Sequence record: NC_061440.1
Length of the DNA stretch: 64,000 nucleotides
Strand: one strand, 5' to 3'
Position numbers and translations under genes: made by a program. Shown here in pieces: positions 1-64,000 of the stretch. The notes beneath the pieces were generated by a model, which worked only from the letters and a program-made list of their open reading frames with translations, was not told the DNA's origin and ran no database searches. Positions within the stretch are counted from its first letter, which is position 1; each line of letters starts with the position of its first letter.

Positions 1-1
1 C

Positions 2-2329
2 GCACCGCGTATCTCAACAGGCTGTCTGGCGCTTGACATGTATTTGTCTGGCGGTATCGTACCTGGTGGCTGGTACACATTCAGCGGCGGTGAGCAGTCA
101 TGTAAGTCAACAATGACCATGAGCATTATGGCGAGCCTGATTCGTCTGAAATACTCTGGCATTAGCGTGGTGTTCGACTACGAAGGTTCAACCGATGCCG
201 AGTACGTTGCTGGTCAGTTGAAAACGTTCGGCGTTAAGGTCGACCCGAAAACTATCTTCGGTGTGCGTGACGATAAAGACGGTAGCTGGATCGTTAAGCC
301 CAAGATCCGTTACTACGCACCAGACAACGGTGAGCGCTTCTTCGATTATATGTCGATGCTGCGTCGTCGTCTGCCTGACAAAATCGTTGAGAAAGACGGC
401 ACCGCGTATTACATCTTTGAGAACAACAAAGAGAACGCGAAGAAGCTGGCAGGCAAGTACGATAAGAAATGGTTCAGCCGTAACAACCAGTTCAAAGTAC
501 CTGCGCCAGACGGTCACATGCAGGCGATGGTTATCGTTGACTCCTATCCTGCGATGATGCCAGATCAGGTCGATGACGATGACGGCTCGAAAGCAATGGC
601 GCTGCAAGCGCGTATGTTCTCTGACGGCATCAAACGTTTCCGTGGCGGTATGCGTCGTAAGATGATGACTATCGTTGGCGTTAACCAGTTGCGTCAGAAG
701 CCCGCAGTAATGTTCGGCAGCCCTGAGTATGAGCCTGGTGGTGATGCGTTGAAGTTCTATTGCTTCGACCGTGACACTCTGATTCGTACTGACCACGGCG
801 TGTTGACTGCACCGCAGATCAAAGCGCTGATGGACGAAGGCAAAGAAGTTGCCGTTGAGTCGTTCGATGGTTATCAGAAAATCAATGGTGCGTGGCAGGT
901 TGAAGACGCTCCGTTCCCGTTCGAACTGAATGCTGGTGGTCATGTGTATGTCGGCTCGGCCGAACATCGCCAGTTCACGTTCATGCACGATCTGACTGCC
1001 GAAGGTACTCCAGTTCTGCGTCCTGAATGGAACACGCTGAATCAACTGGCTCAGTACCCAGAGCAGAAAGGTCAGTACGCTGGTCTGCGTGTACCACCAG
1101 TTAAGGAACTGAAAGAGAATGTTCCTGACGCCTTCGATGAAGCCTCACAACTGGTAAGCAATCTGCTTGGAAACTGTGACCCTGTTAGCAAGCAACTGCC
1201 TCTGGTGACTCATGGTGATACCACCTACGCCGCAAACTGTCTGTTCATCGACACTGTGGGCGAAGACACCGACACTGGTTCGTTCTCGTTCTGGGTAGAG
1301 AAGTTACTGGCCATCGGCGTATTTGCTTACGCTGACGAAAGCGGTATCTGGATTCCAGGTCTGAACAAACACGAACTGGAAGCGGCTGTAGCGCAGGACG
1401 AACTCGGTGCGTTTGCTGGTATCAGTTTTGAAGCGACCTGTCGTCAACGTCAGACTCAAATGCTGACCGTGATTGTTGATCACTTCCCAGAGCTGGTGCG
1501 TTACGTTCTGGACTATCAGTTGCAGACAGGTGAAGATAAAATCTATCTGGCTCCTGAGCAGGACTTCGCACAGGCGCTTGACCTGATTCTGCACAAAGAG
1601 ATCGCTGACTACGATGACATGTACGACCTGCTGATGTTCCAGCTGGCGTATGTCGATGACTGGTACAACTTCGACTCTGCAATTCTGCCTGTGCCGTTTA
1701 CGCTTCGTGCGCTCAACGAACAGCGTGAGTTCTGGGACGTGAACGTTGAAGAAACGTCGGTAGTAATCACCAACGGCTTCGTCAGTCACAACAGCGACGT
1801 GCGTGTGCGTCTGGCTTCTCGTGCGGTACCAGAAGGCTGGCCGAAACTGAAAGATGCTCCTGGCATCGTCGGTGAGAAGTCGGTAACAGTTGAAGGCGGT
1901 ACTGACCGCTATCGCTTCATCGCTGCTAAGACCATTAAGAACAAGATGGGCGGCATCCCTAACCAGCAGACGTGGTTACGTTTGTGGGAAGCTGACGGTA
2001 ACGGTGAAGCTCGCGGCTTCGACCCAGTGTTCGATACGTGGCACTACCTGAAAACTCTGGGTCTGGTCAACGGTAGCCGTAAGTCTTTCAAGCTGAAAGC
2101 GCCGTGCCCGCTCGCATCTGATGTTAAGATGGATTGGGATGACTTCCGTACACTCATCAACGGCAGCAAAGAGCAAGTTGTTGGCGTGTGTAAGAAACTG
2201 AAAGTCAAACCTGCTGGCCTGCGTCTGTGGTGCTTCAAGTTCGTTCAGTCCACTAAGGGCAACGAAATGTTGAAGAACGCAATCAGTAAGTCTGCCAAGA
2301 AGTCTGATGACGACGACGGCGACGAGTAA
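2..2329 (+). CDS. uvsX: RecA/UvsX-like recombinase, intein-containing; 5' end lies upstream of the window
   Basis: Frame is open from nt 2 (APRISTGCLALD, RecA-like). Walker A variant GGEQSCKST, Walker B VIVDSY, NQLRQK..MFGSPEYEPGGDALKFY, KTIKNK. Confidence 0.9.
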   Translation, partial: APRISTGCLALDMYLSGGIVPGGWYTFSGGEQSCKSTMTMSIMASLIRLKYSGISVVFDYEGSTDAEYVAGQLKTFGVKVDPKTIFGVRDDKDGSWIVKPKIRYYAPDNGERFFDYMSMLRRRLPDKIVEKDGTAYYIFENNKENAKKLAGKYDKKWFSRNNQFKVPAPDGHMQAMVIVDSYPAMMPDQVDDDDGSKAMALQARMFSDGIKRFRGGMRRKMMTIVGVNQLRQKPAVMFGSPEYEPGGDALKFYCFDRDTLIRTDHGVLTAPQIKALMDEGKEVAVESFDGYQKINGAWQVEDAPFPFELNAGGHVYVGSAEHRQFTFMHDLTAEGTPVLRPEWNTLNQLAQYPEQKGQYAGLRVPPVKELKENVPDAFDEASQLVSNLLGNCDPVSKQLPLVTHGDTTYAANCLFIDTVGEDTDTGSFSFWVEKLLAIGVFAYADESGIWIPGLNKHELEAAVAQDELGAFAGISFEATCRQRQTQMLTVIVDHFPELVRYVLDYQLQTGEDKIYLAPEQDFAQALDLILHKEIADYDDMYDLLMFQLAYVDDWYNFDSAILPVPFTLRALNEQREFWDVNVEETSVVITNGFVSHNSDVRVRLASRAVPEGWPKLKDAPGIVGEKSVTVEGGTDRYRFIAAKTIKNKMGGIPNQQTWLRLWEADGNGEARGFDPVFDTWHYLKTLGLVNGSRKSFKLKAPCPLASDVKMDWDDFRTLINGSKEQVVGVCKKLKVKPAGLRLWCFKFVQSTKGNEMLKNAISKSAKKSDDDDGDE
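761..1792 (+). mobile_element. Intein (344 aa) in RecA/UvsX, inserted at ALKFY|SDVR
   Basis: Begins C1 (CFDRDTLIRT), block B-like SAEH, block F WDVNVEE, ends VSHN followed by +1 Ser. Removing it restores the RecA ALKFYS.VR motif. Confidence 0.92.
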
Positions 2330-2335
2330 TAAATA

Positions 2336-2357
2336 GGCGGGCTTCGGCTCGCCCTTT
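2336..2357 (+). terminator. Probable intrinsic terminator
   Basis: GGCGGGC-TTCG-GCTCGCC hairpin with a short T run after the recA stop. Confidence 0.6.
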
Positions 2358-2371
2358 CTCTGGAGAAAGAA

Positions 2372-2800
2372 ATGCGCACTCAAATCTATACGGCTGATAT
2401 CGTCAATCTGGAAACAGTGGTCGTTGACGAAGAAGGCCAAGAGACACGCAGTCCGACAATCGTTCCTAATCTCGAAGGCGAACGTGATCTGACTGTTAGC
2501 ACTCTCGGTACTATCATGGCTACCGTGACCGCTGAACCAAATCCTGACGCTCGCATGATCGTTTTGGTGTCTCGCGCCCTGTTCCCTGCTTTCGCAGACC
2601 CTGAAGGTGACCTGTTCGATATCTTCGATCCAATCGAACGCGTTGCTGATGTTGTTGCTGGAAACGTTGGCAGCATTCTCGGTATGCAGGTAGTAATCAA
2701 CGATAAGTCCGACGACAACGTTCTGGCTATCGCTGATGTTCTCGATAACGAAGCTGGCGTTACTATTCGCACCTTCGGCGCTGCGCTCGTTCGCGCGTAA
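2372..2800 (+). CDS. Hypothetical protein (142 aa)
   Basis: ORF with GGAG RBS. Confidence 0.75.
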   Translation: MRTQIYTADIVNLETVVVDEEGQETRSPTIVPNLEGERDLTVSTLGTIMATVTAEPNPDARMIVLVSRALFPAFADPEGDLFDIFDPIERVADVVAGNVGSILGMQVVINDKSDDNVLAIADVLDNEAGVTIRTFGAALVRA

Positions 2801-2806
2801 GTAAAC

Positions 2807-2834
2807 TTGTGCGGGAAAGCATTATCCCGCACAA
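2807..2834. repeat. Perfect 10-bp inverted repeat
   Basis: TTGTGCGGGA-8 nt-TCCCGCACAA, no T tail. Confidence 0.8.
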
Positions 2835-2841
2835 TCCCTCT

Positions 2842-2894
2842 CTCGATAGGCAATACGCCACGAGAAAACAAATCACTCGATAGGCAATACGCCA
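2842..2894 (+). repeat. 19-bp direct repeat x2
   Basis: CTCGATAGGCAATACGCCA at 2842-2860 and 2876-2894, directly before the RBS of ORF 2905. Confidence 0.9.
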
Positions 2895-2904
2895 GGAGTA
2901 ATGT

Positions 2905-3606
2905 ATGAAAAAGATTCAACACGTAACACTTCCGACCGATGCACTCAACGGACTCATTCACGGTTATTACCACCACAGCAAAACCACTGATGAATTTTGC
3001 AGATCGTTGATCTATATTGACGTGACCGCCCGCAGCGCCTCAGATGCGCTGTATGCTATATTGAAACGTGAGCCGACAAAAGGCATTGTCCCTATGGGAT
3101 ATGATTGCTTACGAGAAGCACGTGGGCACACTGCTCCAGCACAACTCGCAATCGTATTGTCCAGCAACCTGTTGCATATAGATAATACGAAGATGGCCAG
3201 AGGCGTACAGGCCATCTTTAATGCTCTGGCCATAACCACGCACACAAACGATACTCAAATAACTGTGTACGGCGAGCCTGGAGTAAGTAAGATTCTCAAC
3301 ATAATGCGCGACATTCAATATAAAGAATATATTAACGCGCCTGAATCCGACATTGTGCTTGGCGACTTTAACCTTGAGTCGAACATGACTATAGACCATT
3401 TCGTTCACATGGCTATCGATCCTAAGTTCGAAGAAGCTATTCGCAATTCTCCTGCCACAGAATTTAAACTGGGCAGCAGTTTCATGTTCATGCACCCAGA
3501 TGAATTGGCTAAGGTTGTACGCATGGTCCGCCGTTGCAGTAAAATCTGCATCATGCACCCTGACATTCATCGCTATTACTTTGAGAACGTAATCTGTAAA
3601 TACTAA
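2905..3606 (+). CDS. Hypothetical protein (233 aa)
   Basis: ORF with AGGAG RBS. Confidence 0.75.
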   Translation: MKKIQHVTLPTDALNGLIHGYYHHSKTTDEFCRSLIYIDVTARSASDALYAILKREPTKGIVPMGYDCLREARGHTAPAQLAIVLSSNLLHIDNTKMARGVQAIFNALAITTHTNDTQITVYGEPGVSKILNIMRDIQYKEYINAPESDIVLGDFNLESNMTIDHFVHMAIDPKFEEAIRNSPATEFKLGSSFMFMHPDELAKVVRMVRRCSKICIMHPDIHRYYFENVICKY

Positions 3607-3708
3607 TCACCAAACCGAACACATTGCTGTGTGTAGTCTAGCCCGACTTGGGCAGGGGAGAGCCGGATGGCCTCCCCATTTTTTTATCTACACGCTGCGG
3701 AGAACAGT

Positions 3709-4710
3709 ATGTCTAAAACGAAGTCAACGCCACAGACCTTTCTCGATCTATTCCTAAAAGACGTTAAGCTCTTTCTGCCTAGATTCGACAAAGGGCTGGA
3801 CGCGTACTTATTAAAGTGCAAAGGCAAGCCGGGTCCTTATGGTGTATCGCTTCATCAATACATGAAGTGGCTAAATCCTGTAGCGCGACTTCCTGCCAAC
3901 GCAAGCGAAGTGTCTATCATCACATCAGGCTACCTGCATTACTTTTGGCAGCTCGCTAAACCTAACTTTGTGTTGGAGCCTGTGCTTGTCAATCACTTGG
4001 TTGAGTCTGTGTTGCCAGACGAACTCCCGGCTGAGATTCTTCAACGTCTGCCTTACTGGAGTCAGTGGATTACGTTGCCTCTACATCTGATAAGCAAAGA
4101 CAATATTCTGGATCTGGACTTCGATGGTGCTTTCGTTGGGTATACATCAATCGACAACAGACCTGCGCTTGTCCTTGCTGCGCCGTTTGTCTCCAACAAT
4201 CAAAGCATTCGTTCGAACGACTTCACGCCGTTCGTTACATCTCATGTGTTTCTGGATGCTCCTGTACGTCCAGAGTTTTTGGTGAGGAACAGTCACATCC
4301 TTAACGTTGCCTCTGACGCAATGAGCAAAGAAGCCTACGCAACACTGATAATCAACATTCACCACTTCTTGGTGAAAGTGATCAACTGTGTCATGTATAT
4401 CTGCTCTCAACAGGAAGCATTGTATCAGGAAGGTCATTCTCAACCTAAGCCTCAGCGTTTAGGTAAGAGCTATCGCATCACGCCACCGAAAGATGATCGC
4501 ATGATCACGGTAGGCGCCGAGATGACCAGGATTCTCAAAGACTTCGAAGCAGAAGTCGAAGCGTGTACTCGCGCTTTCAATGGGCGTAAGCCGCATATAC
4601 GAAAAGCGCACTACCACCACTTCTGGACAGGACCGAAAGTAGGAGTTCGTAGCCTTGTCTGCAAGTGGTTGCCACCAAGTATTGTTCGCGGCACTATCGT
4701 AGAGCAATAA
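3709..4710 (+). CDS. AcrVA2/FinQ-family protein (probable start 3709; track start 3667)
   Basis: C-terminal RKPHIRKAHYHHFWTG...KWLPP, plus LPDELP..IL..LP.W and a MYIC helix, in the order I recall for AcrVA2. Confidence 0.75.
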   Translation: MSKTKSTPQTFLDLFLKDVKLFLPRFDKGLDAYLLKCKGKPGPYGVSLHQYMKWLNPVARLPANASEVSIITSGYLHYFWQLAKPNFVLEPVLVNHLVESVLPDELPAEILQRLPYWSQWITLPLHLISKDNILDLDFDGAFVGYTSIDNRPALVLAAPFVSNNQSIRSNDFTPFVTSHVFLDAPVRPEFLVRNSHILNVASDAMSKEAYATLIINIHHFLVKVINCVMYICSQQEALYQEGHSQPKPQRLGKSYRITPPKDDRMITVGAEMTRILKDFEAEVEACTRAFNGRKPHIRKAHYHHFWTGPKVGVRSLVCKWLPPSIVRGTIVEQ

Positions 4711-4755
4711 CTTTTATCTCAACTCCACGTATGGGCGTTATGCCCGGAGACTATT

Positions 4756-5523
4756 ATGAAATCTCGTGTACAACATGCGTATATTCCTGATATGGAATCG
4801 TTTGACCCTTACGTCCGTTCTCTGTGCCATATGGCGCGAGCACTGGACACATCGAATGCTAACTACGGTAAACTGAAACGTGTCGTGATAATCGGCACTT
4901 CGAAGCGCGTGGTCGAAGCCTACGTTAAGCAGTTACTCAACACAAACAACCTGCCGCACACTCTCATTTGCTTTGGCGTAGACGAACCGCCTATCAGTCA
5001 CCGCGATTATACCTACGCTGGCGCCCACGTTGTGCTGATGCACGACCTGACCTACGTTGATAGCGGTACGATGGGCAAAGTCGCCACGCGTGTGATTGAA
5101 ATCATCGACAGCCTCAAACAGAAGCCTGGCGAAACAGAACTTAAAAATTCCGAGCTGTCTATGGTGTATTCGAATCCTCTGCTGTGGCGATCCATTATCG
5201 ACTACGGTGCTTCCGTTTCTCTGCGCATGAATGGCAGCAACATTGAATACCGTAGCGGTCTGGTGTCGTCTATTGGCTTCGATGCGTTGCTGCGTTGTGA
5301 AAGCAATGCAGACTACCATGAACTTCGCGCTGATACGATTACGATCGGTCTGGAGTTCTTCTGCGTACACACGGACTACCTGCTGTCAAAAGTACACAAC
5401 CTGCTGTGGTCACTTGCATGTGATGATTGCAAGTTCAAAAAGACGCACCGTATTATCTTCCATGAAGACTTCCGACGCTTATTCTTCGAAGAATATCTCT
5501 TGAGGGACTTCCAGGGCTTTTAA
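4756..5523 (+). CDS. Hypothetical protein (255 aa)
   Basis: ORF with GGAG RBS. Confidence 0.75.
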   Translation: MKSRVQHAYIPDMESFDPYVRSLCHMARALDTSNANYGKLKRVVIIGTSKRVVEAYVKQLLNTNNLPHTLICFGVDEPPISHRDYTYAGAHVVLMHDLTYVDSGTMGKVATRVIEIIDSLKQKPGETELKNSELSMVYSNPLLWRSIIDYGASVSLRMNGSNIEYRSGLVSSIGFDALLRCESNADYHELRADTITIGLEFFCVHTDYLLSKVHNLLWSLACDDCKFKKTHRIIFHEDFRRLFFEEYLLRDFQGF

Positions 5524-5596
5524 GATTATTCTTAGCCTGCTCTCTAATTTCAATATGTTGGCAAGTAGTGCTGACATATCGTTATTGGAGAATAAC

Positions 5597-5857
5597 ATGT
5601 GCGAACGTAGCCATTTGCGGTTGAAGTACCTCGCACGGTCATCTGGCTGGTGCAATAATAAAGTAAACGCTTGTAGTGAGCGGAAGGCGAAGAATGTACA
5701 ATGCGAAGAATTTTTGGCAGCGACCAAAGATTGCCGCAGCGAACAGAAGTCGTCCAGTGTTGTTTCATTCTTCAAAGGTCATGAGCTGGTTGGTCAGGCT
5801 ATATGGCATGAGATAGAGGGAGACAGCACACTTCAATTCCGGTTGCTACTTGCTTAA
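5597..5857 (+). CDS. Small Cys-containing hypothetical protein
   Basis: GGAG RBS before ATG 5597; followed by a terminator. Confidence 0.55.
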   Translation: MCERSHLRLKYLARSSGWCNNKVNACSERKAKNVQCEEFLAATKDCRSEQKSSSVVSFFKGHELVGQAIWHEIEGDSTLQFRLLLA

Positions 5858-5863
5858 CGACAG

Positions 5864-5904
5864 AGGGCCTTTCAGAGTAATATCTGGTGGGCCCTTTCTT
5901 CTTT
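5864..5904 (+). terminator. Intrinsic terminator
   Basis: AGGGCC...GGCCCT stem followed by TTCTTCTTT. Confidence 0.6.
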
Positions 5905-5956
5905 CTATGCTAATTTTGCCTGTCACTAACACACCAACCGACTTCGGGGTATCACT

Positions 5957-7645
5957 ATGTCTTTGATTAAGATCGAAGGCGTCCAATCACTGTCTGCGCC
6001 TACCAAAGCCCAGAAAGACGCCGCTGTTTATATGTTTGGTCCTAAGGGCCATTCAATCGTCGCCGTACTCGACAAGTTCAGTCGTGTAAAAGAACTGCGC
6101 ACTGCCCACATTGACGGTCTGCTCAAGCTGATGAAAGAAGGTGAAGATGACGAGATCGTCAAGTTCACTGCATCGGCTGCTGGTAAGAAATCTCTGACTG
6201 CGGCCAAGCAGTTCGCTACAGCCAAAACTCTGGCCATGTCCATCAAAGCGCTGAAACTGATTCGCGTTCCGATGAAGTGGATCGCTGGTCACTCTGATGC
6301 GGCAGCAGCCCGTATCACCGAGACGAAAGAAATTCGCGCCCGTAAGACTGCCGGCAACAAGCCAGAGAAGCCAATCAAACTCGATAATCCTCATGCGCCA
6401 GAAGCGACAACGGCCGAACAGACCAAACAGAACTCTGCCTTGAGCAAAATCTACAAGCTGCCTAAAAACGGCAATGGTTATGACAATAAACTGTCTCCGC
6501 AGTGGAACGCCCTGATTAAAACAATCAACACTACCTTCAAAGGGATGTTCGCTGCCAAGTGGATCAAAGCCGAAGGTGCTATTCGCATCACGCCTAAAGG
6601 TCCTGGGTATCGCTCAATCCCTGAAGCCTTCTTGGGTGCTATCCCTGAAGACAATAGCTGGCAGATGTATACCGTGTCACCGCGCGGGCAGGTTGAAGGC
6701 TACGCTATCGGCAATCAACTGACTATGGCTTCTGTTGCTATATTCATGCGTGACTTCATGGCTACCAAGAAGACTCCTGATGTTGCAGCCATCAATAAGA
6801 TGGTTGCTGGCGCTACTGCGTTCAACACAGAAGTCCTGCACACCGAAGAGAACAGTCCAGAACTGAAAGAACTGGGTGATGCTCAACGCAAGCTGGACGC
6901 AGAAGGTGTAGCAAAAGGCGCCATCAACTCTGTTACCAAGATCACTTCGGCTAACGTGTCTAAGATTACACGTGGAGCGCAGATTAAGATCGAAGAACAG
7001 TTGAACAACAAGCTGGGGAATGTTCTGTATAACGCGAACTTCCGTGAGAAAGGCACCTACTCAGCGCTCGATGGTTACCTGTTTGAAATGACTCAGGCGA
7101 CTAAGCATAGCGGTTCGGGCAACAAGTACGCAGCGTTCGCACTGATTCCTCCTCAGAAAGGTACTCAACTTGCAGGTCAGACTTGGCGTGTAGCGGCATT
7201 TAACATGGGCCGCCAGACTGCCACTGACCTGATTGATATCGGTGCTAAGTTCTCTCTGGCGAAAGTGAAGTCTGCTATCAAACAGATTGACGGCGTTTCT
7301 TCTACAAAGTACACACCGTCAGGTAAGTCGCCTGACTCTTTGGTGGATGAAATCGCAGAAACCCCTGCTCGTAAAATCGCAGCAATGCCTTTACAGGGAC
7401 GCGAAGAATACTTCAACGCCCTGAACGCTGTCATTCAGCGTAACATGCCTCACGCAAACGTGATTGTGTCTTCTGATGGCTTGACGATAACAAAAGGCAG
7501 TAAGATGCACACCGTGAGTCTGACTGATAAAGGCTGGTTCATTAAGACTGGCGCCACAGGCAAACCAAAACGTATCGGCGTAACGTTCGATATTGTTGAC
7601 CTTCTGGGCATGATCGACAAGAGCATTCTCAAACCTAAAGCGTAA
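5957..7645 (+). CDS. Lys/Ala-rich hypothetical protein (562 aa)
   Basis: Long ORF with high-expression-like codon usage, bounded by terminators. Confidence 0.85.
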   Translation: MSLIKIEGVQSLSAPTKAQKDAAVYMFGPKGHSIVAVLDKFSRVKELRTAHIDGLLKLMKEGEDDEIVKFTASAAGKKSLTAAKQFATAKTLAMSIKALKLIRVPMKWIAGHSDAAAARITETKEIRARKTAGNKPEKPIKLDNPHAPEATTAEQTKQNSALSKIYKLPKNGNGYDNKLSPQWNALIKTINTTFKGMFAAKWIKAEGAIRITPKGPGYRSIPEAFLGAIPEDNSWQMYTVSPRGQVEGYAIGNQLTMASVAIFMRDFMATKKTPDVAAINKMVAGATAFNTEVLHTEENSPELKELGDAQRKLDAEGVAKGAINSVTKITSANVSKITRGAQIKIEEQLNNKLGNVLYNANFREKGTYSALDGYLFEMTQATKHSGSGNKYAAFALIPPQKGTQLAGQTWRVAAFNMGRQTATDLIDIGAKFSLAKVKSAIKQIDGVSSTKYTPSGKSPDSLVDEIAETPARKIAAMPLQGREEYFNALNAVIQRNMPHANVIVSSDGLTITKGSKMHTVSLTDKGWFIKTGATGKPKRIGVTFDIVDLLGMIDKSILKPKA

Positions 7646-7647
7646 TC

Positions 7648-7676
7648 AAAAGGGGTGGCTTCGGCTGCCCCTTTTT
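7648..7676 (+). terminator. Intrinsic terminator
   Basis: AAAAGGGGTGGC-TTCG-GCTGCCCCTTTTT. Confidence 0.85.
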
Positions 7677-7709
7677 GCGTCTATATGCACCGCAAAGCTG
7701 TCTAACTCT

Positions 7710-7762
7710 GCATATAATAGGATGAAATCGCCGTATACGCGCCCGTACGCCCGTGATACAAT
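7710..7762 (+). promoter_or_regulatory. Promoter: GCA-N7-GG box plus extended -10
   Basis: GCATATAATAGGATGAAAT ... TGATACAAT. Confidence 0.75.
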
Positions 7763-7788
7763 ACACGTAGACGCTACATGTCGTAGCG

Positions 7789-7819
7789 CATACAACTACT
7801 GCCGAGGGGCACACAATGA
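7789..7819 (+). repeat. 31-bp leader repeat copy 1, containing the SD hairpin TGCC-GAGG-GGCA
   Basis: CATACAACTACTGCCGAGGGGCACACAATGA, identical to 8261-8291. Confidence 0.95.
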
Positions 7820-8190
7820 CTGCTATCAAATTTGCTTCTGTTTACGACATTCTTACCGAGATGGACGAATGCGCCAGAGATGTTGACTTCACCAAGACTC
7901 TTGGCTTCGACCCAATCAAAGTAGAAATTCTGCAATGTGGCTTGCAAGAAGACCTAGGCGTGTACGCTTGTCTACCGAACGCCACAAACATTCTGATTGC
8001 CGATTCTGATGACCTGTTCTCTGAGCACCTTAAAGGTGACGGCGAAATCACGGTCTGCCGCATCTTAACACCGAATGGTGAGATGTTCGATGAACCGGAA
8101 GTCGAAGTCAAACAGCTTGGCACGTTCAACGATTTTGATTCTGCGTATGCTGCGTGGTTAGCGGCGATTAACGAAGAAATCGACAAATAA
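7816..8190 (+). CDS. Acidic hypothetical protein (124 aa)
   Basis: First ORF after a promoter. Confidence 0.8.
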   Translation: MTAIKFASVYDILTEMDECARDVDFTKTLGFDPIKVEILQCGLQEDLGVYACLPNATNILIADSDDLFSEHLKGDGEITVCRILTPNGEMFDEPEVEVKQLGTFNDFDSAYAAWLAAINEEIDK

Positions 8191-8235
8191 TAGGTCAAAA
8201 GCGCCATAGCGATGTGGCGCTGTTTATCGTACTAT
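8183..8235 (+). promoter_or_regulatory. Promoter: box plus -10 (TACTAT)
   Basis: ACAAATAATAGGTCAAAA ... TACTAT; hairpin AGCGCCA..TGGCGCT in the spacer. Confidence 0.6.
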
Positions 8236-8260
8236 ATAGTCTCTAGCGCACTAACGCGCA

Positions 8261-8291
8261 CATACAACTACTGCCGAGGGGCACACAATGA
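8261..8291 (+). repeat. 31-bp leader repeat copy 2, containing an SD hairpin
   Basis: Identical to 7789-7819. Confidence 0.95.
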
Positions 8292-8989
8292 AAGCAGCAA
8301 ACTTTGACGTAGCATTCAACGCGAAAGACGAAGCAACCTTAAACGCATACGCAGCGCAAATCACCGAAGCTCTTAACGCGCTTGGTCGCCACGACCTGAA
8401 GATCAATATCATCTTCGGCACTGACCCGTTCGGCGAACGCCCTGATTTTGTGAATGACCCGAACGGTTTTCGCGTTACACAGAACGGCGAAGAAATTTTT
8501 GATATCTACACGCCGACTGAAAAACAAGTTGAAGGTGATGCGTCAGATGCTTTCATCTACGCTTCATGGGCCGACGGCGAAGCGCCGTGGGGTAAAGACG
8601 TGTCAGACAATGACATTGCAGAAATCGCCGAACACCTGAACGCTGCAATCCCACGCGTCGGCCGTGTGTTCAACGAATCTGATCGTCAGATGCTGCAAAA
8701 ACTCGCCGACACTTTGAACGCTCGTATGGACCGTACTGATGCGCGAGTGATCGTAACGAACGGCGCCGAAGACGATCTCATTGTTATGGTTGTTGGCTAC
8801 GACGAAGAAGAAGATGAAGTCAGTGACGAATACGGCTTCTTCTTGAGCCTGCCGTACACCGATGAAGACGGCACAGACGAGAAATACAGTCTGCACTACG
8901 CAGGCTACCCTGACGTGAACGACCACTCATATAGCTCTGCTGACCTCGACGAGATCTCAGAAGAAATCGAAGCGCTCGATCTGCTCTAG
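8288..8989 (+). CDS. Acidic hypothetical protein (233 aa)
   Basis: D/E-rich ORF after a promoter. Confidence 0.8.
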   Translation: MKAANFDVAFNAKDEATLNAYAAQITEALNALGRHDLKINIIFGTDPFGERPDFVNDPNGFRVTQNGEEIFDIYTPTEKQVEGDASDAFIYASWADGEAPWGKDVSDNDIAEIAEHLNAAIPRVGRVFNESDRQMLQKLADTLNARMDRTDARVIVTNGAEDDLIVMVVGYDEEEDEVSDEYGFFLSLPYTDEDGTDEKYSLHYAGYPDVNDHSYSSADLDEISEEIEALDLL

Positions 8990-9051
8990 TCACTAACTAA
9001 CTGCGGGGTTACGGCCCCGCTTACTTCACAATCTAATTGAGAGAACATACC

Positions 9052-9666
9052 ATGAACCTTATCAATACTTTCTTCGTCAAACGCTCTTACGCTTCTCTGG
9101 CCGCAGGTAACTTTGCAATCGACGCCAAGCACGTACAAGAGCTGGTTGAATGTGAGTGTGTGATCGTACACGTAGACACAGGCCACCGTAATGCGTTCGC
9201 GTTGAAGAACATCTCTATTACGCCTATCGACGAGCACAACGTTCGCATTACGTTCGACCCGCTGACCGACGCACACGCGATGCCTGTGACTGTCATGCCG
9301 AAAGATCTGAAAGGCAGCATTGAAGTATATGGCATGTATGTAGAAGACCTGAAAGACGTGCCACGTTTCAGCGTGTCGAATGACGCATCAGGCAACAATC
9401 CCAATCTGCTGTCGCTTGACCTCGAAAGCCGCCAGCGCTTCGTTCAATACTTCGGTGGCATGTGTACGTTGACTGACCTGTGCCTGACGCTACATGAGAA
9501 AGGCATTCACGTTGTCGATATCCACAACAACGTTAAGCAGCACGATCACGGCGTTGGCGTTTTCACTCAGCGTTATCGCACCGCATTCGAACTGAACAAA
9601 GACAACGGCATTAAGCGCCATAACGACGACTATCCTGTTCTGGCTCGCATGACCGTTTTAATGTAA
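9052..9666 (+). CDS. Hypothetical protein
   Basis: ORF; GAGAG before ATG 9052. Confidence 0.75.
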   Translation: MNLINTFFVKRSYASLAAGNFAIDAKHVQELVECECVIVHVDTGHRNAFALKNISITPIDEHNVRITFDPLTDAHAMPVTVMPKDLKGSIEVYGMYVEDLKDVPRFSVSNDASGNNPNLLSLDLESRQRFVQYFGGMCTLTDLCLTLHEKGIHVVDIHNNVKQHDHGVGVFTQRYRTAFELNKDNGIKRHNDDYPVLARMTVLM

Positions 9667-9714
9667 ACACACCTTGCCTCGCATTGAGCGGGGCTTTTCT
9701 ATTTGGAGAATGCT

Positions 9715-9975
9715 ATGTACCACTATACGCGTGAAGAACTGGAAGAAATGAACTGCATCGAACTGGACCAGCTTGCAAACGAGCGCGGTCTGCTGGAAGA
9801 TAAAGACGATGACGACGATCTGGACAATGACCTGCTCATTGGTATGATTCTTGACGACCAGAACGAACAGCAACTGGCAGACGAAGAAGCCGAAGATAAG
9901 CAACGTGCCGAAGACGACCGCGATCCACGTATCAATCGCCGTGACGGCCAAGACGGTTCAGACGACTATTGCTGA
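9715..9975 (+). CDS. Small acidic protein with a Rho-N/HeH-like N-terminus
   Basis: YTREELEEMNCIELDQLANERGL followed by an Asp run. Confidence 0.7.
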   Translation: MYHYTREELEEMNCIELDQLANERGLLEDKDDDDDLDNDLLIGMILDDQNEQQLADEEAEDKQRAEDDRDPRINRRDGQDGSDDYC

Positions 9976-10033
9976 TTAAGTAAACCAAGAGGCTGCCAAG
10001 CGCTGGTGGCCTCACTCACAAGAAGGAGCAATA

Positions 10034-10381
10034 ATGAAGCGCAAAGTAATATTGATAGACACGGCAGAGTTTCACAACCAACCCATCTCGTTCCCATCGA
10101 TCATTGATTTTGAAGGCATAGACACGGTGGTGTTTGTTGTGAAGTCAAATGGTGAGCACGGAGGCATTGATTATCTCGGTGCGTATTGTGCAACACAAAT
10201 GACAGTTGGCTATACGAAAGTGCCTATGGCGCAGACGTTGAACATCGACGAATATGGCGTTGTGCCTCTCGAAGATGATATGAAGGCCAAGCTACTTCAC
10301 ACCAACCATTACGTTGACGAAGTGCCTGAGCAACATCAAAGCATCTACAGCACGAAGACTGAAATCCTCTTCGCTGAGTAA
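10034..10381 (+). CDS. Hypothetical protein
   Basis: AAGGAG RBS. Confidence 0.75.
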   Translation: MKRKVILIDTAEFHNQPISFPSIIDFEGIDTVVFVVKSNGEHGGIDYLGAYCATQMTVGYTKVPMAQTLNIDEYGVVPLEDDMKAKLLHTNHYVDEVPEQHQSIYSTKTEILFAE

Positions 10382-10386
10382 CCGCA

Positions 10387-10414
10387 AGGGCTGCCATTAT
10401 TGGTGGCCCTTTTT
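10387..10414 (+). terminator. Intrinsic terminator
   Basis: AGGGCTGCCA-TTAT-TGGTGGCCCT followed by TTTT. Confidence 0.8.
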
Positions 10415-10458
10415 CATTTCTGTAAATACCTCGTACATTCACTGATGCGAGAAACACA

Positions 10459-10830
10459 ATGCGCCGCTTTCTGACAGTCTTCAATGTCACTCAACAGGAG
10501 TTTGACGAATTACGCTTTTACCGCCACAAGCTCAACATCGTAACTACCTTACGCCGCACACACGGCATACTGCTGGTGGTACGTGAGACAGGCCGAGTGT
10601 TCAATGTCTCAACTGCCTTGTATCAACAAGCCGAAGAATACGACTTGCGCCGCGTAGACTTCACTGGTCCTGTCGAAGTGACCAAAGAGTTAGGCGAACG
10701 CTTCTCTGAACTCAAGCAGGCAATCGCAAACAACCTGCAGGATAAAAGCATCAACTACTTTGGCCGCACTCTCTCGCTTGACGAAACGCAAGAGCGTTTG
10801 TACGCCACTAAACTGGAGATACTCGTATGA
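10459..10830 (+). CDS. Hypothetical protein
   Basis: ORF. Confidence 0.7.
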   Translation: MRRFLTVFNVTQQEFDELRFYRHKLNIVTTLRRTHGILLVVRETGRVFNVSTALYQQAEEYDLRRVDFTGPVEVTKELGERFSELKQAIANNLQDKSINYFGRTLSLDETQERLYATKLEILV

Positions 10831-11069
10831 CAACAATCGGTGCCTCTCTAGGTGCTCGCTTCGCTGCCACATCTTCGGAGCGTTGTTCTTCCCGCAAGAA
10901 AGCCAAGCCTCGTAACAAGACGCTGACGGCCGCAACAACTGCCGACATCCATAACGCAGTCGAACGCCTGGCAATCAAGTTGAACACGACACGCTCGAAC
11001 GTAATCGAGATCGCACTCAAAGAACTGTGCGCGAAACACGGCATAGCGATAGGCGATACTGATGAGTAA
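10827..11069 (+). CDS. Ribbon-helix-helix DNA-binding protein
   Basis: KTLTAATTADIHNAVERLAIKLNTTRSNVIEIALKEL fits the CopG/Arc RHH pattern. Confidence 0.65.
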   Translation: MTTIGASLGARFAATSSERCSSRKKAKPRNKTLTAATTADIHNAVERLAIKLNTTRSNVIEIALKELCAKHGIAIGDTDE

Positions 11070-11409
11070 CTTTATCTACTGTAGGCTATATGGAGTTCAG
11101 CATCGCCTGAACGTAGAAGGCATCGACTTCTCACAACAGACCGTATCGTATATGGTATCTGCCTCTGATGTGCTGCGCATGATGCCACGCATTCAGGTAG
11201 GTGCGGCCTATGACACGTACACGCCATACAATGTGCTCAAGGCAGGACGCGCTGACTTCAAGATCAAAAAGATTGAGAAGATAAGCGCTGACGAGTGGCG
11301 CTATTCGTTTGTTGATTATGCTGATACGCCGTTCAACACAATTCTTAAACGGAGGTCGTATGTCGATAGGACTGGTGAAAGTCGTCGGCTTAAAAGACAA
11401 AGCGCCTAA
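11062..11409 (+). CDS. Hypothetical protein
   Basis: ORF overlapping its neighbours. Confidence 0.7.
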   Translation: MSNFIYCRLYGVQHRLNVEGIDFSQQTVSYMVSASDVLRMMPRIQVGAAYDTYTPYNVLKAGRADFKIKKIEKISADEWRYSFVDYADTPFNTILKRRSYVDRTGESRRLKRQSA

Positions 11410-11992
11410 AGGGTTTGATTTAGATATCTGCCCTGTGTCGCGTGACGACGATTGGTGGTCATTGAGTCCTTTCTATCTTGGGCCTTGTCGTACACCGAGC
11501 GGTATTATGTTCCACAACATGGAGAACATGTGGCAGTATAGCAAGGTGTACGAAGAACACCTCGTCAACTCGAATGATTTGTTTCACGGCGAAGTATCTG
11601 CCGAGTGGTGGGAGTGGCATTTGAAAGGCAGTACAACCGAACAGGCGCATCGCTATCCAGCGGGTAAGGGTCGAAAGGCCCTGTTCTCGAAATGGGGCGA
11701 CTTGCGCCTTTCGTACATTCCCGCACGAAAACAAATCTACGTGCCTGAATATGCGAAGCTGGTAATCCACAAGCCGAAGTTTAAACGCCTGCTCAAGGAT
11801 TATAAGAAAGGTGCCAAGATAGTCCTCAGAGATTATGACACCTACGATATTCAAAAGGCATATCCAGATTCTCGTAGCCCGTGGTTGTCTGCCATCCAAA
11901 ACGAGAATGCAAAGTTCGGCCATGCGTTCGTCATTGCATTGGCCTTGATGTTCCACGAACGACCACTATGGTATAATCAATGGGTAATCTGA
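11360..11992 (+). CDS. DUF6939-like protein, possibly NADAR-related
   Basis: LSPFYLGP, ENMWQYSKVY, ARKQIYVPEY, FGHAFVIA; GGAGG RBS before ATG 11360. Confidence 0.55.
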   Translation: MSIGLVKVVGLKDKAPKGFDLDICPVSRDDDWWSLSPFYLGPCRTPSGIMFHNMENMWQYSKVYEEHLVNSNDLFHGEVSAEWWEWHLKGSTTEQAHRYPAGKGRKALFSKWGDLRLSYIPARKQIYVPEYAKLVIHKPKFKRLLKDYKKGAKIVLRDYDTYDIQKAYPDSRSPWLSAIQNENAKFGHAFVIALALMFHERPLWYNQWVI

Positions 11993-12300
11993 CCAGATAC
12001 GTAGCCTGCATTGAGTTGTCTACCCGCGAAGGAAATATGAATCTGCCGATTCTACCTCGCTGTGAACTACAAGCATTTGTTCTTGATGGACACACGCAGA
12101 CTAAAGTGCCTATCAAACTTAATGCCACAAACGTCATCAATGTGGCGGGCAAAACGTGTGGTAGTCTGCAATGGTTTGATTGTGTGAATCTGCTCATATG
12201 GTCATCGTTTGATCCTGGCCGGTTTACGCTGTATATTGAACGTGCTTTCAAAACAGACGAGACTACAGACGACCAGCAATCTGCTGAACTCTGCAAATAA
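11980..12300 (+). CDS. Hypothetical protein
   Basis: ORF. Confidence 0.6.
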   Translation: MGNLTRYVACIELSTREGNMNLPILPRCELQAFVLDGHTQTKVPIKLNATNVINVAGKTCGSLQWFDCVNLLIWSSFDPGRFTLYIERAFKTDETTDDQQSAELCK

Positions 12301-12345
12301 TAGGCTAAAATAGCCATTCAGTCAGATACGCTCCTATGATATACT
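12293..12345 (+). promoter_or_regulatory. Promoter: GCA-N7-GG box plus extended -10
   Basis: GCAAATAATAGGCTAAAAT ... TGATATACT. Confidence 0.8.
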
Positions 12346-12374
12346 ATACGTGAGCGCAGTGCTCATTACAACTA

Positions 12375-12388
12375 ACGCTGAGGAGCGT
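12375..12388 (+). promoter_or_regulatory. SD hairpin ACGCT-GAGG-AGCGT
   Basis: GAGG loop starts 12 nt before ATG 12392. Confidence 0.8.
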
Positions 12389-12391
12389 ATC

Positions 12392-12841
12392 ATGACTACT
12401 TTATCTATCACTGATTTGAAAACCCCTGCTGAGTTTACTACTCACCTGACTTTCGGTCACATGGAAGAACTGCGGGCCAGCCTCGAACGCGCCTTAAATC
12501 GTGCCGACCTTGAGGTGTATGTTGATTGTGATTCTAACTACACACTCGAAGAAGCAAACACCGACGGTCCTGACCAGCTGGTGGGCGATCATGAATGTAT
12601 TAACGTTCACGTTCGTTATGCAGGTATGTCGTTCGATGAAGCGACGGCGAAAGGCGTGTGGGATATTTTACTGCAAACCCCGCACGAAGATAACAGCATG
12701 TCCGAGTGGTCTAACTCATACATCATGTATGTGGCCGATGAAAACCTCGACGCGCTGGAAGAAGTGACGATAGAAAACGGGAATCCTCGTATGATGGAAA
12801 CTCTCGTTGATCGTATTAACTACTGGCTGCCAAAACTCTAA
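12392..12841 (+). CDS. Acidic hypothetical protein
   Basis: ORF after a promoter and SD hairpin. Confidence 0.8.
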   Translation: MTTLSITDLKTPAEFTTHLTFGHMEELRASLERALNRADLEVYVDCDSNYTLEEANTDGPDQLVGDHECINVHVRYAGMSFDEATAKGVWDILLQTPHEDNSMSEWSNSYIMYVADENLDALEEVTIENGNPRMMETLVDRINYWLPKL

Positions 12842-12843
12842 GC

Positions 12844-12881
12844 GATTTGTGAAGGGCATTTGCGAGTGCCCTTTGAAAATC
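12844..12881 (+). repeat. Repeated intergenic hairpin, copy 1
   Basis: GATTTGTGAAGGGCATTTGCGAGTGCCCTTTGAAAATC, near-identical to 13226-13265. Confidence 0.9.
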
Positions 12882-12889
12882 AAACACCA

Positions 12890-12905
12890 TAAGCTGAGGA
12901 GCTTA
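12890..12905 (+). promoter_or_regulatory. SD hairpin TAAGCT-GAGG-AGCTTA
   Basis: Part of the 24-bp repeat at 12887-12910 and 13689-13712. Confidence 0.85.
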
Positions 12906-12907
12906 AC

Positions 12908-13225
12908 ATGTCATCTTCTACCACTCTGACTTTCATCTTCCCAGAAATGACCACTCTGGAAGTATCTATCGGTAATGGCATTGTGCCTGCGTATCTGGGT
13001 CTCGCAGAAAATAGAGACATAACATTCAGCGACGTTAAGGCGCTGCGTCTGATGGGTGACTCAAACATCGTGGGTGCCATGTCACGCTTCGACCAGTCGA
13101 TGTTGAATCTGCTGATTGACCGTCACATCTCACATGAGAATGTTCGCTGCCGTGACGCCATAGACGCGGGCACCGAGCACTTCCCGTCTACTTGTCTTTA
13201 TCTGAAAGTAGCGCACCACCGCTAA
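12908..13225 (+). CDS. Hypothetical protein
   Basis: ORF. Confidence 0.75.
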   Translation: MSSSTTLTFIFPEMTTLEVSIGNGIVPAYLGLAENRDITFSDVKALRLMGDSNIVGAMSRFDQSMLNLLIDRHISHENVRCRDAIDAGTEHFPSTCLYLKVAHHR

Positions 13226-13265
13226 GATTTGTGAAGGGCATTCCAACGAGTGCCCTTTGAAAATC
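13226..13265 (+). repeat. Repeated intergenic hairpin, copy 2
   Basis: Same stem as 12844-12881 with a different loop. Confidence 0.9.
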
Positions 13266-13271
13266 ACAACC

Positions 13272-13287
13272 TGTTCTGAGGAGAACA
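13272..13287 (+). promoter_or_regulatory. SD hairpin TGTTCT-GAGG-AGAACA
   Basis: Before ATG 13291. Confidence 0.85.
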
Positions 13288-13290
13288 ACA

Positions 13291-13644
13291 ATGCCAGCAA
13301 CTGAATTGCCTATCGACGCCCGTGCTTTTGATGACCTGAGCAATAACAACTTCCTGCAAGTGTGCAACGCGATCTCTTTCTGCGTGTCTCGCGGTGATCT
13401 TGAGTTTCGTCATCATATCAAAGGTCGCCACATCGACGTTGCGTATCGCGCTGGTGGTAACAACGTTTTTGGTATCAGCACCGTTCGCATCCTGATGCCG
13501 TCCGAAGTTCTGCGTGAAGATATCGTAGAAGACTTCGAAATCATTCACGGCGATGCAATCATTCAGATTGAACGCCAGAAAGATTCGTTCTCGACGTTGC
13601 AACGTATCGCTGGTGCAGTCGAAGCATGTATGCCTAAGAAGTGA
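13291..13644 (+). CDS. Hypothetical protein
   Basis: ORF. Confidence 0.75.
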   Translation: MPATELPIDARAFDDLSNNNFLQVCNAISFCVSRGDLEFRHHIKGRHIDVAYRAGGNNVFGISTVRILMPSEVLREDIVEDFEIIHGDAIIQIERQKDSFSTLQRIAGAVEACMPKK

Positions 13645-13691
13645 TTGTTGCTCGCAGGTTCTTACGAGAGCCTGCTGTCAACATAACCCCA

Positions 13692-13707
13692 TAAGCTGAG
13701 GAGCTTA
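13692..13707 (+). promoter_or_regulatory. SD hairpin TAAGCT-GAGG-AGCTTA
   Basis: Before ATG 13710. Confidence 0.85.
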
Positions 13708-13709
13708 AC

Positions 13710-14117
13710 ATGAAACAATATCCACAACGCGGCCGTGTGTACACGCTGAAAGAAATCGAAAACGAACTGGAACTGCGTGACAGCCCGTTCCTGCGTTTCG
13801 TACCGCAGAAAGTTCGTCTGCTTGGTGAGAAAGAAGCTGGCATTCAGGTAATACAGCAATCGCACCTCGCTAACCTGTCTGACGTTGAAGGTTGGGCAGA
13901 CACCAAGTGGGCGTATGTACGCGAGACCGAAGAGTGGATTCCGCTTTTCCGTGCAGTTGACGACGCTGAGATTGAGGCTCTCTGTGTTATCGAGCCTGAC
14001 ACGTCTGAGTTTCGTTCGTGTGATGGTATGTTCATCTACCCGAAAGGTGCGGTGTGCAGGCAGTACACGCCTTATGACAAAAAGATTCACGGCGATCTGC
14101 TGGTGGCAGTAGAATAA
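13710..14117 (+). CDS. Hypothetical protein
   Basis: ORF. Confidence 0.75.
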   Translation: MKQYPQRGRVYTLKEIENELELRDSPFLRFVPQKVRLLGEKEAGIQVIQQSHLANLSDVEGWADTKWAYVRETEEWIPLFRAVDDAEIEALCVIEPDTSEFRSCDGMFIYPKGAVCRQYTPYDKKIHGDLLVAVE

Positions 14118-14124
14118 CAAAACA

Positions 14125-14155
14125 GGGATGCTCACCTTCGTGAGCATCCCATTTC
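14125..14155 (+). terminator. Probable terminator
   Basis: Perfect 11-bp stem GGGATGCTCAC-CTTC-GTGAGCATCCC followed by ATTTC. Confidence 0.7.
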
Positions 14156-14173
14156 TCATTTAAGGACAAATCT

Positions 14174-14683
14174 ATGATTCCCGAAATCACCCACATCTTC
14201 AACGTAATGATGACCAGCCTGAAAGACGTTCGCAGTGTTGAGCGTCTGCATCTCATTAACAAGAGCGCCGTGCGTTTTCACCTTAAAGGTAAACAGTATG
14301 ACGTGCGTGGTCAGTACCCGCTGTTTTCTGTTCACGAAATCGAAGGCGCCATTATGTCCTACTCACGGGCAGCCAAAGAGATTGAATCCCAACTCAATGG
14401 TGAACCTATCGAAGAAGTCGAAGACAACACGCATGACGCAGCACTGGACGATGTGCTGATCGCTCATGTTGACAACATGGCCGAAGATCGTGTTCGCGCA
14501 TACAATGAAGAATGCGGCGGCCCTGACTTAGACCCAATCAATATGCAGCGCACTTGGCTAAAGACCCACTTTCTGCATATAGGCCACAACACACCTGACC
14601 TGTTAGAGACCGTGCTGTACATGGAAGGAAAAGAACGGAGAGAAGAACTGGCGAAAGCTATTAAGGGGGTATTATGTTTTTAG
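14174..14683 (+). CDS. Hypothetical protein
   Basis: AAGGA RBS. Confidence 0.75.
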   Translation: MIPEITHIFNVMMTSLKDVRSVERLHLINKSAVRFHLKGKQYDVRGQYPLFSVHEIEGAIMSYSRAAKEIESQLNGEPIEEVEDNTHDAALDDVLIAHVDNMAEDRVRAYNEECGGPDLDPINMQRTWLKTHFLHIGHNTPDLLETVLYMEGKERREELAKAIKGVLCF

Positions 14684-14955
14684 CGTGGTTTAAATATCTG
14701 CGCGCCAAGAAACGCAACAAGTTCATGGCAGAAGTCGTGTCGGCAATTGCTAAATTGAATCAACGCGACCGTGACCTGTTGTGTCGTGCATTCAGTCTAC
14801 CTGCAACTGCTGACGGTCTGTTTACGTTGACGAACATGCCACGCAAAGATTTGGCTAAGCAGTGCAATCAGTATTACGCCCGTGTGTCGGGCAATAAATG
14901 GAACGTGTACGATGCGTTCTGCAAAGTCATTCATACCGCAAGAAAAGGAAAGTAA
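14674..14955 (+). CDS. Hypothetical protein
   Basis: ORF. Confidence 0.7.
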   Translation: MFLAWFKYLRAKKRNKFMAEVVSAIAKLNQRDRDLLCRAFSLPATADGLFTLTNMPRKDLAKQCNQYYARVSGNKWNVYDAFCKVIHTARKGK

Positions 14956-14957
14956 CC

Positions 14958-15398
14958 ATGAACGAAATAGATATTCTGATCCGTGAGTTCTCTCGGGCGT
15001 ATCTGAAAGCAGAAGCATCACCTTTCGGTAACGTCGCATATCACGTACAAGACCAAACAGACGGCCTGAAAAACATTGCACTCTATCTGCGTTTTCGTTC
15101 TGGCCCGCAGGCTCTTTGGCAGCGTCCGTGTTTGGTGCTCGCCACAATTGATGTTCGTGACTCGGGTAAAGGTACATTCAGTGAGTTGCTTCGCCGCACA
15201 AAAGACCTGTGCCGCGAACGTGACTGGATTCTTCAAATTGAAAACGTCCTGACTCCGCAGTTCAGGAAGTTCTTGCAGCGTGGTGGCTTCAAGCCGTTCG
15301 GTGTAGATAAAGATGTACCATTCGGTAGTCTCTACTGGTTCCACGACGAGGCAATCCCGCAGCAATGTGCGATGTACCCAGAGAGGGCACACCCATGA
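14958..15398 (+). CDS. GNAT-like acetyltransferase
   Basis: LATIDVRDSGKGTFSELL (motif A-like) and IENVLTPQFRKFLQRGGF (motif B-like). Confidence 0.5.
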   Translation: MNEIDILIREFSRAYLKAEASPFGNVAYHVQDQTDGLKNIALYLRFRSGPQALWQRPCLVLATIDVRDSGKGTFSELLRRTKDLCRERDWILQIENVLTPQFRKFLQRGGFKPFGVDKDVPFGSLYWFHDEAIPQQCAMYPERAHP

Positions 15399-15835
15399 TT
15401 AACTGGCCTGTAGTTCTCTGTGGATTCTTTCCACTGATTGCCTGCTACATAACAATCCCGTGGTTCCGTGCTGCTGTTAACCGTAGACTGACGTTCAAGC
15501 CATTCGACTACGATGCGCTTGACGAGATACTGACTGACGGCATGCCTGAGAAGTTGACGATCTCCTGTCTACAGGCTACGTACCGCGTCAACTCACCTGC
15601 GCATTCGCACATTGATATTTACGCGCACAAGGACAACGTTGCTGTTGTTCGAATGCTGGTGGACCCTAACTTCCCGATAGCACGTTGCTTCCATGACGTG
15701 TTGAACGCGAACATAAACGCATTCGCCGTGAAGTCACATAGACCACCGACACTCATAATCAATCAGTGTCTCTATCCTGTCGTTGAATATGAGTATGACG
15801 ATCAGTATCTGTTGATTTACCTTAAACATAAGTAA
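15395..15835 (+). CDS. Hypothetical protein with an N-terminal hydrophobic segment
   Basis: MINWPVVLCGFFPLIACYITIPW. Confidence 0.7.
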   Translation: MINWPVVLCGFFPLIACYITIPWFRAAVNRRLTFKPFDYDALDEILTDGMPEKLTISCLQATYRVNSPAHSHIDIYAHKDNVAVVRMLVDPNFPIARCFHDVLNANINAFAVKSHRPPTLIINQCLYPVVEYEYDDQYLLIYLKHK

Positions 15836-15844
15836 GGGACTATC

Positions 15845-16144
15845 ATGGTCACCCAACAACAACTATCGGAGTTTGCGCGACTGCCTACACTGCACCGTAA
15901 AGTGATACTTCGCAGTATGCAGGTTGAGATGTTGGGTGCCTTGCCTGAGCTTACTGACATTGTGCGTGAAATGCTTTATCGTGCAATTGTCGTTGATGTA
16001 GCTCAAGCTGAACTGGCACTCCTTGCTGCTCGCCAAATGTGTGAGAATAAGGACGTTCGTAAAAGCATTGATGACCTACTTCAATTCGCTGCGCGTCTGC
16101 ATGACGTTGCAACTGATAACTTTCTTTCTGGAGATTTACTATGA
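15845..16144 (+). CDS. Hypothetical protein
   Basis: ORF. Confidence 0.7.
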   Translation: MVTQQQLSEFARLPTLHRKVILRSMQVEMLGALPELTDIVREMLYRAIVVDVAQAELALLAARQMCENKDVRKSIDDLLQFAARLHDVATDNFLSGDLL

Positions 16145-17205
16145 ATAAGACCGTTGGCCTGATGATTGATGAAGACGTAATGAATTGGCTGGACATGCTG
16201 CTTGCTGGTGAACTAAGCAACGTCTTGGGTGCGTTGAACAATATCGTGTACGCTCGCCGTCAGGAACTGTCTGTCGAACGTCTGACCGAAGACGAAGACA
16301 TTGGTGCTCTCTCCCACAAGGAGCTGGAGATCATTCTGCGTTACGCTGCGCCTAACCATGAGTACGATACGTCGGTGCTGTCGAACGAACAACTGCTCCG
16401 CCTGGCGATGGACGCACAAGGGATCATCTCGTACACACTGCCGTGTCACTGTTCACCTATCATGGTTAAACGTGCTTTCGCTAACGGCAACGTGTGCTCA
16501 CTGCTTGGTGGTTTCTCTAATCGTGCTGATATTGTCATGGCTGTTCACCACTGGGAATGCGGTCTGTCTAACATCTCGCTCGATGGTGTAACTGGCAACG
16601 ACGAACGCCCAGACGAACAGGGCATGTACCTGTGCTACGATGAGCACAAGCAAGTTCGATACGGTCGCCTGTTCAAGAACGCCAACGATGGATGGACATT
16701 CAGTGAGTATTATTCTGCTGGTGGATCTACTACGTGGCTTGAAGCGAGTCCAAACAATGCGCTTGATGGCGACGACCTGCCAATCAGTCTGCTTTCTAAC
16801 TGGGTATTCGTTGTTCCAGATCGTTCACCGTCTATCCTCAAACCTGCTGAGGGGTTCAAACGCCTGTCTGATACACAACGCATCTTCCTGTATCTGCGTA
16901 GCCTGAGTCCTCACGTTAAAGCTGAGATCGTCGCACACTTCGACGGCGTTCTGGACAATCGATCATTCACCTCTGTCGATCAGATTGGTCGCCTGACCGA
17001 GAAAGACTGGCGCGATGCTGCAATTGCTATCGGTGAAGAAGAACGCGGCCAAGAAGGCGTTCACTACTGGGATGATCGTAGTGCGTGGGCTTGCTTCGTC
17101 GCTGTGCTTAATGCTCTGTGCTTCGACATGGACACACGCGACTTCCAACCGCAGTATGAATATCAGGCTAACGATGACACTATGGAAGAAGACAACAATG
17201 GCTAA
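16141..17205 (+). CDS. Hypothetical protein (354 aa)
   Basis: Long ORF. Confidence 0.8.
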   Translation: MNKTVGLMIDEDVMNWLDMLLAGELSNVLGALNNIVYARRQELSVERLTEDEDIGALSHKELEIILRYAAPNHEYDTSVLSNEQLLRLAMDAQGIISYTLPCHCSPIMVKRAFANGNVCSLLGGFSNRADIVMAVHHWECGLSNISLDGVTGNDERPDEQGMYLCYDEHKQVRYGRLFKNANDGWTFSEYYSAGGSTTWLEASPNNALDGDDLPISLLSNWVFVVPDRSPSILKPAEGFKRLSDTQRIFLYLRSLSPHVKAEIVAHFDGVLDNRSFTSVDQIGRLTEKDWRDAAIAIGEEERGQEGVHYWDDRSAWACFVAVLNALCFDMDTRDFQPQYEYQANDDTMEEDNNG

Positions 17206-17731
17206 ATCACTCGGCGTATACATGACTTACATTCTGCGACACAAGCCGCAGGATATCGGAATCGCAATGGACACCCAGGGTTGGGTGTCTGTTCTGGACT
17301 TCTTGCAGAAAGCGAAGTATGTGAAACAGGTCACTCTCGAAATGCTGATTGCCGAAGTTGAGGCGGACGAGAAAGGCCGTTTCGAGTTCAACTCTAACCG
17401 TTCCAAGATTCGTTGTGTGCAGGGACATTCGGTTGAGAACGTTATTCTGCATCTCGAACCGTTCACCGACCTTGCGCCTCTATATCACGGTACGGCTGAT
17501 AAGAACGTGGCGTCAATCATGCACGAAGGTATCACGAAGCGGAAACGCAAACACGTCCACATCAGCCGTGAGATCGAAACAGCCGAGAACGTTGGTCGTC
17601 GTCACGGTGCACCTGTTGTGTTTCAGATTGATACACAGGCAATGATCACTCACGGCTATAAGTTTTACCTCGCCGAGAATGGAGTCATCCTGACCGACCA
17701 CGTACCGTCCAGATATATAAAGTTGGTGTGA
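17198..17731 (+). CDS. kptA: RNA 2'-phosphotransferase (Tpt1/KptA)
   Basis: ILRH.P..IG+..D..GWV, DEKGRF, IRCVQGHS, LYHGT, RKHVHIS, VGRRHG, NGV.LT..VP..YI. Confidence 0.95.
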   Translation: MAKSLGVYMTYILRHKPQDIGIAMDTQGWVSVLDFLQKAKYVKQVTLEMLIAEVEADEKGRFEFNSNRSKIRCVQGHSVENVILHLEPFTDLAPLYHGTADKNVASIMHEGITKRKRKHVHISREIETAENVGRRHGAPVVFQIDTQAMITHGYKFYLAENGVILTDHVPSRYIKLV

Positions 17732-17732
17732 T

Positions 17733-18134
17733 ATGGAAAAGACGTACATGACACATTGGGGTTCGCGTTACGTGCGAGCTCCGTCCGGTAAGTGGTATTC
17801 AGTTCATGGACGTGAAGGTACTTGGGTAACGAACCGCTATGGTACCTCATTCTATCGTAGCGGTTCGGAGGTATGGCGGGACATAACTATTGCGGATCGT
17901 GAGTCGCTGGAACGTGAGCTAATCAAACGTACCAACGAAGACTACACCGAGCAAAAGCGTAGGTATGACTACTGGGGAAGACTGGTGCGAGCGATTGCTC
18001 GTCAGTCGGAAGAGGAGAAGAATGAGCATACGGCAGAGCTTGCCGGGATGATTGAAGCGCTTAGACAGACTTTCTATGGACAGAAGGTACAGCAACTAAG
18101 CACAATTCTGGACGAAATAGCCGTTAAGAAGTAG
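17733..18134 (+). CDS. Hypothetical protein
   Basis: ORF. Confidence 0.7.
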   Translation: MEKTYMTHWGSRYVRAPSGKWYSVHGREGTWVTNRYGTSFYRSGSEVWRDITIADRESLERELIKRTNEDYTEQKRRYDYWGRLVRAIARQSEEEKNEHTAELAGMIEALRQTFYGQKVQQLSTILDEIAVKK

Positions 18135-18152
18135 ACTAATTCGTGATACAAT
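18100..18152 (+). promoter_or_regulatory. Promoter: GCA-N7-GG box plus extended -10
   Basis: GCACAATTCTGGACGAAAT ... TGATACAAT. Confidence 0.75.
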
Positions 18153-18201
18153 AAAGACGAACGCTAGACAGTCGTTTAGCTACTTACATGAGGATATGTA
18201 T

Positions 18202-18531
18202 ATGAAAAAGTCAAAAGTTGAAGTTGTTGCGCCAACAATCGAAGGTCGCATTTTTACTCTGTACGGTGTTGGTCCTGTGCCTGACGAATCGACCACACCA
18301 TTCGCAGGTCGTGATTCATTCTTACCTCTGCTTCATAAAGTTCAGGAGAGTTCTAAGCTGGAACGTATTCGTGGTTTATCCTGTTGTCCGTATTGCCGAG
18401 AAACGATGATGCTCGGTGAATACACCAAAGACAACTGGCTGTGGTCATATTCATACCAACATATGATCGAACACCACAACGTAACGCCGTCCGCAGAATT
18501 TATTGCATACGTCGAAGCCGCTTCCAAGTAA
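18202..18531 (+). CDS. Hypothetical protein, possible Zn-binding (CPYC...H.IEHH)
   Basis: SD in a hexaloop-variant hairpin TACAT-GAGGAT-ATGTA (18185-18200). Confidence 0.7.
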   Translation: MKKSKVEVVAPTIEGRIFTLYGVGPVPDESTTPFAGRDSFLPLLHKVQESSKLERIRGLSCCPYCRETMMLGEYTKDNWLWSYSYQHMIEHHNVTPSAEFIAYVEAASK

Positions 18532-18551
18532 CCTGAACTCCGCATGAGGAC

Positions 18552-20048
18552 ATGAATATGAAAAACATTAAACACACTTTCCGACTGACAGACCTTGTAC
18601 GCATCTCCAAAACCCTGCTTCCTGGTCTGAATAAATCCACCGCAGGCCTTGAGGCGATTGTTGTTGGTCGCACCACAGGTCTTATGTACCAGTTACACAT
18701 TAAAGGTCAAGGTGAAGTAGACAACTTTTATCCACAGGAAACATTGAGTCTGATTAGCCACAACAACGGCGAACTGCTTGACCAGTGGGAAGCGGGTGAC
18801 TATGGCCGTGACAAGAAAAAGAAACGCAAGATCCCAAAAGAACTGCGTAACTTCACGGCAATCCTGCCTGTGACCTGCAATGCCGATTGTTCGTTCTGTC
18901 CTGAGAAAGAGATGGAGCAGAAAGCCAACCAGAAAGAGTGGCAAGATGGTTTGATTGCCGAGATCAAACGCATGTACAAGAAAACGAAGTTCGACCACGT
19001 ATCAATCAGCGGCGGCGAACCGACGTTGCGTACAAAGTTCCTGTTCGAAACGATCGACCGTATTCAGAAAGAAACGCCGATCAAGAAAGTCGGTCTGACT
19101 TCTAACGGTCAGTTCCTTGAGAAACCAAACAGCACGTTCGACTTCTTAGACCGTAACACTGCGCCTGAGATGACCAGCAAGCTGTCGCATCTGAATATCA
19201 GTATGCACTCGTTCAACCGTGACCTTGCAAACAAGATCATGGGTGTGAACTACAAACAGACCCTGGAAGATTTAGTTCGCTTCCGCCGCCAGCTCGGCCG
19301 TGACGTTAGTTTCCACATTAACTTCGTGATCAATGACCAGACTGGTTCGATTACGGAAGAGTTCAAACGCGCCGCTAACTTCATGCGAGCCAACCCGTTC
19401 ATCGACGTTGTGTTCCGTGTTGACTACAACGATGTTGAACTGTCTAAGGCTCTGCGTGATTACGCTATGGAATATGAAGCGTATCTGACTAAGCTGCGTG
19501 ATAATGCGAAGCGCCCTAAGAAGGGAATCATTCGTGAGCCGAAAGCACCGCATATCGTTCAGAAGTTTGATCGCTTCTTCGGTGGCCAGAACCTTGAAGA
19601 CGTTGAGAGCGCTTGGACTACAGGTTGCCCGTCATGCTTCACTCATGCGTCGAACCCTGTCAATAACAGTCGTGCGTATTTGAAAGCGTCCTCGTATGAA
19701 CCGAACGACGACGAAGAAGAATACACTGAGCTGGTGTACCACATGGACGGCGCTCTGTATTGGGATTGGACTCGCAATGACCCAGTAGCACTGCCGCGCT
19801 CAAAACGTTTCGACTTCGAAATGAAAGAAGAAGACTCTGTTACTGAGGGTCGCTGTTCATTCGGACCTGCTGCACCTCATCATTGTTCGTATGATTCAAC
19901 TGGTACAACGGTCGCACCAAAAGCTGTGAAGAAACCTAAGAAGGTGGCACCTGCTAAGAAAGCGAAGAAAGTGGGTGGAAAAGTTTCGAGCGTTCCTGGT
20001 GCTGCACCTGGTGTTTGTGGCTACGGCAATAGTCGTTGTGGTTATTAA
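18552..20048 (+). CDS. Radical SAM protein with an N-terminal SH3-like domain and a Cys/Gly-rich tail
   Basis: CNADCSFC (18876-18899), SISGGEPT, LTSNG, LNISMHS. Confidence 0.9.
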   Translation: MNMKNIKHTFRLTDLVRISKTLLPGLNKSTAGLEAIVVGRTTGLMYQLHIKGQGEVDNFYPQETLSLISHNNGELLDQWEAGDYGRDKKKKRKIPKELRNFTAILPVTCNADCSFCPEKEMEQKANQKEWQDGLIAEIKRMYKKTKFDHVSISGGEPTLRTKFLFETIDRIQKETPIKKVGLTSNGQFLEKPNSTFDFLDRNTAPEMTSKLSHLNISMHSFNRDLANKIMGVNYKQTLEDLVRFRRQLGRDVSFHINFVINDQTGSITEEFKRAANFMRANPFIDVVFRVDYNDVELSKALRDYAMEYEAYLTKLRDNAKRPKKGIIREPKAPHIVQKFDRFFGGQNLEDVESAWTTGCPSCFTHASNPVNNSRAYLKASSYEPNDDEEEYTELVYHMDGALYWDWTRNDPVALPRSKRFDFEMKEEDSVTEGRCSFGPAAPHHCSYDSTGTTVAPKAVKKPKKVAPAKKAKKVGGKVSSVPGAAPGVCGYGNSRCGY

Positions 20049-20061
20049 GAGGAAAAATGAA

Positions 20062-20424
20062 ATGAATGAACGTCGCAACTATTACTATGACAGTCCGTTC
20101 TACTACGGACTGATCACTTGGCGCAAACGCCTGTTCATCGTCGTGGCCTTCTTTGTCTTCATCGTAATGTTTCATGCAGACAAACCTCCAGTCGTACACA
20201 ATCAGTGGACGATAACTGCCATTATCTCTGGCCTGATGTTTGCTTTCTGCTATATAAGAATGCGTATCTATGAAACGTATCTACTGGAGGCGATGGGTCC
20301 ATTAGACAACAACACGGTTATCGGTAGCCTATCCTTCGAAGGACTTGAGCGCCGTCACGAACTTTGGTATGAAAAGAAGTTCGGACACAAGCCACCTAAG
20401 ACTAACACATGGAGCATCGACTAA
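20062..20424 (+). CDS. Membrane protein (2 predicted TM segments)
   Basis: LFIVVAFFVFIVMF and WTITAIISGLMFAFCYI. Confidence 0.7.
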   Translation: MNERRNYYYDSPFYYGLITWRKRLFIVVAFFVFIVMFHADKPPVVHNQWTITAIISGLMFAFCYIRMRIYETYLLEAMGPLDNNTVIGSLSFEGLERRHELWYEKKFGHKPPKTNTWSID

Positions 20425-20801
20425 TGGCACTCATGTTTACTGAGAAGCATCGCAAGCAGTTTGGTCGTGACAGCAAAGACCCGCAGTATCATGGTGATGC
20501 GTGTGAGGCAGTCTACAATCACGGCATGGAATTGTTGCGTGAGTACAAACGTCTGGCGTTGCTCATCGGCGCGAAGCGTAGAACGCGCATTGATAAAGGC
20601 GCGCCTATAACCAAGTGCTTCCGCAAGCAGTGGATTGAAGACAAGAAGCTGGCGAACGAAGACACGCGCCCTATCGACGTGTTGATTGCTCGCTTTAAAG
20701 AAGTAGCTGTGTTATTGAAACTGGCGCGTATGAACTACACGGACCTGCATACTCGTCGTCACGGTTTTACTCGTCCTAGCTACTTCCACTGGAGAGACTG
20801 A
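20424..20801 (+). CDS. Basic hypothetical protein
   Basis: ORF coupled to the upstream stop by a TAATG overlap. Confidence 0.7.
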   Translation: MALMFTEKHRKQFGRDSKDPQYHGDACEAVYNHGMELLREYKRLALLIGAKRRTRIDKGAPITKCFRKQWIEDKKLANEDTRPIDVLIARFKEVAVLLKLARMNYTDLHTRRHGFTRPSYFHWRD

Positions 20802-20802
20802 T

Positions 20803-21228
20803 ATGGCCAAGCATCATACCTTTCGTTTGAATGACCTGTGCGCTATTATGCCTAAGCGCGGTGTGCATGGTCCTCAGCAGGGTGAGCACGTTGTCATCGT
20901 TGGTCGCCATCCCGATCTGAATGAGTACACCATCTACTATAAAGATGGTCTGTATGGTTGGTTCAAAGCCGAAGACCTTGCGCTCGTTAGACACGATGCC
21001 CACGAACAACTCGAATTGTGGGAAGACGCATACAATGAACGCTGTGCGCTCGACCGTGAGCAGGATGATGAAGTCCAGATGCGTGAGCTTGACGCAATCG
21101 CTGCGAAGCTGGACTTGTCAGATGCAGGCAAATGTTGCGAGTGCGGAAAAGACCTCGATCCCGAAGACGGTGCAGATGATACGATGTGTCTGACCTGTCG
21201 CTGCGATGTAGATTTTGGAGATAGATAA
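20803..21228 (+). CDS. SH3-like domain plus C-terminal Zn finger
   Basis: N-terminus homologous to the radical SAM N-terminus; CCEC...CLTC. Confidence 0.7.
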   Translation: MAKHHTFRLNDLCAIMPKRGVHGPQQGEHVVIVGRHPDLNEYTIYYKDGLYGWFKAEDLALVRHDAHEQLELWEDAYNERCALDREQDDEVQMRELDAIAAKLDLSDAGKCCECGKDLDPEDGADDTMCLTCRCDVDFGDR

Positions 21229-21491
21229 TGGCTGTAGGCTTTGTAAAAGATGATGGCGTTAACGATACCATCGAAGCTAACCTGAACAACGAGATTGACC
21301 GCGCCCGTGCTGAACTGCTAGGCAAAGGCACCACGCACTGCATCAACCCTGAGTGTGGTGCAGAGATTCCACTGATGCGCCGTGTCGCTATGCCGAATGC
21401 TCGTTACTGTGTGGCCTGTCAATCAAGCCACGATGGTTCGGCTGTTAGCCACTACAATCGTCGTGGCTCAAAAGATTCTCAATTGAGGTAG
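21228..21491 (+). CDS. ybiI: DksA/TraR C4-type zinc finger protein, YbiI-like
   Basis: C..PEC...IP..RR.A.P....C..CQ; C-terminus YNRRGSKDSQLR as I recall for E. coli YbiI. Confidence 0.9.
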   Translation: MAVGFVKDDGVNDTIEANLNNEIDRARAELLGKGTTHCINPECGAEIPLMRRVAMPNARYCVACQSSHDGSAVSHYNRRGSKDSQLR

Positions 21492-21494
21492 TTA

Positions 21495-21719
21495 ATGGAT
21501 ATTAAAGCTAACCCCGAAGTTACATACACGCTTGAAGGATTCTTCCCTGATAGAAACATCTGGGTGATCATTCATTCCGGTCTTAAAGAAAAGGTTGAGA
21601 TCTCTGAGTTGTTAGACCAGTTGAAGATTGATCCGAAGTGCCCACGTAGTCCTGCCACTGCGTTTCGTATGGTGCAGGTAACACGCGACGTTGTTCAATT
21701 CATGGAGGTTATTAAATGA
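21495..21719 (+). CDS. Hypothetical protein, paralog of the C-terminal domain of ORF 22559
   Basis: VTYTLEGF.P..N.W...SGL. Confidence 0.7.
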   Translation: MDIKANPEVTYTLEGFFPDRNIWVIIHSGLKEKVEISELLDQLKIDPKCPRSPATAFRMVQVTRDVVQFMEVIK

Positions 21720-21859
21720 ATGATGAAGAACGTAAAGAACCGTACTCACGTTGCGAAGACTGCCGTACACCTCTAGCAGAGGATGAAGTGTACGGCGAGT
21801 GGGATGACCTGTGCGAAAATTGCTGTGCTGATCGTGAAGACGAAGGGGAGTCTACATAA
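21716..21859 (+). CDS. 47-aa Zn-ribbon protein (below the ORF-track cutoff)
   Basis: GGAGG RBS; MNDEERKEPYSRCEDC...LCENCC; ATGA and TAATG overlaps with both neighbours. Confidence 0.7.
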   Translation: MNDEERKEPYSRCEDCRTPLAEDEVYGEWDDLCENCCADREDEGEST

Positions 21860-22176
21860 TGCTGCGTAAACTTTGGGTAGCAATGGGATTCATCTTCCCT
21901 ACTGTCAAGGATGCACTGAATAGTGGTGAGCATTGCACTCGCATTGGCTATCGTAACTATTGCATACGAAGTGCCGGTGGCTTTGCAGAAGCCTTCTCCG
22001 ATCACCTGATTCAGTATCGCTCAAGCTCTATGTCTCTCGCACAAAACGAAGACAGGCACGAAGACGTGTTGAATAAAGCACGTCATCTGGAATATCCGTG
22101 CGTAATCTATTTCAACGACAACACGTTCAATTCTATTCCAGTAGAAGAACCTCGTTTAAGGTACCCGACGCCATGA
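21859..22176 (+). CDS. Hypothetical protein
   Basis: Coupled ORF. Confidence 0.65.
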   Translation: MLRKLWVAMGFIFPTVKDALNSGEHCTRIGYRNYCIRSAGGFAEAFSDHLIQYRSSSMSLAQNEDRHEDVLNKARHLEYPCVIYFNDNTFNSIPVEEPRLRYPTP

Positions 22177-22562
22177 AACGAATCAAACGTTTCTTCCGTG
22201 TAGTGTTTATACTACCGACTATCTTCTATCTTGTTTGTCAAATCATCGGCATCAAATTGTGGAAAGTAGTCCTCTGGTTCCGTATGCGTAAGTCTGATAA
22301 AGAGCTTGCGTATTTTCAGCACGAAGCTGATGTGCTTGAAGCATTGCTTAATCTTAGCACCGATAAGTGCGCACGTATCACTGTTTTGTTTGCGGAGTAC
22401 AAGAAGCCGCGGGGCTTATCGCACAATCTTGTTTACCTGTGGCCGAAAGCCTACTTGCATAAAGTTTTAAACAGCAAAGGCGTTGCCGTTGGTCCAGTTC
22501 CAAACTACACTGCCGCATTCACGCAGTTCTTGGACAAAGTTCAGCAGGAGAAGAAAGCATGA
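22173..22562 (+). CDS. Hypothetical protein with an N-terminal TM segment
   Basis: ATGA overlap; hydrophobic N-terminus. Confidence 0.65.
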   Translation: MKRIKRFFRVVFILPTIFYLVCQIIGIKLWKVVLWFRMRKSDKELAYFQHEADVLEALLNLSTDKCARITVLFAEYKKPRGLSHNLVYLWPKAYLHKVLNSKGVAVGPVPNYTAAFTQFLDKVQQEKKA

Positions 22563-23146
22563 AGCCTAACAAATGGAAAGTGAAGTTCACGCAGAAAGAC
22601 AAACCTACCAATACGTTCGAGGCTGTGTATACCAGTCAGGACGAATTTGAGCACTGGGCTAAGATCCACCACGACGGTGGCTTCCTTGTGGAAGTCGAAG
22701 CGTTTGCTGTTGTCGAAATTCCGGTGGCGACCGATTGGAAATACCCAGCGGCACCTAACCTGCATGAGATACCCCAGTTGTTCCACGTCAAGCACTACAC
22801 CGGCGATGAACAACCTTCACTTATCGGTATGCAGCGTTACTTCCATGTTGAAGGTGATCGCGAAGAAGTTGAAGACTTCGCCACGTTGCTCAACACAATG
22901 ATCTATGCTGCGCGTAACTACGCAGAGCAGGGTGTGACATATACGGTTGAAGGTTATGTGCCGTCACAAAACGCATGGCTACCTGTGCAGTCTGGTCTGC
23001 CTACGCTGCAAGAAGTTGAGAACTTCCTTGTGACGATTCGTGGTAGCAAGCCAGGTCCATTCAACCCTGTAACTAAGGTTCGCCTTGTTCGTTACGTGCG
23101 TGAAGTGGGTGAAGAAATAACTGACATGGGAAAGCATGTACTATGA
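22559..23146 (+). CDS. Hypothetical protein
   Basis: Coupled ORF. Confidence 0.75.
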   Translation: MKPNKWKVKFTQKDKPTNTFEAVYTSQDEFEHWAKIHHDGGFLVEVEAFAVVEIPVATDWKYPAAPNLHEIPQLFHVKHYTGDEQPSLIGMQRYFHVEGDREEVEDFATLLNTMIYAARNYAEQGVTYTVEGYVPSQNAWLPVQSGLPTLQEVENFLVTIRGSKPGPFNPVTKVRLVRYVREVGEEITDMGKHVL

Positions 23147-23379
23147 CAGATGAAGAATACCAGCGCTTCATTCAGCGTATCGCCGAACGCGGCGCGGAGC
23201 GTATGACTCCGCAAGAACTGGAAAGTCTGCGCTTTAAGTTGCGTGTCAATCAACCTGAGCGTCCTCTGCCCGATACGCACACGATGCCTGACTCTAAGTT
23301 TGACACGCATCGTATCGACCCGAGCACCGACATGACCGTCGGTGATATCAAACATCACTTTCCACCAAAAGGCAATTGA
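23143..23379 (+). CDS. Hypothetical protein
   Basis: Coupled ORF. Confidence 0.7.
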   Translation: MTDEEYQRFIQRIAERGAERMTPQELESLRFKLRVNQPERPLPDTHTMPDSKFDTHRIDPSTDMTVGDIKHHFPPKGN

Positions 23380-23380
23380 G

Positions 23381-23713
23381 ATGGAAAAGGTAACCAATGC
23401 TGTAAATGCAGTATGCGGTAAGTTCGTGCTGCCAATCTATATCGGCGAATCCGACATGAACCCGTACATAGGCAAGGCGTTCTGGGATAGTCTGGTCTTG
23501 CGTGACGATCTGTTCAAAGAACCAGAAACTCGTCAAGTCATTCACAACGACGAGCGTATGAACCGCACCGAGTTTATTCGCGTGTCAACTGTCTATGATG
23601 TTGTGCAGGCGTTGAAGCGCTGCCGCAGTTATATCCGCTACTTCGAGTATATCAGTGACGAAGACATTGATATCCTGGTTGAAGCGCTCGAACATTACAT
23701 CGACGAAGAATGA
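23381..23713 (+). CDS. Hypothetical protein
   Basis: ORF. Confidence 0.7.
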   Translation: MEKVTNAVNAVCGKFVLPIYIGESDMNPYIGKAFWDSLVLRDDLFKEPETRQVIHNDERMNRTEFIRVSTVYDVVQALKRCRSYIRYFEYISDEDIDILVEALEHYIDEE

Positions 23714-23729
23714 TAGATCAGGAGACGTT

Positions 23730-24353
23730 ATGAATAACATCATTCAATTTCTCATGGATGAGAACGAAGTGCAAGACGCACTCACCTCGTATCACACCGA
23801 CCCTACCGATGAAAACAAACGTCGTGTGATTGAAACGATTTTGAGTGAGTCTAAACACGCACCAAAACCAGACATTGAATCTGAGGCGCATCGCATTATA
23901 TTTGTGCCGTCCGTAACTACGCTGAGGAGTGAGCCTGCTGTTACGCAATATGCTTCTTTCAGCGGTGAGATTGACAAGATGCTTATGGCCACTGCTAAAT
24001 TGGCTAAGCGCGTTGTAGACAAAATTCATGAAGCAGGTAGTTCCGCTGTGTTTGTTCGCTTCGATCCAGAAGAATGGTATTCTTATCGCATTCCTATTCT
24101 TTGGGGATTCTACGATCTGGCGTTAGAAGCGAAAACGCTGGACGGGATTGATTCATCCATGCGCGACCTCATGCGCAAGGTAGGCAATCTGCCTTTGGAT
24201 GAAGATGTAGAAGGCTTCTACGGAAGGATTAATCGTTATGTGACTGAGGGAGAGCATGAAGGCTGTCTGCGCTCCATCACTCAAATGGTGGACACTAAGT
24301 TCACGCGCAACTTACCTCAAACCGAAACCGAAGAAGAAGGTGAAGAAGAATGA
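23730..24353 (+). CDS. Hypothetical protein
   Basis: AGGAG RBS. Confidence 0.75.
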   Translation: MNNIIQFLMDENEVQDALTSYHTDPTDENKRRVIETILSESKHAPKPDIESEAHRIIFVPSVTTLRSEPAVTQYASFSGEIDKMLMATAKLAKRVVDKIHEAGSSAVFVRFDPEEWYSYRIPILWGFYDLALEAKTLDGIDSSMRDLMRKVGNLPLDEDVEGFYGRINRYVTEGEHEGCLRSITQMVDTKFTRNLPQTETEEEGEEE

Positions 24354-24721
24354 TCAGACAAATGCCAAAGCAGATCTCGACTAAAGAGTTCAGCTTATCT
24401 ATTGACGGCTTCGCGGCTAAACTCAATCTCGAAAACTACACGGCAATCGTTCGTGGTAAGTGGCGTTTGCTTCGTGGTACAGACACAAGCGGTAACTTCA
24501 CGACCGTACTCATCGGTCCGTATGCAGTGTCGCCTGACCTGACCGGTTATCAGATTCTCATTGCCGCAGGTTATCAGCCTGTAGATGCGATGCAGGCGCT
24601 CGGTCTCGATCACAAACATCTGCGCACCATGCAGAAAGAACACCGTAAGCGCGTAGCTCAATCGAAAGCAGCACCACGCCGTGGCAACACTAACTCACTT
24701 GACGATCTCCAGGGGAAGTAA
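24350..24721 (+). CDS. Hypothetical protein
   Basis: Coupled ORF. Confidence 0.7.
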   Translation: MIRQMPKQISTKEFSLSIDGFAAKLNLENYTAIVRGKWRLLRGTDTSGNFTTVLIGPYAVSPDLTGYQILIAAGYQPVDAMQALGLDHKHLRTMQKEHRKRVAQSKAAPRRGNTNSLDDLQGK

Positions 24722-24722
24722 C

Positions 24723-25466
24723 ATGAAACAGTTATTCGTAGGCAGTCACCCAAACACCGTTCGCTTTTCTGACCTCGATGGTCGTGACCGTATCTGTGAG
24801 ATTCGTGCCATGATCGCTGACGCGTATCGCATGTTGCGTGATTCAATTGGCGAACAGGCGAAGAACGAAACGAATACTTTCCACGGTCCGTGGCTTGTGT
24901 TTCGTAATCTCATGAACGATCACCCTGCTGCCTGTCTGGAAGAGTTCCGCCATGCCTCTATCTACTTCGATGCAGATACAGAAGGCAAGGTAACTGAGAT
25001 TGCTGACCTGATTGAACAGCATATCGAACTGACCCGCCAATCGATCTGTTTGAAAGGCGCTAATCAACATCAGGCCGATGCAATGATTGGTATTGCAAGC
25101 ACTGGTGGACGAATCGAAACGACTGTTATGCAGGGTCTGGGAAAAACACGCCAGAACAACCCGCACCGCACTTTGGCCGAAGACCTGCGTAAGTACCTCA
25201 ACAAGTTCAAAGACAATGACGGTACCTTTGACTTGTGTACCTTGTTGACTAAGCTCTACGGTAAACCTTCGTTCGACACGTATGCTGATAGTACGGTAGA
25301 TGAGATGTTTGACGAAACGTGTCAGGCAATTCAAAGTGCGAATGAGCCTATCGATCAGGTATATGATGTGGTGTGTCGTGCAATCCTTTCGTTCGGTCTG
25401 CCTGCTATGCCAGCAGACAGTGATGACCAGGCGGCTGATGATGAAAACTTTGCTCTCCGCGGTTAA
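24723..25466 (+). CDS. Hypothetical protein
   Basis: ORF. Confidence 0.75.
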   Translation: MKQLFVGSHPNTVRFSDLDGRDRICEIRAMIADAYRMLRDSIGEQAKNETNTFHGPWLVFRNLMNDHPAACLEEFRHASIYFDADTEGKVTEIADLIEQHIELTRQSICLKGANQHQADAMIGIASTGGRIETTVMQGLGKTRQNNPHRTLAEDLRKYLNKFKDNDGTFDLCTLLTKLYGKPSFDTYADSTVDEMFDETCQAIQSANEPIDQVYDVVCRAILSFGLPAMPADSDDQAADDENFALRG

Positions 25467-25644
25467 AATCTATTGGCGTGAAGCGATGATACTGGCTGTG
25501 CTCGTTGTCATCGCTGTCGCTCTCCCTTTCTTAGAAGTACGCAACCCAGTTCTGGTGATGCTTGTTGCTGTCATCGTCGCTGCGTACTTCATTGCTACTT
25601 GGGCATGTAAGCCTGTATACGGATCAGACGATGAAAAAGAATGA
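25438..25644 (+). CDS. Small two-TM membrane protein
   Basis: ILAVLVVIAVALPFL and VLVMLVAVIVAAYFIATW. Confidence 0.65.
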   Translation: MMKTLLSAVKIYWREAMILAVLVVIAVALPFLEVRNPVLVMLVAVIVAAYFIATWACKPVYGSDDEKE

Positions 25645-26182
25645 AATCAAACTGAGTACCGCAGACATTGCAGCAGGTATCATCTGCATTAACGAAGCTC
25701 TGGCCAAACACGGCCTGTCGTGTGCAGAAGGTGATGTTGGTTACGAAACAGTGTACACCGATGATCACGGTGAAACACAGGGAGGCTGGTACGCTGAGTT
25801 CGATAAGAAGTCCCGTGACAAGCTGCGTGAATCAAAACAGGTGTCATGGCGTAACTGTGGTATGTTGAGCGGCGATACGATTGACAGCATTCTACGCACA
25901 ATCGCCAGCCTCAAGTTCCGCAACCACGCTAAAGAGCCTACGCCGTTGCAGTTGAAAATGGCGGAGAATGTTAAGAGCAAGGTCGAAGCAACTAAGGCAG
26001 CGCTTGAAGTGTACAACTCGGCAGCGCCTCTTTCTGACTCTGACCTGCGTTTGTGTATCGAGCACTTCCGTACTCTGGATAAAGCTGTGCAGGCAGACCC
26101 GATGCTTGCTCTGTGTAAGCTGCATGTAACACTCAATCTCGAAACACTCTTAGGCTACAAAGAAGCACGTAAGCGTAAGTAA
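25631..26182 (+). CDS. Hypothetical protein
   Basis: ORF. Confidence 0.7.
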   Translation: MKKNEIKLSTADIAAGIICINEALAKHGLSCAEGDVGYETVYTDDHGETQGGWYAEFDKKSRDKLRESKQVSWRNCGMLSGDTIDSILRTIASLKFRNHAKEPTPLQLKMAENVKSKVEATKAALEVYNSAAPLSDSDLRLCIEHFRTLDKAVQADPMLALCKLHVTLNLETLLGYKEARKRK

Positions 26183-26188
26183 CCAATC

Positions 26189-26214
26189 AGGGAGATCCCG
26201 CTAAGGATCTCCCT
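26189..26214 (+). terminator. Hairpin, possible terminator
   Basis: AGGGAGATCC-CGCTAA-GGATCTCCCT. Confidence 0.6.
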
Positions 26215-26237
26215 CTGTCATTTCTGGAGCATTTCTC

Positions 26238-27218
26238 ATGCGTTTTGGTTTCGCCTGCAAATTGCTTGACGCAAACAACAAACAGCCATTCACGAATAAG
26301 AGCCTTAGCTATAAACATTTCTCTGCGTTGTCTGCTGCTGACCAACATACGAAACTGTTGGAAGTTGTCACGCATAACCTGACTTCATTGCTTGATATGA
26401 TCAAGCACGTTGGTCGTCTGCGTACAGACCTGCGCATGTTTCGAATCACCAGTGAATTGTTGCCTCTGTACACTCACCCTAAAGTGTTTCACATGTACAT
26501 GCGCCATGACGTTGTTACTATCACCGAATCGCTACTCGCCTTGTGTGGTGAAGCGGCTAGACGTCATGACGTGCGATTATCATTTCATCCAGGTCAGTTC
26601 ACGGTACTCGCATCTGATCGACCAGATGTTGTCCAGAACTCAATAGCCGAACTTGAGTATCATGCGTACTGTGCCTATCACATGGGGTATGGTCGCCGCT
26701 TCCAAGACTTCAAGATCAACATTCACCTTAGCGGTAGACTTGGCGCTTCGGGATTCAGGCAAGCGCATTCGAAACTTTCTGATCGCTGCCGGAACATGTT
26801 GACCGTAGAGAACGACGAAATCACTTCGAGCCTCGAAGATTGTTTAGCGCTGGCAGACATATGCCCGATCGTCCTCGACATTCATCATCACTGGGTAATG
26901 ACTAACGAATACATACAACCGACCGACGACCGTGTTCAGCGTGTCATTGATTCTTGGCGAGGCGTTCGACCTGCTGCTCACTACTCTGTGTCAAAGCCTG
27001 AGTTTGTACCATCGCGTGGACTGCCCGACCAGAACAAGCTGTCCGCTAATCGAATGCAGTTACGTGCTCATGCTGATTATTACCACAACGAAGACGTAAA
27101 CGAGTGGGCCACTAGTTTCACTGATTTTGACCTGATGTGTGAGTCAAAAGCGAAAAATAGGGCTAGACTGAAACTGGCGTGTTTTAGCGTCAACTCTGCA
27201 AATAATTGGACAAAATGA
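26238..27218 (+). CDS. uvsE: UV damage endonuclease (UVDE/UvsE)
   Basis: RFGFAC, FRITSELLP..THP, RLSFHPGQF, LTVENDE, VLDIHHH, HYS, AHADY, LMCESKAK. Confidence 0.95.
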   Translation: MRFGFACKLLDANNKQPFTNKSLSYKHFSALSAADQHTKLLEVVTHNLTSLLDMIKHVGRLRTDLRMFRITSELLPLYTHPKVFHMYMRHDVVTITESLLALCGEAARRHDVRLSFHPGQFTVLASDRPDVVQNSIAELEYHAYCAYHMGYGRRFQDFKINIHLSGRLGASGFRQAHSKLSDRCRNMLTVENDEITSSLEDCLALADICPIVLDIHHHWVMTNEYIQPTDDRVQRVIDSWRGVRPAAHYSVSKPEFVPSRGLPDQNKLSANRMQLRAHADYYHNEDVNEWATSFTDFDLMCESKAKNRARLKLACFSVNSANNWTK

Positions 27219-27251
27219 GGCTTGTTTACGAAGGTAGCCCTGTGATACACT
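27198..27251 (+). promoter_or_regulatory. Promoter: GCA-N7-GG box plus extended -10
   Basis: GCAAATAATTGGACAAAAT..TTGTTT..TGATACACT. Confidence 0.75.
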
Positions 27252-27303
27252 AGATATGAGCGTTATCGCTCGTATAACTAGACTGACACAAGGAAATAAG
27301 ACA

Positions 27304-27606
27304 ATGTTCAATACTACTACCATCGTAAAGAAATCTGGTGCTGCAAACGTTACCAATCATTCGTTCGGTATTACAGGTATCACGCCAACCAATCGCATTT
27401 CTTGCATCTGGCCTGGCGCTTTGGAGGTTCCGGCTGACATTAAACGTTGGTGCCGTGCTAACGAAATCATTAATGACCTTGACGCTTACATGCGTGTTCG
27501 TTTTAAAGGTCGTCGTGCTGATATCCTGAACTTGGTTGCTCGTCATCTGGCACCAAACAATCCTGAACTGGCTGTGCGTATTCTTGCAACTATCACTGAG
27601 GCCTAA
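27304..27606 (+). CDS. Hypothetical protein
   Basis: AAGGA RBS. Confidence 0.75.
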   Translation: MFNTTTIVKKSGAANVTNHSFGITGITPTNRISCIWPGALEVPADIKRWCRANEIINDLDAYMRVRFKGRRADILNLVARHLAPNNPELAVRILATITEA

Positions 27607-27607
27607 A

Positions 27608-27871
27608 ATGAAAGTCCAATCTATGGAAGCTGTTTACGGTGCTACAAACACCAACACTCCGCTTGTGGAGAAACGCGGCTTTCGTTCTGTCGAATCGAAG
27701 TACGTCGATGGAACGGAGGTTAGATTACAACGGTTGTCGCATGACATACATGAACGTCAGGTGGTGGGCTACGATCAATTTGGTCGAGCAGTGTACGGAA
27801 CATATGTACCACCATCTACGTTCGAAGTGCGTGACAGCAAGGAAAGCGAACCGAATAAGACGGCGCCCTAG
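27608..27871 (+). CDS. Hypothetical protein
   Basis: ORF. Confidence 0.65.
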   Translation: MKVQSMEAVYGATNTNTPLVEKRGFRSVESKYVDGTEVRLQRLSHDIHERQVVGYDQFGRAVYGTYVPPSTFEVRDSKESEPNKTAP

Positions 27872-27944
27872 CAAGCTCACAACCAGAAGCCATAGAATAA
27901 CAAACAATAAATTCATGCGCTGACCTATCGTGGGGTGTCTTAAA

Positions 27945-28322
27945 ATGATCGTTATATGTAATAGCTCGAAAGAATTTTCAGCCGACCGTTTGGCTCATGG
28001 CGACGCATTTGTTTTTGGGAAGACTCGCATGTTGTTACGTGCGGACTTCATCGTCCTGACAGACAAAAACAATGCGGTATTCGTAATACGCAAATCTGAT
28101 GTTGTTTGGTCTCCCGAGCTTACGGGCGCAACGCATGTGATTAAAATCCGGGCGTATGCCCAGGTTAAGCCGTTTGAACTCAACGCAGCATGTCCGCAGT
28201 TTAACAGTCGTGTGTTCGGAACAATTGCGTTTCGTAACCCACACTTTGAGCACCGTCTTGGTAGCTTGAAATATGTAGAGACAATCTTCGGAGGTTTACA
28301 TGGCACGGTATCATGTGTTTAG
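27945..28322 (+). CDS. Hypothetical protein
   Basis: ORF. Confidence 0.65.
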   Translation: MIVICNSSKEFSADRLAHGDAFVFGKTRMLLRADFIVLTDKNNAVFVIRKSDVVWSPELTGATHVIKIRAYAQVKPFELNAACPQFNSRVFGTIAFRNPHFEHRLGSLKYVETIFGGLHGTVSCV

Positions 28323-28551
28323 TGCGACTCATAAATACTACGGTGAAGCATACGAAGGAACTTGGCTCAAAGAGATAACTCTCAACGGGCACCAAGTCCT
28401 CAACGCAGAGTTCCCTAACTTCGAGGCCGCGAAAGAATGCGCCGACAAGTTGCATGAGGTTTGCGATATTGGGTGGATCGTGTATAACGCTTTTTCTGAA
28501 CGCGCTATGTACGATACCCGCACGGTACAAGGCGAGTCTGTAAACAACTAA
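28300..28551 (+). CDS. Hypothetical protein
   Basis: GGAGG RBS. Confidence 0.7.
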   Translation: MARYHVFSATHKYYGEAYEGTWLKEITLNGHQVLNAEFPNFEAAKECADKLHEVCDIGWIVYNAFSERAMYDTRTVQGESVNN

Positions 28552-28623
28552 CAGGCCCGCCAGTTATCCCTAAACGTGATGCTCACGGGCGTCACACAAA
28601 TTTTCACAATACGAGGCTATAAA

Positions 28624-29133
28624 ATGAAATTCACCGCAATCGCTATCGCACTGGTTATGTCTGCTTCCGCTTCCGCTGCAAACTATGTGGCACCAGCTCC
28701 TGCTGCTGGCATGAAATCTTCTGGCATGACTATCAGCGACAAGCTGGACGATAGCTGCCAGAAGAAACTTAATCAGGCGATCGACCTGCGTCATTCAGTG
28801 ATTGACTTCGCTGTATCAAAAGATGCAATCGACACTGTAGCCGCTTGGCCGCTTGTGTGTTCACCGACTGTTGAGTCTGCGTCGGTTACTGTTGAACGTA
28901 TCGGCAGTGACATTACGATCACCTACGTCAATAACGACAAGTCGCTGGCGAATCTTAGCCTCGTGTTGCAGCGCGTAGAATCCACTACAGAAGACGATGC
29001 ACCAGCGTATCAGATCGTTCAGATTGGTGACCTGAATGCTATGGGTTATCAGGAACAAACTGACGTGAAAGAGTGGCTGCTTGATTGTTATGCGGCTACT
29101 GTGCAGGACGACATGGCTGTAGTGAGGAACTGA
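28624..29133 (+). CDS. Secreted/periplasmic protein
   Basis: Sec-type signal peptide MKFTAIAIALVMSASASA. Confidence 0.75.
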   Translation: MKFTAIAIALVMSASASAANYVAPAPAAGMKSSGMTISDKLDDSCQKKLNQAIDLRHSVIDFAVSKDAIDTVAAWPLVCSPTVESASVTVERIGSDITITYVNNDKSLANLSLVLQRVESTTEDDAPAYQIVQIGDLNAMGYQEQTDVKEWLLDCYAATVQDDMAVVRN

Positions 29134-29438
29134 TGAAAGGAAAGAAGTTAGACGTATTTTTGCAGCAACGCACGGCAATGAACAAAATCGCGTCCAGCCC
29201 GCAAGACTGGGAGACGTACAAAGAAATGCTGTTGAACATACGGCTTGCCGTTGCTGTTGACCCTCGACCTGATGCTGCTGTACGCCATCTGGCTCGTACA
29301 TGGCACGCCGAAAAGAAATATGCGCTCCCTGTCTGTCAGGCTACGCTTCTGAAACTGATGACGTTGAAGAAAGCAAACCAAACGCTTGAAGAAATGATCG
29401 CGCTTTACATTGACCTTGAGGAAGGACCGAAGAAATGA
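29133..29438 (+). CDS. Hypothetical protein
   Basis: GAGGA RBS; coupled. Confidence 0.7.
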   Translation: MKGKKLDVFLQQRTAMNKIASSPQDWETYKEMLLNIRLAVAVDPRPDAAVRHLARTWHAEKKYALPVCQATLLKLMTLKKANQTLEEMIALYIDLEEGPKK

Positions 29439-30628
29439 CCGAAGATGAAATGAACATCGACCACATTCGCAACGCCACGAAATCTATCTTCACTTCTGGC
29501 ACCGTTCAGCAACGTGACGCTCTGCGTTCAATCGCTAACACTGTGCTTGCTCCTAACGCCATGTTTGCGTGTGAAGTCGAGGCGCCTGATGTGGAAACCG
29601 CGTATCGTCTGCTGGAAGAAATCAAATTCACTGGCGACGGCACTAACATGCTTCCTGCCGATGAAGTGTATGCGCTCGATTCCATTCTGAGTAAGAAGTG
29701 GAAGAAAGACTTCTTTGAAGCAGTGCGCAATATCGCGCTGACAATGTACAGCACCGACCCTGTGTCTGCCGGTAAAGGCTTCTGGCCACGCAATCAAGGC
29801 GAGTTCAATCAGTTGATCACTCGCGCTTTCGTCTGGGTGTTGGCTCAAGAAGGTCTGAAAAATCTTTTGAAAGATTCGACTGTCGTTAGCCATACGCGTC
29901 TTGCTCAATTCATGATCGCAACGCAACTCGTAGGCAAAGACGAACCGAATCTGCGCCACTTCACAACGTATCGTCCATATCAGGACACAGGTGGTGTGAA
30001 CTGCGACAACATTCTGCCTGAGTCTTATCTCGAACAAATTCGCGCAGAACGCCGTGCAGGCCAGCCGCCAGAATATGAAGCTGCCAAGAACATGTCGTTC
30101 TCTGACCTGGCTGATTTGTGTGAGCGCTTGAACGTCATTGGCCCGGGTTCGACTAAACCCGTAACCTGTAATTGCCCTGTCGGTGAACTTTGCGAATGCG
30201 AAGAAGACGAATACCAGACGCGTGACGATTTTGACGAAGACCAGGAGGAGTTGCTGGAAGAGTTCTATCGTAAATTCGGCTTCCCTCACGATGAAGATGA
30301 AGACGAGCCCGAAGAAGAAATCTGGCGCGAAGGTATCTCGCTCATGGAAGTTGAAGTCGATCTGCCTACTGTGCGTCTGACTCTTCCAGAAGCCGGTGTC
30401 CGCAGAGACTCACGCATGAAAAAGCCGATGCAGAAATCTCGCCGTAACAAGATTCTGCTTACGGCTGAACAACAAATCTGGCACAAGGTTGATACTGACC
30501 CTGTGTCCGCAGATCGTCGCTTCGCTATCAGCCTCGTATCTCGTCATACGTGCGGTGTTAGTCGCCCTGTCGCCACGCAGCGTGAAGCACTGGCAATCGC
30601 CGCTGCTTTAGCTGAACTCTGCAAGTAA
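29435..30628 (+). CDS. Hypothetical protein (397 aa) with an acidic stretch and a C.C..G..C.C motif
   Basis: Long ORF. Confidence 0.8.
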   Translation: MTEDEMNIDHIRNATKSIFTSGTVQQRDALRSIANTVLAPNAMFACEVEAPDVETAYRLLEEIKFTGDGTNMLPADEVYALDSILSKKWKKDFFEAVRNIALTMYSTDPVSAGKGFWPRNQGEFNQLITRAFVWVLAQEGLKNLLKDSTVVSHTRLAQFMIATQLVGKDEPNLRHFTTYRPYQDTGGVNCDNILPESYLEQIRAERRAGQPPEYEAAKNMSFSDLADLCERLNVIGPGSTKPVTCNCPVGELCECEEDEYQTRDDFDEDQEELLEEFYRKFGFPHDEDEDEPEEEIWREGISLMEVEVDLPTVRLTLPEAGVRRDSRMKKPMQKSRRNKILLTAEQQIWHKVDTDPVSADRRFAISLVSRHTCGVSRPVATQREALAIAAALAELCK

Positions 30629-30673
30629 CTGGTCAGAATAGCGCTTCTTCGTGAGGCGCTTCTATGATACAAT
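30621..30673 (+). promoter_or_regulatory. Promoter: GCA-N7-GG box plus extended -10, with a hairpin in the spacer
   Basis: GCAAGTAACTGGTCAGAAT ... TGATACAAT. Confidence 0.75.
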
Positions 30674-30739
30674 CATAGATAGAGCAATATCGCTCTCAAC
30701 GTTTTATCAACCATACGTTTAAACACGGGATTGTCATTT

Positions 30740-31042
30740 ATGTCACGCACTATTTCACGCAAGAAAGCCTTAGAGTTAATGTCCAAAACTTATAACGCCA
30801 AGCACCCTGAATATCTTCCGCGCCTGATGGCCGAAGATATGGATTCGAAAGACCTGTTCGAATTCCGTGAAGATGTTGTCGCCCAGATTCGTGCTGGGAA
30901 AGATCCCGTTAAGGTTGTTGATGATATGATCGACAACGCTATTCGTGTGACTTTGGTTCGTCGTCGTTCGAGCAACGACTATAATCCGAAGATTGCCGAC
31001 GTGCTGACTGATGAAATTCGTGACCTGCTTCGTAACCTGTAA
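30740..31042 (+). CDS. Hypothetical protein
   Basis: ORF. Confidence 0.75.
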   Translation: MSRTISRKKALELMSKTYNAKHPEYLPRLMAEDMDSKDLFEFREDVVAQIRAGKDPVKVVDDMIDNAIRVTLVRRRSSNDYNPKIADVLTDEIRDLLRNL

Positions 31043-31051
31043 GGAATAAAA

Positions 31052-31603
31052 ATGAAAAGCTACGGTTACTTCTATATGTTGAACCATATCGCTATGGCCG
31101 TAGACGCACCCAACAAGGAAGTTGGGTTTAAAGCAATGGTTGAACTGGATATGTTTAACCGCGCGTCTATCTTCACTCGACCTGATGCAGAGCCTCGTGC
31201 CGCGCAACTGGTCAAAGACCTCACTGCCGCCATCTACCCTGTCGGTGACTGTCACCCGACCGTAGAGCAACGCATGATGCTGGTGCAAGCGCTGCATGAC
31301 CAAGAGCTGGAAAAGATTCTTGGTTCGATTCGTTTCTTCGTGCCGTTCGCGTACACAAAAGAAGTGTTATGCGATACGTTCGGATTCTTCGACAACGGTG
31401 ATACGTTGAGCATTCCGTATTTTCTGCGTCACCACTTCATGGATGACCAAGCTGTCTTCTATGACGGCAAACTGACCAGCTTCGCGTATTCGTGTTCGCA
31501 CGGCGAAGTGTCGCAGACTGCCAGACAGTATGGTCTGTTCCCTGCATACGCTTACGGTAAGAACGATATACCTGAGCAATTCAAACATCTGCCTCTATTC
31601 TAG
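31052..31603 (+). CDS. Hypothetical protein
   Basis: AAGGA RBS. Confidence 0.75.
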   Translation: MKSYGYFYMLNHIAMAVDAPNKEVGFKAMVELDMFNRASIFTRPDAEPRAAQLVKDLTAAIYPVGDCHPTVEQRMMLVQALHDQELEKILGSIRFFVPFAYTKEVLCDTFGFFDNGDTLSIPYFLRHHFMDDQAVFYDGKLTSFAYSCSHGEVSQTARQYGLFPAYAYGKNDIPEQFKHLPLF

Positions 31604-31611
31604 GAGACACT

Positions 31612-32076
31612 ATGGGAGTAGTTAAAGGCATAACCGCTACCACGTTCCCTGCACGTGGGCGTGACGAGGGCCAGAAGATTGCTCTCAAGACGCGCTGGGG
31701 AATCTACCCAGCCGTTATCGTGCGTCAAGACAACGACAATCCGTATAACGAGATTTGGAAGGTCGATGCAAAGAATCTTCCTCGTCGTTACTTCACTGAG
31801 GTAGATGACCTGTTCGTGTCTCGTAAGTTCATCGAGAACTATCCGAAGCTCTCGCCTATCTGTGAGAAAGGCGAGTACGAAGACAAGTTCGTTGACGTTG
31901 TGTTTGACCATGACGTGCAAAACAAATGTGAAGGCGTTGTCGTCACACATCGCAACGCTCTGCTGGTCATTCTGATAACGACAGGTCCGCATGAAGGTCG
32001 TTATGTCACAGGCAAAGAATGTCAGTACGCCGTGAAGCCTCGCACGGTTAAGGACCTGATCGATGAAAACGAATAA
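31612..32076 (+). CDS. Hypothetical protein, possibly two SH3-like phage domains
   Basis: FP.RG..EG.K...IVR.D.D.P and V.V.FD....EG.YV...ECQY. Confidence 0.7.
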   Translation: MGVVKGITATTFPARGRDEGQKIALKTRWGIYPAVIVRQDNDNPYNEIWKVDAKNLPRRYFTEVDDLFVSRKFIENYPKLSPICEKGEYEDKFVDVVFDHDVQNKCEGVVVTHRNALLVILITTGPHEGRYVTGKECQYAVKPRTVKDLIDENE

Positions 32077-32344
32077 AGGTAATTTCCTTGAGCGCTTGAA
32101 GTCCGGCGAAACTTTTTACATGCACATTAGCGGTAAGAAGAAGGGCCAACCACGTCAAGGTGTTTCGTTAGGCCATGACGCTCGATACAAAGACCTGATG
32201 ATGGCTGTCGGTGGTGTTGCATTCACTCACGGTTATAAGAACGTTCAGGTATCATTCAGCCGCAACATCATGGCAGACTCTGATGGTGTTGTGGTGTTTC
32301 GCGTTAAACAATCAATCACTGTTAAAGAAGAAAGGACGTACTAA
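32063..32344 (+). CDS. Hypothetical protein
   Basis: ORF. Confidence 0.7.
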   Translation: MKTNKGNFLERLKSGETFYMHISGKKKGQPRQGVSLGHDARYKDLMMAVGGVAFTHGYKNVQVSFSRNIMADSDGVVVFRVKQSITVKEERTY

Positions 32345-32871
32345 TGCAATTCTTAATCAAGCCAGAAGATCGTTTCCCGAATTTCATCCCGCCTAAACGC
32401 GCTACTGCGAAAGCTGCGGGCTTCGACCTGTTCGCGCAGGAAGATATGATCATCACGGGCGACACCGTGCTGTTCGATCTGGGCTTCCGTACTAAAGTGC
32501 CAAAAGACCACGTTGCTATCATCTTCCCACGTAGCGGCCTGGGCGCTAAGTTCCAGGTGCAGTTGGCAAACACGAACGGTGTTATCGACGAAGACTACAC
32601 TGGCATCTGGATGGCTGCTCTGCATCTCGGCGGTAAAGGTACTCAGGTACAACAACTCGACTGGCTGAGTGCTGCATACGAGCAATCCAGCTTCACCGAA
32701 ATCCCGGACATTGACGACGACGAAGATCAGAAAGCGTTGTTGATTAAACGCGGCGATGCGTTCGCGCAGGTGTTGTTCTTCCCTGTGCCAGAAGTCGAAG
32801 TGGTTATCACGCACGAACCTCTGCCTGAAACAGATCGTGGTGACGGCTGCTTCGGTTCCACAACGAAGTGA
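32344..32871 (+). CDS. dut: Trimeric dUTPase
   Basis: AGFDL, PRSGLG, NTNGVIDEDYTG, GDAFAQ, RGDGCFGST. Confidence 0.95.
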   Translation: MQFLIKPEDRFPNFIPPKRATAKAAGFDLFAQEDMIITGDTVLFDLGFRTKVPKDHVAIIFPRSGLGAKFQVQLANTNGVIDEDYTGIWMAALHLGGKGTQVQQLDWLSAAYEQSSFTEIPDIDDDEDQKALLIKRGDAFAQVLFFPVPEVEVVITHEPLPETDRGDGCFGSTTK

Positions 32872-33083
32872 TTTACTTCTGGCTGATCTTCGCAGCGTAC
32901 TACGTTGTCGGCATTGTCGTGTTTGCCAGTGACCTAAAAGAAACGTCCGACGATGTGATGCTGATGCGCCAGTTCAATGAAGAACTGAATCGCATGACCA
33001 ATCTTGAACTAGTTTGGGATGCGATAAAACTTTTGCTATTCGTGGTGTTCATCCACATTCCTTGTTGGATTCTCCGCGTATAG
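32868..33083 (+). CDS. Small membrane protein
   Basis: Two hydrophobic segments. Confidence 0.65.
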   Translation: MIYFWLIFAAYYVVGIVVFASDLKETSDDVMLMRQFNEELNRMTNLELVWDAIKLLLFVVFIHIPCWILRV

Positions 33084-33098
33084 TGACGTTACTCACAC

Positions 33099-33121
33099 GA
33101 GGAGCCTTACGTGGGCTCCTC
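33099..33121 (+). terminator. Hairpin, possible terminator
   Basis: GAGGAGCC-TTACGTG-GGCTCCTC. Confidence 0.5.
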
Positions 33122-33141
33122 ATTATCGTAATATAAATGCT

Positions 33142-33456
33142 ATGGGAAAGAAAACTTATCTGCTGCCCCGCGAGCGCCCTAGCCCTCTGCCGAACTTACG
33201 TGCCTATCTCGCGTATCTCGCCCGGAAGCCTAATGCTAACCGCGAAGTATTAGAAACGTATTGCAATCAGAGTCTGGCCCAAATGCGCCGTGAGCGGTTC
33301 TTTGTTGGTAAGCTCTTTGCCTATAAAGTGTATACGAAGTCGAACAAGCTCGCATACACGGTTGTCTGGATTGACCCGTACAACTATGACTGCCTTGTTC
33401 TGAATCACCAAAGGAGATGCGTAGAGTTTAAAAATTTATACGGCCTGCTTTTATAG
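33142..33456 (+). CDS. Hypothetical protein
   Basis: ORF. Confidence 0.6.
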   Translation: MGKKTYLLPRERPSPLPNLRAYLAYLARKPNANREVLETYCNQSLAQMRRERFFVGKLFAYKVYTKSNKLAYTVVWIDPYNYDCLVLNHQRRCVEFKNLYGLLL

Positions 33457-33493
33457 TTAGGTCCTAGCGCCTTCACACTAGGAGATTCTTCCA

Positions 33494-34174
33494 ATGATAA
33501 CTGTTCTTAACAATCGTACCGACGAGGTAATGAAACGCCTAAACGTAGCAGTATGGGTTTGTGTTGCTTTCGCATTTGCTGTTTTAATCGCAGTGTTGAA
33601 TACGCCCGCTAACGCCAGCATGTCTACAGGCCCTGACAACGCCATTGATATGTCTTCAACCGTGTCACTCGATCCCTCCAATCGTGTGGCGACTAAATAC
33701 AAGGAGATAGAAAAGGCAGTAGCAGTAAAAGACGAACGAAGGCCAAAACGCTATGTAACACGCGAGCGCCTCCGACAACTCTATGCGCACTTGCCTCATC
33801 CAACAGACCTTGGCAAGCAAATTGATTTGGCCGCAGAGAAGTATCAGGTAGATGCGAAGCTGCTTCTTTCCATCTGCGTCTCCGAGTCGCATCTCCGTGC
33901 AAAGGTCAGAAATAAGTCTGGCGCAACTGGCTTATGTCAGATTATGCCAAACATGCACGGCCGTTCTGTTAAAGAACTTATGGACTACCGGGTCAATGTT
34001 GATCAGGCAGCCCAAATCGTAGCGCTACTAAACAAGCAGTGTAAAGGACGACGCGCCTGCGTCATTCAAAGTTACAACACTGGTTGGGGAGCATATTTAA
34101 AGGGTGTACGTTCACCACAATACTTAGCTAAAGTTCAGACCGAGTATCGCCGCAAGCATACTCCTTCTTCCTAA
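33494..34174 (+). CDS. SLT-family lytic transglycosylase with an N-terminal TM segment
   Basis: AAEKYQVD..LL..I..SES, GATGLCQIMP, SYNTG, YLAKV. Confidence 0.9.
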   Translation: MITVLNNRTDEVMKRLNVAVWVCVAFAFAVLIAVLNTPANASMSTGPDNAIDMSSTVSLDPSNRVATKYKEIEKAVAVKDERRPKRYVTRERLRQLYAHLPHPTDLGKQIDLAAEKYQVDAKLLLSICVSESHLRAKVRNKSGATGLCQIMPNMHGRSVKELMDYRVNVDQAAQIVALLNKQCKGRRACVIQSYNTGWGAYLKGVRSPQYLAKVQTEYRRKHTPSS

Positions 34175-34186
34175 GAGGATATAATA

Positions 34187-34837
34187 ATGAGCATCAATAT
34201 CGCCGCGCTGTACAAAATGCAATTCCAGTTGTTGAAGCCGCTATCTCCACGTCAAGAGTTTGCTCTCGTTGTGCTGCTCTCCGATGACCTGCGTGACGGT
34301 GATGTTAAAGCACTGGCAGAAGTAATCATCCGTGACTACCCGCATGTAGGCCGTCTGTATGACGCGTTCGCTGCGGCTAATCAGTTTGAAAATGCGGTAC
34401 CGTTCATCGTACCTGTGCTGAACTCCGAAGAAGTGACAGAAGAAATCTTCTGCATTCGTGACCACGCGCTTGTCGTTGCACCTGAACTGCGTGACCTTCT
34501 GAGTCAGGCTCTGGATCGTGTCGAACAGATGCGTGAAAGTCCTGATGAACTGCGTTTCTGCGAAGGCGCCAAGCCACTTCAACTCGGCTGGTTCATTGAT
34601 TGTATGCTCGACGCATATAACTGCGGTGTGTTGCCTATGATCGTGCGCCCTACGAAAGACCAGCAAGCGATGCGTGATGACCGTCTGCTGTCTTTTGAAA
34701 TGCTGCGTGATAGCAACATGTTCTCTGGAAGTCTTGACTTTACTAAGGCGCTACAGCCGAGCGAACGTGCTCGCGTTATCGCCCAGCAATTGTTAGCGCG
34801 TCTGCGTCATAACTCGCTGCGTGTGGTAACACAATAA
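34187..34837 (+). CDS. Hypothetical protein
   Basis: GAGGA RBS. Confidence 0.75.
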   Translation: MSINIAALYKMQFQLLKPLSPRQEFALVVLLSDDLRDGDVKALAEVIIRDYPHVGRLYDAFAAANQFENAVPFIVPVLNSEEVTEEIFCIRDHALVVAPELRDLLSQALDRVEQMRESPDELRFCEGAKPLQLGWFIDCMLDAYNCGVLPMIVRPTKDQQAMRDDRLLSFEMLRDSNMFSGSLDFTKALQPSERARVIAQQLLARLRHNSLRVVTQ

Positions 34838-34842
34838 AACTC

Positions 34843-34873
34843 AACGGGAGACCTTAACTGGTTTCCCGTTTTT
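34843..34873 (+). terminator. Intrinsic terminator
   Basis: AACGGGAGACC-TTAACT-GGTTTCCCGTT followed by TTT. Confidence 0.8.
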
Positions 34874-34905
34874 CATTTCTGCGCAAATTTTTAAGGACTA
34901 CCACA

Positions 34906-35847
34906 ATGACTAAAATGATCAACATGCCGTTTGCTACTTCTTCTAGTCGTAGCTCATTCTTCTCGGCAAAAGTTCGTGAACTCGATCTCCAGAGCGTCTG
35001 GAGCTACGTTGTATCAAACAACAATCCACAATGGCAAGGCGACCCATTGCTGCACCACATGCACTATCATTCTACCGAGCACATGAAGCAAGTAACTGCT
35101 CTCGCCCTGTGGCTGCTGAATGAAGAAGCCGAACAACCATGGCAGTATGATCTGGGTGCGCTGCCTCTGGCTATCGCCTGTATGTTCCACGATATGCACC
35201 ACTCTCTTGGCCGCTTGAGCGATGCAGTCAACGTGCGTACTGCACAAGACGCTTTCAAACAATATGTGACCGTGTGTGAAGACCAACGCATTATCGACCA
35301 GCAGGAAATCATTCTCGAACTGATAGGCGTTACGGAATTCCCGTACATGAAGAATCGCCAGCCGAAGAATCTGGTTGAGCGTTGCATTCGTGATGCGGAT
35401 ATTCTCTACGGTATGCAGGACGATGCACTGGACGTTGTGATGTTCGCACTGCGCCGTGAAGTGAATCGTGCCGTGAACAAGCCAACACACTTCACGCCAG
35501 AACAGTGGGCAGTAGGTCGTGTTGACTTCCTCATGTCTGTTGAGATGTATACGCCTACAGCAAATGCGATCATGGACTGGCTGTTGGCAAAAGACAACGA
35601 TCACAATCATCAGTCTAAGATTGATAGCTGGATGCGGGATAACGTTATCTTCCGTGATACGTCAGCACACAAGCTCCAGGCCAATGATGTGTTGTTTATC
35701 GACACTGAGGCAGACAGTACGCCGAAGCGCCGTTTGATTGAACGTGTTGAGTCAGTACATCCGTACATCAACTTCTATTTCCACGACGGCGAAGCTATCT
35801 CGCTGCGTGACGGTGAGAGTTGTGTGGTCTGCGAAAGACGCAAATAA
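34906..35847 (+). CDS. HD-domain phosphohydrolase
   Basis: YHSTEH, ACMFHDMHH, IGVTEFP, IRDADIL. Confidence 0.8.
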   Translation: MTKMINMPFATSSSRSSFFSAKVRELDLQSVWSYVVSNNNPQWQGDPLLHHMHYHSTEHMKQVTALALWLLNEEAEQPWQYDLGALPLAIACMFHDMHHSLGRLSDAVNVRTAQDAFKQYVTVCEDQRIIDQQEIILELIGVTEFPYMKNRQPKNLVERCIRDADILYGMQDDALDVVMFALRREVNRAVNKPTHFTPEQWAVGRVDFLMSVEMYTPTANAIMDWLLAKDNDHNHQSKIDSWMRDNVIFRDTSAHKLQANDVLFIDTEADSTPKRRLIERVESVHPYINFYFHDGEAISLRDGESCVVCERRK

Positions 35848-35891
35848 TAGGCTGAAATAGGCGTATACGAACCACGTGCCTGTGATATAAT
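35840..35891 (+). promoter_or_regulatory. Promoter: GCA-N7-GG box plus extended -10
   Basis: GCAAATAATAGGCTGAAAT ... TGATATAAT. Confidence 0.8.
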
Positions 35892-35923
35892 ACGCATAGG
35901 CACACATAATAGAGAGAACTTGA

Positions 35924-36628
35924 ATGAAATACTTGAAGCGCATTCATCCCGGTGTGGACGCAAGTCTGTTTGCGATTAACGGAATCGTAATACCGATGGC
36001 TTTCTTCTACATGGACGTCACTATCCATGATCAAGAACGCGGCGACAAAGAAATAAAGCTCGGTGTGCGTATGAATCCACACGTTCCTGTAGAATCCTAT
36101 CTGCCTGGCGTGGACTACAGAACGTTTATTCCAGTGTTAGCCTGCGACCCATCTGATGACGAAGGGTTCCATACGGAGCTGGGATTCATTGACATTAACA
36201 GTCGCTATGTTGATCTGCATCACCAGAAGCGAACGTATCTTGCTTATCTAGGTTCGTTGCCTGATGTTGCAGAGTCCGATGTGCGCGACAAACGATATGT
36301 ATGTCCGATAGACATACGCCAAATACCGCCGCACCCTGACATGCCTCAACGTTTCCGCAATACACCACGTTACGGCGCTACGATTCGCACTGATTACCTG
36401 CGTACCTCTGCCATCGATCAGATCGACGATGAAACGTGGGAAGCGCTGCGCACCATTGACCACGCTAAAGGTACTACGTGGTCACAGTTTTTAGACGCCG
36501 CAACGTCAGGGCGCTTCACGCCACACGATGATCTGTCAGACTGTTTGGAGAACATCGACCACGAGTACATGCCTGAACATATCTTCAAGCGTATTCGTAT
36601 CGCTCAATTCGAGAAAAGAAGGAACTGA
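35924..36628 (+). CDS. Hypothetical protein
   Basis: ORF. Confidence 0.75.
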   Translation: MKYLKRIHPGVDASLFAINGIVIPMAFFYMDVTIHDQERGDKEIKLGVRMNPHVPVESYLPGVDYRTFIPVLACDPSDDEGFHTELGFIDINSRYVDLHHQKRTYLAYLGSLPDVAESDVRDKRYVCPIDIRQIPPHPDMPQRFRNTPRYGATIRTDYLRTSAIDQIDDETWEALRTIDHAKGTTWSQFLDAATSGRFTPHDDLSDCLENIDHEYMPEHIFKRIRIAQFEKRRN

Positions 36629-36630
36629 TC

Positions 36631-36861
36631 ATGATGCACGATTTGTATAAGGTGAGTGCTATCCTGTTCTACACGCTAGGCGCTATGGCTTTCCTTGCAC
36701 ATATCGTAGGCTTCATGAAGAACTGGATGAAAATTCAGGAGATGCGCCAGAAAGCAAAAGCGAAAGCCGCTAAGGTGCGCTCTCCACTGCAAGACATTAA
36801 ACGCCGTCTGCGTAAAGCAGAAGAACGCGCACGGCATCGCCCACGTAAATTGAGAGACTAA
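36631..36861 (+). CDS. Small protein: TM segment plus basic tail
   Basis: Hydrophobic N-terminus, K/R-rich C-terminus. Confidence 0.65.
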   Translation: MMHDLYKVSAILFYTLGAMAFLAHIVGFMKNWMKIQEMRQKAKAKAAKVRSPLQDIKRRLRKAEERARHRPRKLRD

Positions 36862-36863
36862 TC

Positions 36864-37172
36864 ATGGCTGAATTAACCCGCGACGATAATCTGGCGAACA
36901 AAGTACAACGTGCTTTGGAAATCTGCTGGGAAGAGACAACGAAGCGTAATGAAGGTGAACACACCTATGCGTTTCTCGCGTCTGAGTTTGCCGCTAACGG
37001 TAAGAACTTGTTTGATGGCGAATTGCGAATGCTGAACGCCATGTTGCGAGATGCCGTTAACATCAACATGTACGGCCGTTACGTTGCAACCGTTTATACA
37101 GGCAACAAAGGTATCATGGTCGCGTTCCAGCCTGTAGCCGATCTGGAAGATATCATCGAAATGAGGCTCTAG
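36864..37172 (+). CDS. Hypothetical protein
   Basis: ORF. Confidence 0.7.
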   Translation: MAELTRDDNLANKVQRALEICWEETTKRNEGEHTYAFLASEFAANGKNLFDGELRMLNAMLRDAVNINMYGRYVATVYTGNKGIMVAFQPVADLEDIIEMRL

Positions 37173-37173
37173 C

Positions 37174-37749
37174 ATGGAACAGATTGATATGTTTGAAACG
37201 TATGGCCCACATGAGATCTCTGACTATACTCAACTTGAGTATGAGCGTCTGACCGGTGAGTACATAGCGAAATGTGACCGCAGAGTGCAGGCTGCCTTCG
37301 GTGACCCAATTCTTACGGCGGAGTTTCGGGAAAAATACCCGATGCTTGTGCCTGGCAAATTAAAGTTTCGTAAGAAGCTGGTTATGGTCCAGGAGTTCGT
37401 GCTCGTTACACACGACAAGCTCAAGGCGAGCCTGCTCAAGAAACAGGGCAACGTTCGGCAGACAGGTAATATCGATCCGCAGTACCTGATCAATGTGTAC
37501 AATCACACCGAGAAGGTAGCGTTGTTCCTGCGCGACTTTGAAGACTTCATGGAACACTTCATGAATGCCATTCACCTGTTTACGGTCGCAACTGTGTATG
37601 ACGGTCGTCTGTTAGTCTTTGCAGAGAATGGTGATCCGCTTGTCTCCTCAGAGGAAACGTTGGCGATGCTCACCGAGATTGAGCACTTCATCAACCGCAG
37701 CAAAGTGTATCGCGTACACTCACAACACGCCATCTACCGTACAATCTAA
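37174..37749 (+). CDS. Hypothetical protein
   Basis: ORF. Confidence 0.75.
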   Translation: MEQIDMFETYGPHEISDYTQLEYERLTGEYIAKCDRRVQAAFGDPILTAEFREKYPMLVPGKLKFRKKLVMVQEFVLVTHDKLKASLLKKQGNVRQTGNIDPQYLINVYNHTEKVALFLRDFEDFMEHFMNAIHLFTVATVYDGRLLVFAENGDPLVSSEETLAMLTEIEHFINRSKVYRVHSQHAIYRTI

Positions 37750-37796
37750 TCCATCAATCACGGCGGCGCTCACGGGCGCTGCATAGGAGAAACATT

Positions 37797-39233
37797 ATGT
37801 CATTCGATCTTCGTCAAAACTTACTGCTTGTTCGTGACGCTACCTTGACAGGCAAGCCGCTGTTTTATTTCTACAACGCCATGGGGCGTGAGATGGTCCT
37901 CACTGGCGATGTGCTGCGTGAAATCATTGATCGTCAGAAAGAAGGTACGCTCTGCACTAACACTTACTGGGGTTTCGCTTCTGACCCTACGCTGGAAGTT
38001 TGGTCGTTCGACGATAACAATGACCTAATGCTTCATCATCACGTAGGCAAGTCCTGCAAAACGTTCCTGCCGTATGAGATGATTGAGAGTGCGCATGAAG
38101 GCTTCAAGCCAATCAATGGTCTGTTCATCGAAGACAGCCTGCGCCGTATCATCCGTATTCATCTCAAGGCAACGTGCCGCGAAGAACAAAAGATCACTTG
38201 GTTCGCCGATCTGCCTGAGCCTGAAATGCGTAGTATGTTGCTATCTCTCGGTGTTGGTCCTATGCGTGTATCGCGTGAAGACAAAGAAGGTCTGATCAAA
38301 CTTCATGACCGCTGGCTCGAAGACTTCGACGACAAATACAAGTACACGCACAACGCAATCGGCTTGGACGACAACGAAAAAATTCCTGCTGACTATCGCC
38401 CTGAACGCATTCGTGATATTACGAAGCGCACTATGTCTAACGGTAAGACTCAGGAAATGATGGACCAAACTCTGAATGACCTGTTGCGTCAGTGTCGTAT
38501 TCGCGGTGATATCCCACATCCTGGTCGTAACTTCAATCGCTACCAGTTGACATGCTATTACGCAACGCATTTGATCTTTGCGCAAGATGCGAAAGAGAAA
38601 ATGGTTGAACTGATCGATAATCCGCAATTCGTGGTCAACTTTATTTATGGTTGGTATCCGGACTACACATGGATTACGATCAACGAAGAAACGTTCGAGT
38701 ATCAGCGGTCTCTGGTACGTGCCGCGCTGATCAGTTTGCAGCGTAATGTACAGAATGAAGTAAGTGTGTACAAGATCGATCATGGTATGGTTACGTTCGC
38801 AGATAACTTTGACCCACATGCAGACGAAGAACCAGAAGATGACGGTCGGGTGGATGACGAAGAAGACGAGATTGAAAATGAACCTGAGCAGGAACGTGTG
38901 CCTCTGCCACGTAAATTCCCGGTGATGTTGCATCATAACCGCATCGACCACGATGTTATTCGTCGCTCTTTGGTTCAGATGAAGATCATTGCGAGCCAGA
39001 GCGCTCTCAATAAACTGTTTAAGAAAGACGGTTTGACCGTTGCCCAGCAACACGCAGCATATCGTACAATGCTGAAAAATGTTGTTCTGGATCCAGCACG
39101 GGACGTACTGAGCAAGCTGTCTGATTCGTCTTTATGTGCGCTGGCCATGAGCCTGACTAAGCTGAAAGACGGTGATGGCTATCCTCGTGACAATGCGTAC
39201 CTGAAAGAACTAATTAAACACGCGGTCAAGTGA
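37797..39233 (+). CDS. Hypothetical protein (478 aa)
   Basis: AGGAG RBS. Confidence 0.8.
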   Translation: MSFDLRQNLLLVRDATLTGKPLFYFYNAMGREMVLTGDVLREIIDRQKEGTLCTNTYWGFASDPTLEVWSFDDNNDLMLHHHVGKSCKTFLPYEMIESAHEGFKPINGLFIEDSLRRIIRIHLKATCREEQKITWFADLPEPEMRSMLLSLGVGPMRVSREDKEGLIKLHDRWLEDFDDKYKYTHNAIGLDDNEKIPADYRPERIRDITKRTMSNGKTQEMMDQTLNDLLRQCRIRGDIPHPGRNFNRYQLTCYYATHLIFAQDAKEKMVELIDNPQFVVNFIYGWYPDYTWITINEETFEYQRSLVRAALISLQRNVQNEVSVYKIDHGMVTFADNFDPHADEEPEDDGRVDDEEDEIENEPEQERVPLPRKFPVMLHHNRIDHDVIRRSLVQMKIIASQSALNKLFKKDGLTVAQQHAAYRTMLKNVVLDPARDVLSKLSDSSLCALAMSLTKLKDGDGYPRDNAYLKELIKHAVK

Positions 39234-39267
39234 ATCGTAAACATACCTATCATTGAAGGGAAACAAA

Positions 39268-39690
39268 ATGCAATTCGAACAAAACATTCTGGTAGTTAAT
39301 CGTGTGGCTCTTATCATGGGCGATGACCTCGTAGCTAAATGGGGTGAAGCTGCAAACGCCAATCGTGATCAGGCTGCGTATGCGACCATCGTTATTCTGT
39401 CTCGTCTTCAACAAAAGGTTATTGCTGCCCTTGCTGCGGAAAACCCAGAAGCCTGCTGCCGTCCTGATTTGCTTTGGACCGACTACGGTTCAATCTCAAC
39501 ATCAGGCCTGTTTGTCATTGCTTCCTCTGCGGACCGTGAAGTGTTGAATCACTTCGAAGACCACGACTACCTGAACCATCTGCACACAATCAAACGTGTT
39601 GCCGAGGAGAATGGATTCACGTTAACCGTTACGCCAGTGAAGCACTTATTCCCATTCGCTAACACTGAAATTCCAGCTAACATGAAATGA
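39268..39690 (+). CDS. Hypothetical protein
   Basis: ORF. Confidence 0.75.
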   Translation: MQFEQNILVVNRVALIMGDDLVAKWGEAANANRDQAAYATIVILSRLQQKVIAALAAENPEACCRPDLLWTDYGSISTSGLFVIASSADREVLNHFEDHDYLNHLHTIKRVAEENGFTLTVTPVKHLFPFANTEIPANMK

Positions 39691-39698
39691 GGTGACCT

Positions 39699-39998
39699 AT
39701 GCCACGCGAACAAATTCTGATGAATGACGTTGCTATCGTCCTGACCATGAGCGAACGTCGTGCGTTCTTGGGACCTAAAGCTGATGGCTTCGTGTACCTG
39801 CCGTCGAAAGAAGCTCTCACGAAGTTTGAGGCTCATATCAAACGTTATGGTAGTCGTGATGAGTATGCGTTCATCGAGCACCGCGAACTGCACTCTATAA
39901 ACTCTGAGGGCATCGTTGCTCTTGCTCATGAAGTAGAGACTGACTCTGAGCGCCCGTGGCTGTGGACGAAAGAAGACTTCCGCGTTAAGCTCTGGTAA
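39699..39998 (+). CDS. Hypothetical protein
   Basis: GAGGT RBS. Confidence 0.75.
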   Translation: MPREQILMNDVAIVLTMSERRAFLGPKADGFVYLPSKEALTKFEAHIKRYGSRDEYAFIEHRELHSINSEGIVALAHEVETDSERPWLWTKEDFRVKLW

Positions 39999-40051
39999 GC
40001 ATAAAACTGGCTAAAATCGTGGTATCAATTTAAGCCCGACTGTGATATACT
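39999..40051 (+). promoter_or_regulatory. Promoter: GCA-N7-GG box plus extended -10
   Basis: GCATAAAACTGGCTAAAAT ... TGATATACT. Confidence 0.8.
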
Positions 40052-40083
40052 AAAAGCGTAGCGATGCTGCGCTTTTTCACTTA

Positions 40084-40097
40084 TGTCTGAGGAGACA
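40084..40097 (+). promoter_or_regulatory. SD hairpin TGTCT-GAGG-AGACA
   Basis: Before ATG 40102. Confidence 0.8.
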
Positions 40098-40101
40098 ACA
40101 A

Positions 40102-40566
40102 ATGATTGAAGAAATCAAACCCACCATGTCGGATATTGAATTGCAGGACCAGATGATCGATGCGGCTGCCCAGAAGCTGATTGAACTGAAACCTGAATGG
40201 GTGGACGTTTGTGTGGCTGCACTTCGTTTATATCTGACCGTGTGTGAAGAAATTGGCGGTCCTATTCCAGAACTGCGTTTCGTCCACAACTCCAAGCCGT
40301 GCCGCCTTCAATTCAATTTGAAAGAGTCGGTGGAAGGTGCCGAGTTCGTGGCGAACGAAATCGACAAAGACAAGCAGATGGCTATTGTCGATGAAATGTT
40401 GAAAACTGCCGAAGCGTGTCCGAACGGCCACTCGATGTTGGACTTCGCTATTTGCTCTGGACGCCTGTTCATGATTGGTTATGATGGCCTTGCTGGTACG
40501 CTCGATAAGATTTGCTTCTGTGCCAACAAGAAAAACTATTCCATGACTCTGGTTAAAGGTGAATAA
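40102..40566 (+). CDS. Hypothetical protein
   Basis: ORF. Confidence 0.8.
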   Translation: MIEEIKPTMSDIELQDQMIDAAAQKLIELKPEWVDVCVAALRLYLTVCEEIGGPIPELRFVHNSKPCRLQFNLKESVEGAEFVANEIDKDKQMAIVDEMLKTAEACPNGHSMLDFAICSGRLFMIGYDGLAGTLDKICFCANKKNYSMTLVKGE

Positions 40567-40567
40567 C

Positions 40568-41254
40568 ATGAAACCTGACTACACTCTGCTGAAACGTAGT
40601 AAGACGCACGAAGATGTTTTCGCTTTCGTGTTTGACAGCGAGTTGCTTGTTCAATTCAAAGCTGTCCAGTTGCATAAAGCTCTGACCGAAACGCTCAAAG
40701 CAAACTGCATCAATGAAGTCGATATCCTGTGGCGTGACGGTACGCGTACGGTCCAACAACTGGTTGTGCATCATACGCGTGAGTTCGTACAGTTCGACAC
40801 TATCGTCCACAACTACAGCGTGTGCCTGATGCTTCGCGCACAAGGCGTTGGTCATTCGCTCGCTGTGCCTGTCGATGTTCGTTCTATGTATGACGCCGAC
40901 GGCCCGATGATCAGTGAGATTCGCATTGATAGTGAAACAGTCGCTGATCTGATGCGTCACATTAAAGCCACGCCATACATTGATCCAGAAGAAGATGACG
41001 ATGTTGGCGATATGGATGAAGATGATGATTGGGATGACGATGATGATCTCGATCAGACCGAGTTCCACGATATCGAAACAGAATCTATCGCCGATAACAA
41101 ATTGCAGGTCGGCGATTGGGGATATCGCGCACACGACTGGGCGGTCACTTTGACCGATGAACAGGTAGACCGCATTCACTTCCTCGAAGTTGGCATTGAC
41201 CCTGACATTGAACTGCCTATTGCAGATGATGCTAAGAAGGACGCATTCTTCTAA
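40568..41254 (+). CDS. Hypothetical protein with an acidic tract
   Basis: ORF (alternative GTG start at 40559). Confidence 0.75.
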   Translation: MKPDYTLLKRSKTHEDVFAFVFDSELLVQFKAVQLHKALTETLKANCINEVDILWRDGTRTVQQLVVHHTREFVQFDTIVHNYSVCLMLRAQGVGHSLAVPVDVRSMYDADGPMISEIRIDSETVADLMRHIKATPYIDPEEDDDVGDMDEDDDWDDDDDLDQTEFHDIETESIADNKLQVGDWGYRAHDWAVTLTDEQVDRIHFLEVGIDPDIELPIADDAKKDAFF

Positions 41255-41445
41255 TGAAAACGATTAACGAACAGGTCAACGAATTGAAACAGCGCGGCGT
41301 GCTTATCATCGAAGAACACCAGAAGCATACGCTGCCAGATTTGACCTTCACGCTTGACTGCATGTGTCTGCCGCATACTAAGCGTGAAGTAGAGACAACC
41401 ACGCGCGGCCGCGTTGTTAAAATTCGCCTGACAAACATTCACTAA
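41254..41445 (+). CDS. Hypothetical protein
   Basis: TAATG coupling. Confidence 0.6.
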   Translation: MKTINEQVNELKQRGVLIIEEHQKHTLPDLTFTLDCMCLPHTKREVETTTRGRVVKIRLTNIH

Positions 41446-41458
41446 CTTTTGTGGTCTT

Positions 41459-41533
41459 GGCCCGCCCGTCCAGAAATGCTCACCCCCAATGAGGTGTCTC
41501 GCGCAGAGGCATGACGGTCACCGGGTCCTTTTT
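41459..41533 (+). ncRNA. Candidate structured RNA
   Basis: Nested stems GGCCCG/CGGGTC, CCGTC/GACGG, ATGC/GCAT, CACC/GGTG, followed by T5. Confidence 0.35.
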
Positions 41534-41572
41534 AGAGCGCACTACTGAGTACGCTGTACAAAGCAAACAACA

Positions 41573-41586
41573 AACAGGAGGCTGTT
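41573..41586 (+). promoter_or_regulatory. SD hairpin AACAG-GAGG-CTGTT
   Basis: Before ATG 41589. Confidence 0.75.
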
Positions 41587-41588
41587 AC

Positions 41589-41933
41589 ATGCGTTTTAAC
41601 GAAGTATCGAAAGAAGCACAGGTTGCGTTAATGTCTAGCGCACTTGCGGGAGTAATCGAAGCATTCACCCGCGACGAAGACGATGAAGGCCGTAAGATTC
41701 TCGTCATGGCCCTCAAGCAAGTAGGCCTGACGGTAGATGAGTTCGGCGCGCTTATCTCTGACCTGTCTCCAGAAGTTGAACTTGAGATCGTTCGCGTTAT
41801 GGAAGCTGCTGATGCCGAAGCAGATGAAGAGGACGAAGACAGCGAACTCACCACGATGGAGGAGCGCCCTGGCAACCTAAATGATGCGCCTAACATTAAC
41901 GCTGATGGCTGGGAGAACCTCAAAGATGAGTAG
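41589..41933 (+). CDS. Acidic hypothetical protein
   Basis: ORF. Confidence 0.75.
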   Translation: MRFNEVSKEAQVALMSSALAGVIEAFTRDEDDEGRKILVMALKQVGLTVDEFGALISDLSPEVELEIVRVMEAADAEADEEDEDSELTTMEERPGNLNDAPNINADGWENLKDE

Positions 41934-42129
41934 TCAAGATGATGTGAATGGTAGAATTGCTGCGGCCGACGAGCAACGTCAGAAAGAGCGTGAATCACGC
42001 TATGATGATTGGTCGATCGACGACCTGCGTGATGCTCTGCTTGAGAATGGTCTTGTATTTGACGGTGAAGACGTAGACGACTACAGCCGCGCAGACTGTA
42101 TCAGACTGTTACTGGCTGATGGGTTCTAA
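41926..42129 (+). CDS. Small protein with an HeH-like module
   Basis: DWSIDDLRDALLENGL..DYSRADCIRLL. Confidence 0.7.
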   Translation: MSSQDDVNGRIAAADEQRQKERESRYDDWSIDDLRDALLENGLVFDGEDVDDYSRADCIRLLLADGF

Positions 42130-42182
42130 GCACAAAACTGGACAAAATCGTGGTTGTCTCAAATAGCTGCCTGAACTATACT
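42130..42182 (+). promoter_or_regulatory. Promoter: GCA-N7-GG box, -35 TTGTCT, -10 TATACT
   Basis: GCACAAAACTGGACAAAATCGTGGTTGT, shared almost exactly with 43143. Confidence 0.8.
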
Positions 42183-42188
42183 ATATAG

Positions 42189-42366
42189 ACAGCGAGACAA
42201 CTATCTCTCTGTATGCCTTTGTTACTGCTTGACCGTGTGTTTTTCGATTTTCCCGGACACACGGTCCTTTTTAAAGTGGACTTCGCTGAGGTTCCTTTAA
42301 AAAGGGTTCGATACCCTTTGAGCGCGTCGGGCTTTACGCGGTTTCCGCCTTACGTGCTCTCATGCT
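42189..42366 (+). ncRNA. Candidate sRNA or structured leader with a T-loop-like hairpin
   Basis: 10-bp stem GACCGTGTGT/ACACACGGTC plus T run; AAGGG-TTCGATA-CCCTT. Confidence 0.45.
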
Positions 42367-42386
42367 AAACCGCAAAGGAAATTGAA

Positions 42387-43094
42387 ATGCCTACTACTTC
42401 ACGTCCTAAGACAGAAGACAAGTTCTCCCGTGCTCGCGCCGCTAAAAACTCACCTGAGCGTCAGGCCGCGGCCGCTAAGAAAACGCCACGAGGTCCTTCC
42501 TCGGTTCGTCCTAAATCAACGGCAGATCGTGAGCCTAAGATTCGTGACGAGGAGCGTGTGTACAATCTCGTACATGCAATTCTGAGCGCGTGGAAAGCTG
42601 ATGTGGGACATGCCGAAAACACGGCAGCATCTGCTGGTATCATCAAAGTGTCTCGTCGTAAAATTGAAGGTGCCTTGCGTGACCTCAAGAATACACGCTT
42701 CACTAAAATCCCGACGCTCATTAATGACGTCCTCGTGTATAACGAAGTCTGCAATGAGTTCGGGCAGTGGGTGTACGTTGAGCATGACAGTCCTGATTGG
42801 ATTTTCGTGCGTCTGCCTGAAAACAGCACACCCGTGCTTCGTGCTGATATCAGTTACAACAAGACTGACGAAAGGTCTGCGTCTATCACAACGTCCAGTG
42901 AAGCACTCATGGAAACGTTCGATGACAATGACGACGAAATCGAGATTCTCGAATGTAACGATCAAGATATTGAAGATCTCGAATCTGCTGAGATGCGCAA
43001 GCGTCTGGTAGATGCGCAAATCATCAAACCTGAAGCTGCTGCCAAGCTGCAACGCCCAGACTTAATGAAGCTCTGCGCGTACTACGGCAAGTAA
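42387..43094 (+). CDS. Hypothetical protein: basic N-terminus, C-terminal HeH-like module
   Basis: AAGGA RBS. Confidence 0.8.
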   Translation: MPTTSRPKTEDKFSRARAAKNSPERQAAAAKKTPRGPSSVRPKSTADREPKIRDEERVYNLVHAILSAWKADVGHAENTAASAGIIKVSRRKIEGALRDLKNTRFTKIPTLINDVLVYNEVCNEFGQWVYVEHDSPDWIFVRLPENSTPVLRADISYNKTDERSASITTSSEALMETFDDNDDEIEILECNDQDIEDLESAEMRKRLVDAQIIKPEAAAKLQRPDLMKLCAYYGK

Positions 43095-43142
43095 GCAATA
43101 ATGAGCAGGCAGTGTAGTAGCTGCCTGCTATCTGCGAAGTAT

Positions 43143-43196
43143 GCAGAAAACTGGACAAAATCGTGGTTGTTATCTGAAAGCAACCTATGCTATACT
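43143..43196 (+). promoter_or_regulatory. Promoter: GCA-N7-GG box plus extended -10
   Basis: GCAGAAAACTGGACAAAAT ... TGCTATACT. Confidence 0.8.
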
Positions 43197-43239
43197 TAAT
43201 GCAGACGCAATATCGCGTCGGCAAGCAAATCAAACAACA

Positions 43240-43255
43240 AATACTGAGGAGTATT
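43240..43255 (+). promoter_or_regulatory. SD hairpin AATACT-GAGG-AGTATT
   Basis: Before ATG 43260. Confidence 0.85.
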
Positions 43256-43259
43256 AATC

Positions 43260-44870
43260 ATGGCACGTCTGGAAACTAACACTAACCTGGTTGGCAAAAC
43301 TATCGTCCTGCTGAACGGCACCAAATCTAAAATCGAAGATGCAATCGCGTCTGGTTATAAAGTGAAGGGCCAGTCAAAACGTATCGCCACCCGCTGCGTC
43401 ATCAAAGAAGGTTCTCACTTCCGCGAAATTGAGCGCATGAACATGAGCCAGCTGGAAGATACTGGCGAAGGTTACGTTAAACTGAAAGATGCTAAAGCGT
43501 CGGGTAAGAAAGCTGGCGCCAAAGAGAAAGAGCCGAAAGCGTCTGGCAAGAAGACTGGCAGCAAAGCTACTGCCAAAGAGAAAGAGCCGAAAGTTCGTCG
43601 TAAGTCTTCTAAAGAGCAAGGCGATGAGTATCAGGCTCTGGCGAAAGAAATCATCAAAGGCGGCAAACGTGCTGCGCCAGTTGAAATCGACGAGATCGAT
43701 GGCGACCTGACTGATACTGTTGCTCAACGTCTGGTGGACGTGCTGAACAATACCGAAATCGCCAAGCTGTGCGCTGACAACAAAACGCCGATCGCTAACG
43801 CTATCGAAGTTGCTTACGGCGCTGAGTTCGCACCTGAAACAAACGTCATGCAAATCACGCTGAGCCTGCAATACGCGAAGCCTGTTAAAACGCAGTCATC
43901 TTCTACGCTGGAAAACGCCGATGCAATCGCGGCCCGTGCTAAGAAAATGATCGCGCCTAAGCTGTCTAAGAAACTCGCTAAGGCGATTCGTGAAGCGTTC
44001 GGTCTGGAAGACGCCGCCGAGCTTGAAGCTGGTACCGTGTTGTTGTCTGATGGCGCTGAGTTCGTCTTCTGCGGCGAGAGCGCGAAGCACCTCGGCAAAG
44101 CGTTGCTGTATGTTGTAGAGACCGACAAGTTCAAATCTGTTGTAGGCTCTGCGCTGGCTGATTACGAAATTGGTCAAGAAGAGGAAGAGGAAGAGGAAGA
44201 AGAAGACTTCGAGGAAGAAGAGTCTGAGGAAGAAGAAGAGGAAGAGGAAGAAGAAGAGGAGGAAGAAGACGGCGAAGAAGAAGACGGCGAAGAAGAAGAC
44301 GGCGAGTCTGACGATACTGAATACCAGTATGTGGCCGTGACCAAAGATCATACCAACATGATCAACAAGAAAGTCACCGCTAAGTATCACGCCGCGCTGG
44401 CTGAACGCTTCAACACAACCGAAGAAGCTCTGGTCCCTGGCCTCGTGTTGACTGACGGGGAAACAACGTTCGCTTACCTGGGCTGTGATAGCAAAGGTGG
44501 TCTGCTGGTCATCGACGTTGAGGCTGAGGAGAACGAAGAAGACGTTCTGCTGTACAGCAAAGCCGATATCAAAGAACTGACCGACTTCAATCCTGTGCTG
44601 GATGACGTAGAAGGCGCTGCTGATGATGAAGGCGAAGAAGAAGACGGCGAAGAAGATCTGGACGAAGAAGACGGCGAAGAAGATCTGGACGAAGAAGACG
44701 GCGAAGAAGAAGAAGACGACGAAGACTTCGACTTCGATGATGTTCCTGCCGTTGACTTGAAAGATCTGTCCGAAGACGAACTGCGTGACCGTGTCGTTGA
44801 AGCCGGCCTGACCACCGTGCGTAAAGCTGACAAAATGAACGCGGCTCAACTGCGCAAGCTCCTGAAATAA
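43260..44870 (+). CDS. Multidomain protein with poly-Glu tracts and a C-terminal HeH-like module (536 aa)
   Basis: Long E/D runs, internal duplicated domain. Confidence 0.85.
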   Translation: MARLETNTNLVGKTIVLLNGTKSKIEDAIASGYKVKGQSKRIATRCVIKEGSHFREIERMNMSQLEDTGEGYVKLKDAKASGKKAGAKEKEPKASGKKTGSKATAKEKEPKVRRKSSKEQGDEYQALAKEIIKGGKRAAPVEIDEIDGDLTDTVAQRLVDVLNNTEIAKLCADNKTPIANAIEVAYGAEFAPETNVMQITLSLQYAKPVKTQSSSTLENADAIAARAKKMIAPKLSKKLAKAIREAFGLEDAAELEAGTVLLSDGAEFVFCGESAKHLGKALLYVVETDKFKSVVGSALADYEIGQEEEEEEEEEDFEEEESEEEEEEEEEEEEEEDGEEEDGEEEDGESDDTEYQYVAVTKDHTNMINKKVTAKYHAALAERFNTTEEALVPGLVLTDGETTFAYLGCDSKGGLLVIDVEAEENEEDVLLYSKADIKELTDFNPVLDDVEGAADDEGEEEDGEEDLDEEDGEEDLDEEDGEEEEDDEDFDFDDVPAVDLKDLSEDELRDRVVEAGLTTVRKADKMNAAQLRKLLK

Positions 44871-44935
44871 ACCTGTAGTATCGCAACACTGAATAATGTA
44901 CGCCTCAGACAGGGGCGTACATCTGACAACTAAGC

Positions 44936-44949
44936 TGATTGAGGAATCA
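44936..44949 (+). promoter_or_regulatory. SD hairpin TGATT-GAGG-AATCA
   Basis: Before ATG 44954. Confidence 0.8.
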
Positions 44950-44953
44950 CACT

Positions 44954-46204
44954 ATGTCAAACGCAAACAAAATTCTGCTTAACGCCCGTGTTCGTCGTAC
45001 TGATGGCACCATCACTTACATCAACAAAGTAAACGCTAACGGTTATAGCACCGACGCGAAAGGTCCTCAAATCCCTGTGAAGCGCATTGTCTTTGCAGGC
45101 AAGATGTTGAAAGAGATTGCGGAGCCGTTCGCAAAAGGCGAGTACGTGATTGTGCAGGGTGTCGCTGTGAAGTTGAACAAGCGCCAGCAACGTGAACTGG
45201 CTGATGGTACTCTCGACGAGAAAGCGCTGCGTCCTGAGTTTGGCCGTTTGGCTATCATCGACCCTGAAACAGGCAAAGCAACTGACGGCAAGAAAGTGAA
45301 GCCGAAAGCTGATAAGAAAGACGGCGGCCTGAAAGCTACGCGCAAGCATAGCGGCGATACCAGCACGAAGAAAGAGCGCAAAGCTGAGAAGGCGAATCTG
45401 AAAGACGACCTTGACTTCATTCAGTCAGACAAGATTGACCGTAAAGCTGAACTTGTCAAGCTCCTCGACGGCTCTATCGCTGACGCGAATACGAAAGAGC
45501 GCCGTAAGCAATTGTCCGAAGCGTTTGACATGGACTGGAAAGATCTTAAAAAACACGGCGGTAAAGGTGTTGTCAAACATCTTGGTCGCAAGGCCGCACA
45601 AAGCGCCGTTGACCGTCTGTCTGCTACGCTGACGCAAGACGCATTCATCAAACAAATGCCGGCTGAGTTGAAGCGCCTGATTCAAGATCGTCGTCTGGTT
45701 CTGAATAAGCGCCAGATTGAAGCTGTACTCTCTGCATTGGGTCTGGACGTTAAGTTCTACGCCATCGCAATGCAAACGCTGCTGGGTAACCTGTCGCTCG
45801 CTGTAGACGACACGGCCGTGAATCCCAAAGCAGGTAAGAAAGCAAAGAAGCGCAAACCAGCAAAGCCTGAGTATGCGTCCGATAAAGAAATAAAGCGCCG
45901 TATCAAAAAGATGAAAGTCAGTTTGATCATGCCTCCTAAGAGCGAAATCAAAACGGCTAAAGCCCACTTGAAACAGGCGAAAGCCATTCTCGCCGACAAG
46001 CTGGGTATCTCGTCGAAAGATATCAAGCGTGGCCTGATCGTGCACCACAAGAACGGCGTTGACTACATGTTCGTTGCGTGTGACCTGCGCGGACCAATCT
46101 TCATCGACAAAGATGGCGATCCGTCTGTGTATACCTACGCCAACCTCGAATCGACTTTCGACTTCACGCTGGCGAAATCTTCTGAGCTGGATGAGGCTGT
46201 ATGA
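44954..46204 (+). CDS. Lys-rich protein sharing domains with ORF 43260
   Basis: Homologous N-terminal and C-terminal segments. Confidence 0.85.
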   Translation: MSNANKILLNARVRRTDGTITYINKVNANGYSTDAKGPQIPVKRIVFAGKMLKEIAEPFAKGEYVIVQGVAVKLNKRQQRELADGTLDEKALRPEFGRLAIIDPETGKATDGKKVKPKADKKDGGLKATRKHSGDTSTKKERKAEKANLKDDLDFIQSDKIDRKAELVKLLDGSIADANTKERRKQLSEAFDMDWKDLKKHGGKGVVKHLGRKAAQSAVDRLSATLTQDAFIKQMPAELKRLIQDRRLVLNKRQIEAVLSALGLDVKFYAIAMQTLLGNLSLAVDDTAVNPKAGKKAKKRKPAKPEYASDKEIKRRIKKMKVSLIMPPKSEIKTAKAHLKQAKAILADKLGISSKDIKRGLIVHHKNGVDYMFVACDLRGPIFIDKDGDPSVYTYANLESTFDFTLAKSSELDEAV

Positions 46205-46584
46205 CAAATAACGAAATACTCCTGTCTGGTATGTTTGCTCAACTGTATGCGCGGCTGGTAACGGCCGCAATACTGAAAACGCATGTGTTCTATTCTGACT
46301 TGGCTCCGATAGTATTCGGCATCCAACTGTCCGAAGTGAGCACTGCGCAATATGACGCTCTGTGGAGTTTAGTAGCGACTTCCATGAGCGTCGATATCTC
46401 GCACGGAAGAGCACCGCTTGCTGCGCTCTATGTGTCGCGGTCATCTGATGATAAGAAGCCGAGTCGCAAGTTCTTCCGTGAGTATCACAAGATTACAGGC
46501 AAGCATCTGTCGGACAAAGAGTGGCAAGCACTCGTCCAGCAGGTGTACACTCAATACGAATCAAATCTCCGAGAGCCATCATGA
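46201..46584 (+). CDS. Hypothetical protein
   Basis: ATGA coupling. Confidence 0.7.
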   Translation: MTNNEILLSGMFAQLYARLVTAAILKTHVFYSDLAPIVFGIQLSEVSTAQYDALWSLVATSMSVDISHGRAPLAALYVSRSSDDKKPSRKFFREYHKITGKHLSDKEWQALVQQVYTQYESNLREPS

Positions 46585-47042
46585 AAAAAGCAAAGGTAGT
46601 AATTAGTCGTGGTGGATATCGACCGGCCTCCCACGAAGAAGCACAAAAGCTGGTGGTCGAAATGTTGTTAGCTTCAATCGGCGTTGACCCTACTATACTG
46701 AGCCAACAAATGCTGTTGAACGTTGCGAACTATAACTTCCTGACGTCAATCGCAGATACAGGCAAAGCAAATAACGCGAACCAGACAACTCTGCATAAAA
46801 CTGTAAAAGAACTTAATGCGTTTTGTAGATTGCACAAGATTCCGCTGGGCTTGCTAATTATGCCCCATACATCGGCTAGTGATTATGCTGGTGATGAGGT
46901 TGTAGCGATTCCATGGGAGCATGTGCTTAAAAACACATTAAGCCAGAACGCTGTCAATTCCCTGTTCCAAACAGTCGAAGCTGATGGCTATCCGCAGTTT
47001 GTGACTGACGCGAAAACAGTAGAGGAATACAATGTTTTATGA
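46581..47042 (+). CDS. Hypothetical protein
   Basis: ATGA coupling. Confidence 0.7.
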   Translation: MKKAKVVISRGGYRPASHEEAQKLVVEMLLASIGVDPTILSQQMLLNVANYNFLTSIADTGKANNANQTTLHKTVKELNAFCRLHKIPLGLLIMPHTSASDYAGDEVVAIPWEHVLKNTLSQNAVNSLFQTVEADGYPQFVTDAKTVEEYNVL

Positions 47043-48312
47043 TCACGTATTCAACCACGACGAAAAGCTAACGCTCTTGTCGGTGGCTGAGTCTAAATTC
47101 CTGGTGCGGCTCGACTGCCCTGATTACTTGAAGAAGTCGAAGCACTCAATTGAGATTCGCCACACTGTAACGAACCGCGGCGAGCAACGTCGAAGCGGTG
47201 TTGTGAATACAACCTTTGTTCCGCGTATTCATACTGCAACCGTTCAGCGTTTGGTGCGTGAAGTTCGTGACAATGCTAACGTTAGTTCTGCGAACAGCCT
47301 AGCCGCGTTGTTCGAACTTGGTCTGGGTGTGCCTAAGCAAAAGGACATTGCAACGTACCTGCGAGACTACTCGCGTGATAACGATAAGAAGGGCGTGGGC
47401 ATCAAATATATCCGCAAACTGATTAACGAGTATCATCGCAAGCACCGTCATAGTTTTGCAGGAAGTCGCTGGCTGATGCCTGCTGTGTACACCGCGAACT
47501 TGCTGAACATGCAGTCATTCATTCATCTGAAAGAAGACGGCTACAGCAAGAAGGTCAAAGTGCCTGACGGTCTGCCTGTTGTTCTGATCTACCAGAACAC
47601 GAACCACGCCGAAGCTGAGTTCTCTTTGTGTGACGCGTTTGCGATTAGCCCACTGGGTTATCCGATGCCGTTCGCCCAGATTGCTCTGCGTCCTGAGTTC
47701 AAGGCTGCACCGAAGACCTTCCGTTCTAAAGCGTTACGCGGCAAAGGTATGTATAGCATGGTGATGGGTATCATGCACTGGGAGAACGGCGATGCACTGT
47801 CGAACTTCCGTGAACTGATGGCTATCGACGACGAGCCGTATCTGACTCTGCTGGGCGATGAGCAGTACGCTGACCGTCGCAGCCCTGAATATCAGGCTCT
47901 GCTGGACAAACGTGCTGAGTTCCATGAGCAACGCCATGAGCATAACGAAGCGATTGCGAAGTATGGCAACACGACCCGTACGCTCAAGCCTAAGCAGGTG
48001 GAACGACTCGAACGTGCGGAAGCCTTCTTCAAAGAACGCAAAGCGTTTATGGACGAGTTTGATAAGTTCGAGAAGAAAGAGAACCATCACGCTGCGAAGA
48101 AATTCGCTGTGGCCCGAGCGCAGTTTGCTGCCGTTGATTGTGGTACCGTTATCGACCGTTCAACCTACATGGCGGTTGCTTCCGGCCTTGATACTGTAAA
48201 CAAGATTCTCACGAAGTGGGGATTTACGACGGTCGACACTGTTAATAGTAGTTTGAAGAAGTCTATCCTTACATACGACCCAACGACCGCTACTCGCGTC
48301 TGGTCTGTGTAA
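47032..48312 (+). CDS. Hypothetical protein (426 aa)
   Basis: GAGGA RBS. Confidence 0.8.
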   Translation: MFYDHVFNHDEKLTLLSVAESKFLVRLDCPDYLKKSKHSIEIRHTVTNRGEQRRSGVVNTTFVPRIHTATVQRLVREVRDNANVSSANSLAALFELGLGVPKQKDIATYLRDYSRDNDKKGVGIKYIRKLINEYHRKHRHSFAGSRWLMPAVYTANLLNMQSFIHLKEDGYSKKVKVPDGLPVVLIYQNTNHAEAEFSLCDAFAISPLGYPMPFAQIALRPEFKAAPKTFRSKALRGKGMYSMVMGIMHWENGDALSNFRELMAIDDEPYLTLLGDEQYADRRSPEYQALLDKRAEFHEQRHEHNEAIAKYGNTTRTLKPKQVERLERAEAFFKERKAFMDEFDKFEKKENHHAAKKFAVARAQFAAVDCGTVIDRSTYMAVASGLDTVNKILTKWGFTTVDTVNSSLKKSILTYDPTTATRVWSV

Positions 48313-48317
48313 ACCAC

Positions 48318-48333
48318 TTATCTGAGGAGATAA
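48318..48333 (+). promoter_or_regulatory. SD hairpin TTATCT-GAGG-AGATAA
   Basis: Before ATG 48337. Confidence 0.85.
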
Positions 48334-48336
48334 CGC

Positions 48337-51300
48337 ATGTCATCTAATACTAATAATCTGGGCGCTGCTGCAACATTCGGCTCTGAGACTCAAAAGCAAT
48401 TGAACGACCAACAACGTCGTGCTCATTCTGCTGAGTCGGGCCACGTAAACAAATGTACCATCGTTGTACTGACTTCCCTGAATGCCAACAATCGTTTCTC
48501 GTACATGTCTGCCGACGAGCAACTGCGTGAACACGATATCGTGGGCAAAGTAATGGACCGTCTGCCTGGTTTGATCGAACGTGCGTCTGGCGTTTCTTCT
48601 GACCCAAACAGTGCGTACTACATTCTGCATCCGAACAACGGCGTGCCGACCCGCATCGACGAGCGCATCAAAATCGGTGAAGCTGATTCTGTCATCGTTT
48701 CATATACTGTAAATAAAGCAGTGTCAGAAATGTATGGCAGTTTGTCACTGGCCCTGTTTAGTGCTGGCGAAGGTGATATCGCAGACCTCGCGGCTGAGTA
48801 TGGTATTCACTCCATCTCAATCGTTGAAGAGGCGAAAGCGCCTGACTACATCAAAGCTCTTGCCGAACAGGTAGAAGCTCTGAAAATTGTAAATCTCACT
48901 AGCATTGACGAAGCTGATGGTGCTCTTGAGAAGCCTGTCATTAATTACAGCGCTCTGCCGGGCAATCCAATCAACGTACTGTCTGGCGCTGTTCGTACCT
49001 TCATCATGCAATCTATCAGCGGCGAAGTCTTTGCTGCAATTCCAAATAACGGAGAATTGAACGTGAAACAACCTACCAACGCAACGCCGGTTAATCTGGA
49101 CGAAGACTTCGACGCAGAAGACGAAGTGGTGGACCAGCAGGGCGAAGGCGAAGAAGGCGAAGAGCCTACCGGTACTGACCTGTTCGGCTACAAAGCAGAA
49201 GCGCTGGACATTGGCCAGATGACCGAAGCTCTCGAAGCTCTGTCGTATGACGTTAGCGCGATGGACGAAGCAGGCATTCGTGAGTCGTTCGAAACTGAGC
49301 AACAAATCTGGCTGGAAAAGAACGACAACGCCGAGTCTGATGAAGAAGAAGACGATGGCGAAGAAGTTGAAGACGACGAAGATGAAGCTGGTGACGACGA
49401 ACCTCTGAACCCAGCTCTGTATCTGGCTCACCTGCTGTCTGCTGATATGCTGGACCGCCGCGCTCTGAAAACTCTGGTGCTGTCGCAGGACCTGAAGGTG
49501 TACAAGTCTGACACCGAAGAAACTCTGACAACCAAGTTGTTGGAATCGGTCGAAGACGCGACCGAAGAAGAACTGGTCGAAATGCTGACCGTGTTCGTTG
49601 GCCTGCTGGACGAGAAAGAAATTGATTGTCCGAACATGCGCGCCGCTCTGGCTTCTGATGAAGATTCCGAAGAAGAAGATTCTGAGGAAGAAGAAGACGA
49701 AGAAGAAGAGGAGGACTCCGAAGAGGAGTCTGAGGAAGAAGACGAAGACGAATCTGCTGTTGCCGATGAAGACGAAGTGCAACATCAAATCGACGCCGTT
49801 GAAGATCCCCTCGACTACTTCCAGTTCCCGGGCGGCGCACTGACTGCCGAGCAACGTATCGCTGCTGTTGAAGCGATGGGCGAAAACACCGAAGGCATGT
49901 CTATCGTGCAGGTGATGAAAGCGTTCCAGCGTATTCAAACCCAGACCAACGAAATCGACGTTGAGTCCGAAGGCGAAAGTAACGTTGCAGAACTCGAAGC
50001 GCTGCTTGGTCAGTACGACGAAGCGACCGTTCAGCATGTAGCTGAAAGCCTGGGCATCCTCGTTGACGAATGCGAAACCGTTGACGATATGATCGAAGCG
50101 ATTGCTAACGGCGGTAGCGAAGACGACTTCGCGGCTGTTGAAGAAATCGCAACCAACTACGGTATCGACCTGTCTGAAATTGCAGACGGTGATGATCTGG
50201 ACTTCGTTGATGCGCTGCTTGCCGTGCTGCCTGCGTTCCTGTCTGACGACGAGCAGGAAGAAGAAGACGAAGAAGAAGACGAAGCGGAAGAAGTTGAAGA
50301 AGCCGCTGATGTTGACACCGACGTTGTTGAAAACGATAGCCTGCGCTTCGTCAAAGACGTTAACACCGAAAACTCTGCCGGCCCGATGTTGTCTGTCGAA
50401 ATGGACCAGTCACTGGTGATCAACTTTACTTTGACTGACGGTGATACCTACAGCGAAATCGAATCTGAGCTGGCTGATATCAACGGCGTAAACTACCGCT
50501 ATCCGTTCAACATGGGTAAAGCTGGTAAAGCACCGGGCGCGATGCTGCTGCCTGCCCAGTCTCTGATTGAGATTACTGAGCGCACTCGCACTACTCGCTT
50601 CCTGGCCGATCCGAAAACGTTCGACGTTGCACTGTGGGCACAGAGCCTCGAAGCAACTCTGGCTGCTGAAATCGCTGCTGTCCTGTATGAAGGCCGCATC
50701 GAAGACGGTCAAGACCCAAGCGAAGCGGGCATTGTTGTCGGTGACTTCCTGGACGAAGAAGAACTGGAAGCGGCCACTGAACTCGGCCACATCGACCCTG
50801 AGCAGTTCGACGAAATGCAAGGCGACCACCTGCCTATCTCCAGCCTGTACAGCGCTCGTTCTCGTGTGCGTCCCGTGCGTGTAGATACCGCTTATGTTGC
50901 TCTGCATACCACCGTGCTGAACGTTGCAGTCCCTGGTTTCTGGGGCGATGCGCCAGTACAGCGTATGGTTCAGGCCGCTGTCAACCGTGTCATTACAATG
51001 GCGCAGGACATTGAAGGCATCAAAGTGTACGCAGGCTTCACTATGGAATCTGCCGCACTGCTGAACAACGATCGCCTGTTCGAAGCGCTGTCTACGCTGC
51101 GTGAGATCGAGAACGTCCAGTCTTACTCTGCTGCTGACGCTGCAAACTTCGACGATGCCGAAGACGTGATCGAAGTAGCTGGTGCGCTCGACTCTCGTGA
51201 CCTGCCACTGTCTATCCTGTCAAGCGGTCTGGCTGCTGCGACCTTTGACAACGGCGGTGACCTGACCGTTCTGGTTCCGTGCTCTGTCGTCGAAGAAGAA

Positions 51301-51342
51301 GACGAAGTGGACGAAGACGAAGACGACGGCGAAGACGAATAA
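48337..51342 (+). CDS. Very acidic 1001-aa protein with repeated small helical modules
   Basis: D/E tracts separating short helical segments. Confidence 0.85.
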   Translation: MSSNTNNLGAAATFGSETQKQLNDQQRRAHSAESGHVNKCTIVVLTSLNANNRFSYMSADEQLREHDIVGKVMDRLPGLIERASGVSSDPNSAYYILHPNNGVPTRIDERIKIGEADSVIVSYTVNKAVSEMYGSLSLALFSAGEGDIADLAAEYGIHSISIVEEAKAPDYIKALAEQVEALKIVNLTSIDEADGALEKPVINYSALPGNPINVLSGAVRTFIMQSISGEVFAAIPNNGELNVKQPTNATPVNLDEDFDAEDEVVDQQGEGEEGEEPTGTDLFGYKAEALDIGQMTEALEALSYDVSAMDEAGIRESFETEQQIWLEKNDNAESDEEEDDGEEVEDDEDEAGDDEPLNPALYLAHLLSADMLDRRALKTLVLSQDLKVYKSDTEETLTTKLLESVEDATEEELVEMLTVFVGLLDEKEIDCPNMRAALASDEDSEEEDSEEEEDEEEEEDSEEESEEEDEDESAVADEDEVQHQIDAVEDPLDYFQFPGGALTAEQRIAAVEAMGENTEGMSIVQVMKAFQRIQTQTNEIDVESEGESNVAELEALLGQYDEATVQHVAESLGILVDECETVDDMIEAIANGGSEDDFAAVEEIATNYGIDLSEIADGDDLDFVDALLAVLPAFLSDDEQEEEDEEEDEAEEVEEAADVDTDVVENDSLRFVKDVNTENSAGPMLSVEMDQSLVINFTLTDGDTYSEIESELADINGVNYRYPFNMGKAGKAPGAMLLPAQSLIEITERTRTTRFLADPKTFDVALWAQSLEATLAAEIAAVLYEGRIEDGQDPSEAGIVVGDFLDEEELEAATELGHIDPEQFDEMQGDHLPISSLYSARSRVRPVRVDTAYVALHTTVLNVAVPGFWGDAPVQRMVQAAVNRVITMAQDIEGIKVYAGFTMESAALLNNDRLFEALSTLREIENVQSYSAADAANFDDAEDVIEVAGALDSRDLPLSILSSGLAAATFDNGGDLTVLVPCSVVEEEDEVDEDEDDGEDE

Positions 51343-51354
51343 TATCGTCTAAAC

Positions 51355-51381
51355 GAGTGGCTCGAAAGGGCCACTCACTTT
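51355..51381 (+). terminator. Probable terminator
   Basis: GAGTGGCTC-GAAA-GGGCCACTC followed by ACTTT. Confidence 0.7.
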
Positions 51382-51398
51382 CTTGGGGATCTGTAAAC

Positions 51399-52220
51399 AT
51401 GACACAAGAAGTAGACCACGGAGCTAACATCGTTCAGATGATTGGTGACCGTGACGAGAAAATCCGCGAACTGACCGCAAACTACCGCGAAGTGCATGGT
51501 CAGAAGGTTGACCTTGAAGCTGAGTTAAATGTCTTTGCGAACGAGAACAAAGACCTCCGCTTAACGATTCGCCGTAACGAACGTACTCATGCCGCCGAGA
51601 TTGCTCTGCGCGATGAACGCATTCGTGAAGTGGTTGGTTTCTGCAACGAAGAAACTCGCGCAAAAGCTGAGTTATCCGCAGAACTCGAATCTGTAAAACA
51701 AAAGAGCGCACCGGCAATTGCCCTGCCCTTCGTTTTGCAATTGATAATGTCTTCTGGCGTAGCGCACTACCACGCAATCATCGCCCAATGCGCTATCGCT
51801 GCTGTTAACCGAGCAACAAATAAAGTTGCCCGCGAGTTGCGTGAAATCTATGATAACGATAATGTAGTGAAGCATCCTTCGCTGTATCGTGTCGCAACCC
51901 GCCTGTGTAGACAACTCGATGTTGACCTGCCGACTGTTCCTGAACTGCAAAAGCACCTCAAAGAATACGTGGCGCAGAACATCGACTTCTACCTGAAGGA
52001 CCCGCAGTACGATCTGACTGAATCTGCCTTGCGTCAGATTATCGCTGCGAAAAACAATGCTGCACATTATGGCTCTTATGGTCGTGATGTGTATCAGATG
52101 TTTGACTGGCTACCAGCTCTGACTGCAAGCCTGGAAGATGTTGAAGATGACTACAACGATTTGGTGGAACAATCTGTCTATCAAGTCTGTCGTAATCTGA
52201 TTAGCGATAGCTTTTCTTAA
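51399..52220 (+). CDS. Coiled-coil hypothetical protein
   Basis: Heptad-like N-terminal half. Confidence 0.75.
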   Translation: MTQEVDHGANIVQMIGDRDEKIRELTANYREVHGQKVDLEAELNVFANENKDLRLTIRRNERTHAAEIALRDERIREVVGFCNEETRAKAELSAELESVKQKSAPAIALPFVLQLIMSSGVAHYHAIIAQCAIAAVNRATNKVARELREIYDNDNVVKHPSLYRVATRLCRQLDVDLPTVPELQKHLKEYVAQNIDFYLKDPQYDLTESALRQIIAAKNNAAHYGSYGRDVYQMFDWLPALTASLEDVEDDYNDLVEQSVYQVCRNLISDSFS

Positions 52221-52246
52221 TCTGTAAAAGTTACCTGCAATCAAAA

Positions 52247-52265
52247 CTGTAAACACTAATTGAAG
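52247..52265 (+). promoter_or_regulatory. CTGTAAAYWYTAATTGAAG motif (candidate phage-sigma promoter)
   Basis: Near-identical to 52956-52974. Confidence 0.5.
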
Positions 52266-52314
52266 TTCGAACCGAGCGACAAGCTCACACTTATAAAATC
52301 CCGGAGCATTAACA

Positions 52315-52866
52315 ATGGCTAAAGCACCAAAGACTTCACTGACACCTACCCTGGTTTCTCGTATCGCTAAAAAATCCGGCTCTATCGGTACTTCAAAAGT
52401 TAAGCCGTCTGACCTGCCGCACGATATCGTGATGGAAACCGTGTTGCCTGTTGAGCTGATTGGCTTCATTACCGACCGCACCGAAAACAGCGTTACCATT
52501 CGTCACAAAAAAGGTCACGGTTCTTCTGCGCAAATCGTTTCTACCTTCGGCCCGAACCAACTGCTGTCCGTGCTGGGCGAAGCTGGTTCTCACGGTAGCG
52601 TTATCGCTCTGATTAATGCGCCGGTTCGTGAATACAAAGGCTTCAACGTTAAATACAAAGGCTCAACGCTGATCGCTACCTCTGTTGAGACTGGCGAAGT
52701 TGTTGAAGTGAACACCGCACTGCCGGGCATCACCGTTCGCGCTACTGTGAACGAAACTGCTGCCGCTAAAAAGTACGGTACGCCGCTGCCTACCAAAGCT
52801 AAAAAGCTGGACAAAGGCGATAAAGCTGGCAAATCTGCGAAAGCGGTAAAGAAAGTAAAAAAGTAA
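52315..52866 (+). CDS. Basic hypothetical protein (183 aa)
   Basis: K-rich termini. Confidence 0.85.
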   Translation: MAKAPKTSLTPTLVSRIAKKSGSIGTSKVKPSDLPHDIVMETVLPVELIGFITDRTENSVTIRHKKGHGSSAQIVSTFGPNQLLSVLGEAGSHGSVIALINAPVREYKGFNVKYKGSTLIATSVETGEVVEVNTALPGITVRATVNETAAAKKYGTPLPTKAKKLDKGDKAGKSAKAVKKVKK

Positions 52867-52892
52867 GTAAGTCTGACGAAGACTTCTAACTT

Positions 52893-52974
52893 TCGAAATC
52901 TGTAAATATTAAGTATGCAGCGGGATAAAATGTTCCGCTGCCTGTCTCTCGAAATCTGTAAATCTTAATTGAAG
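52893..52974 (+). promoter_or_regulatory. Tandem TCGAAATCTGTAAAT motifs (52893-52907, 52949-52963)
   Basis: 15-bp direct repeat upstream of ORF 53010. Confidence 0.55.
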
Positions 52975-53009
52975 CAACGTCGCTTCTAATCAAACAGGAA
53001 ATAAATACC

Positions 53010-53807
53010 ATGGCTAAAGCAACCGCAAATACCGCAGCAATCGTTCTGGCTAAAATGCTGGGCGTAGTTATCGAAAACGCCGACGCGAAAGAAATCGCAG
53101 CAATCCTGAAAGAAGCCGGTCTGACTGTCTCTGGCGGTAAAGTGGTAAAAGCTGAAAAAGGCGGTAAAGCTGCTAAAGGCAAAAAGGCCAAAGCACCTAC
53201 CGTTGCTGAAATCGTCGCTGCCATCAAGGACGAAGAAGAACTGGACATCTCCGGCGTAAGCGAAGATGACCTGCGCGCCGCTGTAGTTAAAGCGAAACTG
53301 TCCACCGCTAAGAAAGCAAAAGCGCTGGACGAAGATGACCTGCGCGATCTGCTGAACGAAAACCTGGGCGGCGAGTCCGATGAGGACGAAGACGAAGACG
53401 AAGAAGAAGAGGACGACGAAGACGAGGACGAAGACGACTCGGACGACGAAGATGAAGACGGCGACGACGAAGACGAAGACGACGAAGACTCTGATGAAGA
53501 AGAAGAGGACGACGAAGACGACGAAGACGGCGACGACGACGAAGAAGAAGAGGACGACGAAGATGAGGACGAAGATGAGGACGAAGATGAAGATGATCTC
53601 GACCTCGACTCCCTCGACAAGAAAGAGCTGTTAGCTCTGGTCCTCGAACACAAGCTGGCGCCGGCTAAGAAAGCCAAGAAAATGGACGAAGATGAACTGC
53701 GCGAACTGTGCGAAGAACACTTCGGTGGCGAAGACGACGAAGACGAAGATGAGGACGAAGACGACGAAGACTTCGACGATGAAGACGAAGACGAAGACGA
53801 CGAATAA
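53010..53807 (+). CDS. Asp/Glu-rich protein with two HeH-like modules
   Basis: About 80-residue D/E tract between two homologous 40-aa modules. Confidence 0.85.
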   Translation: MAKATANTAAIVLAKMLGVVIENADAKEIAAILKEAGLTVSGGKVVKAEKGGKAAKGKKAKAPTVAEIVAAIKDEEELDISGVSEDDLRAAVVKAKLSTAKKAKALDEDDLRDLLNENLGGESDEDEDEDEEEEDDEDEDEDDSDDEDEDGDDEDEDDEDSDEEEEDDEDDEDGDDDEEEEDDEDEDEDEDEDEDDLDLDSLDKKELLALVLEHKLAPAKKAKKMDEDELRELCEEHFGGEDDEDEDEDEDDEDFDDEDEDEDDE

Positions 53808-54025
53808 GTCCTGATCTGAACCAGCCGCCCCTCTAGTTCTAACGAATGAGCGAGGGGCAAATATTCGTGTTAAAATGATGCGAATATTTTTGTAAAAAGT
53901 TTCAAAATTCCTGTTGTCGTATGTTGAACATAATAATGTATGACTACAGGAAATCAAACCTGAATAAATTTATCTTTTCATCCAGCGGTGAAAACGCCGC
54001 ATCAAATATAAAGTAAGGAACTATC

Positions 54026-54544
54026 ATGTCCAAGAAAGCAATTAGCGGCCTGAACAAAGAAATCCGCGCAATCGAAAAATCTGAAAAAGCTCTGACCAAA
54101 ACCGCTGGCGAAATCACCAAACAGTCCGAAGCGCTGGCTGCTCGCCGTGCTGGTCTGAGTGCCCAGGTCGAAGCTCTGCAAAACGACGGCGCGGCTCCTG
54201 CTGCTAAACCTGCTAAAGCGAAAGCCGCTAAAGCAGAGAAAGCTGCTAAGCCTGCCAAAGCTGAAAAAGCTGGCAAGAAAGCTAAAGCTGAAAAAGCTGA
54301 AAAACCTGCTAAGGCTAAAAAAGCCAAAGCTGAGAAAGCTGAGAAGCCTGCTAAAGCAGACAAAAAAGCAAAAGCCGCCAAAGCTGAAAAGCCGGCCAAA
54401 GCTGAAAAAGCTGGTAAGAAAGCTAAAGCAGAAAAACCTGCTAAAGCTGAAAAAGCCGGCAAGAAAGTGAAAGCCGACAAAGCTGGCAAAGCCGGTAAGA
54501 AAAGCAAAAAAGAAGCCGAAGACTTCGACTTCGATATGGAATAA
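54026..54544 (+). CDS. Histone H1-like Lys/Ala/Pro-rich protein with an N-terminal coiled coil
   Basis: Repeats such as AKAEKAGKK and AEKPAK. Confidence 0.8.
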   Translation: MSKKAISGLNKEIRAIEKSEKALTKTAGEITKQSEALAARRAGLSAQVEALQNDGAAPAAKPAKAKAAKAEKAAKPAKAEKAGKKAKAEKAEKPAKAKKAKAEKAEKPAKADKKAKAAKAEKPAKAEKAGKKAKAEKPAKAEKAGKKVKADKAGKAGKKSKKEAEDFDFDME

Positions 54545-54576
54545 GCAAGCGCCGCGCATTAGCGGTACTTGATTCG

Positions 54577-54608
54577 AAAGGGCAGCGCTGACGAGCGTTT
54601 GCCCTTTT
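54577..54608 (+). terminator. Intrinsic terminator
   Basis: AAAGGGCA-GCGCT-GACG-AGCGT-TTGCCCTTTT. Confidence 0.8.
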
Positions 54609-54641
54609 GTCATATCTGTGTCAATTTTCGAGGTGAATCGA

Positions 54642-55124
54642 ATGTCTGCCGAACATCTGCTCAACGACGACCTGCCTGACGACTCCTTAGTTGTCCCTGC
54701 ACTCAAACAGGACAAGCCTTCCTATTACGACTTGATGACGCTACGCTTAGAAGCTGGCGCACGTCTTGCTCGCTCCCTTAAAACTCTGGTCGATGCGCGT
54801 GTCATTCACGGTCCAGCGTTAAACGACCTGCTTCCATCCGCGTTGCGTATCGCTGAAACCCACTGGGCTGATATCTGCAACGGCCTAACTCCTGTCCATG
54901 ATGAGAAGAATAAAATCACGCTTGTTGGCAATCTGCCTGCATGTATTGAAGCGTTCCGCATTGTCGTTATGGAACATGCACAACGTAACGCACTGGAACT
55001 TGAGTGTCGTAACATGGTGGCACACGGCGATGGCTTTAAGCTGCTGACTCGCCCTCAACTGCTGCATATTGAACCTAAACACGTCTGCGATGGAAACTGC
55101 GACCATGACTCAAAAGCTGTCTGA
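54642..55124 (+). CDS. Hypothetical protein
   Basis: GAGGT RBS. Confidence 0.75.
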   Translation: MSAEHLLNDDLPDDSLVVPALKQDKPSYYDLMTLRLEAGARLARSLKTLVDARVIHGPALNDLLPSALRIAETHWADICNGLTPVHDEKNKITLVGNLPACIEAFRIVVMEHAQRNALELECRNMVAHGDGFKLLTRPQLLHIEPKHVCDGNCDHDSKAV

Positions 55125-55647
55125 GCAACTCAACCGATATTTCAACCTCATGGAGAAAATCCGTGAGCAACTGTTCCGCACTCTGCCTGTGTCCGACCGT
55201 TACATGTGCATCGTAAGTTTCAGCACACAATACCAAGCATTGCAATGCGACCTCGTTAGCAAAGAGAGCCTGCTGCCTGCTAAACTCATCGAAGGCCTGA
55301 CTGGTCAAGAGCTGGTGGTGTATGGAACAATCAAAGCCCAGATTGAAAAGTGGGTTGCAGACGGTATGGTCGATGACTTCCCTATCGCGCAGGACGCCGA
55401 CACGTATGCTCAATATCGTGTGTCTGTCGGTGATGCAGAAACAGACCAGAGCCGTCAGACGATAGCTGATGAGGACTTGGCTGCGTATGTTGAATCGTTG
55501 CCTAAGTCAGATGCCCTGAAATACGTTGACCCTCTGAGCAAGTATGAGCTGGCTATTCTCTGCAAAGCATGGGGCATTCCCCAAGATGCCAGTGAGACTG
55601 TCATGCTGTCTCTCATCAAGGGTCATATTCTGCGCCGCGCTTCCTAA
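55105..55647 (+). CDS. Hypothetical protein with a C-terminal SAP/HeH-like segment
   Basis: LSKYELAILCKAWGI....SETVMLSLIK. Confidence 0.7.
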   Translation: MTQKLSEQLNRYFNLMEKIREQLFRTLPVSDRYMCIVSFSTQYQALQCDLVSKESLLPAKLIEGLTGQELVVYGTIKAQIEKWVADGMVDDFPIAQDADTYAQYRVSVGDAETDQSRQTIADEDLAAYVESLPKSDALKYVDPLSKYELAILCKAWGIPQDASETVMLSLIKGHILRRAS

Positions 55648-55657
55648 CTCAAACTCT

Positions 55658-55710
55658 GCATATTTCTGGACAGAACCTGAGTAGCGTCTAATACTTTCGT
55701 ATGATATAAT
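55658..55710 (+). promoter_or_regulatory. Promoter: GCA-N7-GG box plus extended -10
   Basis: GCATATTTCTGGACAGAA ... TGATATAAT. Confidence 0.8.
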
Positions 55711-55774
55711 AGCTTGAGACAAGTAGTGTCTGAACATGCTAATATCGAGTAGTTAACGCTACTCATAGGAGAAC

Positions 55775-57808
55775 ATGAAAATGGCCAAAGCGCCGAAGGC
55801 TGCCAAAGTTAAAAAGAATACCGGTGACGGTTCCCAAGAAGGGTTCGTCATTGCGGAAGGACTTGACGGGATTCGTTTGAATCCGGGAATGTACATGGGT
55901 GAACGTGGTGCCGACATGGCGTACCGCGGAGTTAAGGAACCTGTCGATAACGTCTATGACGAATTGATGGCGGGTCGCACCAAAGTTCTGGAAGTTGTGA
56001 TTGACTACGACAACGATCTGAACATCGTAGCCGATATGGCGAAAGGCATTCCGACCGACTTCAAGAAACTGAAAGATGGTTCGAAAGAAACTATCATGAC
56101 CGCAGCGTTTAGCCGTGCTCATGCTGGTGGTAAGTTCAACGACCAAGCATATAAGACCTCTGCCGGTACTCACGGCGTAGGCGTTGCAGCACTGAACGCA
56201 ATCTCCAGTCAGTTGCGTGTATGGTCAATGTACAAAGGTGGCTGCGCATACCAGATGTGGGAATGCGGTGTTGCCAAGTCTGGTAAAGACCCTAAGCAGG
56301 TCAAAGCCGTAGACAAAGATGTTATGAGTCTGCTGCGTGAAAAGAAACACAGCAAGTACGGTACGATTGTCGCATGGACTCTCGACCAGACCGTTGTGTC
56401 TGCTGACGTACAGCGCGGTAAGAAGTTGCCGAAGAACTATCGTCACGCTTCGCCAGACCCAGCACGTATCGGTGAGTGGCTTCGCAACATGTCGCTGCTT
56501 AACCCAGGCTTCGAGATTCGCTTGACGCTTATCAAGAAGGGCAAGCGTAAAGAGTTCACGTTCCACAACAAGAAAGACCTTGCGTTTATCGTGAAGACGA
56601 TGGTAGACGAACGCGAGTTAGAGATCGTCGGTAAGCCGTTCACGTTCCAGCATGAGAACATCACGGCAGCGCTTGCGTGGACTAACCATGCAGACACTGA
56701 CAACTTCCTGTCTTTCGTTAACACCAGCCCTACAGTTGACGGCGGTTGGCACGTTGTTGGTTTCCGTGATGCGTTGTTTGAAGCTATCAAGCCTTTCATG
56801 AAAGAGCCGAAAGGTAAAGGCAAGAAGAAGCAGGGCTTCAAGCAAGAAGACTTGCTTATCGGTCTGACTGGTATGTTCGACTGGCGTATGCACGGTGCTC
56901 AATACACCTCACAGGTTAAAGATAAGCTGGCGAGCCGTGTTGAGAAAGAAGTGTACGAGCTGATGAAAGAACAGCTTGTGAAATACTTCAAGGACAATAA
57001 GAAGGTCGCAACGACGATCATCAAACGCGCCGAAGCAATGAACAAAGGCCGCGAAGAATTGTCCGCAGTTGTGAAATCTATGGCAGACACGAAGAAGAAG
57101 CTGAAAGGCAACTCGCTCCCTGCTGACCTGATCTCTGCGCTCAAGTGTAAGCCGCATGAGCGTGAGCTTATCGTGGTGGAAGGTGATTCTGCTGGTGGTA
57201 CTGCTAAACATGCGCGTAACCCTGACCATCAGGAAGTTATGCTCGCTGGTGGTAAGCCGCTGAACGGTCTGAAAGCAAGTCTGGCTGACGTACTCAAGCA
57301 CAAAGAAGTGCAGGGCATGTTGGTGTCTGTCGGCGCTGACCTGAAATCGCTTGACCCGAAAGCTGAAAACCCAGTGTTGAGCACGAAGAACCTGCGTATC
57401 GGTAACTTGCTCTTCCTGATGGATGCTGACCCTGACGGCTTCCACATCGCAACGTTGTTCTTGGGCGTTATCTATCGTCTGCTGCCTGATCTGATGAAAG
57501 AGGGTCGCGTGTGGATTGTCGATGCACCTCTGTATAACGTGATGCACAAAGGCATTCACTACGGTGGTATGACGTTCGAAGAATGCCGTTCGAAAGCACC
57601 GTCTGCTGTAAAAGACAAAGAGATTGTACGCGCTAAAGGTTGGGGTGAAGTTGAGCCTGACGTGCTTGAAGCTATCGCGTTCAATCCGAAGACTCGCCGT
57701 TTGATTCGCGTTAACCCGTTCGTTAGCGTAGAACAAGAGCGTTTCTTCCGTGGTGTTGTGGCAGAAGATGCCGTGCATCGTCGTCGTCTGCTGGGTCTGG
57801 AGGATTAA
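55775..57808 (+). CDS. Type IIA topoisomerase B subunit (GyrB/ParE-like)
   Basis: GHKL motifs EPVDNVYDE, KGIP, HAGGKF, GTHGVGVAALNA; TOPRIM motifs VEGDSAGG, MDADPDGFHI. Confidence 0.97.
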   Translation: MKMAKAPKAAKVKKNTGDGSQEGFVIAEGLDGIRLNPGMYMGERGADMAYRGVKEPVDNVYDELMAGRTKVLEVVIDYDNDLNIVADMAKGIPTDFKKLKDGSKETIMTAAFSRAHAGGKFNDQAYKTSAGTHGVGVAALNAISSQLRVWSMYKGGCAYQMWECGVAKSGKDPKQVKAVDKDVMSLLREKKHSKYGTIVAWTLDQTVVSADVQRGKKLPKNYRHASPDPARIGEWLRNMSLLNPGFEIRLTLIKKGKRKEFTFHNKKDLAFIVKTMVDERELEIVGKPFTFQHENITAALAWTNHADTDNFLSFVNTSPTVDGGWHVVGFRDALFEAIKPFMKEPKGKGKKKQGFKQEDLLIGLTGMFDWRMHGAQYTSQVKDKLASRVEKEVYELMKEQLVKYFKDNKKVATTIIKRAEAMNKGREELSAVVKSMADTKKKLKGNSLPADLISALKCKPHERELIVVEGDSAGGTAKHARNPDHQEVMLAGGKPLNGLKASLADVLKHKEVQGMLVSVGADLKSLDPKAENPVLSTKNLRIGNLLFLMDADPDGFHIATLFLGVIYRLLPDLMKEGRVWIVDAPLYNVMHKGIHYGGMTFEECRSKAPSAVKDKEIVRAKGWGEVEPDVLEAIAFNPKTRRLIRVNPFVSVEQERFFRGVVAEDAVHRRRLLGLED

Positions 57809-57811
57809 GTA

Positions 57812-59464
57812 ATGGCAATTACGCCGAAGAAAGTCAAAAAGGTCAAAGCGACTGCCGTAGCAAAAGCCGCTAAGCCTGCAAAGCTCAAGTCGAAAGCGGT
57901 ATCTGCTGACGACATTAAAAAGAAGAAAAAGAAAAGCACCGAAGCGTCTGCAACAACGGCGGTCGGCACTTCTCTCTATCCGATGCTCGGACAAGACGAG
58001 TCGCTGATTCGTGACGAGAACCTCGCGGACTATACGCGCCGTGCTCTCTTCCAGTACGGCTCATACGTTGTTGAAGATCGTGCTATCGCTGACTACCGTG
58101 ACGGCCTCAAGCCTGTACACCGTGCGCTGCTTTGGTCGCTATGTGACTTGGGCTTACGTCCCGGCGGAGCATTCAAGAAGTCTGCACGTACCGTTGGTGA
58201 TGCGTTAGGTAAGTATCACCCGCACGGCGATGCTGCTTGTTACGGTGCGATGGTAACGATTGCGAATACCGTGCCACCAGCCGTAGCAGGTCAAGGTAAC
58301 TGGGGCGACCCTGTAGCACCTGCTGCTGCGATGCGTTATACCGAAGCGAAGATGAGTAAGTTTGCGGGTAGCTTCCTGCTGGACCCAGACTATCTCGAAG
58401 TGACGCCGATGGTAGACAACTTCTCGAACGACATGAAGATACCTCTGTATCTGCCTGCGCTGCTGCCGTACATGTTGTTCAATGGTAGTGTGCCTGCTCC
58501 AGCGTATGGAGTTAAGTGCGGTAACCCATCGTTCAGCTTTACGTCAGTCAGTAAGGTCGTGTGTGACATGCTGGCTGGCAAAGAGTACGATGCGAAGAAA
58601 CTGGCGAAGACGCTTGAGATTAACCACGAGTACGGTTGTCTTGACGCAAGCTCCGATGCTGACTATCTCGCACTGATCGAAACAGGTCGCGGCAAAGTAA
58701 CATACGAACCTCAGATGAAGGTCGATGAGAAGACGAAGACCATCACTGTGCAAACGTATGTGCCGGGCGGTATGTCTAACAACGCAGCCATCACGAAGAA
58801 GCTGGAGAAGATTGCAGAGTGGTCTGGTGTTGTCTCTGCGTCGAACGCCAGCTCGAAGAAGAACAAAGACGCGGGCCCGTGGGGTGCAGCGTTTGCGATT
58901 CGTTGTCGTGGTAGCGAAGACCTGCTGTATGAGATTGCGGAGAAGGTGAAGAAAGAAATCACCAGCGCCATCAACTACTCGCTGGGTGTTACCGTTCGCC
59001 GTGCTGATGCTTCAAACAAGTTCATGTACCTGAGCTACGTGAAGTATTTCAAAGCGTGGATTGCGTATCGCATTAAGCTGGAAACTGCGATGCTCACCAA
59101 CAAGAAGGCGAAAGCAGAGAAAGCCCTTCATCTGCAAGAAGTCTACTTGTGGGCAGTTGACAACATGAAGCAACTGCTGGCCGCACTACCGAAAGCCCTG
59201 ACCGCAGAAGACCCAGACAAGATGCTGGCGAAGCTGTGTAAGATTCCTGTTGAAGATGCGAAAATCATCCTCGACCGTCAAGTGCGTAAACTGGCGAAAC
59301 TAGAACGTGCTGGGCTGGTGGCCAAGATTAAGGAAATCAAGGCCGAGATTGCAGAGTATAAAGCGGGACTGAAAGAGCCTGGTAAATACGCTGCTGCGGG
59401 CACGGCCGCTAAAGTTAAGGCATACCTGAAATCGCCTGACGATAAGCTGCCTGTCGGTCTGTAA
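57812..59464 (+). CDS. Type IIA topoisomerase A subunit (GyrA/ParC-like, no beta-pinwheel CTD)
   Basis: DGLKPVHR, KKSARTVG, YHPHGD, GQGNWG, AAMRYTE (catalytic Tyr). Confidence 0.97.
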   Translation: MAITPKKVKKVKATAVAKAAKPAKLKSKAVSADDIKKKKKKSTEASATTAVGTSLYPMLGQDESLIRDENLADYTRRALFQYGSYVVEDRAIADYRDGLKPVHRALLWSLCDLGLRPGGAFKKSARTVGDALGKYHPHGDAACYGAMVTIANTVPPAVAGQGNWGDPVAPAAAMRYTEAKMSKFAGSFLLDPDYLEVTPMVDNFSNDMKIPLYLPALLPYMLFNGSVPAPAYGVKCGNPSFSFTSVSKVVCDMLAGKEYDAKKLAKTLEINHEYGCLDASSDADYLALIETGRGKVTYEPQMKVDEKTKTITVQTYVPGGMSNNAAITKKLEKIAEWSGVVSASNASSKKNKDAGPWGAAFAIRCRGSEDLLYEIAEKVKKEITSAINYSLGVTVRRADASNKFMYLSYVKYFKAWIAYRIKLETAMLTNKKAKAEKALHLQEVYLWAVDNMKQLLAALPKALTAEDPDKMLAKLCKIPVEDAKIILDRQVRKLAKLERAGLVAKIKEIKAEIAEYKAGLKEPGKYAAAGTAAKVKAYLKSPDDKLPVGL

Positions 59465-59485
59465 GAAATCTGTAAATACAACTAA

Positions 59486-59537
59486 GCATATTCTAGGACG
59501 AAACGCGGTTGTATCTGTATGTCAATTCTGTTACAAT
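59486..59537 (+). promoter_or_regulatory. Promoter: GCA-N7-GG box, -35 TTGTAT, extended -10 TGTTACAAT
   Basis: 17-bp spacer between -35 and -10. Confidence 0.75.
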
Positions 59538-59543
59538 TGACTT

Positions 59544-59800
59544 GTTGGGGATAGCTGGTTGTTGGGAGATAATCAGCTATCCAAATCTATAACAGGAGGG
59601 TAAGGTAGCGCAGCAAATATTCACTCAGGAAAAATAAACCGAGCCTAAAAGGCCGACCGCTACGGCATACTCAGAGTGAGCACCGTACGCAATACTATTA
59701 ATCGACCCACGTAATGCTAATATGATATCGTATCGGCATTCGAAGTGTCGCTAGGGCCGGCAGGATATGGTCCTCAACTCTTAATGAAGTTTGGAAATCC
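59544..59800 (+). ncRNA. Candidate ncRNA or long structured leader
   Basis: No credible CDS; 12-bp stem GGATAGCTGGTT/AATCAGCTATCC; three CAGGA motifs. Confidence 0.35.
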
Positions 59801-59804
59801 ATAA

Positions 59805-61073
59805 ATGAAAAATCAGGTAAACAACCTTAAAGCTGGTTTAGAGAAGGTTAATGCAGCGTTGACCTCACTCCGTTCAGGCAAGAATTTGAAACGCCAGCAT
59901 GTTGTTGATTCATTGGGTAAGCCTACGGATATTTTGGCTGACCTCACAAAAGCATTAAAGAGTAATACCTACAAGTCATACCCCGATGTATTGCAATTGC
60001 GTGATTCTGTACGCGCAACATGCACCACCTGCCTAAGCCTGTCAGAACAAGTGGCCGCTCGTCGTATCAAGCCACGCGAACTGATGGAAAAGCTCGGACA
60101 GATTGTGAAGTCGTTTGATGCCGACGCCAAGTTGGCCAAGTCGTGCTTAGGTTACCTGCCTGAGTCACGCAAAACTCTCAGTCTCGATGATCTCCCAGAA
60201 GACAGCAAAGAGCGTTTGAAAGCGCTGCAAGCTATCGACAAAGAGGTGTACGAGAACGAAGCGAACGACAAGGCTATGCGCCGTGAGCAACGTGAAGACG
60301 CAGCGACTGCTAAAACCAGCCGCGTGTTGCAGCGCCTCAAGGACTCATACGCCCACAAAGTCCCGAGAACGTTCAACAAAGCTATTCAAATAATCCAACT
60401 TCCTGTGATGGCTCGATTCGGTACGCTCGCCATGAGTCCTGAATCGTTATCGCGCATGGGTTTCAAAATCGAAACTGCTGGTCTGCACTCAACCCCTAGT
60501 TCAGACTTAGGTATCATTTTCGAAAACCAACTTCTCATGTTCTTCCGCATGTCCGACGCGAAAGAGATGGCCGAAGAAGCTGCGCGTGATCACAAGATGC
60601 TTGATGGAACCCTCGTCGAACGCAAACGCCTCCAGAAAGAACGTAACGCAGAACGCCGCGATCTCAAGAAGCTGAATAAGCTCCTCGAAGAATCGAAGTC
60701 GCTCAAAGCTCGTCGTGCTATCCGCGAACAAATCGCAGACACGCAGACAGAGATTGATGACATTACGGCGAAGCTCGATGCGATGGACAGCAAAGTGCGT
60801 GAGTCAGGTTCCCGCGAGCGTGTGTATCGTCAGATGAAAACATCTAACGACCATGCGATGCTGGATTATCTTAACCCCATTGTCGATATGATTAACGAGA
60901 AGGGTAGCTCCACGTTAGGTCTGTTTACTACCATGCCGTTGCGCGGCGTGATGAAGGACGCAGATGTGTATTGTGCTTGGCTTATGGAAAAATCAGCGAT
61001 CAACTTGTTGCTGCGCCATACTGGCGGCGACGTGAAGTTGCAAAACTGGTTCTTGCCGTGGACTAATGGCTAA
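59805..61073 (+). CDS. Coiled-coil hypothetical protein (422 aa)
   Basis: Long ORF. Confidence 0.8.
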   Translation: MKNQVNNLKAGLEKVNAALTSLRSGKNLKRQHVVDSLGKPTDILADLTKALKSNTYKSYPDVLQLRDSVRATCTTCLSLSEQVAARRIKPRELMEKLGQIVKSFDADAKLAKSCLGYLPESRKTLSLDDLPEDSKERLKALQAIDKEVYENEANDKAMRREQREDAATAKTSRVLQRLKDSYAHKVPRTFNKAIQIIQLPVMARFGTLAMSPESLSRMGFKIETAGLHSTPSSDLGIIFENQLLMFFRMSDAKEMAEEAARDHKMLDGTLVERKRLQKERNAERRDLKKLNKLLEESKSLKARRAIREQIADTQTEIDDITAKLDAMDSKVRESGSRERVYRQMKTSNDHAMLDYLNPIVDMINEKGSSTLGLFTTMPLRGVMKDADVYCAWLMEKSAINLLLRHTGGDVKLQNWFLPWTNG

Positions 61074-61605
61074 CGAAAACCGACTGCCGGCGGTAGTGAA
61101 AGGTGAGTTGACTCAGTGTGTGATATGCGGTAGATTTACGCGAAACATTCACTGGCACCACACGACACCTCGCTCATTGGGTGGCGAGCATATGCTCCAA
61201 ATCCCTATAGACGGTGACTGCCACACAACGCTTCACGCAAAAGCAGAAGCTGTGGTAGCGAAGTTAGCAGGCAACCGTAAGCAACCTGTTGGGACTTTCT
61301 GGGATGACCCAGAAGTAGAGCAACGGGCACAAACGTGGTTGAGTATTCTGGTCGATGCGATGCTTAATCCTCCTGTGCAGCCTGGACAGAAAGAAGTCCT
61401 GTTGCCGATGATTAAAGTCGATATGACAACCAGACATGCTCTCGAACTCTTGAAGCGCGACACGCCTGGCATTACTAATATGAGCCAAGTGTTGCGATAT
61501 TGTATTGAGACAACATTAAAATCGAAGGGGTTAAAAAATGGCGAATCAAAAAGTACGCACTCTGGATATCAAAGCAATCGTAAAAAGCGAACTGACCTGT
61601 GGTGA
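61066..61605 (+). CDS. HNH-motif protein with a possible C-terminal RHH
   Basis: CVIC....HWHH..PRSLGG.......DCHTTLH; KVDMTTRHALELL..NMSQVLRYCI. Confidence 0.7.
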   Translation: MANENRLPAVVKGELTQCVICGRFTRNIHWHHTTPRSLGGEHMLQIPIDGDCHTTLHAKAEAVVAKLAGNRKQPVGTFWDDPEVEQRAQTWLSILVDAMLNPPVQPGQKEVLLPMIKVDMTTRHALELLKRDTPGITNMSQVLRYCIETTLKSKGLKNGESKSTHSGYQSNRKKRTDLW

Positions 61606-62404
61606 CTGCCGCGGACTGACTCGTGATGCACTTTTACCGACTGCCGAGAAACCATGTGCTACGCAAGGTCAGTTGGCTGATTCTAAGATCTGCAAACACT
61701 ATCGCTCTGACAGCCAATCGCTGACAGACCTGATGACCGAGCACGGTGATTCACTTGTTGGGCTTTTTAACACGTTCAAAAACTTCTCTGACAAAGACCT
61801 GCGCGTTGTCGCTGGTATGCTGCTGGCAGAGTCGAAAACACGCCGTCATGGTGTGCGTATGGGGCAAGCTGTATTCGTTCGCTATCAAGGCCGTGAGACA
61901 CGCAACTACCTGAACAACTTCATGGCAGCGCGTGTGCTTGACGTAGACGACAACACGATCCGCCTTATTTCCGAGAAAGGTGATATCGTTCTGACGTATG
62001 CGAACACTGGCTTCAATGGTCCGTCCGTGTATACCAAGAAGCAATTTGCTAAACTGCGTACCGAGATGATCAAGGCAGGCCGCCTTGTTGATCCAGAGCG
62101 CGAGATCAAAACTGCCAAACGCCTTCTCCCACAAGAAGACAATGTTAACTTCTCCGCACCAAGCGAACTCGATGGCTTCTCTGTTCCTCTAATGGAAGAC
62201 GTTGCCAAAGGTCGTGGTGGTAAGCGCAAGGGCAAGAAGACCCAGACGCTGGTTGATATTGTTAGCATGATCGAGAACGGTCATGACATGGGCGCAGAGC
62301 AAGACGAGTCAGGTGTGATGAGTCTTGGTGGTAACAGCTATCGTCACAAGAAGAAAAAACTTAACGTCGGTAAGAACGGCGTGGTTGAAATGGGCGATAT
62401 GTAA
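61538..62404 (+). CDS. Hypothetical protein with an N-terminal Cys cluster
   Basis: CGDC...KPC...KICKHY. Confidence 0.8.
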   Translation: MANQKVRTLDIKAIVKSELTCGDCRGLTRDALLPTAEKPCATQGQLADSKICKHYRSDSQSLTDLMTEHGDSLVGLFNTFKNFSDKDLRVVAGMLLAESKTRRHGVRMGQAVFVRYQGRETRNYLNNFMAARVLDVDDNTIRLISEKGDIVLTYANTGFNGPSVYTKKQFAKLRTEMIKAGRLVDPEREIKTAKRLLPQEDNVNFSAPSELDGFSVPLMEDVAKGRGGKRKGKKTQTLVDIVSMIENGHDMGAEQDESGVMSLGGNSYRHKKKKLNVGKNGVVEMGDM

Positions 62405-62460
62405 GTTAAGGTCTACACAGCAAATTCACTTCTAACTATACGAACAGGATCTCGGAAAAA

Positions 62461-63603
62461 ATGATCACAACAGAAGAATCAGGCCTTAATGAATATCTCT
62501 CTAACCGTCTGGGCATTGAGGAAGGCTCAGAGGCATTTCGTCGAGTATACGCTGCAACAATTCGTTATGTAGGCAGCGGGTATAAATCTATCGCGGGTTA
62601 TCACCGTGACTTGCAAGCAGCCGTTGACTTTAAGCAGTTCGAATTTACTGCTCCTGACTTGCGCATTGATATTTCTTCCGTGTGTCGTTTCACGTTGAAG
62701 ATGCGGTTCTTCGTGCTGGCTGTATGTCTGCATAAAGACCCTGTAGCAACCATTCAAAAATATGCGCTGTATGGCCTGTCGAAGCGTGAAGCTGTTCTCG
62801 CCTGGAATTTGATTCTCAAGGACGATGCGCAGCGTAAGCAGATACGCCGTATAGCTAAACAAAAATCCAAGTCAAGGGGAGGCCTTGATATCACGATGGT
62901 AAGCAGTCGTGAACTTCGTTTGCGTCTGGAGCAGACCTCAAGTCTGTTCGCCATCATTCACAAAAGTGCAAAAGGCCTTGTGCGCAAGAAGCTGAACTGG
63001 GTCTGCAAGAGTGAGAACATACCTCAGGCAGATATGACCTGCGACATTATGTGTAAGGTGTTGTTGTCGTACTATCAATCCTTACCGAATCGTTTCAGTG
63101 AGGGCCACCAGCTCAACTATCTTCGCGCTTCTCTGACGAATCGTATTAACAACATGAACAACTACTACAGTGCAGATTGCCGTAAGCGTATGCACAAGGT
63201 GGGTGAAGACAAGTATGAGATCTTGGTTATGTCTGACAATCAGATGTGGCACAACCCAGATGATGATAGTTCAAACTCATATGAAGACATGTTGGGTGAA
63301 GACGCTCGCATTCACACGGAGCAGATGGAAAACAATCTGACCATCAATCGGCTTCTGGAGGAGGCCGAAGGTACCAAACGCCACAAACTGTATCAAACGG
63401 TTCTCGGTCGTGATTGTGCCGAGTTCACTGACTATCTGCGCGAGAACGGAATGCTTAAACAGACCATGACGTGTGCCACACAGTGGCTCATGGCTAAGCC
63501 TACGAAATTCATTCGCAAGACTCTGGCCAACTGGCTTGAAGTTAGCATTGATGCCGTAACAGGTGGTCTGGAAACATTACGCGGTTCATTACAGGTAGCA
63601 TGA
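62461..63603 (+). CDS. Probable phage sigma70-family factor
   Basis: Region 2-like ADMTCDIMCKVLLSYY..LNYLRASLTNRINN; region 4 HTH-like TLANWLEVSIDAVTGGLETLRGSL. Confidence 0.5.
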   Translation: MITTEESGLNEYLSNRLGIEEGSEAFRRVYAATIRYVGSGYKSIAGYHRDLQAAVDFKQFEFTAPDLRIDISSVCRFTLKMRFFVLAVCLHKDPVATIQKYALYGLSKREAVLAWNLILKDDAQRKQIRRIAKQKSKSRGGLDITMVSSRELRLRLEQTSSLFAIIHKSAKGLVRKKLNWVCKSENIPQADMTCDIMCKVLLSYYQSLPNRFSEGHQLNYLRASLTNRINNMNNYYSADCRKRMHKVGEDKYEILVMSDNQMWHNPDDDSSNSYEDMLGEDARIHTEQMENNLTINRLLEEAEGTKRHKLYQTVLGRDCAEFTDYLRENGMLKQTMTCATQWLMAKPTKFIRKTLANWLEVSIDAVTGGLETLRGSLQVA

Positions 63604-63620
63604 GAGGTCACCATATAGTT

Positions 63621-63992
63621 ATGCAGCAAGCAATCATTAACACTGACGTAGAGCGCTCTGCACTTGCGCTATTCAGCCGTCCTCAGTTGGATGAGGACTA
63701 TAAGCGTACCGTACTGTATCTCGTGTATAAGACTGTAAATCGTAATGGCATGATGCAGGTGAATCGTCTGCTGTTCGAATTGAGCCAGAAGTACGAACTC
63801 AACAAAGAAGATGTGAAGTCTGCTATCGGTGCTCTCAAAGCTCCGTACGCATTCAACGCGCTTTCTGTGTTTGTACCTCGTGCAGATACCAAAGCAAACC
63901 GTGTGTGCCGTGTGAACTCGAATACTGCAATTGAAAACTGGATTGCAGAGGTAGAGCAAACGCGTCCTCATATCACTCGCTTGTTGCAGTAG
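63621..63992 (+). CDS. Hypothetical protein
   Basis: ORF (track start 63600). Confidence 0.7.
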   Translation: MQQAIINTDVERSALALFSRPQLDEDYKRTVLYLVYKTVNRNGMMQVNRLLFELSQKYELNKEDVKSAIGALKAPYAFNALSVFVPRADTKANRVCRVNSNTAIENWIAEVEQTRPHITRLLQ

Positions 63993-64000
63993 GGGCATAA

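Follow-up and report, generated by a model that had tools for sequence, protein, structure and literature searches.

The final 64 kb of the 265-kb genome of the Erwinia jumbo phage pEa_SNUABM_22 (Alexandravirus; NC_061440.1; about 324 proteins), which form the window analyzed here, contain a run of hypercharged proteins that share a short sequence module, and they raise the question of what such proteins might do beside the replication genes of a phage. The ORFs singled out in a sequence-only reading of this DNA are all present in the record as annotated CDSs for hypothetical proteins, and net-charge computation confirmed its observation of poly-D/E tracts close to K/A-rich proteins: gp324, gp329 and gp332 (ORFs starting at window positions 43260, 48337 and 53010) have net charges of -77, -193 and -98, and gp325, gp331 and gp333 (44954, 52315 and 54026) of +31, +15 and +27. 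Of the four proteins with the most negative charge in the genome, three are found here. The block lies on the plus strand, like all genes given with their window spans below, in the replication/early arm, with the SSB, UvsX and sigma factor genes upstream. As had also been stated, it stands just upstream of the topoisomerase genes: those for the large (GyrB-like) and ParC/GyrA-like subunits of topoisomerase II (55781..59464), the downstream synteny anchor, come directly after it, with two small orphans, gp334 and gp335 (54642..55647), in between. This position is circumstantial as evidence for a role on DNA; the terminase and portal genes share the strand of the block. The block is kept in one subclade of non-nucleus jumbo phages infecting Enterobacterales (Alexandravirus, Sasquatchvirus, Yoloswagvirus, Snuvirus, Salmondvirus and a Yersinia phage), where synteny is retained even if gp329 orthologs share just 33-40% identity, and is not present upstream of topoisomerase II in Lu11. 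This conserved cluster of hypercharged module proteins beside replication genes is real and previously undescribed.

The module spans about 40 residues and occurs five times, always inside the same 12 kb: in gp322 (42004-42126), at the C-termini of gp323 (42963-43091) and gp324 (44751-44867), and twice in gp332 (module a, 53241-53369; module b, 53598-53726). With a profile of the three clearest copies, the remaining two came next in rank (E 0.03 and 0.06) among 742 six-frame segments, all others having E >4. A mostly foreign profile, for which 41 of 42 sequences were taken from other phages, recovered all five copies from the six frames of the whole 265-kb genome with E-values of 2e-6 to 2.5e-16 and no sixth, the next match having an E-value of 5.4. 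The five copies, tracts and charges described earlier thus stand, but the "looser" copies proposed in the ORFs at 9715, 48337 and 55105 were detected by no profile; the 55105 product does have a helix-loop-helix-like stretch at its C-terminal end, which the module profile did not detect. The PHROG families of gp324 and gp332 match each other exactly at the module (E about 1e-6). Among 1.84 billion proteins it is found in 36 clusters or representatives, usually in very acidic proteins that carry 1-4 copies separated by poly-D/E spacers, and it is kept in six genera. The paralogous copies are old, at 19-67% amino acid and about 50-62% nucleotide identity, yet preserve the same core pattern. We conclude that the module is a real, rare, portable and HeH-like element.

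Its HeH-likeness is supported, at the level of sequence and modeling, by three converging lines. Pfam searches with 30 and 42 copies gave only weak matches, but the recurrent ones were SAP, Ish1, Rho_N and LEM/HeH and no others; the family member P0040 clears the curated Pfam thresholds for Rho_N and Ish1, providing a transitive link; and AlphaFold2 confidently predicts the gp332 modules as helix-linker-helix (pLDDT 82-90). The P0040 modules further have matches in PHROGs whose members join a domain of this kind to endonuclease VII and to Arc-like repressors. Like the HeH-fold domains (SAP PF02037, Rho_N PF07498, LEM PF03020, HeH PF12949, Ish1 PF10281), the module would consist of about 35-43 residues forming two helices and, between them, a basic linker in extended or turn form, with the common hydrophobic pattern L..L...EL(R)..v...gL......(K)..L(R).LL. 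It differs from them in that the window copies stay below all curated Pfam thresholds (best 19 bits versus 26.6), in the strongly acidic N-termini of its helices, and in its almost invariable setting within poly-D/E tracts, often in tandem. A Foldseek search with the full-length model matched no solved HeH domain. That the modules are acidic or neutral overall, with strongly acidic tracts around them, speaks against a simple binding of DNA by the whole proteins. The ligand of LEM-type HeH domains is a protein (BAF), not DNA.

The module is embedded in diverse architectures. Gp322 (41926..42129; 67 aa, acidic) is practically a lone module (found at E 2e-6 by the mostly foreign profile), and its Pfam Ish1 match of E 0.002 stays under the cutoff; P0023 and P0039 are its orthologs, and L009 and L011 contain copies. 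Gp323 (42387..43094; 235 aa; ortholog P0031, copy in L008) combines a basic disordered N-terminus, a central domain and an acidic stretch with its C-terminal module; orthologs were sought and missing in Y3, JA29, the Yersinia phage, Yoloswag and SNUABM_7. Gp324 (43260..44870; 536 aa; phrog_33433) has a small N-terminal domain, a K-rich linker, and then a domain of about 75 residues twice, with a poly-D/E tract after either copy (about 44172-44330 and 44601-44745); a D-F-D-F-D motif (44718-44741) lies immediately upstream of the module, which is retained in every ortholog. The basic gp325 (44954..46204; 416 aa) is paralogous to the second of these internal domains over its C-terminal ~75 residues (z 6.9; 0 of 2000 shuffles), and its residues 58-114 show a weak, marginal resemblance to uL24 (E 0.024). 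Three orphans syntenic across six genera, gp326-gp328 (46201..48312; 127, 153 and 426 aa), matched nothing in Pfam or PDB. In the AlphaFold2 model of gp329 (48337..51342; 1001 aa; mean pLDDT 74, domains 80-90), alpha/beta domains at residues 40-235 and 667-985, the latter followed by an acidic tail, bracket a center of at least four helix/9-10-residue linker/helix units with disordered acidic tracts between them (49048-49161, 49327-49401, 49657-49764 and 50251-50331). These predicted units fit degenerate copies of the module, short of proof. Gp329 has 31 homolog clusters; by structure it matches, in BFVD, shorter proteins from PaBG-type phages, and it has no PDB match. Beyond a terminator-like hairpin (51355-51376) follow the conserved syntenic orphan gp330 (51399..52220; 273 aa) and gp331 (52315..52866; 183 aa; phrog_22271), in which K-rich N- and C-terminal tails surround a beta-rich core.

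The block ends with an adjacent acidic and basic pair. Gp332 (53010..53807; 265 aa, 48% D+E) carries modules a and b separated by a poly-D/E spacer of about 75 residues (53370-53597) and a poly-D/E tail, the core of which, E-D-F-D-D, is conserved; a third, split module may make up its N-terminal region (hhalign E 7e-4, probability 26%), and its acidic tracts are modeled at pLDDT of about 50 without secondary structure. Gp333 (54026..54544; 172 aa, 30% K+R, 29% A) comprises a helical, coiled-coil-like N-terminal region of about 55 residues, K/A/P/E-rich repeats (about 54191-54505) with six K-P-A-K-A units, and an acidic-aromatic C-terminal tip (54518-54541). Across ten phages the net charge remains within -84 to -106 for gp332 and +23 to +30 for gp333, and the tip keeps the motif [DE]-F-[DE]-F-[DE] without change whereas the repeats drift; the D-F-D-F motif ahead of the gp324 module is similar to it. 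These conserved charges are compatible with an electrostatic partnership. The description of gp333 as H1-like holds for composition and does not extend to sequence families, as it has no Pfam, NCBIfam or PDB match. We know of no invariant acidic-aromatic C-terminal tip in the bacterial H1-like proteins AlgP of Pseudomonas and Hc2 of Chlamydia. Gp333 does resemble them in its short, K/A/P-rich tandem repeats, imperfect at the DNA level; both are reported to be DNA-binding and repeat-variable (PMC9239181, PMC2848022). Gp333 departs from these proteins in its additional N-terminal helical domain and in the about 15% D/E of its repeats, which hold its net charge to only +27. Its acidic end with aromatics is rather like those of the SSBs (E. 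coli SSB, T7 gp2.5, T4 gp32), where the tip docks replisome partners and folds back onto the basic DNA-binding surface; gp333 lacks their OB fold, and its DNA-binding part is putative. The union of a DNA-binding-type domain with poly-D/E tracts may further be likened, by analogy, to eukaryotic acidic-tail proteins (the HMGB1 tail, nucleoplasmin/NAP-type chaperones), whose tracts bind basic proteins or have an autoinhibitory effect on DNA binding; the block is prokaryotic-viral and shows no homology to these (no Pfam match).

Module proteins also lie among replication genes elsewhere. In one unrelated phage P0015 is encoded behind PD-(D/E)XK and AAA_24 genes, by DNA Pol A and a primase-helicase; in another P0026 is flanked by DNA Pol A and a RecA/UvsX-like gene, with a clamp loader near. 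Together with the block, three independent lineages thus place module proteins in a replication context, and it is gene position, in the replication/early arm here and in replication/recombination modules there, that links them to DNA metabolism. To this extent, a HeH-like module in proteins tied to phage DNA metabolism, the earlier proposal is supported. A gp32-like core in the module protein P0014 was tested and not confirmed. The SSB of pEa_SNUABM_22 itself has a tail of about 150 residues with alternating acidic and basic blocks, indicating that the phage's replication proteins do use charge-patterned tails.

The best reading of the block is a DNA-associated accessory role. We propose that its products are accessories of DNA or nucleoprotein assembled from three reusable parts. 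The HeH-like module, joined onto at least four different proteins, would tether all of them either to DNA or to a single partner that they share; the long disordered poly-D/E spacers would keep modules apart and, from their charge, would be expected to bind basic proteins or act as competitors of DNA; and the basic K/A-rich proteins would include gp333, seen as joining an H1-like repeat to an oligomerizing helix and to an acidic-aromatic C-terminal motif like the tip of an SSB. Gp332 and gp333 would most likely work as an electrostatic pair, with gp332 buffering, delivering or antagonizing a DNA-coating gp333 on replicating phage DNA. Here we infer that the module binds DNA, that gp332 interacts with gp333, and any role in compaction; compaction, histone-chaperone activity, coacervation and a replication compartment are suggested by composition only. 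As a whole, this replication-arm cluster of HeH tethers, poly-D/E spacers and the gp332-gp333 pair is a tentative proposal, to which we give somewhat less than an even chance.

Other explanations deserve weighing. DNA mimics, such as Ocr, Arn, ArdA and SPO1 Gp46, act on DNA-binding proteins, and the poly-D/E proteins could likewise be decoys for host takeover or anti-defense that sequester H-NS, HU, Fis or DNA-targeting defense enzymes, the HeH modules directing them to the nucleoid. Three large proteins of extreme negative charge, the many small early-type orphans around the block, and its subclade restriction and absence in Lu11, the distribution that an accessory set tied to particular hosts should have, would agree with this, as would the documented HU-inhibiting phage mimics (PMC8892312). 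However, the mimics to which the block proteins are comparable in acidity (T7 Ocr, T4 Arn, SPO1 Gp46; PMC8892312) are small, compact and folded, with rigid charge arrays, whereas the acidic parts here are modeled as long disordered homopolymer-like tracts on HeH modules, and neither Pfam nor NCBIfam shows them to resemble Ocr, ArdA or any other mimic. The conserved pairing with basic phage proteins and the replication context in unrelated phages also point to a phage-internal partner. Decoys seem unlikely. We consider it improbable, too, that multivalent HeH stickers on acidic spacers, the K/A-rich protein and SSB coacervate with phage DNA into a condensate concentrating the replisome, as a shell-less compartment or "phage chromatin", which was the more ambitious of the earlier readings. 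The multivalency of gp332 (2-3 modules) and its relatives (up to 4), the long disordered tracts, the opposite charges in neighboring genes and the blocky polyampholyte tail of the SSB would suit it, and neither a chimallin shell protein nor a phage tubulin is among the annotations of the deposited record. Yet this support is purely compositional, low complexity is common among jumbo-phage orphans, and the summed charge of about -370 for the three acidic proteins versus about +73 for the basic ones defeats simple charge matching, unless other partners or cations join.

That the proteins instead serve inside the virion or in its assembly, with the K/A protein condensing capsid DNA and the acidic ones acting as scaffolding or being ejected, is very doubtful. 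Comparable proteins do belong to the structural arm of this genome, namely a +64 K/A-rich one (record positions 161645-162316) and a -141 one adjoining the major head protein, and jumbo phages package many proteins of uncharacterized function (PaBG proteome); but the structural genes occupy the other strand and arm, module proteins of other phages reside in replication modules, and nothing as yet ties the block genes to the 14 identified PaBG virion proteins. Most improbable is a largely neutral expansion, in which slippage-prone GAA/GAC and AAA-GCT repeats inflated unrelated orphans, and local duplication left behind the shared module, which has no common function. The poly-D/E and K/A tracts are indeed imperfect tandem repeats at the DNA level, the gp332 spacer ranges from 14 to about 75 residues across orthologs, and the module was gained or lost in the 37797 ortholog. 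Against this, charge, module number and tip motif stay constant across genera despite sequence drift, the old paralogs retain their core pattern, and synteny outlasts the divergence of the gp329 orthologs.

The stretch 41500-56000 matches Erwinia phage pEa_SNUABM_22 (NC_061440.1, 265,146 bp, Alexandravirus) with 100% identity, window positions being record positions minus 201,146. It holds a block of genes, gp322 to gp333 (about 41926-54544), all of which are annotated 'hypothetical protein', and two topoisomerase II subunits directly follow it in the annotation, in keeping with the position just upstream of topoisomerase genes that the sequence-only reading had given. That reading had also counted five copies of a ~40-residue module in the block, and this count held: an HMM built from the three clearest copies ranked the other two next among 742 six-frame segments (E 0.03 and 0.06) and thereafter gave noise only (E > 4), whereas a mostly foreign profile, with 41 of its 42 sequences taken from other phages, recovered all five at E 2e-6 to 2.5e-16 in the six frames of the 265-kb genome. 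The sixth-best match of this profile in all six frames of the genome had an E-value of 5.4, and the module profile A2 agrees. Further, the PHROG families of gp324 and gp332 cross-match exactly at the module (E 1.7e-6 and 4e-6). The gap between the scores of the five copies and that of the next match shows the copies to be real and specific, and they all fall within 12 kb. They lie at 42004-42126 in gp322 (the 41926 ORF), 42963-43091 at the C-terminus of gp323, 44751-44867 at the C-terminus of gp324, and 53241-53369 and 53598-53726 in gp332. The looser copies proposed in the ORFs at 9715, 48337 and 55105 were detected by no profile, even at E up to 30. The first of these ORFs, gp256 (9715-9975), encodes 86 aa with 37% D+E; its N-terminal half shows an L..M...EL..LA.eRGL pattern followed by a poly-D linker, which is HeH-like by eye, and on which the module profiles are silent.

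The module had been described as HeH-like, and we compared it with SAP, Rho_N, LEM, HeH and Ish1, which we take to constitute the HeH clan. No window copy passed the curated Pfam thresholds of this clan, the best scores being 19.0 bits for Ish1 (cutoff 26.6) and 14.5 bits for SAP (cutoff 23.9). The module profile found a further family member, P0040, at E 7.6e-5 among 1.84e9 proteins, and this protein exceeds the curated cutoffs of both Rho_N (37.4 bits against 24.9) and Ish1 (41.9 bits against 26.6); PHROGs with a domain of this kind joined to endonuclease VII and Arc-like repressors are matched by its modules as well. SAP, Rho_N and LEM-like domains bind nucleic acid or, as with LEM and BAF, a chromatin protein, and the partners to which the domain is joined in these PHROGs are likewise DNA-binding proteins. 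In per-copy Pfam scans, 12 of 30 copies matched the clan (Ish1, SAP and LEM 4 each), as did 16 of 42 diverged copies (SAP 6, Ish1 4, Rho_N 4, HeH 2); only families of the HeH clan were matched repeatedly, if weakly, nearly all others being singletons. In the module alignments A1, A2 and A4 the residues L11, L20, A26, L34 and L37 are invariant or nearly so and a K-K-A-K-K linker is conserved, and the module thus displays the HeH-type pattern of leucine and other hydrophobic positions, together with the basic residue typical of the linker or of the point where helix 2 begins. An AF2 model from the gp332 family alignment places module a at residues 85-94, 100-104 and 108-118 and module b at 204-213, 219-224 and 227-238, each as a helix, a short turn helix and a helix with pLDDT 82-90; the size and topology of an HeH domain (about 35-45 aa, two helices and an extended linker) are found in this model. 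A Foldseek search of the PDB with the whole 265-aa, mostly disordered gp332 model returned no match at E < 5, a result that is uninformative for two 40-residue domains, and neither profile nor single-sequence queries with the module (A1, A4) found anything credible among PDB sequences. The transitive sequence link through P0040 and the predicted helix-linker-helix topology make it reasonable to regard the module as HeH-like rather than as a strict member of the clan. In a profile-profile comparison the N-terminal region of gp332 also aligns with the full module (E 7e-4, probability 26%), with a 17-residue K/G/A-rich insertion needed in the linker, and hence is possibly a third, split copy.

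A profile search of 1.84 billion representative proteins recovered just 36 with E <= 1e-3, most of them very acidic (25-54% D+E) and carrying one to four modules split by acidic spacers. Synteny of the whole block extends to Y3 (Sasquatchvirus), Yoloswag, SNUABM_7 (Snuvirus), Dickeya phage JA29 (Salmondvirus), Yersinia phage fHe-Yen9-02 and a 222-kb metagenomic contig, and in all these relatives the block ends at the topoisomerase genes and includes the gp324-type copy and both gp332-type copies; the gp322- and gp323-type copies are restricted to the Alexandra-like lineage. A tblastn search with gp329 retrieved 57 phage records, whose hosts are all Erwinia, Dickeya or Yersinia. Pseudomonas phage Lu11 has different genes upstream of topoisomerase II and lacks the block there, which implies that the block was acquired by the Enterobacterales-infecting subclade. 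Orthologs of the 478-aa product of the gene at 37797-39233 in three relatives (loci L008:4498-6177, L009:4607-6256 and L011:5357-6664) carry an inserted acidic tract with one HeH-like module, and the corresponding site in the product itself is only a short acidic loop. This is a presence/absence polymorphism of a cassette, and the module is a portable unit that moves together with acidic sequence. The module paralogs share 19-67% amino-acid identity and about 50-62% nucleotide identity; the latter value rules out recent gene conversion among the copies. They are hence old, and have been maintained individually rather than homogenised.

The juxtaposition of poly-D/E tracts with K/A-rich proteins, noticed earlier by eye, is borne out by the computed net charges, which are -77, -193 and -98 for gp324, gp329 and gp332 against +31, +15 and +27 for gp325, gp331 and gp333. 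The block contains three of the four most negative proteins among the about 324 genes of the genome. In ten phages the gp332 orthologs range from -84 to -106 and the adjacent gp333 orthologs from +23 to +30, and the C-terminal end of the latter is always [DE]-F-[DE]-F-[DE] though the repeats differ. A D-F-D-F motif also precedes the gp324 module in most orthologs, and in the window the DNA stretches encoding this motif and the gp333 tip agree at 90% identity over 29 nt. Lysine and arginine make up 30% of the gp333 product (54026 ORF) and alanine 29%; it contains six K-P-A-K-A units, encoded by DNA with periods of 9, 27 and 45 nt. It shares K/A/P-rich tandem repeats with bacterial H1-like proteins, and in this compositional sense the H1-like label attached to it stands; family homology does not, as neither Pfam, NCBIfam nor any PHROG of known function yielded a match, including to the linker-histone globular domain, Hc1/Hc2 or AlgP, and a search for homologs of its N-terminal 60 residues produced no significant match at the size of the database used. 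The two genes immediately preceding gp322, at 40568-41254 and 41589-41933, encode products with net charges of -33 and -22 and D/E/W-rich stretches; the acidic bias therefore begins before 41926, where the block had been taken to start.

The deposited annotation divides the genome into two arms. The minus-strand arm (about 44.6-186 kb) carries the capsid, tail and baseplate genes, and the plus-strand arm runs from about 186 kb through the origin to 44.6 kb, with a Holliday-junction resolvase, a sigma factor, an SSB, a UvsX-like recombinase, many small orphans, the block and topoisomerase II, and then terminase, portal and nucleotide-metabolism genes. Thus, the block sits among replication or early-type genes, outside the virion arm. 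In other phages, the four-module protein P0015 follows PD-(D/E)XK nuclease and AAA_24 genes beside those for DNA Pol A, dUTPase and a primase-helicase, and the two-module P0026, on a 137-kb phage contig, is flanked by DNA Pol A and a RecA/UvsX-like gene, with a clamp loader close by. Together with the block this makes three independent cases of association with replication or recombination genes. Another module protein, P0014, adjoins a YfbR-like nucleotidase gene; a T4 gp32-like SSB core in it was not confirmed by PDB or Pfam search and was dropped. The SSB of the present phage, gp245 (418 aa; L021:130-1386, NC_061440.1 positions 199629-200885), is encoded about 260 nt upstream of window position 1. 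Its tail of ~150 aa alternates poly-D/E and poly-K/S blocks with a lysine run at the end, which makes it a blocky polyampholyte, in contrast to the short acidic tips that classical SSBs carry.

The initial observation of repeated modules on oppositely charged proteins is largely correct. Its best-supported interpretation, which we advance tentatively and as falling somewhat short of probable, is that the block proteins are DNA- or nucleoprotein-associated accessory factors. The HeH module would be their shared tether, the poly-D/E spacers might regulate electrostatically or bind basic proteins, gp333 would be a DNA-coating H1-like protein carrying an SSB-tip-like docking motif, and gp332 and gp333 would form a conserved acidic/basic pair. 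The acidic tracts could alternatively mark these proteins as disordered DNA decoys against host nucleoid or defence proteins, which we consider unlikely; the DNA mimics Ocr, ArdA, Arn and Gp46 present a rigid folded acidic surface, whereas the tracts of the block are modelled as disordered (pLDDT about 30-55 across the gp332 and gp329 models, about 50 without any structure in gp332), and no block protein matched a known DNA-mimic family in Pfam or NCBIfam. Location in the virion interior is improbable for proteins encoded outside the virion arm. The tracts are encoded by imperfect tandem repeats of GAA/GAC and AAA-GCT types, as might be seen if the block were largely a neutral repeat expansion, and this we hold to be very improbable alongside the conserved charges and tip of gp332 and gp333.

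A chromatin or condensate function, as proposed in the sequence-only reading, is retained here as a hypothesis. The architecture is that of a stickers-and-spacers scaffold, in that gp332 has two (possibly three) modules and its relatives up to four, with disordered spacers between them, and an oppositely charged partner of conserved charge, gp333, is encoded next to it. We nevertheless regard a role of the block proteins as the scaffold of a condensate or 'phage chromatin' as rather improbable, and give equally little credence to the fuller proposal that an electrostatic phage chromatin orders the replicating DNA of this jumbo subclade, whose deposited annotation names no chimallin shell, by forming a shell-less condensate. 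Under that proposal, DNA would be coated by the K/A-rich H1-like protein and the SSB with its block-charged tail; the multivalent, HeH-tagged polyacidic gp324, gp329 and gp332 would cross-link or buffer the coating proteins; the [DE]-F-[DE]-F tip and the HeH module could constitute a specific sticker pair; and the condensate might recruit topoisomerase and the replisome. In jumbo phages without a protein nucleus about 70% of the genes are orphans and the cell biology is largely uncharted. The analysis defines a rare, portable HeH-type module tagging several hypercharged proteins beside replication genes, and a tightly conserved pair of genes for an acidic and a basic protein, with a short motif of docking type at the C-terminus, both of relevance to how phages without a protein nucleus handle a 265-kb genome. 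The domain and composition types are known; the architecture, in which HeH modules sit on polyacidic linkers and are paired with a K/A-rich protein, is new, and the accessible literature described neither these proteins nor any acidic HeH/SAP/Rho_N phage proteins. Should the module prove to bind DNA or a single shared partner, it would represent a new kind of targeting tag for phage replication factories. Binding of host nucleoid proteins would make the acidic proteins a new class of disordered DNA decoys; failing both, the block would be a well-documented case of conserved low-complexity orphans.

Searches of Pfam, PHROG and NCBIfam with all block proteins gave unknown-function PHROGs and sub-threshold matches only, and PDB sequence searches were likewise without a credible match for the products of gp325, gp328, gp329 and gp331. 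Across the PDB sequence searches with the module and these products, the Nudix matches at E about 0.004-0.2 look like chance. The AF2 model of the 1001-residue gp329 (48337-51342; 26 sequences, mean pLDDT 74) has N- and C-terminal alpha/beta domains, and in its centre disordered acidic tracts alternate with helical units, of which at least four consist of a helix, a 9-10-residue linker and a helix. These modelled units would be compatible with the degenerate module copies once proposed there, and do not prove them. Foldseek against the PDB returned nothing significant for gp329, its best matches, Cas7/Csm3-type RAMP folds at E 0.02, not being accepted. In a viral structure library, shorter proteins (289-420 aa), one of them from PaBG, match it at E 1e-6 to 8e-4; hence the central ~400-aa acidic/helical region looks inserted into an older protein of the wider clade, apparently in a lineage-specific event that separated two conserved alpha/beta domains. 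A ~75-aa helix-plus-beta domain is shared by gp324 (44350-44600, aa ~366-445) and the C-terminus of gp325 (46020-46204), with a local alignment z of 6.9 that none of 2000 shuffles equalled, and gp324 has a weaker first copy (z 3.5). Residues 58-114 of gp325 (45125-45295) bear a marginal likeness to the KOW/SH3-like region of uL24 in several PDB chains (E about 0.024); the PaBG paper also notes a resemblance to ribosomal proteins for several proteins of this phage group.

Outside the window, the structural arm also encodes extremely charged proteins, at record positions 161645-162316 (minus strand; 223 aa, K/A-rich, net +64), 166938-167894 (minus strand; net +42) and 108321-110369 (minus strand; net -141, annotated 'ATPase', beside the major head protein and prohead protease). 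Promoter and terminator scans gave counts at chance level, not above the shuffled expectation. The best terminator-like hairpin of the block, just after gp329 at 51355-51376 (9-bp stem, 6 G-C pairs, T-rich tail), gives a hint that a transcription unit may end within the block. The long minus-strand ORFs at 52886-53860, 44174-44344, 43896-44849 and 53944-54507, rich in Ser or Phe/Leu/Ala, are not genes: they are shadows that the GAA/GAC and AAA-GCT coding repeats cast on the reverse complement; a greedy ORF caller chose one such shadow over gp333.
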